This document shows positions 1 to 32,000 of a stretch of 32,000 nt of DNA, piece by piece; position 1 is the stretch's first letter, and each line of letters opens with the position of its first letter. Location of the stretch: positions 240,001 through 272,000 of the forward strand of contig CP188086.1 of assembly GCA_049942765.1 (NCBI GenBank). Direction: 5' to 3'. Position numbers and translations under genes: made by a program. The notes under the pieces were generated by a model. The model saw nothing but the letters and a program-made list of their open reading frames with translations, did no database searches and had not been told where the DNA came from. The stretch is from Candidatus Saccharimonadota bacterium. GTDB taxonomy: Bacteria; Pseudomonadota; Gammaproteobacteria; Enterobacterales; Enterobacteriaceae.

Positions 1-177
1 AATAAAACAATATTGTTGTTACAACATAAAATTAAATTTTGTAAAAATAAATTATTAAATAAAAATTTTTTAAATCATGCTCCTGAAAAAATTATTCAAT
101 CTGAAAGAGAAAAATTATTTTTATTAGAAAAACAGGTATTTGAATATACTAATCGTCGTATACATTATATTAAATAA
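1..177 (+). CDS. valS: Valyl-tRNA synthetase, 3' end only (gene continues upstream of the window)
   Basis: Frame 1 is open from base 1 to a TAA at 175-177. The translation ..KNKLLNKKFLNHAPEKIIQSEREKLFLLEKQVFEY.. matches the C-terminal coiled-coil tail of E. coli ValS (..[21 protein letters not shown]..). Confidence 0.6.
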   Translation, partial: NKTILLLQHKIKFCKNKLLNKNFLNHAPEKIIQSEREKLFLLEKQVFEYTNRRIHYIK

Positions 178-434
178 TATTGTTTTGATATTTTTAAAAA
201 ATAATTGATTTTAATAGTAGTTATTTAACTATAATATTACATATTTTTGTATGTGTCTTTTTAATATAACAATTAGTTAGATGTGTGTAATATATATATT
301 ATTTTTATGATTTTTATATTTATGAAGAGTGATATTATATTTTTATAAAAGTAATTTATTAATTATTTAGTTTAAGTGTTATATCAGATAATATTTTTGT
401 TCGTTTATTTTTTAACTACTTAGGATATTTCGTT

Positions 435-1376
435 ATGGTATTATTGCATAATATTATTTCTAATAAATTACTAAAAAGTAAAATACTATATGGTAATAGA
501 GTTACTATTTCTTTTTATAAATATATTTATATTAATGATCCAGTATTATTTCGTAATAATATTTATATTTTGTTTAGTTCTTTAGACATTTTAGGAAGAG
601 TATATATTTCGCATGAAGGTATAAATGCACAAATTAGTCTTACAAAAAATGTTGCTTTACATTTTAAACAAACATTGTTTAATTTTTCTAATTTATTACA
701 AGATATTCATCTTAATTTTTCAATAATAGATTCTAATTATTCATTTTGGGTGTTAAAGGTTAAAGTAAAAAAAAAATTACTTGCTGATGGTATTGATGAT
801 ATACATTTTAATCATAAAATGTCTGGTCAATATTTAAATGCCATAGAAGTAAATCAGATGTTTTCTGATAAATGTGGATCTATTTTTGTAGATATGAGAA
901 ATAATTATGAGTATGCTATTGGGCATTTTATAAATGCCATTAACATTGATCAAGATACATTTCGAGATCAATTAAAAATAGTAGTAAATGTATTACAGCC
1001 ATATCGTAAGAAAAATATTGTAATGTATTGTACCGGTGGTATCAGATGCGAGATAGCAACATCATGGTTAAAATATCATGGTTTTAATTATATATATCAT
1101 GTTAAAAATGGTATAATAGGTTATGTGCATGAAGCACGGAAAAAAAAATTACCAATTCATTTTATAGGTAAAAATTTTGTATTTGATGCTAGGTTGTCTG
1201 AACAGGTGTCGGAGGATGTATTAACTGTATGTACTCAATGTAATTGTTCTTGTGATCAATATGTCAATTGTAAATTTTCATCTTGTCATTTATTGTTTAT
1301 ACAATGTAGGAATTGTATTATTAAATTTAACGGTTGTTGTTCATTTAAATGTCAACAATTATTTTTGAATCAATAA
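435..1376 (+). CDS. trhO: Rhodanese-domain tRNA uridine(34) hydroxylase TrhO (YceA/UPF0176 family)
   Basis: 313-aa ORF colinear with E. coli YceA from the N-terminus (MVLLHNIISN.. vs MPVLHNRISN..). It has GRVYISHEGINAQIS, the catalytic-Cys loop MYCTGGIRCE, IGKNFVFD and the Cys-rich C-terminus (CHLLFIQC..GCCS). Confidence 0.9.
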   Translation: MVLLHNIISNKLLKSKILYGNRVTISFYKYIYINDPVLFRNNIYILFSSLDILGRVYISHEGINAQISLTKNVALHFKQTLFNFSNLLQDIHLNFSIIDSNYSFWVLKVKVKKKLLADGIDDIHFNHKMSGQYLNAIEVNQMFSDKCGSIFVDMRNNYEYAIGHFINAINIDQDTFRDQLKIVVNVLQPYRKKNIVMYCTGGIRCEIATSWLKYHGFNYIYHVKNGIIGYVHEARKKKLPIHFIGKNFVFDARLSEQVSEDVLTVCTQCNCSCDQYVNCKFSSCHLLFIQCRNCIIKFNGCCSFKCQQLFLNQ

Positions 1377-1956
1377 TATAAATGTATTATACTATACAGT
1401 ATTTTGTGATTTCTTTAATAAGTTTTCTAAAATATAGAATTATGTTGTTCATTGTAGTTATGAGAAATTAAATATTTGTATAACCAGTAATTTTATATAT
1501 ATTTTGGTTTTGATTATTTTGTCTGCATGATGAATATTAATATATATGATAAAAATATCAGATATGTTAATTAAATAAATATTGAATTAATACATTTAGT
1601 TAATAATAATGTTTGGAATTATTTTATTGATATATATATTTATATAGTATTTTTTTTTAGAAAATGTATTTATTATACAATAATATTTACTATATAATAA
1701 ATGTTCCATTTTATTTAAAATAAATATGAATATTTATTCTATATTTTAATTTAATAAATAAAAATATTATATTTAATGTTTATAAATTCACATAAAACAT
1801 AAATATAATTTCATATATAAAATATTTGTTTTCTATAAACATAGTGTATAACAATTAATATTGTATATTAGTTATTTAACCTTTATTTTATTTTTTTAAA
1901 ATGTTTTATTAATCTAGAATAGATTTCGTTATGTATTTATTTTTTGTAATATGTAA

Positions 1957-3849
1957 TTATTTTTTGTTATTAAGAATTTCTAATTCTTGCCATCTATTGA
2001 AAGCCTGATCTAACTCTCGTTCTTTGAGATGTAGTTCCTGCATTTGTAATGTAATTTCTTGTGAATTTTGTGTGTAAAAAAATTTGTTTTTCATTTTGTT
2101 TTGTAATAAAAAAATATTTTTTTCTATATTTTCAATTTTCTTTGGTAAATTATATAGTTCTTGTTTTAAATGATAACTAAGTTTTTTATATTTGTTATGT
2201 GCGTGTATAATTTGATTTGAAACATTATTATTGGTACATTCATTTTTTTGTTTTTGTAATTTTATTTTTTTTTGTTGTATAGTGGAGTATAAGTAATTTT
2301 TTATATCTGTTTTAATTATTTTGGAATCATTAAAACACCAACATCTATTAGCTGTATTTTTTATAAATTGTCTATCATGACTTATTAATAAGATTGTTCC
2401 AGTATAATTTATAATAGCATTCTCTAATATATGTAAGGTATCTATATCAAGATTATTGGTAGGTTCATCTAGAATTAATACATTACTAGGTATTAAAAAT
2501 ATTTTAGCTAATAATACTTTTGTTTGCTCTCCACCAGATAAATATTTTATAGGTTTTTTAATATCATTATTTGAAAAAAGAAAATCATTTAAATATTTTA
2601 ATATGTGCTTTTTTTTTCCATTAATGGTTACTTCTTGTTTTATATGAGACAAATTTTCTATTATGTTTTTATCATAATTTAAATATGAACCATGTTGATC
2701 AAAATAAACAAAGTTTATATTTTTATTCAAAGTAATATAACCTGTTTTTGGTGTAATGTGGCCTAAAATTAACTTTAGCATTGTGGTTTTACCAGAACCA
2801 TTTTTTCCAATTAGCGCTATTTTATCTTTTTGGGTAATAGTATCTGAAAATTTTGTGATGATATTATAATTATTGATATAATATGAAATATTTTTTATTT
2901 TACAGATTATTTTTTGATGATTTTGTTTATAATTGATAGTTATGTTCATAACAGGATCTGTTTGTTTTTCATTATGAAACATTTTTTTTATATATTGTAA
3001 TTTTTTAATTTTACCTTCGTTTCTTGTACATCTTGCTTTCGTACTAGTGTTTAACCATATTTCCTCTTTTTCAATTAATTTTTTTAATTTTTTATTATGT
3101 AAAATTGAGATATCATTATTTATTTTTTTCTGTTGCAAAAAATTAGTATAATCACCAGGATATGTTGTTAATATTCCATGGTATAAATTAACAATTTTAG
3201 TACATATATTTTGAATAAAATATCTGTCATGAGATATAAACAATATACCACCTAAAAAATTTTTACAAAATTGTTCTAGTAACACAATAGATGGTAAATC
3301 TAAATGGTTAGTAGGTTCATCTAATAATAATAAGTCAGCATTACTGGTAAGAACTTGAGCTAACATAGTTTTTTGTAAATCACCACCAGATAAATTATTT
3401 AATTGATCATGATCTTTCAAATTAAAGTAGGAAATAATTTTTTTTATTTCATGAGGTGATTTGTTAATAGAATCAATTTTCTCAGTGTTTAATGATTTTT
3501 TTATTGATTGTTTTTTATTTTTTATATAATTATTATTAGTATTTGTAATATTTAGTGATGTATCATTTAATATATTATTAGGATGGGAAATAAATTCATA
3601 TACTGATGTATTAAGATTGATGTTTTTTTTTTGTGGTAAATAAGCTATTTTTAATTGGTTTTTATAAATAATAGTACCTTTATCTAATTCTTGTTTTTTA
3701 AAAATTACATTTAATAGAGTAGATTTTCCTATTCCGTTTTTACCTAATAAACAAATTCTTTCATTTTTTTTGATTTTTAATTCAGAATTTTTAAATATTG
3801 TAGATGTAGAAAAAGATAAATAAGCATTTTTTATATGGATTATTGACAT
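1957..3849 (-). CDS. uup: ABC-F family ATPase Uup (two ABC cassettes plus C-terminal coiled coil)
   Basis: 630-aa ORF with two Walker A motifs (GKNGIGKST, GKNGSGKTT), two LSGG signatures and two LLLDEPTN/LILDEPTN Walker B motifs. It is colinear with E. coli Uup, including the C-terminal ..LDQAFNRWQELE.. (E. coli ..LEQAFERWEYLE..). Confidence 0.88.
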   Translation of the reverse strand: MSIIHIKNAYLSFSTSTIFKNSELKIKKNERICLLGKNGIGKSTLLNVIFKKQELDKGTIIYKNQLKIAYLPQKKNINLNTSVYEFISHPNNILNDTSLNITNTNNNYIKNKKQSIKKSLNTEKIDSINKSPHEIKKIISYFNLKDHDQLNNLSGGDLQKTMLAQVLTSNADLLLLDEPTNHLDLPSIVLLEQFCKNFLGGILFISHDRYFIQNICTKIVNLYHGILTTYPGDYTNFLQQKKINNDISILHNKKLKKLIEKEEIWLNTSTKARCTRNEGKIKKLQYIKKMFHNEKQTDPVMNITINYKQNHQKIICKIKNISYYINNYNIITKFSDTITQKDKIALIGKNGSGKTTMLKLILGHITPKTGYITLNKNINFVYFDQHGSYLNYDKNIIENLSHIKQEVTINGKKKHILKYLNDFLFSNNDIKKPIKYLSGGEQTKVLLAKIFLIPSNVLILDEPTNNLDIDTLHILENAIINYTGTILLISHDRQFIKNTANRCWCFNDSKIIKTDIKNYLYSTIQQKKIKLQKQKNECTNNNVSNQIIHAHNKYKKLSYHLKQELYNLPKKIENIEKNIFLLQNKMKNKFFYTQNSQEITLQMQELHLKERELDQAFNRWQELEILNNKK

Positions 3850-4516
3850 GATTTATATTTCTCAAGTATTTATTAATAAATATAATGTTAATTATGTAGG
3901 ATTTTTTTTGTGTTTTATATGTTTACATATACGGTTTTGTTTTATTATGTTTTTAACATATAAATTAAAAATATTTATTTATTTAATAACATTAATTTAT
4001 ATAAAATTATATAATATTATATGTTTTAATTAAGTATTATGTTATTTATTATTAATAATATCATTATGTAATTAATTTATTAAATAATTTATATAATAAA
4101 AATTATTATTATTATTTGATATATTTTTTAGGAACTTCATAGATAATATATTTTTTACATTAACAATACATATGTATATTAATTATATAGCACTATATTA
4201 GTTATTTAATTATTGTTATTGTAAATTTTTTATTCGAGTTTATTTCTTATAAATGAAAATTAATTTTAATATATAAAAATTTATAGAATATAGTAGTATT
4301 TTCTAATGGATATTATGTTTTTAATTTTTAATTAACAATTAATTGATATTTGTAATTATTTTATATAAAAATAAAATATATATATTTATATATATTAATA
4401 AGTATGTGATTTAAAATTTAATGTTAAATTATTTTTATTTTGACACATATTATGTATATTTGATTAATTTTAAATATAGTTTTTTCAATTCAAATTTTGA
4501 AATTATTAATTATTTT

Positions 4517-5704
4517 ATGAAAAAAACCACATTTCCGATTTTAAGATCTATATTAGATACAGATGCTTATAAAATACATATGCAACAAGTAATTTTTTTT
4601 AAATATAATACAGTTCATGTTGTATCTAAATTTATTTGTAGAGATAATAATAGGTTAGGTCGATACAAAAATATATTAATTGAACAAATTCAAATGATGT
4701 CTAACATATCTCTCACGCATGAAGAATATGTATACTTATTATCTTTTCCTTATTTTAAATTAGAATATTTAAATTGGTTAAAAGATTTCCGTTTTAATGT
4801 GTCACAAGTAAAAATAAACAATTATCGTAATGAGTTACATATTATTGTAACAGGATTATGGAAAGAAGTAATATTATGGGAAGTTCCTATATTATCTTTA
4901 GTAAGTGAAATTGTAAATCGAGATCGTTATCCTCATGTCGATGAAATAGTAGCTACAAATTATTTGAATAGAAAGTTATTAGATTTCTATCAACAATATC
5001 AAAATATTGATCTATTAAAATTAAAGATTATAGATTTTGGAACTAGACGTCGTTTTTCATATAATGTTCATATGTCTGTTATTTATCAATTAAAAAAAAA
5101 ATTAACTTGTTTTTCAGGTACTAGTAATTATCATTTTGCACGTATGTTTGATTTAACTCCTGTAGGTACTCAATCTCATGAATGGTTTCAAGCTCATCAA
5201 CAAATAAGCCCTATTTTATCAGATAGTCAGAAATTAGCTTTGTATGTTTGGGTTAATTTTTATCATGATTACTTAAATATTGCATTAACTGATTGTATTA
5301 CTATGGATGTTTTTTTGCAAGATTTTCAATATCAATTAGCTAGAAAATATAAGGGTATTAGACATGATTCTGGAGATCCTGTCATATGGGGTGAAAAGGC
5401 TATTCATCATTATCGTAAGTTAGGAATTGATCCTTTAAAGAAAATATTGTTGTTTTCTGATAATTTGAATTTTAAAAAAATAATTTATTTATATAAACGA
5501 TTTTTAAATAGGTCTCAATTAGTATTTGGTTTAGGTACTAATTTAACATGTGATATTCCTAATGTAAAGGCTTTAAACATTGTTTTAAAATTAGTATTAT
5601 GTAATGATAAACCTGTTGCTAAAATTTCTGATTGTCTTGGTAAAACATTTTGTTTAGATGAATCTTATATAACATCTTTAAAACAAGCATATAATTTATG
5701 TTAA
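4517..5704 (+). CDS. pncB: Nicotinate phosphoribosyltransferase
   Basis: Colinear with E. coli PncB. MKKTTFPILRSILDTDAYKIHMQQ aligns residue for residue with [24 protein letters not shown], so I place the start at the internal ATG 4517 rather than the ORF-track ATG 4421. The 32 upstream codons are low-complexity with no homology. Confidence 0.9.
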   Translation: MKKTTFPILRSILDTDAYKIHMQQVIFFKYNTVHVVSKFICRDNNRLGRYKNILIEQIQMMSNISLTHEEYVYLLSFPYFKLEYLNWLKDFRFNVSQVKINNYRNELHIIVTGLWKEVILWEVPILSLVSEIVNRDRYPHVDEIVATNYLNRKLLDFYQQYQNIDLLKLKIIDFGTRRRFSYNVHMSVIYQLKKKLTCFSGTSNYHFARMFDLTPVGTQSHEWFQAHQQISPILSDSQKLALYVWVNFYHDYLNIALTDCITMDVFLQDFQYQLARKYKGIRHDSGDPVIWGEKAIHHYRKLGIDPLKKILLFSDNLNFKKIIYLYKRFLNRSQLVFGLGTNLTCDIPNVKALNIVLKLVLCNDKPVAKISDCLGKTFCLDESYITSLKQAYNLC

Positions 5705-5914
5705 ATCTATATTTACATTTATTGTTTTTTTTTACAAGAATATATAATATTAATTATTAATTTAAATGATTTTAACCTAATATTATGTAGAAACATTAAT
5801 TTCTAGTTATTTTATAATAAATACGATGATTATTGTTTGTTAAATATCTTAATATAAATTTAAGTAAATTATAAATTTATATATATTATTTATTGTTGAT
5901 TATAGGATGATTAT

Positions 5915-7315
5915 ATGCATATGGTGTCTGTAATAGATTTATATGAAGAGAAGATTAATGTAAATACAATTATAAATATTCGAGGTTGGGTCCGTAGTAG
6001 ACGTGATTCTAAATTAGGGTTTTCTTTTTTGAACGTTTATGATGGTTCTATTATATTTTCTATTCAATGTATAGTATATAGTAATGTTGATAATTATTCT
6101 TCTGAGGTGTTAAAACTCACTATGGGGTGTTCAGTTAGTATAGTGGGAAAATTAGTAAATTCTAAGAATATACAGCAAAAATATGAGATTTTAGTACAAA
6201 AAATTCAGGTAATTGGTTGGGTGGATAAACCGAATACTTATCCAATATCTAGAAAGAAACATAGTATGGAGTTCTTAAGATCTGTATTACATTTAAGACC
6301 TAGAACTAATATAATTGGTGTGATTTCTAGAATAAGACATATGTTATTAATTACATTACATGATTTTTTACATCAGAAACAACATTATTGGATACCGACA
6401 CCAATTATTACAGGTATTGATACTGAAGGTTCTAGTGCTATGTTTCGTGTGTCGACGTTGGATTTTTATAATCTACCTAAAAATACATATGGATGTATTG
6501 ATTTTAAAGAAGATTTTTTTGGAAAAGAGTCATTTTTAACCGTTTCAGGTCAACTCACATTAGAAGCTTATGCTAGCGCTTTGTCTAAAGTTTATACGTT
6601 TGGACCTACTTTTCGTGCAGAAAATTCTAATACAAGTCGTCATCTAGCAGAATTTTGGATGTTAGAAATAGAACAATCTTTTTCTAATTTAAATCATATT
6701 ATTAGTTTTGCTGAGTCTATGTTAAAATATGTAATAAATGTTATTTTACATAAGTGTTCATATGAAATTGATTTTTTAAAAAAAAATATTAACTCTAATA
6801 TTGAAGATAAACTTAAGTGTTTAACTATGACTGATTTTGTTAGAATTAATTATATAGATGTGATTAATATTTTAATGCAATCTAATCAGATTTTTAAAGA
6901 TCCAGTTAAGTTCGGATCAGATTTATCGACTGAACATGAAAAATATATAGTTTCATATTATGGTAACGTTCCTGTAATTATTAAAAATTATCCAAAAGAA
7001 TTAAAAGCTTTTTATATGCTTTTAAATGATGATCAGAAAACTGTGTCTGCATTTGATATTTTGTTACCTGGAATTGGGGAGATAATTGGTGGTTCAGAAA
7101 GAGAATTCAAAATAGATGTTTTATTACATAGATTAAAAGAATTAAATTTTAATAGTGATAATTATAATTGGTATTTGGATTTAAGACGATATGGTACTGT
7201 CCCTCATTCAGGTTTTGGATTAGGTTTTGAAAGATTGCTTGCTTTTATTACAGATATTTCTAACATAAAAGATTTAATTCCATTTCCGCGTACAGTTAAA
7301 AATTCTCAATGTTAA
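5915..7315 (+). CDS. asnS: Asparaginyl-tRNA synthetase
   Basis: 466 aa, the same length as E. coli AsnS and colinear throughout (RGWVRSRRDSKLGFSF, FRVSTLD, FFGKESFLTVSGQL, GPTFRAENSNTSRHLAEFWMLE, YGTVPHSGFGLGFERL). An AGGA Shine-Dalgarno lies just upstream. Confidence 0.95.
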   Translation: MHMVSVIDLYEEKINVNTIINIRGWVRSRRDSKLGFSFLNVYDGSIIFSIQCIVYSNVDNYSSEVLKLTMGCSVSIVGKLVNSKNIQQKYEILVQKIQVIGWVDKPNTYPISRKKHSMEFLRSVLHLRPRTNIIGVISRIRHMLLITLHDFLHQKQHYWIPTPIITGIDTEGSSAMFRVSTLDFYNLPKNTYGCIDFKEDFFGKESFLTVSGQLTLEAYASALSKVYTFGPTFRAENSNTSRHLAEFWMLEIEQSFSNLNHIISFAESMLKYVINVILHKCSYEIDFLKKNINSNIEDKLKCLTMTDFVRINYIDVINILMQSNQIFKDPVKFGSDLSTEHEKYIVSYYGNVPVIIKNYPKELKAFYMLLNDDQKTVSAFDILLPGIGEIIGGSEREFKIDVLLHRLKELNFNSDNYNWYLDLRRYGTVPHSGFGLGFERLLAFITDISNIKDLIPFPRTVKNSQC

Positions 7316-7540
7316 ATATAATTATTTGATTAAAGTTTAGAAATAAATTTTATTGGGATTGATTTTTATTAATCATTGTATACTATTTTAGTATATGTTA
7401 AAATTAATTCATTTAATTGAAATAGTTAAATTTATTTATTTATTTCTTAATATAGTATTATAAATTTTATTTTAATAAAAATATTTAATTTTAAAATCTT
7501 ATAAAATAAAAACTAATTTAATGTTTAATACATTAATATA

Positions 7541-8671
7541 ATGGTAAAATACAATTTTATGCATAAATATAAATGTTTAATAATATTTATTATTGTCTTA
7601 TTTTTTATGGACATAGGTGTAGTTAATGCTGACATTTTATATAGCCAAAATGGTGATACTTTAAAAATAAATAGTACAGTCAATACTAGTAATAGTATAT
7701 CTAATTTTAATCATTTACATTCCATGGAAATAGATAATAGCAATAATAAAGCATTTCTATCAATATTATCTACTAAGAAAATTAACGATGATTTAACTAG
7801 TTATAATAATGTTGAATATGTTTTTGATTTAGGTAGTTTTAAAGATAATGAATTTAATCGACCTCATGCTAATGTTAATTTAAATGTTTTTGGTTTAAAA
7901 TCGAATAAATTTGGTTCTCTTGACTATGGTTTAAATCGTTGTATTATGGAAGATACAAATTTAATACATGATGAAAAAATTAATACTAATAATGATTTAT
8001 TTCATTTTAATAATAATTTTTTAATAGGTGCTACTGATAATATATTAACATATAGAAATAATAATTTTTTTGGATTGGCTAAGGATCTGAAAGTATCTTT
8101 TCAATATCAAGGTCGAAATATTGATTTAAATTCTATAGAAAATAATGAATATAGTTTAGGTTCTTCAATTAAATACAAAAATAAATTAGGTTTTAGTGCT
8201 GCAGGTGCTGTTTTTTATGGGAAAAGAAGTGTACATCGTATAGAAGATATGCAAGGTAGCATGGCTCATGCTTATGCATTAAGTGCAAAATATATACATG
8301 ATAAAGCTTATTTATCTGTATTTTACGGTAAAACAAGCAATGTAATACCTCAAGTTTCAAATAATTATTTTGATAAAGATAATCGTAGTATAAAATTATT
8401 AGTGGGATATCATTTTATTCCTAAAATGAATTCTTCTATTGCATATTCTGAATCTCAGAGTCATAAATTGGACATTTTGGGTTTTCCTGAGAAAGATAAA
8501 ACTATGTTTTTTAGTAAAAAAATAGATTTTTCTAATTATTACCATATTAATAAAAATATTGGCACTTACCTTAATTATACAATAAATTTATTACAAGATA
8601 ATAATTACTTATCTAATTCCCATATTTCTACACATGATAATATTGATATAGGTTTAATCTATCATTTATAA
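7541..8671 (+). CDS. ompF: OmpF/OmpC-family general porin, highly diverged
   Basis: Signal peptide ending ..GVVNA followed by DILYSQNGDTLK (E. coli OmpF: ..ANA AEIYNKDGNKV). It shows the beta-strand-like alternation typical of porins, a C-terminal strand ..IDIGLIYHL, and a position next to asnS as in E. coli. The start could be ATG 7559 instead of 7541. Confidence 0.75.
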   Translation: MVKYNFMHKYKCLIIFIIVLFFMDIGVVNADILYSQNGDTLKINSTVNTSNSISNFNHLHSMEIDNSNNKAFLSILSTKKINDDLTSYNNVEYVFDLGSFKDNEFNRPHANVNLNVFGLKSNKFGSLDYGLNRCIMEDTNLIHDEKINTNNDLFHFNNNFLIGATDNILTYRNNNFFGLAKDLKVSFQYQGRNIDLNSIENNEYSLGSSIKYKNKLGFSAAGAVFYGKRSVHRIEDMQGSMAHAYALSAKYIHDKAYLSVFYGKTSNVIPQVSNNYFDKDNRSIKLLVGYHFIPKMNSSIAYSESQSHKLDILGFPEKDKTMFFSKKIDFSNYYHINKNIGTYLNYTINLLQDNNYLSNSHISTHDNIDIGLIYHL

Positions 8672-8762
8672 TGTTATTAACAAAATGATATATAAAATTT
8701 AATTAATAATTTTTTCTACAGTGTTATTTGATGTCTATATCAGGTGATTTTTTATTTTATTT

Positions 8763-8851
8763 ATCTTCTGAACTACTTTTCCTAAAAACAATATTTTTTA
8801 TTAAAAATATCTATGATAAATGATTTGTTTTTTAATTATAGTTCAGAAGAT
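8763..8851. repeat. Perfect 13-bp inverted repeat (atcttctgaacta / tagttcagaagat) with a 63-nt spacer
   Basis: Read directly: 8763-8775 is the exact reverse complement of 8839-8851, with four G/C pairs in an otherwise almost G/C-free spacer. It lies between the convergent porin and hinT genes. Confidence 0.6.
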
Positions 8852-9127
8852 TAATAAGTTTATTATGTAATAGATATAAACACTATAATTCATAGTTAAA
8901 AATGTTTTATTTTTGATTAAAAATGTTCATGTTATATTTGAAATATATTTTTATTTTAAAGAAAGTAAAAAAAATTGATGTTAATTTAATATGTAATTTG
9001 AATATAGTGATTAGCTCTAGAGTTATTGAAATTCATATATTTATTATTTGACTAATTTAATCAGTTATAATTTTTGTTTTTAACAATAAATAACGAATAT
9101 TGTTTATATTATGTAATTTTGATTAAT

Positions 9128-9487
9128 TTATATTTTATTAGATATATTAGGACCTAATGGTGCTCCACCAAGTAAATGAAGATGTAGATAAGATATTTCT
9201 TGCCCTGCGTGTTTATTGCAGTTTAATATTATTCGATATCCTGATTGATCAATGTTTTTCATTTTAGCTATTTTAGTAGCAATATAAAACATATGACCTA
9301 CTATTTTTTTATTTGATTGATTAACTTGGTTTGCTGTTGGTATATGTTGTTTAGGAATAATTAATATATGTATTGGAGCTTGAGGTTGTATATCGTTGAT
9401 AACTATGACATATTGATCTTGATATAAGATATTAGATTTAATTTCTCCTGTGATAATTTTATGAAATATTGTCGTTTGATTACTCAT
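9128..9487 (-). CDS. hinT: HIT-family purine nucleoside phosphoramidase (HinT/YcfF)
   Basis: 119 aa, the same length as E. coli HinT and colinear with it: TIFHKIITGEI, QPQAPIHILIIPK, and the histidine triad HLHLHLLGG. Confidence 0.92.
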   Translation of the reverse strand: MSNQTTIFHKIITGEIKSNILYQDQYVIVINDIQPQAPIHILIIPKQHIPTANQVNQSNKKIVGHMFYIATKIAKMKNIDQSGYRIILNCNKHAGQEISYLHLHLLGGAPLGPNISNKI

Positions 9488-9575
9488 GATTTGCCCTTAA
9501 TAAAAAATACTAATTAAAATAATTAATGTAGTATTATGTATTTTTAATAATGATTAAAATAATTTAATTTTAAAT

Positions 9576-9609
9576 ACACAAGGTTAAGTTTATTAACTTT
9601 TCCTTGTGT
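9576..9609 (-). terminator. Candidate stem-loop terminator immediately 3' of ptsG
   Basis: An 8-bp stem (acacaagg 9576-9583 pairs with ccttgtgt 9602-9609) with an 18-nt loop. It starts 15 nt after the ptsG stop on the minus strand and is followed by A/T-rich sequence. The loop is long and there is no clean U-run, so this is weak. Confidence 0.35.
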
Positions 9610-9623
9610 GATAGTTTTTCTTG

Positions 9624-11057
9624 TTAATGTTTAGTATATTTCTCCATAAGAGTTTTAATATTGTCTGATTTAGTTCCAAATACTATTTGAATTCCTCGAC
9701 CAGATATAATGACTCCAGTGGCACCAATTAATTTTAATTTGTCCTGGTTTACTTTAGATATTGTAACAACAGTGATTCTTAATCGAGTAATACAAGCATC
9801 TAGATTATCAATATTTTCTATACCTCCTAAAATAGTTATTAATTGAGATGCTATTTCTTGATTATTATAAGATGGTGCATGAGTTGTTGTTTTTTCTCGA
9901 CCTGGAGTTTGAAAATTAAATTTTTTAATTAAGACATAAAAAATTATGTAGTACAATGTAGCATAACCTAATCCTACAATAGGAAACAACCATATTTTAT
10001 TACTATTACCGCTCAATATTATAAAATCAATCAATCCATGAGAGAAACTTGTTCCAGCTTTCATATCTAATAAAACGCAAATTGTAAAAGCTAACCCAGA
10101 TAGTATAGCGTGTATTATGTATAGTATTGGTGCTATTAAAATAAATGAAAATTCTATAGGTTCTGTAATACCTGTTAGAAAAGCAGTCAACGAAGCAGAC
10201 ATCATTACTCCTCCTACTTGTTTTCGATTTTCTGGTTTTGCAGATTGCCATATAGCTATAGCAGCACCTGGTAATCCATACATTTTAAATAAAAAGCCAC
10301 CAGATAATCGACCTGCAGTTGGATCTCCTGCCATGTATCTTGCTATATCTCCATGGAATACTTGACCAATAGAATTAGTATATTCACCTATTTGCATTTG
10401 AAATGGAACATTCCAAATATGATGTAACCCAAAGGGAACTAATGTTCGTTCTATAAAACCATAGATACCAAATGCTAGGAGTGGATTTTGATATGCTGAC
10501 CATTCTGAAAATTTTTTAATAACAATTCCAATAGGAGGCCATATAAAAGCTAATATTATACCTAATAGTATAGCGGTTAATCCTGATACAATGGGAACAA
10601 AACGTTTTCCAGAAAAAAAACCTAAATATTCTGGTAATTGTATATGTTGACATATATTGAATAAATAAGAAGAAACAATGCCCACAATAATACCACCTAC
10701 TATCCCTGTATCACATAATAAATTTTTTGATTCTATATTTGTAGAATTAATATTTAATATCATAGGATATACAATTAATAAAGTATTAATCATAATTCCG
10801 TAAGATACTACAGCAGCTAATGCTGATACACCATCATTTTTAGTGAATCCTAACGCTACACCAATAGCAAAAATTAAAGGCATATTAGAAAATATAGAAC
10901 TTCCAGCAGCAGCCATAATATTGGATATAACGATTGGTATAAAGCTAAAGTTAGCTGATCCAACACCTAATAGAATTCCAGCAATGGGTAATACAGAGAC
11001 AGGTAACATAAGGGATTTACCTACCTTTTGCAGGTTGGCAAATAAATCGTTAAACAT
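9624..11057 (-). CDS. ptsG: PTS glucose-specific EIICB component
   Basis: 477 aa, the same length as E. coli PtsG and near-identical over long stretches ([60 protein letters not shown], the EIIB phosphorylation site LDACITRLR). An AGGAG Shine-Dalgarno lies 8 nt upstream. Confidence 0.97.
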
Positions 11058-11176
11058 ATTGTCAAACTCCTGGTTGTTATGATTCTAATAAGGTATTATT
11101 ATATTAATAATGAAATACATTTTATGTATTTTATAGTTCAAAAAAATTATATATTATTTATAGTATAATAAAATTT

Positions 11177-11965
11177 TTATTTCATAAAATCATCTAATTG
11201 TATACCGAATAAGTTTATAAAATTTTTTGTAGTAACTTCTGATATTGTTTGTAGGCTTATTTTTTTATAATCTGATATATATTTTGCAATATTATATAAA
11301 AAAGCTGGTTGGTTTTCTTTTCCTCTATATGGAATTGGTGTTAAGTAAGGTGAATCTGTTTCTATTAACATACAGTCGATAGGAATATATTTCAATGCTG
11401 TTCTGATGTTGTCGGCATTTTTAAAAGTAATTATTCCTGAAAATGAGATATAAAAACCAATATCTAATAATTGTTTTGCATAATTAATATCTTCACAAAA
11501 GGAATGCAAAACTCCTCGACATGAATAATTGTGTTGATTTTTTAATATTTTAATAGTATCTAGTATTGCATTTCTAGAATGAATAATAATCGGTTTATTA
11601 GTTTTTATTGATAAATTTATATGTTTTTCAAATAATTTTTGTTGTTCATTTTTTTTTTTATCATTGGAGTGATAATCTAACCCAGTTTCTCCTATTGCAA
11701 TAATTTTTTTGTTGTTAAGTACTGTGTTTAAATTTAATATATTATTATTTTTTAGATATAGAGGGTGAATACCGTAACTATAAAAAATATTTTTATGAGA
11801 TTTGTATAACTGTGATACATATTCAAAATTGTCTATTGAAGTAGATATTGTCAGAAATATTTTGACATAATTTTTATATGCTTTTTGTAATACATCATTG
11901 ATATTTGTATGTATTGTTTTATAGTTTAAACGATCTAAATGACAATGACTATCTATTAACAACAT
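11177..11965 (-). CDS. ycfH: TatD-family metal-dependent hydrolase/DNase YcfH
   Basis: 262 aa, colinear with E. coli YcfH: LIDSHCHLD, IGETGLDY, PIIIHSR, GVLHSF, GFYISFSGIITF, ETDSPYLTPIPYRGKENQPA. It holds the conserved position between holB and ptsG. Confidence 0.9.
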   Translation of the reverse strand: MLLIDSHCHLDRLNYKTIHTNINDVLQKAYKNYVKIFLTISTSIDNFEYVSQLYKSHKNIFYSYGIHPLYLKNNNILNLNTVLNNKKIIAIGETGLDYHSNDKKKNEQQKLFEKHINLSIKTNKPIIIHSRNAILDTIKILKNQHNYSCRGVLHSFCEDINYAKQLLDIGFYISFSGIITFKNADNIRTALKYIPIDCMLIETDSPYLTPIPYRGKENQPAFLYNIAKYISDYKKISLQTISEVTTKNFINLFGIQLDDFMK

Positions 11966-11992
11966 AATAATCCTTTCTCTTTTTTTATAAAA

Positions 11993-12978
11993 TTATTCTA
12001 ATGTATTTAATATGCGTTCCCAATATAGTAATTGTTTTATAATTATAAGTTCATAATTAATATTTTTGATATTATGTAATTGATAGTAACATAAATGCCA
12101 ACATCGAATAATTTTATTTAAATTTGTAATGGAATGAACACAAGATAATTGTTGTATCAACAAAATTTGATCAATATTATGTATTAATCTAAATAAATTA
12201 TATTTATTTTTTAAAATATCTAACAATAAAGAAGATATCCAGGAAATTGTTTGTAAACTATTAGTTTTAGAAAAAAAAGAAAATAGGGGTAGAATATTTT
12301 TTTTTTTATAGATAATTTAATTTGTTTAAATAAATTAATTCTTTGTTTCCAAAGAGATGTACTTAATAATTTCTGTGCTGTAATAGGAGAACCTTCACAA
12401 ATTTTTAAAGCTGTTTGGCACATTGTAGTTGTAACATTAGTTTTTTTTTTTAACCAATTTAAACTATCTTGTTCTAATGGTAATAATAAGTTATAACTAA
12501 TACATCTACTAATTAATGTGTCAATTAATTGATAATTATTGTTTTTTTTAAAGAAAAACCAAGTATTCTTTGGTGGTTCTTCAATTAATTTCAATAAGAG
12601 ATGAATTCTATTAGAATTTAATTGTTCTATTTCAGAAAAAAAAAATATTTTGTTAATATTTTGTTGAGGTGTCTTGTATGCATTATTAAGTATATTTGAT
12701 ATAGAATCAATGTTATTATCAGTATTATTTTTTGTTTCAAATATATGATACCAATCTGGATGAACATTATGATTCATAAGTATACAGCTAGAACATGTAT
12801 TACAGTACAAAATATTTTTTTTATTGATACATAATATCCATTTTCCGATATTAAAAATCAATTCATTAATACCTATTTCTTGACTTGATTTTAATATTAT
12901 GGCATGATGACTTTTATTTTTTTTGTGTTGTTGAATTATATTTTTATAGTATGGTATTAACCATGGTAACATATTCAT
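11993..12978 (-). CDS. holB: DNA polymerase III delta' subunit (HolB); reading frame as written is broken by a 1-nt frameshift in an A11 tract
   Basis: Track ORFs 12220..12996 and 11993..12226 are the N- and C-terminal parts of one HolB homologue. MNMLPWL.. aligns with E. coli MRWYPWL.., LIEEPPKNTWFFF with LEEPPAETWFFL, and ISWISSLLLDILK with HWLATLLMDALK. The frames join if the minus-strand A11 run (12297-12307) is read as A12. The preferred start is ATG 12978, which overlaps the tmk TGA as ATGA; the ORF-track ATG is at 12996. Confidence 0.85.
12297..12307 (-). other. A11 homopolymer (T11 on the plus strand) that is the holB frameshift site
   Basis: Counted directly: ..tctat(a)11tattct.. 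on the minus strand. Upstream homology is in one frame. Downstream homology is in the frame reached by +1 A (or -2 A). Confidence 0.85.
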
Positions 12979-13622
12979 TTTTGTTGTTGTATCCATGTAT
13001 TTATTTTCTTAAAAATCATTTTTTTAACTATTTTTTCATTATAATTAGCATTGATTGTAATAGATTTGGTATTATTTTTAATTAATTCTAAATATTTTTT
13101 TCTTGTTCTAATAAAAAAATCTATGTTTTTTTTTTCTATTCTATCTAATGTACTTCTATGATATGCTCGATTAAGACCTACAGTAGGATTTACATCTAGG
13201 TATATTGTTAAATCTGGGTAAAAATTTTTTAAACACATTTTTCTTAAGTACGTGATATGTTTTTTTTTAATTTGGCATCCACCACCTTGGTATGCAAAAG
13301 TTGACATATCATGTCGATCTCCAATTACCCAATACCCTTTTTTTAAGGCTGGTTTAATAACATTTTCTACTAATTGAAGTCTAGCTGCATACATTAATAA
13401 TAATTCAGTTTTGTTCATTACTATTTCTGTTTGATATTCTGTTTTAAGTAATTTTCTAATTTTTTCAGCTAAATCAGTACTACCTGGTTCTCTTACAGAA
13501 ATAATGTTTTTAATGCCATATAAAGTTAAAATATGTTTAATGTATAAACAGGCATTATGTTTTCCAGCTCCTTCAATTCCTTCAACAACAATAAATTTAT
13601 TGTTTTTTTTCGGTATGATCAT
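12975..13622 (-). CDS. tmk: Thymidylate kinase
   Basis: 215 aa, colinear with E. coli Tmk: FIVVEGIEGAGK P-loop, REPGST, LLMYAARLQLVENVIKPAL, VIGDRHDMSTFAYQGGG, DLTIYLDV, LDRIE. It ends in TGA. Confidence 0.93.
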   Translation of the reverse strand: MIIPKKNNKFIVVEGIEGAGKHNACLYIKHILTLYGIKNIISVREPGSTDLAEKIRKLLKTEYQTEIVMNKTELLLMYAARLQLVENVIKPALKKGYWVIGDRHDMSTFAYQGGGCQIKKKHITYLRKMCLKNFYPDLTIYLDVNPTVGLNRAYHRSTLDRIEKKNIDFFIRTRKKYLELIKNNTKSITINANYNEKIVKKMIFKKINTWIQQQK

Positions 13623-13868
13623 ATTGATTTTTATATTTATATGAATGTAATGTTAGTTATTAAAGTTAAATATTTATGAAAATTTTTGTTCATATTCATC
13701 TTTATTGAATATTGTTTAGATTTTATTTGGATTTAATATATGATGTATGTTACTAATATTTAGTAAATATGTAATAATATTATTTTTAATAAAATATTAT
13801 ATGTTATTTTATGGAATATAACCTTTAATTGTTACATCAATAAATATAATAATGTTTATTAAAACAAT

Positions 13869-14117
13869 TTATTTCTTATGATTATTTATTTTATTAAATA
13901 TAAAATCAATTGTGTTTTGTACATTTTTAAGTTTTTCTGCATTTTTATCAGAAATTTCAATGTTGAATTCTTTTTCCAAAGACATAATTAATTCTATTAT
14001 ATCAAGTGAATCTGCATGTAAATTTGTTTTAAATTCATCAGTATTAAGTATTGAATTAATATTGAGATTAAATTGATTAGATATAATTTTTTTAATTTTT
14101 TTTTCTATGTTTTTCAT
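13869..14117 (-). CDS. acpP: Acyl carrier protein
   Basis: 82 aa with the phosphopantetheine attachment motif LHADSLDIIELIMSLEKEF (E. coli LGADSLDTVELVMALEEEF). It lies downstream of fabG as in E. coli. Confidence 0.93.
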   Translation of the reverse strand: MKNIEKKIKKIISNQFNLNINSILNTDEFKTNLHADSLDIIELIMSLEKEFNIEISDKNAEKLKNVQNTIDFIFNKINNHKK

Positions 14118-14229
14118 AATGTTTTTTTATAAATGATGAGTAAATTAAATTTATTAAGTTTTTTGTATTTTCATTGATCAAGTATTTTTAAGAAACAATA
14201 TTATTTTGTTTAAAATATTGTTTTTATGT

Positions 14230-14958
14230 TTAATGCATATACATTCCTCCATTAATATGTAAAGTATGTCCTGTGATATATGAAGATTGGTTAGATGATA
14301 AAAAAATTACAGCATTTGCTATATCGTTAGTAGTACCTAATCTTCTCATTGGTATTTTATTTATGTATTCATTTTTTTGTTTTGTATCAATAGTATTGAT
14401 CATATCTGTTTTAATTAAACCTGGTGCAATAATATTTACAGTTATTCCGTATTTAGCCACCTCTAAAGCTAATGATTTATGAAATCCTATTAAACCTGCT
14501 TTAGAAGTAGCATAACTAATTTGTCCAATATTACCTATTGATCCAATCATTGATCCAATTGTGATAATTTTTCCTGATTTTTTTAATATCATATTTTTAA
14601 TAACTAATTTAGATATTTGAAATATAGATGTTAAATTAGTTTGAATGATTTTTTCCCATTCTTGAGTTGTTGTTTTGATTAACAAATTATTATAATTAAT
14701 TCCAGCATTATTAATTAATATATCAACAAATCCTATTTTTTTATTAACATAATTAATAGTATTTTTGATAGAAACAGGGTTTTCTAAATCTAGTAATAAC
14801 CCTTTTCCATTATTTTTTAAGATATTATTAATATAATTGACTCCTTTAATATTTCTAGATGTACCGATAACTATTCTTACTTTTTTTTTTAATTTTTTAA
14901 TTATAGCTGCTCCTATACCTCTATTAGCACCAGTAATTAATGCAATTTTATTTTTCAA
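14230..14958 (-). CDS. fabG: 3-oxoacyl-ACP reductase
   Basis: Colinear with E. coli FabG: KIALITGANRGIG, NNAGI, the catalytic YATSKAGLIGF, and HINGGMYM at the C-terminus. I place the start at TTG 14958 (product MKNKIALITG.., 242 aa vs 244 in E. coli), preceded by AGGAG at 9-nt spacing. The ORF-track ATG 15036 would add 26 non-homologous residues that overlap fabD. Confidence 0.88.
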   Translation of the reverse strand: MKNKIALITGANRGIGAAIIKKLKKKVRIVIGTSRNIKGVNYINNILKNNGKGLLLDLENPVSIKNTINYVNKKIGFVDILINNAGINYNNLLIKTTTQEWEKIIQTNLTSIFQISKLVIKNMILKKSGKIITIGSMIGSIGNIGQISYATSKAGLIGFHKSLALEVAKYGITVNIIAPGLIKTDMINTIDTKQKNEYINKIPMRRLGTTNDIANAVIFLSSNQSSYITGHTLHINGGMYMH

Positions 14959-15901
14959 ATATCTTTGACTCCTGTAATATTGTTTTGGTTGCAATTTTAA
15001 AGTTTCTAGGATGGTGCAACGATATTGATACAACATTATTTATTGATTTATTTAGATTAGTTAATATTTTATTGATTCCTATTTCTAATAATATAGATAT
15101 ATTTTTTGATATAATGAAATTAATACTTTTTCTCCAATTAATTGGTTGAATTAATTGTCTAATAAGAGCATTTTTAATCTTTTGGCTATTATATTCACAT
15201 TGAATATCAACATTATTTATTATAGGTAATTTTGGTTTATTAAATTTTGTATTTTTTAATATTTTTGATAATTGTATTGAAGCTGATTGCATTAAACTAC
15301 AATGTGAAGCAATATTAATTGTTAATGTAAAAATTGCTTTTGCTCCTTGTTTTTTACATTCTAAGGAAGCTAAGTAAACGTTATTTTTATGACCTGTAAT
15401 AATAATTTCAGATTCTGAATTTATACTAGCAATAGTTACTAGACCATCTGTAGAAAATTTTTTGCATATTAAAAATATAGTATTAATATCTAATCCGATT
15501 ATGGCTGCCATTAAACCTGGTTTTCCAAACATGGACTTTTTCATAAGTTCATTACGTATGATAACAAGATTTAATGCATTATGAAAACTTATACATTGAG
15601 AACATACTAAGGCTGTATATTCTCCTAAACTATGCCCTGCTATAAAATTTGGATATATATTAATATTTTTATTCCATAATCTATAAATAGAAATTGAAAT
15701 AGTAAGTAAAATTGCTGGCATGTATTGATGATAGGTGTTTGTATCTATGTTTTTTTTTTTAATTAATTTCCATAAATCATAATTTAAATAATGAGATGCT
15801 TCGTCAAATGTTTTTTTTGCTTTAGGATAATTATAAGTAAATATATTAAGATTGTTTAAATTACATGATCCTTGACCTGGAAAAATAATCGCGAAGTTCA
15901 T
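14948..15901 (-). CDS. fabD: Malonyl-CoA:ACP transacylase
   Basis: Colinear with E. coli FabD: MNFAIIFPGQGS (E. coli MTQFAFVFPGQGS), the active-site GHSLGEYTAL, IASHCSLM and PINW. The start is taken at ATG 15901, which matches the E. coli N-terminus; the ORF-track ATG 15919 is the alternative. Confidence 0.9.
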   Translation of the reverse strand: MNFAIIFPGQGSCNLNNLNIFTYNYPKAKKTFDEASHYLNYDLWKLIKKKNIDTNTYHQYMPAILLTISISIYRLWNKNINIYPNFIAGHSLGEYTALVCSQCISFHNALNLVIIRNELMKKSMFGKPGLMAAIIGLDINTIFLICKKFSTDGLVTIASINSESEIIITGHKNNVYLASLECKKQGAKAIFTLTINIASHCSLMQSASIQLSKILKNTKFNKPKLPIINNVDIQCEYNSQKIKNALIRQLIQPINWRKSINFIISKNISILLEIGINKILTNLNKSINNVVSISLHHPRNFKIATKTILQESKIFEK

Positions 15902-15978
15902 TTTTAATGATATCTCCATATTAAATTAATATAATAATTAATATTATTTAATTTTTTTATACGAAAGAAATTATATTT

Positions 15979-16143
15979 TTATAATACTTTTTTTCCACGA
16001 TAGTATCCTTTAAGAGTTATATGATGTCTTCTATGTGTTTCACCAGATTTTGCATCAATTGATAATGTAGGAAATGTTACAATGTCATGTAATCTTCTCA
16101 TACCGCGTTTGGATCTAGATGGTTTATTTTTTTGAACTGCCAT
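15979..16143 (-). CDS. rpmF: 50S ribosomal protein L32
   Basis: Not in the ORF track (54 aa). My minus-strand translation is [54 protein letters not shown]. This matches E. coli L32 ([20 protein letters not shown]...GEKHLRHHIT.DGYYRGRKV). Confidence 0.92.
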
Positions 16144-16209
16144 GATAATCTCGCTTTTCTAGTTTGATTTTATGAAATTTTTGTTAATTATATCTTAAGT
16201 AATGTTTTA

Positions 16210-17151
16210 TTATAAATATTTTTCAAAAGAACAATCCAAAGGAGCTTTAATACATAGTTGTTTTTTTGTAAACGGATGTATAAAAGAAATACTTCTTGCA
16301 TGTAATAATAATCTTTTTTGACGATTATGTGAATCTATTTTTGTATCTAATATTTTAGATCCATATCGATTATCAAATACAACTGGATGGCCCATATGTG
16401 TAGTATGTACTCTAATTTGGTGTGTTCTACCAGTAATTGGTATTGCATAAATGAGAGTGGTTAATTTATAATATTTAATTATTTTAATTTGTGTTTCTGA
16501 TATTTTTCCTAATTGGTGTACATAAACTTTTTTTTTATTAATTGCTATAGAGTTTAATTTTTTTAATAACGGTATTTTAATTGTTTTATTATGATTAGAC
16601 CAATGTCCATGTATAAGAGCTATATAAATTTTTTTAATTTTATGATCTCTAAATTGTTGATGTAAATGATTTAGTATTGTACGTTTTTTAGCAACAAGTA
16701 AAACTCCACTAGTTTCTTTATCAATTCTATGTACCAGTTCTAAATATTTATAATTATAATATAATATTCTTAATTGTTCTATAATACCTAAATGAATACC
16801 GCTGCCTCCATGTACTGCAATGCCAGATGGTTTATTAATTACTAATATATGTTCATCTTCAAATAGAATTTTTTGTTTTAATTTAAGTTTATCATTATAA
16901 TTTGTAATTTCTTTTTTTTTATTATTATTTCTATTTTGTAATGGAGGTATTCTAATAATATCTCCTTCTTGTATTTTATATTTTGGTAAAACTTTTTTTT
17001 TATTAACTTTGATTTGTCCAGTTCTTAAAATTTTATAAATTATGCTTTTTGGGGTTTTTTTAAATTTTGAAAATAAATAATTATCAATTCTTTGAGGTGT
17101 TATGCATTGAGTGATTTGTATTATTTGTACATTATTTATTATATTAGACAT
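16210..17151 (-). CDS. rluC: 23S rRNA pseudouridine synthase RluC (RluA family, with N-terminal S4 domain)
   Basis: 313 aa. It has an S4-like N-terminus (RIDNYL..IYKILRTGQIKVN), the catalytic HRIDKETSGVLLVAK motif and GRTHQIRVH. It sits divergent from rne and next to rpmF, as in E. coli. Confidence 0.88.
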   Translation of the reverse strand: MSNIINNVQIIQITQCITPQRIDNYLFSKFKKTPKSIIYKILRTGQIKVNKKKVLPKYKIQEGDIIRIPPLQNRNNNKKKEITNYNDKLKLKQKILFEDEHILVINKPSGIAVHGGSGIHLGIIEQLRILYYNYKYLELVHRIDKETSGVLLVAKKRTILNHLHQQFRDHKIKKIYIALIHGHWSNHNKTIKIPLLKKLNSIAINKKKVYVHQLGKISETQIKIIKYYKLTTLIYAIPITGRTHQIRVHTTHMGHPVVFDNRYGSKILDTKIDSHNRQKRLLLHARSISFIHPFTKKQLCIKAPLDCSFEKYL

Positions 17152-17584
17152 GTATATATTTTAGTATAACTTTATTATTAAAAGAATTTTTTGTTATATT
17201 TAATTAATTAAATTTATTTAAATAAATAGTATATATACTATTATATAGTAATATTTTGTTAAATATATATTTTTTATATATATAAATTTAAATTTTATAG
17301 AGAATATTTATTCTAATTTTAGTTAAATAATAGTGATAGCAGTTATTAATATTTTTAAAATGATTAAAACATATTTATATAATATCATATTATATATCAA
17401 TATATAATATAATTGTTAATTATAATATATTTAATTGTATTAAATATAAATTTTTTATTAGTTATAAATAATTTTTAATAAATTAAAATATAAAATTGTA
17501 CATATAAAGTATTATTTTATATATAATGTTTTATTTTTTATAATTTTTTATTTCCATTTCAAAATAATACTAGAGATATGTATC

Positions 17585-18928
17585 ATGAAAAGAATGTTGA
17601 TTAATGCCACTCAACAAGGGAAACTAAGGGTGGCTCTAGTAGATGGTTATCGATTATATGATTTAGATATTGAAGTTACTGGTAATAAAAAAAAAAAATT
17701 TAATATATATAAAGGAATTATCGTCAATATTGAACCAAGTTTAGAAGCAGCATTTGTTAATTATGGTTTAAAAAAACATGGTTTTTTACCATTAAAGGAG
17801 ATATCTGAAAATTATTTTTATAAACATGATAAAAATAATAAAAAGATCAGTATTAACGATATTATTAGAGAGGGGCAACAATTAATTGTACAAATTAGTA
17901 CAGAAGAACGAGGAAATAAAGGAGCTTTGTTAACTACATTTATTAGTTTACCAGGCAGTTATTTAGTATTAATGCCTAATAATCCTAGAACTTTGGGTGT
18001 GTCTAGGAAAATTGTTGGTTTTAATAGAATAGCACTAAAAGAAATGTTATTATCACTATCAATTCCTAAAAATATGGGATTAATTATTCGTACGGCTGGA
18101 TTAGGGAAATCAATTAAAACATTACAATATGATTTAGATTGTAAAGTCCAACTATGGCAATCTATCGTACATAATTATCGAAATTATTCTTCACCAATTT
18201 TACTATATCAAGATAGTAATATCTTGATACGTGCATTTAGAGATTATTTGCATGAAGATATAGGTGAAATTTTAATTGATAATCCTAATATATTTTCTTT
18301 TGCATGTCATCATATAAATTTATTAGGTCGATTAGATTTTATAAATAAAATTAAATTGTATACAGGATCCACTCCATTATTTAGTTATTATCAAATTGAA
18401 TCTCAAATTAATTTAATTTTTCAAAGAGTAGTAAGATTACCTTCAGGAGGTGAAATTGTTTTTGATAACACGGAAGCATTGATTGCTATTGATGTGAATT
18501 CATCTCGTTCAACTCAAGGGATGGATATTGAACAAACTGCATTTAATACAAATTTAGAAGCTGTTTATGAAATTACTAGACAATTGCGATTAAGAGATTT
18601 AGGTGGTTTAATTGTTATTGATTTTATTGATATGACATTATTGAATCATCAGAAATCTGTTGAAAATATATTGAGAGATATAGTTAAATATGATAGAGCT
18701 AAAGTACATGTTGGTTGTATTTCTCGTTTTGGTTTATTAGAGATGTCTAGACAGCGGATGAGATCTTCTTTAGTTGGTTCTATTAATAATATTTGTTCTA
18801 GATGTAGTGGTACTGGATTTATTCAAGATAATAAATCTCTTTCGTTATTGATTTTAGGATTGATACAATTAATAGTTTTTAAAGAAAATATATGTATAGA
18901 AGATATTATAGCTGCTATAGAAAATTGA
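17585..18928 (+). CDS. rne: Ribonuclease E, N-terminal catalytic region, terminated as written by an in-frame TGA at 18926-18928
   Basis: 447-aa ORF almost colinear with E. coli RNase E residues 1 to ~447: MKRMLINATQQ, S1-domain IYKGIIVNIEPSLEAAFV, ERGNKGALLTTFISLPGSYLVLMPNNPR, DNTEALIAIDVNS, LRLRDLGGLIVIDFIDM, ISRFGLLEMSRQR, and the Zn-link CSRCSGTG. Confidence 0.92.
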   Translation: MKRMLINATQQGKLRVALVDGYRLYDLDIEVTGNKKKKFNIYKGIIVNIEPSLEAAFVNYGLKKHGFLPLKEISENYFYKHDKNNKKISINDIIREGQQLIVQISTEERGNKGALLTTFISLPGSYLVLMPNNPRTLGVSRKIVGFNRIALKEMLLSLSIPKNMGLIIRTAGLGKSIKTLQYDLDCKVQLWQSIVHNYRNYSSPILLYQDSNILIRAFRDYLHEDIGEILIDNPNIFSFACHHINLLGRLDFINKIKLYTGSTPLFSYYQIESQINLIFQRVVRLPSGGEIVFDNTEALIAIDVNSSRSTQGMDIEQTAFNTNLEAVYEITRQLRLRDLGGLIVIDFIDMTLLNHQKSVENILRDIVKYDRAKVHVGCISRFGLLEMSRQRMRSSLVGSINNICSRCSGTGFIQDNKSLSLLILGLIQLIVFKENICIEDIIAAIEN

Positions 18929-19315
18929 TATTGTTTATTAGATAAGAAAAAACAAGAAATAAATAATATTGAAAAATATCGTTTAAAAAGTCAAATGATA
19001 GTTATACAGAATAAAAATATAAAAATTCCTCATTATTCTATTATTAAAATTAAAAAAGGAAAACATATTAAAAATAATAGTTATAATTTATTTAAAACAT
19101 GTACGAAACTATTATTTCGTAGTAATAGATTACAGATCAATAATATGTTGAATAATTTATCTCAAATTTTATACAATTTATATTTTTTTTATTTTAATAC
19201 TAGAAAAAAAGAAGATAATCAAATTAAGCATTTTAATACATTGTATATTTTAATGTATAAAATATATGATTTTTTTCTTCAAAAAAAAATATTGAAAAAA
19301 TTATATTATTTTTAA
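18929..19315 (+). other. rne: In-frame continuation of rne beyond the TGA (small-domain remnant plus a short tail)
   Basis: It is in the same frame as 17585..18928, with no further stop until 19313-19315. The translation YCLLDKKKQEINNIEKYRLKSQMIVIQNKNIKIPHYSIIKIKKGK aligns without gaps to E. coli SYLLNEKRSAVNAIETRQDGVRCVIVPNDQMETPHYSVLRVRKGE. The ORF track lists only the part from ATG 18995. Confidence 0.75.
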
Positions 19316-20182
19316 GTACTTTTTATTTTTTTATTTTACTGTCCAATTTAGAAAAACATTAACAATAAAAATTTATTAAGTAATGTTTATATTTAATTTA
19401 ATATATATTTTATATGATATAGGTTATTAATGTATTTTTAATAATTAAATTATTAATTATGTTTAAAAACATTTCAATTATATAATTATATTTAATATGT
19501 CTTATTTTATAAATAATGTCAATAACATGTTTAAATTATTTATGATATTGTTTTTAATTTATATGATAATTTTTAGATACATAAAAAATTATTTTTATAA
19601 AATTTATTTTTAATACATATTTTTTATTTATTAAATGAATTTTGGTTATTTTTAGATTTTATATAACAGATTATTTTGATTAAATTTGTTTAAATGAACA
19701 AGATTTTTTATTTTTATACTTTATAAGTAATTATGTATAATGTTTTTATTATTAAAAATAATTAATTTATTAAAAATATAATTTTATTTGATTTCATTAT
19801 TTATTTAATTAATTAGGTTTTAATTTGTATGTAATACAATTTATTGATGTTATATGTATTATTTAATAATTTTATATATATAATTCATTATTTAGATTTG
19901 TGTAATATTAATATTTGTTATATTAAATTTTTTTATTGTTTTAATAAATTCATAACTATTTATATTCTTTTTTTGTTATTTTTTGTTGTTAATTATATTT
20001 AATTTATTAGAAATATACAAATTATTAGTATATCTCTAGTTAATATGCGTTACATTTCAAAAAATGTTTTTATTTTTTTCAATTATAATTTTTTATTTTT
20101 AAACTTTGATGTATTGTATTCCTACTTCGTAGGGAGACATAATTAAATATGTTGTATTAATTTTTATTTATATGTATTAAAT

Positions 20183-20219
20183 ATACATCATATATATATC
20201 ATATATATATATGATGTAT
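20183..20219. repeat. 37-nt near-perfect palindrome (17-bp arms, 3-nt centre) between convergent rne and flgK
   Basis: Checked base by base: atacatcatatatatat (20183-20199) pairs with atatatatatgatgtat (20203-20219). The core is (TA)n but the outer tacatca/tgatgta is specific. The 12-mer atgtattaaata also occurs twice, at 20172 and 20212. Confidence 0.6.
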
Positions 20220-20375
20220 TAAATAAATTTTATTGTATGGAAGGAAATTAGAAATTTGTATTTTTATTACCTGTTGGTATAATAAAAATATATTAATATC
20301 AATCAAATATATGAAGTAATCAACTAACTTATGTATGTTGTTTGTAAACATTATATTAAATTATATAATTTTTTT

Positions 20376-21980
20376 TTATGTTTTGTTAATTTTGTTTACA
20401 GAATGATATTCATTAATAGTTTTTTCTTCATTTTCTTGTGGTAATACATGTATTATTGATTGATTTAATGGTTTGTTTAATTTGTAATCATCAATTTTTT
20501 TCTGAATAAAATTTTTTAGGTTTGCATATGCTTCCTGACATGTTTCTGATTGATTGACTATTTTTTCGCGATGTAAAAGTATTAGTTGTTCTATGTTTTC
20601 TACAAAACGAAAATTGTAATTCCATTCTTTGCTGAGAGCTATGTTAGTATTCGGAGTTGCTTCTACGTATAGATTATTAATGATATCTGAAGAATTATGT
20701 ACTATATATTTATTTTGCTCTCTTAATGTGTTTGGTTTATATGTAACTTTAATACCATTAAATATGATTGAAGAAGCATGTTCATTAATAATAGTATCGT
20801 AATCTACGGTTTTTTGATTAGTATCATCAGTATTTATTTTCCATTTATTATTTCCTAAGAAAGTTAAGTAATATTTTTCTGGTAGAGCATGATTAAAAGA
20901 ATTCCATGAAGTAAAGATATGATCTTTTTTGTTATTATATTTATTAGGTATGATTATTGGTGTGGTTTCTGAAAAAAACCTTTTTCCCATATAATTTGTT
21001 ATGTCAATTCCTGATTGATGTATTTCATTAAAATTTTTTGTAAAACTTGTGATTATTTGACCAATTTTGTTATTTACTAGGTCTAGTATATATTTACGAA
21101 AATATAATATTCCAGCTACATGACCTGTTATTATTAGAGGTTCTAATGATATCTCTCTATTTGTTGTAGGATCTATATATCCTAAGTTATATTCTATATG
21201 TGAATTATGAATATTATTATAATATGGATCTAATATTGCAATAATATTTGCTATTTTTGAATCATCAATTAGATTGTATTGCTTGTTCAGTGATATAATG
21301 AGATTATTATTCGATATATTTGTTGTGGTACCTAAAATTTCAGTTAATTCATTTGAATACTTATTTCTAATAGCAATCAAAGGTTCTATATTTTTTGATT
21401 GATTAATTCCGGTGTTAACTTGTATCTGATTATATTCTTTTATTTGTCGATGAGCGTTATTTATTATATTTAGATATCTGTTTATTTGATTAATGTAATA
21501 AAATATATCTTGATTGACATTTTTATAAAGTTCACAGATATCTTTATTAATGTTGGTGACTTCTTGTATAAATTTTTTTGCTATTACTATTGTTTGTCCT
21601 CCAAACTGTGTTTGTCGGTTTTTAAATACAGATCTACTTAAACTAATATAAAAATCCATCATATATTCATTGAAAATCTTGTGATGTTCTTCAAGTAATG
21701 CTAGAGTTTTTTTTAATTTATCATTGAATGATAATTCAAATCTTTGTTTAGGATTTGCATAATCGATATATTTGGAAGTTAAGTTATTATTGTTGTTTTT
21801 ATATATATATATTGTTTGATTATTTATATCGTTTTTATATAATTTGTTATTATGGTACTTAGATATATTATTTATGGTTTTTTTTTTATTATAAATAGTA
21901 TTTTTTATCTTATCTTGTTTTTTTAAAAAGTTGTTAGTATCATAAATTATATTGTTATATATTTTTTGAATTCTAGGCAT
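20376..21980 (-). CDS. flgK: Flagellar hook-filament junction protein 1 (FlgK), diverged, C-terminus shortened
   Basis: 534 aa. The central region aligns to E. coli FlgK (LIITGHVAGILYFRKYILDLVNNKIGQI..FNEIHQSG vs LNTGSLGGILTFRSQDLDQTRNTLGQL..FNTQHKAG, and YYLTFLGNNKWKI vs YKISFDNNQWQV). The N-terminal NNISKY matches NNISSY. It lies downstream of flgJ. Confidence 0.8.
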   Translation of the reverse strand: MPRIQKIYNNIIYDTNNFLKKQDKIKNTIYNKKKTINNISKYHNNKLYKNDINNQTIYIYKNNNNNLTSKYIDYANPKQRFELSFNDKLKKTLALLEEHHKIFNEYMMDFYISLSRSVFKNRQTQFGGQTIVIAKKFIQEVTNINKDICELYKNVNQDIFYYINQINRYLNIINNAHRQIKEYNQIQVNTGINQSKNIEPLIAIRNKYSNELTEILGTTTNISNNNLIISLNKQYNLIDDSKIANIIAILDPYYNNIHNSHIEYNLGYIDPTTNREISLEPLIITGHVAGILYFRKYILDLVNNKIGQIITSFTKNFNEIHQSGIDITNYMGKRFFSETTPIIIPNKYNNKKDHIFTSWNSFNHALPEKYYLTFLGNNKWKINTDDTNQKTVDYDTIINEHASSIIFNGIKVTYKPNTLREQNKYIVHNSSDIINNLYVEATPNTNIALSKEWNYNFRFVENIEQLILLHREKIVNQSETCQEAYANLKNFIQKKIDDYKLNKPLNQSIIHVLPQENEEKTINEYHSVNKINKT

Positions 21981-22047
21981 AATTTTTTACGTTTTATTTA
22001 AATATTAATGAATTAATTATTGAAATATTTTAGATATTAAATATTAT

Positions 22048-22380
22048 TTATTCATCAATATCATGATCATGAGATTTTAAAATTAATAATTGTTTTTCTA
22101 TAAATTCTGCTAATCCAATTCCTTTAGAACTAACATTTTGAGATATGATTTGATGATGTAGATCAGAATACATTTGTTCTGATTCGCTATGAAAAAAATT
22201 ATTTTTAAACAAATCTGATTCACTTGCTTTTAATAATATTTGTAAAAATAAACTTTCAATTTGTTTCCCAATTTCTAGTTCTCTATGTTTTGGGTCAATT
22301 AATTTTTGTTTCTGAAAAATATTACTAGTTTCTTGTATAATTTTATTTGATGATTGGTCAATTAAAGATATATTATTCAT
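22048..22380 (-). CDS. flgJ: FlgJ, rod-binding (N-terminal) domain only; no muramidase domain
   Basis: QIESLFLQILLKAS...FHSESEQMYSDLHHQIISQNVSSKGIGLAEFIEKQL aligns to the E. coli FlgJ N-terminal domain (QVEGMFVQMMLKSM...FSSEHTRLYTSMYDQQIAQQMTAGKGLGLAEMLVKQM). The ORF ends after ~110-120 aa, against 313 in E. coli. The preferred start is ATG 22380, overlapping the flgI TAA as TAATG; the ORF-track start is 22410. Confidence 0.8.
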   Translation of the reverse strand: MNNISLIDQSSNKIIQETSNIFQKQKLIDPKHRELEIGKQIESLFLQILLKASESDLFKNNFFHSESEQMYSDLHHQIISQNVSSKGIGLAEFIEKQLLILKSHDHDIDE

Positions 22381-23483
22381 TATGTTATCTCCAGTTTTGC
22401 TCGTAAACATCCTGCGTTTTTCATAGATTGAAGAATCAATATTAATTCAGATGGTTTCACTCCTAATGAGGTTAGGGCATGCATAATATTATTTAAGTTG
22501 TGATTATCACTGATGTCTCGTTGATTTTCGGTATTAGAGGATGATATATTTGTATTTATTGAATTACTATTATTTTGTTGGTTATTGTTTGTAGGTAATG
22601 TTTTATTTCTTTCAATTACAACTGATAATTTACCTTGAGAAATAGCACAATTTCCTAGTTTAACATCATGATTAATGACGATTGAACCAGTTTTGGCGTT
22701 AATGATTACACGTGCATCTTGGATAGGTATGTTTATTTCTATATTTTGTATGTTGGATAACATTCTAATTTGAGTTGTTCTATCATCAGGTGTGCTTAAT
22801 TGTATAGTTCTAGCATCTAATGGAATAGCTGTATCAGGATATTGTATATTAATATTATCACTAATAATTTGTATTAAATTAAAATTTTCTTCGTTTAATT
22901 GTAAATTAATGATGCCATCTTTTCCAAAACTATTTTGAGATTCCACATTAATTGATGCTCCTTCATGAACGATACCACCATTAACATGTTGTGGATTCCT
23001 TAGATTGTTGATAAATAATTGTGAAGTGTTAATTGAATCTTTAATTAAAATATTACCTTGTGCAATGGCATATATTTTATTGTCGTGTCCTTTTAATGGA
23101 GTCATTAATAATGTTCCTCCATTTAGGCTTTTAGCGTTTCCTATAGAAGAAACCATAACATCTATCTTTTGTCCTATATGATGAAATGGTGGTAATGTTG
23201 CTGTAACCATGACAGCTGCAACGTTTTTTAATCTTATATTGATATCAGGGGTGGTAGTTATCCCTAATTTATATAGCATATTCATGGTAGTTTGACCAGT
23301 CATAGGTGATTGTCTTGTTTCATCACCAGTTCCGTCTAATCCAACAATCAAACCATAACCAATTAATTTATTTTCTTGTAACCCTTGTACGGTAGTTAAA
23401 TCTCTTATTCTTTCTGCATGTACAATAGTACTAGTAATACACAATATGAATATACAAATACATTTTTTAAAAAAAACATTCAT
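22380..23483 (-). CDS. flgI: Flagellar P-ring protein
   Basis: 367 aa. Signal peptide ending ..IVHA, then ERIRDLTTVQGLQENKLIGYGLIVGLDGTGD. It is colinear with E. coli FlgI through the C-terminal ..LQSMKNAGCLRAKLEIT. Confidence 0.93.
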   Translation of the reverse strand: MNVFFKKCICIFILCITSTIVHAERIRDLTTVQGLQENKLIGYGLIVGLDGTGDETRQSPMTGQTTMNMLYKLGITTTPDINIRLKNVAAVMVTATLPPFHHIGQKIDVMVSSIGNAKSLNGGTLLMTPLKGHDNKIYAIAQGNILIKDSINTSQLFINNLRNPQHVNGGIVHEGASINVESQNSFGKDGIINLQLNEENFNLIQIISDNINIQYPDTAIPLDARTIQLSTPDDRTTQIRMLSNIQNIEINIPIQDARVIINAKTGSIVINHDVKLGNCAISQGKLSVVIERNKTLPTNNNQQNNSNSINTNISSSNTENQRDISDNHNLNNIMHALTSLGVKPSELILILQSMKNAGCLRAKLEIT

Positions 23484-23791
23484 AATTGACCTTTTTAATT
23501 AATTTAAATTTTCATTCATTTTAATAATATTGGATTGTTATGTTATGATTAAAAATTTATATTTAAGTTTTTTGATAGTTTTGCAAACCTAATAATTCAT
23601 ATTTAAAATATTGAATAATTTTTATTATAAATTTATTTATGAAATATTAGGTTTGTGTAATATAACTAGATCATAATACTATAATAATCAAAAGGGTTTA
23701 AATAATATAATTTCAATGAATACATATATTTTTATTATCTAATAATCTATAATACATAATATATTTTAAATATATTTTACTTATCTAAATA

Positions 23792-24487
23792 TTACATCGG
23801 TGAAATTTTAAAAAATAAACGTTGTAACCACCCCATATGATTTTTATTATGATCAACAGCATCATTATTTAAATATTCGATGTAAGCGTCAGCAACTTGT
23901 GTTGAAACAACAGAATTATTATTGCTAATAATATTAGGATTAACTATTCCTGAAAATCGAATTTGTTCGGTTCCATGGTTAATATTTATTGTTTTTTCTC
24001 CCACTACTTGTAAATTTCCATTAGGTAATATGTTATTAACGGTAACAGTGATGATACCTGTTAACATATTTTTTGTAGTATTACTACCTTTTCCTGAATA
24101 ATCATGTTTACCTGAGGTGTTAAACTCAGATTTATTTATATTATTCGTGGTAAGTATATTAAATGGATTAGGAAAAGTACTAATACCTATATTACTATGT
24201 CCGTTTCTTGTTATACTAGCAGTAGAACTATTGCTGGCACTTGTATTTTCTTGTAATACTATTGTCATAGTATCACCAATATTATGAGCATGATAATCTT
24301 CAAATAAAGATTTTTGTGTATTATGGAGCATTACAGTAGGTTCAGAATGTAACATATCAATATTATTCGAATCATTGTAGATGTTATCTACCAATGGATC
24401 ATTTTTAGTATAAGAACAACCATTTAGTAATAAAACAATAGTTGTTAAAAAACAAATTTTATATTTTAAAATAAACGAATTAGACAC
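23792..24487 (-). CDS. flgH: Flagellar L-ring lipoprotein
   Basis: 231 aa (E. coli 232). It has the lipobox LLLNGC, plus SLFEDYHAHNIGDTMTIVLQENTSAS, GNLQVVGEK, RFSGIVNP and GWLQRLF, all typical of FlgH. Confidence 0.92.
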   Translation of the reverse strand: MSNSFILKYKICFLTTIVLLLNGCSYTKNDPLVDNIYNDSNNIDMLHSEPTVMLHNTQKSLFEDYHAHNIGDTMTIVLQENTSASNSSTASITRNGHSNIGISTFPNPFNILTTNNINKSEFNTSGKHDYSGKGSNTTKNMLTGIITVTVNNILPNGNLQVVGEKTININHGTEQIRFSGIVNPNIISNNNSVVSTQVADAYIEYLNNDAVDHNKNHMGWLQRLFFKISPM

Positions 24488-24562
24488 TGTAAAATTACCT
24501 TAAATTATTATGTATTATATTGATACATAGTATTGCTACTTATTAATAATAGATGGTTGTGA

Positions 24563-25345
24563 TTATAATTGAGATAACTTTTGTAACATTTGATCAGCAC
24601 TGCTAATTGCTTTGCTATTAATTTCATATGCTCTTTGTGTTTGTATCATGTTAACTAATTCTTCAGCTACATTTACATTAGATGTTTCTACAAACTCTTG
24701 ATAAATTGATCCTACTCCATTAACTCCTGGTAAACTATCTACAGGAACTCCAGAAGCGTTGGTTTCTTTGTATAAATTTTCACCTATGTTTTCTAGTCCA
24801 GCATAATTCATGAAATTAGCTAAATTAATTTGCCCTACTGGAGTACTACGACCATCTCCTTGTAATGTAACGCTAATATCTCCATTTCGCCCAATATCAA
24901 TTTTTTTAGCATTTAATGGAATAATAACAGAAGGGTGAAGAGCAAATCCACTATTAGTAATCATTTGTCCATTACGATCAATTTGAAAAGATCCATCTCT
25001 AGTATATGCCATACTACCATCTGGTAATTGTACTTGAAAAAACCCTGGGCCATTAATTGCAACATCTTTTGAAGAATTGGTTTTAGATAAATTTCCTTGT
25101 GTATGAATTCTTTCAGTGGCAATTGGTCTTACTCCAGTACCTAATTGAAATCCAATCGGTGTATTCATATCATTGGAAGATAGAAAACCTGGTTGACGCA
25201 TAGTTTGATACATTAGATCTTCGAATATTGCATGAGATTTTTTAAATCCATTAGTGCTTACATTAGCTAAATTGTTAGATATAACATTCATGTTCATTTG
25301 TTGGGCATCAAGCCCTGTTTTAGCTATCCATAATGATGGGATCAT
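24563..25345 (-). CDS. flgG: Flagellar distal rod protein
   Basis: 260 aa, the same length as E. coli FlgG. It matches at the N-terminus ([35 protein letters not shown]) and the C-terminus ([35 protein letters not shown]). Confidence 0.96.
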
Positions 25346-25361
25346 ATATTTCTATCCTTTT

Positions 25362-26117
25362 TTAATTATTAATGTTTAATATAGAATTAGCTTTTTGTTC
25401 ATTATTATTGAAGTTAGTAACCATGTTCATTTCCATATCAAATTGTCTTGTATCATTGATCATGTCAATAATATTTTCAGTTGGATTAACATTACTTTCT
25501 TCTGTGAATCCTTTGAATACTTGTATTGAATCATCATAGTTATTAGATTTATTAGATGTTGATGTTGAGTCATGTTTTAAGCGAAAGAATCCATTAATAT
25601 GTTTGTATAGATTGTTATCTTCAATATATTTTGTTTTTAATTCACCTATTTCTAATATTGCATTTCCATTGTCGTTGTTTTTTACTATAGCTGATAACAT
25701 ACCGTGTTTATCAAAAGATGGGATAGAATTAATTGGTATTTGCATTGGTTTTCCTAGTTGATTCATGACATGCAATCCTTGAATTATTAATTCCCCTTTA
25801 TTATTGATTTCACAGTGACCGTTTCTAGTGTAGAAATCTTGGTTTTTATTGTCTCTTAGTTCTAACCAATAATGGTCTGATAAAGCGATATCTAGTGGTT
25901 TATTAGTGTGTTTTAAAATTCCATTGGATAGATCATATTGGAAAGAATTAGATATAGTTTCTTGTGTTTCATCTGGGTTAGAAATGACATTTGATAAATA
26001 TCTTAATTGAGATTTAAAACCAGGTGTCGATATATTTGCTAAGTTGTTAGCCGAGATTGCTTGTTTAATAATGGTTTGATTAGCAGCTGTTTTAATTAAA
26101 TCTATTGTATTATTCAT
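25362..26117 (-). CDS. flgF: Flagellar proximal rod protein
   Basis: 251 aa, the same length as E. coli FlgF. It has the axial-protein N-terminal motif (ISANNLANISTPGFK) and C-terminal heptads, and lies between flgE and flgG. Confidence 0.9.
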   Translation of the reverse strand: MNNTIDLIKTAANQTIIKQAISANNLANISTPGFKSQLRYLSNVISNPDETQETISNSFQYDLSNGILKHTNKPLDIALSDHYWLELRDNKNQDFYTRNGHCEINNKGELIIQGLHVMNQLGKPMQIPINSIPSFDKHGMLSAIVKNNDNGNAILEIGELKTKYIEDNNLYKHINGFFRLKHDSTSTSNKSNNYDDSIQVFKGFTEESNVNPTENIIDMINDTRQFDMEMNMVTNFNNNEQKANSILNINN

Positions 26118-26148
26118 GTTAATAACCTTGTGTCATTGTCAATATTAA

Positions 26149-27375
26149 TTATAGATTTTGGATTAAAGAACCAATGAGTTGATCTTGCACTTTAATTGAT
26201 TGAGCTATAGCTTGATAATTCTTTTGAGCGGTTATTAAATTAACTAATTCTTCGTTTATTTTAACATTAGATTTTTCTATTGCTCCTATAGTTAAAGCAT
26301 TTGTGTCATTGTCTTCAGTTACAAATACTGAACCATTTCCTGAGTTTTTAATAGTCCATAAGTTATCTTTATTTTGTGATAAAATGTCCAAATTACAGAA
26401 TTCATTTATTGAAATTTTACCAATAAATCTTTGTTGTTGATTGGTATAATCTCCAATAATATTACCATTTTTTTGAATATGATATTGATATAGTTCTCCA
26501 GAATCAAATCCATCTTGAGTTGGTTGGTTAATTTTTGTATGTTTATTGTCTGTGAATTGAAGATCACGAACATTAATTGATATTTGAGATTTTTTGGAAT
26601 CATGATATTCTGGTAATGTAAAATAATTTATTTTATTTACAAAAGTTGACATTTTATTGTAATTATTGTAATCTATATCGAATGTTGATATTTTTTTATT
26701 TCCTGCAGTTTCATCAAATAAATATACGGTCCAATTCAGAATAGAATTTTTCTTCCAGTATGAAGATATTGTTCGTTTATTCGATTTTTCATCAAAAACA
26801 ATCCAATCTTTTTTATAATTGTAAGTATCAGGATCATCACTGTTGAAGATTCTATTTGTTTTATATTGATCATTATAATTTAAGTAACCGCTTAAATTTA
26901 TTGATTTTGTTGGATTAAACTTAAGTTTATTAACTTTATTAAAATTAATAATGTTTTTTTTCTTTTCTATAGTATATTTTTCTTCATTTAAGTTTTTTAA
27001 ATATCCAGTAAGAAACATTCCATTTTCGTGGGTTAAGTTGTTTTTGTTATCTAGATGAAATCTACCATTTCTAGTGTAATAGATTGATCCATCAATATCT
27101 TGTAAACGAAAAAACCCATTTTTATTAAGATAAAAATCTAGGTTGTTACCTGTTTTTATTAACTGCCCAGGTGAGAAATCTTGTTTTTTTATAGAAATTA
27201 CAGTTCCTGTTGTATTCTCATTTCCATTATTTCTTTCTATTTTTGATACTACTTCTTGTATATAATCTCTATTAGCTTTAAATCCATTAGTATTAGCGTT
27301 CATAATATTATTGCTAATAATATCAATTTTATTCATAGCTATTTTTAATCCACTAATAGATTCTGTAATACTCAT
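26149..27375 (-). CDS. flgE: Flagellar hook protein
   Basis: 408 aa (E. coli 402). N-terminus SGLKIAMNKIDIISNNIMNANTNGFK; C-terminus IEKSNVKINEELVNLITAQKNYQAIAQSIKVQDQLIGSLIQNL. It lies downstream of flgD. Confidence 0.92.
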   Translation of the reverse strand: MSITESISGLKIAMNKIDIISNNIMNANTNGFKANRDYIQEVVSKIERNNGNENTTGTVISIKKQDFSPGQLIKTGNNLDFYLNKNGFFRLQDIDGSIYYTRNGRFHLDNKNNLTHENGMFLTGYLKNLNEEKYTIEKKKNIINFNKVNKLKFNPTKSINLSGYLNYNDQYKTNRIFNSDDPDTYNYKKDWIVFDEKSNKRTISSYWKKNSILNWTVYLFDETAGNKKISTFDIDYNNYNKMSTFVNKINYFTLPEYHDSKKSQISINVRDLQFTDNKHTKINQPTQDGFDSGELYQYHIQKNGNIIGDYTNQQQRFIGKISINEFCNLDILSQNKDNLWTIKNSGNGSVFVTEDNDTNALTIGAIEKSNVKINEELVNLITAQKNYQAIAQSIKVQDQLIGSLIQNL

Positions 27376-27655
27376 ACTATAAATATCCTCTAAACATATG
27401 TTTTACACGAATATACTACATTGTTAATTTTATTATATTGTATATTTAATACATTTAATTATTTTAATAGTATTAATATAGATTTGTATATCTATATGTA
27501 TCATATATTATTAATAATATCTATGTATTAATGTTTTAAATTCCATATTTGTCGTATAACAGCAATATATTAATTATCAATAAAGATATTTTAATAACAA
27601 TGTAGCTTTAAAATTATATTTATATATTCAAATTAAAGATATTTTTTAACGCATA

Positions 27656-28228
27656 TTACATTGTGTGACCTACTAAAGTTATATCATATCTACCGTTAGG
27701 TATTTCAAAATCATCGTGATTTATTATTTTCCAAGAAAAATCATATGTCCCAGATTGAAGTGGACCTATACTTTTAGTAACAACAATATTTTGTTTGGTA
27801 TCATCCATTACTACTATTATATTATCATAATCACAGGTAGTTGTAAGATGAAATTGAATATCAGAATCGTGATCTTTTTTAACGAAAACATCGTTAGGTA
27901 TTAATACTTTACAGTTAAGTGCAGTATATTCATTTTGATCTTCATTTGTATTAGTGTTTTTTGTTTTTTCTTCATTTATTTTATGATTAGAATCATTGTT
28001 TGTTATTTTTTGTTTATTTTTTTCTTTATTAGTTTTATCAATATTATTATCAAATGTATATATTATTTTTTCTTTATTGTTTCCAACATCATTGTTTGGA
28101 TATTTAATTTTATATGATTCAACTATTTTTTTTAAACGTATTAGATTTTCTTGTTCGTTAGATATTTGATTTTTTTCTGGTTTTTCGGTATATGGTTGTA
28201 AGTGATTTCTAATATGAGATATGTTCAT
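27656..28228 (-). CDS. flgD: Flagellar hook capping/assembly protein FlgD, shortened and diverged
   Basis: 190 aa (E. coli 231). The position between flgC and flgE supports the call. The C-terminal region GTYDFSWKIINHDDFEIPNGRYDITLVG aligns to E. coli GVHTFTWDGKQTDGTTVPNGSYNIAITAS. The N-terminal half is Asn/Lys-rich and only weakly alignable. Confidence 0.75.
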   Translation of the reverse strand: MNISHIRNHLQPYTEKPEKNQISNEQENLIRLKKIVESYKIKYPNNDVGNNKEKIIYTFDNNIDKTNKEKNKQKITNNDSNHKINEEKTKNTNTNEDQNEYTALNCKVLIPNDVFVKKDHDSDIQFHLTTTCDYDNIIVVMDDTKQNIVVTKSIGPLQSGTYDFSWKIINHDDFEIPNGRYDITLVGHTM

Positions 28229-28260
28229 ATCAATATCCTTTTTAAGATATTAGTCAAATG

Positions 28261-28671
28261 TTATTGACATATTGATAAAGTTTGTATTAGTAATGACTTT
28301 ACGGTATTAATAATTTCAACATTTGCTTGGTAATTTTTCGACGATGTAATACTATCTATTACTTCAGATATTACATTTACATTAGATGTTTTAATATATC
28401 CATTGTGATCTGCAAAAGGATTATTGGGATCATATAGTAATTTCATTGGAGTTGAATCTAAAATTATTTTATCTACTTTTACACCTCCAGTAAATTTATT
28501 TTTTTGATTATCAAACTTTAAAACAGCTTTTTTAGCAATATATGGATATGATTGATTACCATCTATAATCATAGAATCAACATTTGCTATATTAGTTGCA
28601 TTAATGTTTATTTTTTTTGATTGTACATTTAATGCTGAACCAGCAATATCTAAAATATTAAATAATGTCAT
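28261..28671 (-). CDS. flgC: Flagellar basal-body rod protein
   Basis: 136 aa (E. coli 134). It has FNILDIAGSALNVQSKKININATNIANVDS and the C-terminal SNVNVISEVIDSITSSKNYQANVEIINTVKSLLIQTL. Confidence 0.93.
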   Translation of the reverse strand: MTLFNILDIAGSALNVQSKKININATNIANVDSMIIDGNQSYPYIAKKAVLKFDNQKNKFTGGVKVDKIILDSTPMKLLYDPNNPFADHNGYIKTSNVNVISEVIDSITSSKNYQANVEIINTVKSLLIQTLSICQ

Positions 28672-28689
28672 GATATTATCTCTTGGTGA

Positions 28690-29103
28690 TTACCCTTGTA
28701 TCGCATTTCGCATATTTTTAATCTGATTTTTTAACAAAGATAAAAATATTTGGTATTGAAGTGCGTTTTTAATAAATTTCATACGTTCTACATTCATATC
28801 AACTGAATTATGATTTGATTTCAATTGATTTTTTATATGGTTTTTTTTAATAGTGACATGTAATACATGATTATTATCATTAATAATATGATGCAACGAA
28901 GTGGATTGTAATGATAATGTATGTAAATTATTTTTATTTTTATTTATAGCTTTTTTGAATTCTTTGTTAAAATTGATATCCTGAGATTGATAATTTGGTG
29001 TATCTACGTTAGCTATATTTGAAGCTAATAGTTCTTGTCGATAAGCTAATATATCAAGAGCTGTTTGATTAATTTGGAATTCATTTTGTATTTTATTTAA
29101 CAT
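28690..29103 (-). CDS. flgB: Flagellar basal-body rod protein
   Basis: 137 aa (E. coli 138). It has LDILAYRQELLASNIANVDTPNYQSQDINF and the C-terminal NSVDMNVERMKFIKNALQYQ. It is the first gene of the cluster and diverges from flgA. Confidence 0.92.
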   Translation of the reverse strand: MLNKIQNEFQINQTALDILAYRQELLASNIANVDTPNYQSQDINFNKEFKKAINKNKNNLHTLSLQSTSLHHIINDNNHVLHVTIKKNHIKNQLKSNHNSVDMNVERMKFIKNALQYQIFLSLLKNQIKNMRNAIQG

Positions 29104-29550
29104 AATACCTCAATTATTGTTTATATACTTTATATATAAATTAAATCTTTTTATATATAAAAAGTTATTTTTTATAAATACATAAACATATCTATGTTAA
29201 TATTTTATAATATATAAATGAAAAATATACAAATATAAAATAAAGAATTTATATATAAAAAGTAAATATCGTTATTTGTTTTATTCATAAAATATAAACA
29301 TAGTTATTTTTTTTAAATTTATTATTATATGTAATATATTTTAGTTAAAATGACTTATGTGATATTTTAGATTTTTTATGTTATACATAGTGTATTAATT
29401 TTATTAAAATAATATTAGATAATATTTTTATTGAAAATATTTTTTAATTGTATTAAATAATATAATTATTTTAGTAATAGTATATTTAATTTTATTTAAT
29501 AAATTGTGAAATTTTATTTCACCTATTTAAAATAATATTATTTTAAATCA

Positions 29551-30273
29551 ATGTTTAAGAGATATTATATGAATTTATTTAGGTCTTTAATGATTCTTTT
29601 TTTAGTTATTATCACTTTATCAGTTAAAGCTGATGAATCGTTACATGATAGTTTTAGTATTCTTAATAATGACAAAGTAAATATTTATGATGCATTAATT
29701 TCAATATTAAAAAAAAGAGATCCTGATCATGCTAATGACATGCAATTAGTTATCAACGATTTTAATAAAACTCATGTTTATTGTAAACAACCTAACATTA
29801 TTTTATCTCCAGATTCACCAATGTGGGGTTATATTAATGCATATGTGATATGTGATCATAATCGACAATTAATTCAATTTAATTTGCATGTTTATGGAAA
29901 ATATTTAATAGCATCAAAGTATATTGCACCGGGTAAAAAAATATCATTAGATGATATCAGAATTGTAGAGGGGGAGTTAGATACATTATCTTCTAATATA
30001 TGTTTAAATACTAAACAAGTATTAAATCAAGTAGCTATTCGAAATATTCAACCTAATGAACCGATTTTACATTCTATGTTACATAAACCTTGGTTAATAA
30101 GAATGTATCAACGTGTTTCAATATTAGCTACAGGAAATGGTTTTATAGTAAGATCAGAGGGGAAAGCATTAAATAATGCGTTTTCTAATGATACAATTAA
30201 TGTATCTATGGATAATGGAACAATTGTGACCGGGAGAGTAAATCCTAATGGAGAAATTTTAGTTTCATATTAA
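29551..30273 (+). CDS. flgA: Flagellar P-ring assembly chaperone FlgA
   Basis: 240 aa with a signal peptide (..ITLSVKA/DES). The C-terminal SAF-like region (IRNIQPNEPI, VSILATGNGFIVRSEGKALNNAFSNDTINVSMDNGTIVTGRVNPNGEI) is typical of FlgA. It diverges from flgB as in E. coli. The start could be ATG 29569. Confidence 0.85.
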   Translation: MFKRYYMNLFRSLMILFLVIITLSVKADESLHDSFSILNNDKVNIYDALISILKKRDPDHANDMQLVINDFNKTHVYCKQPNIILSPDSPMWGYINAYVICDHNRQLIQFNLHVYGKYLIASKYIAPGKKISLDDIRIVEGELDTLSSNICLNTKQVLNQVAIRNIQPNEPILHSMLHKPWLIRMYQRVSILATGNGFIVRSEGKALNNAFSNDTINVSMDNGTIVTGRVNPNGEILVSY

Positions 30274-31888
30274 ATAATAAATACAAATATTGTTGTTTGT
30301 TATTTATTCAATAAACATATTATTTAATTTAGCAATTATTTTTATATGTTTTTTCATTAGATTCAAACATATATGTATATTATATTTTTGAATGTAATAG
30401 CTATATTAATAGTATGAGTTTATATTACATATATAATATTTTTTTTAGTAATATTTATAGTATATAAGTACTACATTATTAGTACAATAATTTATGTATC
30501 AGTGCATTATTCATTGAAATGTAATATAAATAATTATTTATTTTGTTTATAAATATTTCGTTTAATTTTTTATTTAATTAATAGTAGAACATGTTTATAT
30601 AATTAATAATTAACAGTTATATATATACTTAGAATGAATGGAATAGATATTTTTAAATTTACTTATCCATAAATTAACTATATTTTTTTTTAGATTCAAT
30701 AATATTAATTTTATTAAGCTATATATGAAAATTATTGGATTAAATATATTTTTTATAAATATTTATTTATGAATAATTATACATGTCTATATATGACATT
30801 TATGTATAAAATACATTAATACTTAAAATTTAATAAAAACTACATTTGTATGTTAACTAAAAAATTATATTTTTTAAAATTAGTCTATTATCGATATAAA
30901 CATATATATGTTTAAAATAATTTTTATTAATAATGTTCATTATTTGATTAATTATTTTTTCTCTTGGTATTAATTAGTGGAAATTAATAATTAATTTGAG
31001 AGTGTATTTTAATGTTTTTAATAAAGACAATTTAGAGGATATTGTAATAATTAATGTCTTCATAAGATACACATTTTTTTTGACATCATTAAACTTACAT
31101 GTTTTATATATTAATTTTTCAAGAGAGATTTTATTATTTTTTATATAGAAAAAAATATATCAGATTAGATTCATTTTAGAATATATAGTAATGAATACAT
31201 AATTGATATTTTGATAATGATATTAGTTATAATATTATTTTTTATTATGTAATAATATTACATATTATAATATATAACTATATAATTTATTAATTTAGAT
31301 ATATTAAAATAATGTATTAATATCGATTTTTTTTTAAAGATAGACTTTACTTACAACAAGCATGAAATCTTTAATAAGTTAAAAAATTAAAGCAAAAAAA
31401 ACACTATTTATATAATTTTTATATAAGTAATTATAATGATAATTATTAAATATTAGTTATAACTAATTAAATTACCATATAAATATTTTAAATTATATTT
31501 GTTAAAATAGATTTTTTTAATTTTTATTTTGGATTTTTAAATATTGTAAATGTTATTTCGGTTAATATATATATTATATAATCATTCATTTGTTGTTAAA
31601 TTAATTTTATGTTTTGCCTGGTTTGTGATTAATTAATTGTATTATATATTATATATAATGATTAAATAAATTTAATATAACAGTATGCAAAGTATATAAT
31701 ACAATTTTTAAAAATGATTATAATATTTTTTTTGTTTGTATGTAAAATATGGATAATTTTTATTATTAATCATCCATAATAAATTATTAATGATTAGTTT
31801 TTATAATGTGAAATTTTTTATATAAATATGTATGTTGATTTATTGATTAGTTAAGTATTTTTTAGAGTGTGATTAAGGTAATGGTAAT

Positions 31889-32000
31889 ATGAAATATTTA
31901 GTTTTTTGTATTATGTTTTTATTTTTTTGTGTTTTTGAAACACCAGTATATGGGTATACTGATCATCCATTATTTTATGTAGGATCAAAATTTGGAACGT
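31889..32000 (+). CDS. ompA: 5' end of an OmpA-like outer-membrane protein (partial, runs off the window)
   Basis: ATG 31889 is preceded by an AAGG Shine-Dalgarno ~10 nt upstream. The open translation MKYLVFCIMFLFFCVFETPVYGYTDHPLFYVGSKFGT is a signal peptide plus the first beta-strand motif. Compare E. coli OmpA ..[22 protein letters not shown]. Only 37 codons are visible. Confidence 0.5.
   Translation, partial: MKYLVFCIMFLFFCVFETPVYGYTDHPLFYVGSKFGT

Follow-up and report, generated by a model that had tools for sequence, protein, structure and literature searches.

Downstream of tmk in the genome of Buchnera aphidicola (Eriosoma harunire), holB is followed by ycfH (tatD) and ptsG. This neighborhood is conserved, its order being common to the Buchnera relative CP140036 and Escherichia coli. 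The window analyzed here is a stretch of 32,000 nucleotides (positions 240,001 to 272,000 of CP188086). The holB product, delta-prime, belongs to the clamp loader of DNA polymerase III. The stop codon of tmk overlaps a start codon of holB, a layout suggestive of translational coupling. In rne, 7 kb from holB, there is an in-frame TGA, and the homology of rne continues downstream of it. We considered and rejected the reading of this codon as tryptophan: no other TGA occurs in frame in about 8,000 codons, E. coli has a residue other than tryptophan at the aligned position, and tmk itself ends on TGA.

The coding sequence of holB changes frame at a run of eleven A residues (Table 1). Frame 0, read from the ATG at 12996, proceeds through ...QIKLSIKKK into 25 non-homologous codons, IFYPYFLFFLKLIVYKQFPGYLLYC, and ends on a TAG at 12222-12220. 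The resulting 258-aa open reading frame (ORF) corresponds to XRX42803.1, encoded on a 627,315-bp contig and publicly labeled "hypothetical protein", so that holB would wrongly be counted as absent from this Buchnera in gene-content comparisons. When one A is added, translation passes instead into the frame NILPLFSFFSKTNSLQTISWISSLLLDILKNK..., which stays open up to a TAA at 11995-11993; the codons at the tract change from ATA AAA AAA AAA ATA in frame 0 to ATA AAA AAA AAA AAT (I-K-K-K-N) with A12. Counted from the first ATG (12996), the joined product is 334 aa long; a start at the second ATG (12978-12976), which overlaps the tmk stop as ATGA, gives 328 aa. The latter ATG aligns with the invariant start methionine of the homologues (M7, invariant in the HolB alignment) and is the likelier start of holB. 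Read literally, the gene has no uninterrupted three-domain reading frame, and its 258-aa product lacks the collar domain. An A11 tract as such is not unusual in this genome segment: there are 11 sense-strand runs of at least ten A in the 24.3 kb of coding sequence of the window.

Table 1. Features of the holB locus, with positions numbered along the window
Feature	Position	Strand	Remarks
tmk, directly upstream of holB	12975..13622	minus	PF02223; TGA overlaps holB ATG
holB 5' part, frame 0	12298..12996	minus	delta-prime domains I and II and first helix of domain III
T10 tract in holB, in frame (KIFFFSE)	12636..12645	minus	
Second A11 tract in holB, in frame (LKKKT), 146 nt upstream	12441..12451	minus	internal control for tract-length calling
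TAA closing the downstream frame, three codons 5' of the A11 tract	12317..12319	minus	
A11 tract, site of the frame change in holB	12297..12307	minus	homology changes frame here
holB 3' part, -1 frame	11993..12298	minus	101 sense codons and TAA; delta-prime C-terminal collar domain
Tail of the annotated 258-aa ORF, read out of frame	12220..12297	minus	25 codons and TAG; no Pfam match
tatD/ycfH, downstream neighbor of holB	11177..11965	minus	

Both halves of the interrupted gene are homologous to delta-prime. The N-terminal AAA+-like clamp-loader domain (PF13177) is recognized at residues 18-170 with E=2e-27 and the lid domain (PF21500) with E=9.7e-9; the SRC arginine-finger motif and four cysteines are conserved, S163-R164 being invariant within TLISRC. 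The downstream frame on its own matches PF09115 from its second residue (E=8.9e-19), and the joined protein matches the same profile at positions 3-116 of 117 (E=2.1e-21), a match for which both frames have to be joined at the A tract. The 25-codon tail, in contrast, has no Pfam match. The family model NF005941 covers the restored protein in one stretch, at profile positions 1-325 of 334 (E=1.3e-74), and the downstream frame at positions 226-325 of 334. The score of 251.7 bits is below the curated cut-off of 477, owing to the extreme divergence of this lineage and not to membership in another family: delta-prime models make up all the top profile matches of restored HolB, and those for gamma/tau score far lower. 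The alignment with E. coli delta-prime (PDB 1a5t_A, 334 aa) extends over residues 4-325 (E=1.6e-39), is free of gaps at the junction, and reproduces the pairing SWISSLLLDILKNK / HWLATLLMDALKRH.

These matches change frame exactly at the tract and so bear out the initial annotation, which had described holB as split by a frameshift in the A11 run, with frame 0 running from QIKLSIKKK into 25 non-homologous codons and a TAG, with a homologous frame open from the tract to the TAA at 11993 when one A is added, and with a joined length of 334 or 328 aa beside the 334 aa of E. coli HolB. The shift had further been placed within the tract itself, and this stands as well. The downstream frame is closed at 12319-12317, which confines a productive frame change to 12316-12297, and homology begins directly after the tract. 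A shift elsewhere, for example in the T8 run at about 12270-12277, was rejected because the Pfam and NCBIfam matches already begin at residue 2 or 3 after the tract and because of the same closing stop codon. A9, with two further bases lost, could also restore the frame in RNA, but the orthologue alignments fit A12 without gaps.

HolB of this symbiont is highly diverged, the nearest homologues found in protein searches being 40-45% identical to the restored protein (best 45%). Neither of two scans of genome contigs found a close relative: the restored protein gave no match at all, and the HolB alignment, in a scan dominated by a single pattern, matched mostly Enterobacterales other than Buchnera. 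Among the best 120 matches, PF09115 is present in every HolB other than the ORF of this gene itself (P0001), and nearly all of these proteins are full length; they come from Buchnera with genomes of 412-647 kb, Makana (277 kb) and Blochmannia. The A12-restored protein aligns gap-free to the Buchnera orthologues, which have KNKN or IKNGS at the tract site. In the relatives examined, the corresponding codons are ATA AAA AAC GGA or ATA AAC AAA AAT, the genes are intact, and there is no long tract.

The open downstream frame is exceptional within the window. Of the 1,989 off-frame stretches that are open in the genes of the window, no other reaches 100 codons, and the off-frame stop frequency gives a probability of about 9e-7 for 106 open codons arising by chance. 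Saturation of the relatives, at 40% amino-acid identity, led us to compare the identities of the C-terminal and N-terminal parts instead of estimating dN/dS. The ratio is 0.79 for holB and 0.75 +/- 0.14 for the intact orthologues (p=0.72); by this measure, the downstream part has undergone no extra decay relative to intact orthologues, and its reading frame looks maintained. The argument of the initial annotation against an old pseudogene is upheld by the same comparison.

The length of the tract was assessed from two assemblies. The published genome is a Nanopore assembly (run SRR32628559; R10.3, Guppy 4.2.3) polished in three rounds with the Illumina run SRR33632139, which derives from a PCR-amplified, 75-bp library (PMC12243488). 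Logan de novo contigs built from SRR33632139 only are identical to the window at 1-17315 and 17706-32000 (31.6 kb covered), with the A11 included; given this base-for-base agreement of an Illumina-only assembly, the A11 cannot be put down to Nanopore sequencing. Ten further sense-strand tracts of A10-A12 lie in the window, among them three A11 (11649-11659, 12441-12451 and 15750-15760) and one A12 (17687-17698, in rne), and all are in frame, which speaks against a systematic undercall. At the read level the two assemblies are not independent, since both rest on the one Illumina library. The initial annotation had proposed a sequencing or assembly miscount, an essential gene dependent on slippage, or a very recent inactivation; these readings hold in a narrowed form, the miscount being the least likely of the three in view of the identical Illumina-only assembly and the ten in-frame tracts.

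The reading we favor, with moderate confidence, is that holB of this Buchnera has undergone a real A12-to-A11 deletion and that full-length delta-prime is still produced, at a reduced level, through transcriptional slippage and/or ribosome sliding. Under this scenario, one base would have been lost from a former A12 (ATA AAA AAA AAA AAT). It is the collar domain that assembles the clamp-loader pentamer, as structures of the E. coli gamma complex (for example 1jr3) establish. Literal reading of A11 would yield the 258-aa product devoid of the C-terminal collar that keeps delta-prime in the pentamer, and a minority of expression events would yield the full-length protein of 334 or 328 aa. This could occur by either of two routes, both predicted to give ...SIKKKNILPLF...: RNA polymerase may slip backward on the T11 template, adding an extra A to some transcripts, or ribosomes may slide back by one base on the A11 mRNA. 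Because a cell needs few clamp loaders, a low yield of delta-prime might suffice, and the downstream frame would remain under selection. The second A11 and the T10 in holB would be expected to lose frame at similar rates and thereby to lower the full-length yield further. We infer the A12 starting point, the occurrence of rescue and the relative contribution of the two routes from the sequence.

Both routes have experimental counterparts. In Buchnera, longer runs (up to 11 nt) bring an exponential increase in single-A insertions by RNA polymerase (PMC5574713), and a value of about 30% full-length transcripts from frameshifted symbiont genes is cited in PMC3017870. In an E. coli system, ribosome sliding is robust on A11 and does not extend in this form to A9 or A10 (Koutmou et al. 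2015, PMC4363877).

It is possible, if unlikely, that the A11 is real and that holB is a young pseudogene without rescue. In that case delta-prime would be becoming dispensable, or the 258-aa protein would be enough, or a minority of genome copies with A12 in the polyploid cells would supply the function, and the downstream frame would be intact only for want of time. Of the 909 single-base changes possible in the downstream part, 65 would create a stop. The computed chance that the frame stays open has already dropped to 0.11 once neutral substitutions reach 0.1 per site, which favors a maintained frame, and it is 0.65-0.34 at about 0.02-0.05; the openness is quite compatible with an age below roughly 0.02-0.05 neutral substitutions per site. 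Gene loss in these symbionts usually begins with a homopolymer frameshift (PMC3017870; PMC5574713), and Traverse and Ochman (2017) found no frame-restoring transcription error in Buchnera pseudogenes (PMC5574713). The 17 annotated pseudogenes of this genome (PMC12243488) and the in-frame TGA in rne, a second essential gene with continuing homology, are signs of an eroding genome in which a fresh, unrescued lesion is credible. Against this reading, all other holB genes among the best 120 matches from symbionts with comparable or smaller genomes (down to 277 kb) keep the collar on which assembly of the pentamer depends, and the downstream part is not excessively diverged. Moreover, the sample comes from a thriving wild gall colony in which the A11 allele is at the consensus level, which is difficult to square with an essential gene being truly null.

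A miscount in the consensus, with a true genomic A12 (or A9) and an ordinary intact holB, seems to us quite unlikely. The A11 would then reflect PCR or sequencing stutter, which typically takes the form of a one-base undercall of long A/T runs. The Nanopore backbone is error-prone at homopolymers, and the same amplified short-read library fed both the polishing and the Logan assembly. On the other side, the Illumina-only de Bruijn assembly arrives at A11 and is otherwise identical to the polished genome wherever it covers the window, and in the 24 kb of coding sequence the other long tracts keep frame, including the rne A12 and the holB A11 located 146 nt upstream.

It appears very improbable that the holB A11 is a maintained, selected recoding site in Eriosoma Buchnera, with delta-prime made only via slippage or with a functional collar-less isoform beside the full-length one. 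If true, selected recoding would set clamp-loader abundance and hence replication capacity, and holB would be the second recoded clamp-loader subunit after dnaX. Programmed recoding, in which the frameshift is selected to provide two delta-prime isoforms in a set ratio (the 258-aa collar-less form and the full-length form) or to throttle clamp-loader supply, is likewise very improbable. Its sole support is the analogy to dnaX recoding in the same complex together with the intact downstream frame. A slippery A run is present as in dnaX-type -1 frameshifting, but the site is not conserved, the relatives having intact genes and no long tract there, and no stimulatory RNA structure flanks the tract, the flanks folding no better than shuffled sequence (z=-0.22); the 25-codon tail also lacks homology. 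We find hardly credible a split gene in which the C-terminal domain is translated from an internal start and binds the N-terminal fragment non-covalently. Openness and homology of the downstream frame would fit such a gene, but the only conventional start in that frame is a TTG at 12226; initiation there would cost the 3' segment its first 24 residues and leave 77 aa, and between 12316 and 12226 there is neither an ATG nor a GTG start, nor an evident ribosome-binding site.

The interrupted holB can be set beside several known systems. Like E. coli HolB (PDB 1a5t, 8val), the restored protein is 334 aa long, has all three Pfam domains and is encoded in the gene order tmk-holB-ycfH-ptsG; it differs in that the Buchnera coding sequence is interrupted and in an identity of only about 30%. 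The dnaX gene, which encodes tau and gamma, uses a programmed -1 frameshift at A AAA AAG in E. coli and transcriptional slippage on A9 in Thermus. It resembles holB in belonging to the same protein complex and in having the same kind of A-rich slippery site. However, the dnaX site is conserved, is accompanied by a Shine-Dalgarno-like sequence and a hairpin, and gives two functional products, whereas the holB site has neither stimulatory structure nor conservation and the unshifted product is a truncation with a junk tail. Ribosome sliding on poly-lysine A runs (PMC4363877) is similar in that an uninterrupted A11 is read as AAA codons and that a one-base backward move leads into the frame holB needs; there, however, sliding was a cause of lost protein output and not of rescue, and the system was that of E. 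coli, not Buchnera.

The closest counterparts are the genes of Buchnera and Blochmannia with frameshifts in poly(A) tracts, for which rescue by slippage was proposed (Tamas et al. 2008 PNAS, as cited in PMC3017870). The likeness lies in the extremely AT-rich genome of an obligate insect endosymbiont, a single-base indel in a sense-strand A tract of at least 10, and a gene otherwise intact and without excess divergence; the difference is that the holB case is known here from the genomic sequence of one lineage only. Such genes are already well documented, replication genes and dnaX included (PMC3017870); the initial annotation had pointed to partial rescue by transcriptional slippage in both symbionts. 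In Blochmannia vafer, dnaX, dnaG and pth have frameshifts in poly(A) tracts (PMC3017870), and dnaX is, like holB, an essential replication gene for a clamp-loader subunit. A specialist in symbiont genome erosion would be unsurprised by holB, for which the literature searchable here contains no earlier report as a poly(A)-frameshifted symbiont gene. It adds an essential replication gene to those endosymbiont genes whose frame is broken within a poly(A) tract but which are otherwise intact. With two assemblies in agreement and an in-frame A11 control in the same gene, it is a clean case and a convenient natural test of the contested question of whether transcriptional slippage or ribosome sliding sustains essential functions in Buchnera.

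Every element of the holB split described in the initial annotation is present in the sequence, at the positions collected in the table. The upstream frame reads ...FKQIKLSIKKK into an unbroken run of 11 A residues, followed by 25 codons (IFYPYFLFFLKLIVYKQFPGYLLYC) and a TAG; shifting back by one base gives the frame YKKKNILPLFSFFSKTNSLQTISWISSLLLDILKNK..., open as far as its own TAA. Because the downstream frame is shut by a TAA 5' of the tract, a productive frame change is confined to a short interval, in practice the tract itself, and one inserted A yields a 334-aa product. The ATG at codon 7 forms an ATGA overlap with the tmk stop and lines up with the start methionine that is invariant in the homologues, so that the actual product, judging from this alignment, probably comprises 328 aa.

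Coordinates of holB, rne and neighboring features in the window
Feature	Position	Strand	Details
holB ORF, literal reading	12220-12996	minus	ATG at 12996; 258 aa
holB codon 7, ATG	12978-12976	minus	ATGA overlap with tmk
TAA shutting the downstream frame	12319-12317	minus	5' of the tract
Interval open to productive frame change	12316-12297	minus
A11 tract	12297-12307	minus
TAG of the upstream frame	12222-12220	minus
TAA of the downstream frame	11995-11993	minus
Contig-identical segments	1-17315; 17706-32000		SRR33632139_4273, SRR33632139_2914
rne	17585-19315	plus
A12 tract in rne	17687-17698	plus
Contig ends	17706-17735		30-nt overlap
In-frame TGA in rne	18926-18928	plus	after codon 447
Stretch from rne to flgK	19316-20375		~1 kb
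flgJ	22048-22380		110 aa

In a protein search, the 258-aa ORF is identical to XRX42803.1, deposited as 'MAG: hypothetical protein ACN793_01105 [Buchnera aphidicola (Eriosoma harunire)]' on a contig of 627,315 bp. The public record thus calls it a 'hypothetical protein', neither a holB pseudogene nor a frameshifted gene, so that holB would be counted as absent from this Buchnera in gene-content tables. The genome, CP188086, obtained from one wild gall colony, has 489 protein genes and 17 pseudogenes (PMC12243488). Within the window (G+C ~21%), the minus strand carries rluC, rpmF, fabD, fabG, acpP, tmk, holB, ycfH(tatD), ptsG and hinT; rne and the flgA-K cluster are also present, and no tRNA genes were found in the 32 kb. 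TAA ends 24 of the 26 real genes, TAG ends none of these 26, and TGA serves as a natural stop only in tmk, within the overlap with holB. The flgJ product consists of the rod-binding domain (PF10135) alone, the muramidase half of E. coli FlgJ being absent.

Both halves of the split gene are homologous to HolB. The protein restored by one added A matches PF13177 (E=2e-27), PF21500, the lid domain of HolB (E=1e-8), and PF09115, the C-terminal domain of delta-prime (E=2e-21, profile positions 3-116 of 117). Searched by itself, the downstream frame matches PF09115 from its residue 2 (E=9e-19), and the 25-codon tail of the literal ORF has no Pfam match. One continuous match covers positions 1-325 of 334 of NF005941, the NCBIfam model for delta-prime; its score lies under the curated cut-off, which is to be expected in so fast-evolving a lineage. 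The closest solved structures are those of E. coli delta-prime (8val_E and 1a5t_A, E ~2e-39), the alignment spanning residues 4-325 without a gap at the junction, and the homologue alignment shows conservation of both the SRC motif and the four cysteines of the zinc module. The change of frame comes near the start of domain III, so the literal product is missing nearly the whole collar domain, which in the E. coli gamma-complex structures joins the five clamp-loader subunits.

The A11 tract by itself is unremarkable: the 24.3 kb of coding sequence in the window contain 11 sense-strand A runs of at least 10 (six A10, four A11, one A12). Long homopolymers there show a strong sense-strand bias, with 35 A runs of at least 8 against 6 such T runs, and all runs of at least 11 in the window are sense-strand A. 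The homologous open frame that follows the tract is not due to chance. The window's genes contain 1,989 open stretches off frame, of which only this one reaches at least 100 codons; with off-frame stops at 0.123 per codon, a stretch of 106 open codons would be expected with a probability of ~9e-7.

A long tract is absent from the homologous site in the relatives examined; their codons there are ATA AAA AAC GGA (I-K-N-G) in one case and ATA AAC AAA AAT (I-N-K-N) in another, and the residues in Buchnera of Brevicoryne are K-N-K-N. All relatives compared align without gaps to the A12 restoration (I-K-K-K-N), and the simplest history suggested by these alignments is AT-biased drift up to A12 and subsequent loss of one A. 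Even the nearest HolB sequences among the matches listed share only 40-45% identity. Relative to the upstream part, the downstream part has diverged no further than it has in intact orthologues (C-terminal/N-terminal identity ratio 0.79 versus 0.75 +/- 0.14, Mann-Whitney p=0.72). With 65 of 909 possible single-base changes creating a stop, the probability that the frame would stay open under neutrality drops from 0.34 at 0.05 substitutions per site to 0.11 at 0.1, a bound that counting indels would further tighten. It follows that the lesion is recent or that selection acts on the frame. A recent, unrescued pseudogene, perhaps compensated by a minority of genome copies with A12 in polyploid cells, is credible because the genome is visibly eroding, and we regard it as a possible, though less probable, explanation. 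Among the best 120 matches in a profile search, HolB proteins from some thirty Buchnera lineages (412-647 kb), Makana (~277 kb), Blochmannia and others all possess PF09115 and nearly all have 319-342 aa; the only short entries listed besides the E. harunire ORF, P0113 (298 aa) and P0007 (283 aa), lack length at the N terminus. The collar domain is, apparently, not dispensable in small genomes.

A miscounted tract was the most serious alternative, in view of the Nanopore backbone of the assembly, which was built from R10.3 reads with miniasm, Racon correction and three rounds of Pilon polishing with 75-bp paired Illumina reads, SRR33632139 (PMC12243488). Against this, two contigs assembled de novo from the Illumina run alone in the Logan collection of assembled public read runs are identical to the window over the segments in the table, A11 included, so that A11 is the Illumina consensus and not a residual Nanopore homopolymer error. 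Furthermore, the ten other long sense-strand A tracts, among them an A11 146 nt upstream within holB and the A12 in rne, are all in frame, so that there is no systematic undercalling at such lengths. Some risk remains because both assemblies share one PCR-amplified library, and we consider a miscount unlikely. The initial interpretation is thus supported and narrowed: of its three readings (miscount, slippage-dependent gene, recent inactivation), the first is now the least likely. If the library described in the source-paper methods (PMC12243488) were cDNA, polished homopolymer lengths would mirror transcripts; contigs of 58-70 kb crossing intergenic regions argue for DNA. The two contigs end, with their overlap, 8 nt 3' of the rne A12, indicating a read-graph branch for which simple tract-length variation does not account.

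A second essential gene, rne, 7 kb from holB, likewise has a broken ORF with an intact frame downstream of the lesion. Past its in-frame TGA, also present in the Illumina-only contig, the same frame remains homologous to the small domain of E. coli RNase E, with a gapless alignment to residues 402-504 that runs across the stop. Reading of TGA as Trp is unlikely, given that no other in-frame TGA occurs in the genes of the window and that tmk uses TGA as its stop. The stretch that follows rne, devoid of any ORF of note, is probably what remains, after decay, of the gene's non-conserved C-terminal half.

Two known processes act on precisely such a sequence, and we infer that RNA polymerase slippage, ribosome sliding or both are the most likely source of full-length holB product. 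The polymerase would slip backward on the tract and add one A to the transcript, producing the required frame. In Buchnera transcriptomes, single-base insertions are found mainly in A/T runs, and their frequency grows exponentially with run length, up to 11 nt (PMC5574713). As a caution against assuming rescue, Traverse and Ochman explicitly found no transcription error restoring a pseudogene frame (PMC5574713). According to Tamas et al. 2008, as cited by Williams and Wernegreen (PMC3017870), ~30% of transcripts of frameshifted symbiont genes are full length. Relative to the mRNA, the required frame is -1 (ATA AAA AAA AAA / AT re-read as AAT); a ribosome sliding on homopolymeric A, with tRNA-Lys moving back one base, would make the same ...IKKKNILPLF... 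protein. In an E. coli cell-free system, A11 gave robust sliding products, and A9 and A10 did not (PMC4363877). No stimulatory RNA structure flanks the A11 site (z=-0.22); the proposed recoding looks adventitious, not programmed. Programmed expression of two holB isoforms has nothing specific in its favor and is highly improbable; a split gene with domain III translated separately, equally devoid of specific support, is more improbable still.

The holB site is not a member of the dnaX-type family of programmed frameshifts, since conservation and stimulators were examined and neither was found. It falls into a class that is already well described, the poly(A)-tract frameshifts of Buchnera and Blochmannia. 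Eight genes of this kind occur in Blochmannia vafer, among them dnaG and dnaX, both replication genes; dnaX, which encodes the clamp-loader tau subunit, is frameshifted in B. floridanus too (PMC3017870). We found no earlier report of holB among these genes in the literature searched; with the class known, this is a new case and not a new kind of phenomenon: a real, instructive, yet ordinary homopolymer frameshift in an eroding symbiont genome.

Follow-up and report, generated by a model that had tools for sequence, protein, structure and literature searches.

Short Forms of RNase E and In-Frame UGA in Symbionts

RNA decay in Gammaproteobacteria depends on a central, essential enzyme, RNase E, whose tetrameric assembly and degradosome scaffold are usually deemed integral to its function; the small domain of the protein forms the dimer-of-dimers interface together with part of the duplex-RNA groove. 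The paralogue RNase G (Rng, 489 aa) is dimeric and has a complete small domain. Shortened versions of RNase E itself have been made in Escherichia coli, where cells with the chromosomal rne truncation 438-delta or 418-delta survive on a specific activity that is reduced ~7- and 10-fold, respectively (Ali & Gowrishankar, NAR 2020, PMC6954427), and where 395-delta, in which the Zn-link is missing, is lethal at single copy (PMC6954427; the truncation is attributed there to Caruthers et al. 2006). The groove residues that separate Rne from Rng are R3, Q22, H268, Y269, Q270, K433, R488, and R490, and the E. coli groove, including K433, R488, and R490 of the small domain, is reported to be essential (PMC9841416).

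Here we describe the rne gene of Buchnera aphidicola from Eriosoma harunire (CP188086; PMC12243488), which lies in a stretch of 32,000 nucleotides that was analyzed as a whole (the window; all coordinates refer to it) and which carries an in-frame TGA at codon 448. The resulting 447-aa product resembles 438-delta and 418-delta in that the large domain and the Zn-link are present, the scaffold is missing and the small domain is mostly gone; however, those truncations are laboratory constructs in a free-living host, whereas the Buchnera form is natural and would end in a stub of the small domain (residues 415–447) that is itself degenerate. Like RNase G, it is a short, scaffold-less Rne/Rng enzyme, but it fits the RNase E equivalog NF008074 (NCBIfam) better than the RNase G model (727 vs. 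286 bits), it sits in rne synteny, and it differs from RNase G in that the latter's small domain is complete. In-frame UGA with homology continuing beyond it is likewise found in essential genes of strains of another reduced gammaproteobacterial symbiont, Providencia siddallii, which use code 11 and for which a dependence on readthrough has been proposed (PMC10540940); in contrast, the window holds only one such codon in its 32 kb, at an Ala rather than a Trp site, with U as the next base and within a neutrally evolving domain.

Full-length orthologues in the same rluC–rne–flgK context are present in the sister Buchnera of E. lanigerum (P0002) and E. grossulariae (P0003), both of 974 aa, and in APS (P0058, 902 aa). 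The sister enzymes share 74% identity with the window gene over residues 1–400 and have retained both a conserved small domain (PF20833, 106 bits) and a long C-terminal half, neither of which the window gene has; that half ends in a motif weakly matching PF12111 (PNPase_C). Scaffold-less RNase E also occurs in other reduced symbionts (P0043, 584 aa, on the Buchnera-like contig L005; P0096, 602 aa, on L006; P0115, 588 aa, from Baumannia), and since all three lack the C-terminal half, its loss recurs among symbionts. These proteins end soon after the small domain, as would a 576-aa readthrough form of the window gene, but their small domains are uninterrupted and conserved (1–2 of 24 and 0–2 of 19–20 near-invariant columns changed in the two segments compared below), so that scaffold loss alone does not account for the decay seen here. 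No RNase E ending in or before the small domain was found among the best 150 50%-identity cluster representatives, which are all at least 694 aa long and are uninformative about rare truncated members.

The rne Locus of Buchnera from Eriosoma harunire

The product of codons 1–447 matches NCBI protein P0001, 'Rne/Rng family ribonuclease [Buchnera aphidicola (Eriosoma harunire)]', at 100% identity. The locus contains the following features:

16210..17151 (-): rluC, upstream synteny anchor of rne
17585..18925 (+): part of rne before the stop, 447 codons, with RNase H-like, S1, 5'-sensor, DNase I-like and Zn-link regions and the first 33 small-domain residues
18491..18622 (+): active-site residues D303 (18491-18493), N305 and D346 (18620-18622), from the gapless E. 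coli alignment, codons read
18794..18817 (+): Zn-link CSRCSGTG, residues 404-411, with C404 at 18794-18796 and C407 at 18803-18805, codons read
18827..18925 (+): initial small-domain segment (codons 415-447), degenerate but still translated; 13 of 24 conserved columns changed, dN/dS 1.21, dN 0.35
18926..18928 (+): in-frame TGA, codon 448; next base T; GCA or GCT (Ala) in relatives
18929..19096 (+): rest of the small domain, codons 449-504, same frame; gapless against E. coli 449-504, degenerate
19097..19315 (+): open tail, codons 505-576 and TAA; rich in Lys, Asn, Ile, Phe and Tyr, with no detectable homology
19316..20375 (no strand): non-coding, 1060 bp, 11.9% GC; relatives hold the C-terminal half of rne here
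20376..21980 (-): flgK, downstream synteny anchor, convergent with rne

The order and orientation of rluC, rne, and flgK are those of the Buchnera of E. lanigerum, E. grossulariae, and Pterocomma populeum. An Rfam scan of the window, including the rne 5' UTR element, gave no matches at gathering thresholds, the window contains neither prfB nor any tRNA gene (and hence no trnW), and promoter and terminator scans, which are uninformative in such AT-rich DNA, returned promoter-like sites less often than in shuffled sequence and no terminators.

An In-Frame TGA Followed by an Open Frame

The sequence-only reading of this DNA had placed a TGA at codon 448 (18926–18928) of the ORF that starts at 17585, with 128 further codons open behind it, and both statements hold: the frame remains open over 18929–19312 and closes with TAA at 19313–19315. 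This openness is far above chance, as the other five frames contain 9–23 stops over the same stretch (0 in the rne frame) and shuffled versions contain 11–15 on average, being stop-free in 0 of 200,000 cases. With HMMER, residues 1–504 give a single gapless alignment to RNase E of E. coli (structures 2VMK and 2BX2; E = 4e-189), in which E. coli Ala448 faces the stop. The gapless match to the E. coli small domain that had been noticed past the TGA is real, although it extends over ~56 residues rather than ~45, and the stop does occupy the position of a sense residue; the relatives' codon there is GCA or GCT (Ala), which places TGA at least two nucleotide changes away from the ancestral codon. 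The domains ahead of the stop had also been assigned correctly, but the 447-aa product, which had been credited with almost none of the small domain, keeps 33 of its ~115 residues (415–447).

UGA is a true stop here, given that all 46 Trp codons in the window (27 ORFs) are TGG and that tmk terminates in TGA at its orthologous end, where relatives use TAA. No other gene of the window has an in-frame TGA, and the pattern of genetic code 4, in which TGA encodes Trp at conserved sites and goes unused as a terminator, is not seen within the window.

A Conserved Catalytic Core

The catalytic core is conserved and under purifying selection. The lineage-specific dN/dS of the large domain is 0.22 (codons 216–400), and neutral-like values begin only from ~codon 401 on. 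In addition to the active-site residues, 5'-sensor residues R169 and T170 and S1 residues F57, F67, and K112 are kept, such that, of the functional residues listed for the large domain, only two are changed (K106T and R373K). The Zn-link agrees with the family consensus CPRCSGTG at seven of eight residues, within diverged flanks. The large domain is recognized by Pfam (PF10150, 292 bits; PF00575, 36 bits), and the protein scores 482 bits against the Rne/Rng subfamily model TIGR00757, above its cut-off of 326; its score against NF008074 lies below the cut-off of 908. Changes are found at 33 of the 257 near-invariant columns of the large domain, including Q22Y and K106T, compared with 0–17 in the relatives examined.

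Decay of the Small Domain on Both Sides of the Stop

The small domain has decayed on both flanks of the stop, a point absent from the sequence-only reading. Before the stop, the change affects 13 of the 24 columns that are at least 95% conserved in 118 relatives, and in codons 449–510 it affects 11 of 19 near-invariant columns (24 of 43 overall); eleven relatives have 0–3 such changes per segment. The corresponding dN/dS values on this lineage are 1.21 (dN 0.35) before the stop and 0.72 (dN 0.34) for codons 449–510. Because the degeneration lies on both flanks, this is not an intact gene struck by a single nonsense mutation. An alignment of relatives and a test for selection downstream, as had been proposed from the sequence, return a sense codon in the relatives, together with near-neutral evolution (dN/dS 0.72) of codons 449–510.

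Identity to E. lanigerum in the small domain is 46%, compared with 86% between the two sister species, and the other genes of the window are approximately equidistant across these comparisons, indicating that the acceleration is confined to this region. Pairwise dS plateaus at ~0.7–0.9 in all comparisons because of composition-driven saturation, and we therefore relied on branch-specific comparison to the majority ancestor and on near-invariant columns. When the TGA is bridged, PF20833 matches over positions 1–85 of 86 with 51.9 bits (relatives, 106–107 bits); on the 447-aa product it covers positions 1–33 of 86 with 21.6 bits, below the cut-off of 26.8, such that a complete small domain is lacking. 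Of the duplex-RNA groove residues, R3, Y269, Q270, and K433 are kept, Q22 (a column with at least 95% Gln in relatives) and H268 have become Tyr, and R488 and R490, both past the stop, have become Lys.

Loss of the C-Terminal Half

The C-terminal scaffold half is gone, as the sequence-only reading had claimed, whereas the enzymes of the sister Buchnera from E. lanigerum and E. grossulariae are 974 aa long. Neither the membrane-targeting helix nor the RNA-binding segments nor the RhlB, enolase, and PNPase sites are present, and the C-terminal region of rne has no PF12111 match. Past 19315 and up to the flgK stop at 20376 all frames are closed, with a longest open run of 55 codons. Searches of 19316–20375 for C-terminal remnants (tblastn, both strands) gave only low-complexity noise, and weak MAFFT matches between this stretch and the AGGH and SSSP motifs of the relatives' tail were no better than shuffles in composition-aware local alignment (28–153 of 200 shuffles scored as high). 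Since no sequence similarity rises above shuffles, it is the spacing that argues for decay in situ: the rne start and the flgK stop lie 2791 bp apart here versus 3044–3078 bp in relatives. The best BLASTP match of the tail (residues 505–576) to the relatives' linker and membrane-targeting region has E = 0.13 (E. lanigerum linker). The earlier suggestion that this tail might be a relic of the amphipathic membrane-targeting helix is not borne out, as 25% of shuffled tails do at least as well as its best hydrophobic moment (0.59) and its similarity to relatives is not significant.

Probable Stepwise Erosion and Competing Explanations

The downstream frame offers 86 one-step paths to a stop, and under neutrality it would still be open with a probability of 0.15 after 0.05 substitutions per site and of 0.02 after 0.1; when the 62 alignable codons were simulated neutrally, the probability of no stop was 0.009–0.14. 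Neutral evolution of this frame cannot have been long (less than ~0.08 substitutions per site), and a frame that was neutral only briefly implies a TGA that is recent, leaky or a consensus error. Among these three, a recent origin is favored. The earlier list of explanations (a very recent nonsense mutation, a sequencing error, low-level readthrough or a functional truncated enzyme) stands, and for the last there is a direct E. coli precedent from experiment (PMC6954427).

On balance, we lean toward a stepwise erosion of rne with a recent TGA, in which the main product is a 447-aa, Zn-linked dimer of reduced activity. In the order that we infer, the scaffold half would have been lost first on this lineage, leaving a protein of ~576 aa; the amino-acid constraint on the small domain would then have ended with the reading frame still open; and the TGA would recently have arisen at codon 448, making the 128 open codons downstream a fresh relic. 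Today's main product would be an RNase E of 447 aa in which the large domain is conserved and the Zn-link intact, most likely a dimeric enzyme held together by that link, presumably sufficient for the cell and of lower specific activity, without a tetramer or degradosome. Such erosion appears to mimic truncations with which E. coli is known to survive.

If the TGA is real, the locus would constitute a natural experiment in which a 447-aa core has the Zn-link alone for self-association, set against sisters at 974 aa. It would then corroborate in vivo the viability of the E. coli 418-delta and 438-delta truncations, and it would suggest that the small domain's share of the duplex-RNA groove is dispensable in a tiny transcriptome. 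This rne may be viewed as a dated snapshot of an essential gene that is eroding, domain by domain, under symbiont drift.

Several points sit uneasily with stepwise erosion. The downstream frame is strikingly intact: were truncation freely tolerated, a stop would be expected earlier in the long relaxed phase. This leaves three options: a very recent stop, which would be a coincidence of roughly 1 in 5 to 1 in 10; continued translation of the region; or a wrong base call. The changes at near-invariant columns of the large domain also exceed those of any relative examined, and the duplex-RNA groove, with its small-domain residues, is reported to be essential in E. coli (PMC9841416).

A consensus or assembly error, or a minority allele, is improbable but merits some weight; codon 448 would then be sense and the gene would encode a scaffold-less enzyme of ~576 aa whose small domain is degenerate and whose tail is short. 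This would account for the perfectly open 128-codon frame without any coincidence, and the assembly did start from Miniasm on Nanopore reads (PMC12243488). At least one other gene of the window, holB, is broken in frame at an A11 run (12297–12307), possibly a leftover long-read error, and Illumina coverage may be poor in DNA of ~14% GC. However, the defect in rne is a substitution rather than a homopolymer indel, the assembly has 431x Nanopore depth and was polished with Racon and three rounds of Pilon with Illumina data (PMC12243488), the genes checked in the window other than holB are full length and look intact, and the 447-aa product is also what NCBI annotated, working from the same sequence. 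That NCBI record is the sole database copy of E. harunire rne, with no second, independent assembly on record. Even with a consensus error, there would remain a scaffold-less RNase E whose small domain evolves fast, and this would still be unusual because the other scaffold-less symbiont enzymes keep theirs conserved.

A real TGA that near-cognate tRNA-Trp reads through at a useful level, with selection holding the frame open for a minor 576-aa form, strikes us as rather doubtful. It would explain a downstream frame kept open as its amino-acid sequence drifted, and in-frame UGA in essential genes has been proposed for Providencia siddallii strains that keep prfB and trnW-CCA (PMC10540940). A 15-bp A/U-rich hairpin at 18925–18972 (z = -2.0) could also be counted in its favor, but the stop lies inside the hairpin's 5' arm rather than upstream of it, and 9 of 200 shuffles fold equally well. 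Moreover, the base after the stop is U, whereas tRNA-Trp readthrough is favored by A (as cited in PMC10540940), relatives have Ala rather than Trp at codon 448, and the downstream amino-acid sequence is near-neutral; the solitary in-frame TGA and the tmk terminator point the same way. A fuller version, doubtful to a slightly greater degree, would have UGA 448 be old and read through at a physiologically relevant rate, with selection keeping the frame for coexisting 447-aa and 576-aa forms, as an early step toward in-frame UGA tolerance in a code-11 aphid symbiont, in analogy to the proposal for Providencia siddallii. Were readthrough true, it would be a first sign that Buchnera can come to depend on reading through UGA. 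A quasi-palindromic (hairpin-templated) origin of the changes clustered around the stop was considered and dropped, as these changes produce wobble pairs and not perfect complementarity, and the fold outdoes shuffles only marginally.

That the whole of rne is a dead pseudogene heading for deletion, its function dispensable or otherwise supplied, is very unlikely. The excess of large-domain changes, Q22Y and K106T included, and the score below the NCBIfam RNase E equivalog cut-off would fit such a state; in contrast, the dN/dS of 0.22 across codons 216–400, the retention of all catalytic, 5'-sensor, and Zn-link residues, a run of 447 codons free of stops and frameshifts although the DNA is at ~25% GC or below, and the presence of rne in every other Buchnera in the search speak against it, and gene-wide neutral evolution with disabling mutations is not what we find. 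Reassignment of UGA to Trp (genetic code 4), which would make the gene simply intact and which has evolved elsewhere in the setting of very low GC (~20% here) and a reduced genome (PMC10540940), is rejected within the window by its uniform TGG usage for Trp, the solitary in-frame TGA, and the TGA terminator of tmk.

The rne Frame Continues Past an In-Frame TGA

The window is part of CP188086, a 627,315-bp chromosome that belongs to Buchnera aphidicola, the symbiont of the gall aphid Eriosoma harunire, and that was assembled from Nanopore reads (431x) with Miniasm and polished with Racon and then with three rounds of Pilon using Illumina data (PMC12243488). Translation of rne, which encodes RNase E, up to its first stop gives 447 aa with 100% identity to the NCBI entry 'Rne/Rng family ribonuclease [Buchnera aphidicola (Eriosoma harunire)]', and the frame is arranged as follows:

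17585–18925, + strand: rne before the stop, 447 codons
18926–18928, + strand: in-frame TGA, codon 448; next base U
128 codons past the TGA, ending with TAA at 19313–19315, + strand: open in the same frame

The sequence-only reading had proposed that this TGA, seen directly in the sequence, takes the place of a sense codon within continuing homology, and both points are borne out. Chance does not account for the openness of the downstream frame: the other five frames hold 9–23 stops, and 200,000 shuffles, by mononucleotide (mean 15 stops) or within codon positions (mean 11 stops), produced no stop-free sequence. HMMER matches residues 1–504 without a gap to E. coli RNase E sequences from crystal structures (E = 4e-189); Ala448 lies opposite the stop, and relatives encode Ala there (GCA or GCT). 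When the TGA is bridged, the small domain matches PF20833 (positions 1–85/86, 51.9 bits); the part preceding the TGA scores 21.6 bits, under the cut-off.

Small-Domain Decay Before and After the TGA

Alignment columns with conservation of 95% or more served to compare the window RNase E with 118 relatives, and lineage dN/dS was calculated against an ancestor reconstructed by majority from three relatives.

Table. Conserved-column differences and lineage dN/dS in the window rne
Residues 1–400: 33 of 257 conserved columns differ (eleven relatives, 0–17)
Residues 415–447: 13 of 24 differ (eleven relatives, 0–3)
Residues 449–510: 11 of 19 differ (eleven relatives, 0–3)
Codons 216–400: dN/dS 0.22, dN 0.12
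Codons 415–447: dN/dS 1.21, dN 0.35
Codons 449–510: dN/dS 0.72, dN 0.34

The small domain is degenerate before as well as after the TGA, which is the main new result of this analysis. The acceleration is confined to this region of rne: small-domain identity is 46% between the window and the E. lanigerum symbiont versus 86% between those of E. lanigerum and E. grossulariae, and twelve other window genes are about equidistant. Unlike the window gene, two scaffold-less RNases E from other symbionts (P0043 and P0096) retain conserved small domains, and loss of the scaffold is therefore insufficient by itself to explain the decay.

Age and Nature of the TGA

The 128-codon frame contains 86 one-step paths to a stop, and under the AT-biased spectrum that was observed, ~10% of substitutions would introduce one. 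With indels ignored, the probability of its remaining open is 0.15 at 0.05 substitutions per site and 0.02 at 0.1; counting indels would tighten this bound. The small domain differs from the reconstructed ancestor at ~0.32 of nucleotide sites, and neutral simulation of its 62 alignable codons at that divergence gains a mean of 1.8–4.3 stops, with a probability of none of 0.009–0.14 depending on assumptions. This indicates that selection held the frame open while the amino acids drifted, so the TGA is recent, an incomplete terminator, or not real.

We favor a real, recent nonsense mutation at codon 448, which was probably fixed by drift in an already functionless domain. Strong drift is typical of Buchnera. 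The small domain would have lost its function before the TGA arose, the TGA would then have been fixed through strong drift, and translation would yield a 447-aa enzyme comprising the conserved large domain and Zn-link.

A consensus error or minority allele at codon 448 would account for the intact frame beyond it, yet it is unlikely, given that a substitution is at issue and that the assembly is deeply covered and Illumina-polished, with the remaining genes of the window, holB excepted, looking intact. No independent assembly of this rne was found in contig collections. Functional readthrough of the UGA, for which Providencia siddallii offers a published analogue (PMC10540940), is somewhat less probable still: the stop is followed by U, relatives carry Ala at this position, and downstream evolution is neutral. 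An A/U-rich inverted repeat of 15 bp (TTGATATTGTTTATT ... AATAAATAATATTGA, 18925–18972) can form a hairpin whose 5′ arm includes the TGA; its stability is marginal (121-nt context: MFE −14.6 kcal/mol, z = −2.0; 9 of 200 shuffles fold equally well), and it is probably a chance product of AT-rich DNA. That rne is altogether a dead gene is very improbable in view of its intact catalytic residues and the dN/dS of 0.22 across codons 216–400. Finally, an intact rne read under code 4 (UGA = Trp) is excluded within the window, where tmk (12975–13622, − strand) terminates with TGA (TAA in the two Eriosoma relatives), no other gene has an in-frame TGA, and all 46 Trp codons in 27 ORFs are TGG, which is unexpected at ~20% GC if TGA encodes Trp; UGA acts as a stop in this genome. 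The neighbors of codon 448 have changed too (ATT GCA TGT TAT in relatives, AAT TGA TAT TGT here), and, with the relatives' GCA/GCT as the ancestral state, TGA takes no fewer than two steps.

Functional Residues of the Truncated Enzyme

The large domain keeps D303, N305, D346, R169, T170, F57, F67, K112, D26, D28, and D338, and the Zn-link keeps C404 and C407; the CSRCSGTG motif persists amid diverged flanks, which would fit a Zn-linked dimer. Truncated RNase E has direct experimental precedent in E. coli, where chromosomal 438-delta and 418-delta truncations are viable with about 7- and 10-fold lower specific activity, RNA binding promotes dimerization of such forms, and single-copy 395-delta, a truncation that lacks the Zn-link, is lethal (PMC6954427). 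An E. coli mutant altered at eight groove residues, including K433, R488, and R490, is lethal (PMC9841416), which counts against an easy fit of a functional 447-aa enzyme. In the window gene, R488 and R490 of this duplex-RNA groove, both beyond the TGA, are Lys.

Large-domain changes include Q22Y and K106T. E12G, E13K, and Q22Y (17585–17650) are lineage-specific and fall in columns with 95% or higher conservation across the 118 relatives. Q22 belongs to the groove, to which the small domain also contributes; decay may have affected the groove as one unit.

The window rne thus shows an essential gene of an obligate symbiont eroding one domain at a time. The enzyme is a known one in a natural form that is new, rather than a new kind of system; it is valuable as an in vivo counterpart to engineered RNase E truncations and, possibly though improbably, as an instance of UGA readthrough.

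Loss of the C-Terminal Half

The scaffold half is gone, as the sequence-only reading had stated: every frame is closed between 19315 and the convergent flgK stop (20376). The nearest sequences, from the E. lanigerum and E. grossulariae symbionts, are 974 aa each, which makes this a loss specific to the lineage of E. harunire. Both have a low-complexity, Lys/Asn/Ile-rich C-terminal half with a conserved motif at the end; in full-length Buchnera RNase E this motif matches Pfam PNPase_C weakly (strain APS, 23 bits; E. grossulariae, 14.8 bits). All three genomes share the order rluC–rne–flgK, and the distance from rne start to flgK stop (2791 bp here vs 3044–3078 bp in relatives) would fit decay in place; 19316–20375 has no significant residual similarity to the relatives' C-terminal half. 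The suggestion that the tail is a relic membrane-targeting helix is not supported: its best 15-residue hydrophobic moment (0.59, residues 518–532) is equalled in 25% of shuffled tails, and it has no significant similarity to relatives.

Scaffold-less RNases E in a Buchnera-like contig (P0043, 584 aa), another symbiont (P0096, 602 aa), and a Baumannia entry (588 aa) mark scaffold loss as a recurrent kind of event in reduced symbionts. On the Buchnera-like contig (L005, Logan SRR23525762), the 584-aa gene is followed by ~720 bp without a called gene (5756–6477), and flgK is absent before flgJ; that genome has independently lost both the rne C-terminal half and flgK.

Other Observations in the Window

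The rluC–rne intergenic region (17152–17584) spans 433 bp at 8.5% GC. E. coli rne is autoregulated via the enterobacterial rne 5′ UTR element; no Rfam family, this element included, matches the window, and such autoregulation may be absent here.

11990–12996, − strand: holB, split by a frame break at the A11 run 12297–12307

The holB ORF (12220–12996) encodes 258 aa; past the run, another frame carries the C-terminal ~75 aa (ISWISSLLLDILKNK..., counterpart in relatives IIWICSLLLDSIK). In the E. lanigerum and E. grossulariae symbionts, too, holB is frameshifted, at another run (A12; gene lengths 985 and 1000 nt, not multiples of 3). Poly(A) transcriptional slippage at these runs is one explanation; for the window genome, the other is residual Nanopore homopolymer error. 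Downstream of flgA, 30274–32000 (1.7 kb, 14% GC; longest open frame on both strands, 61 codons) is possibly another decayed gene.
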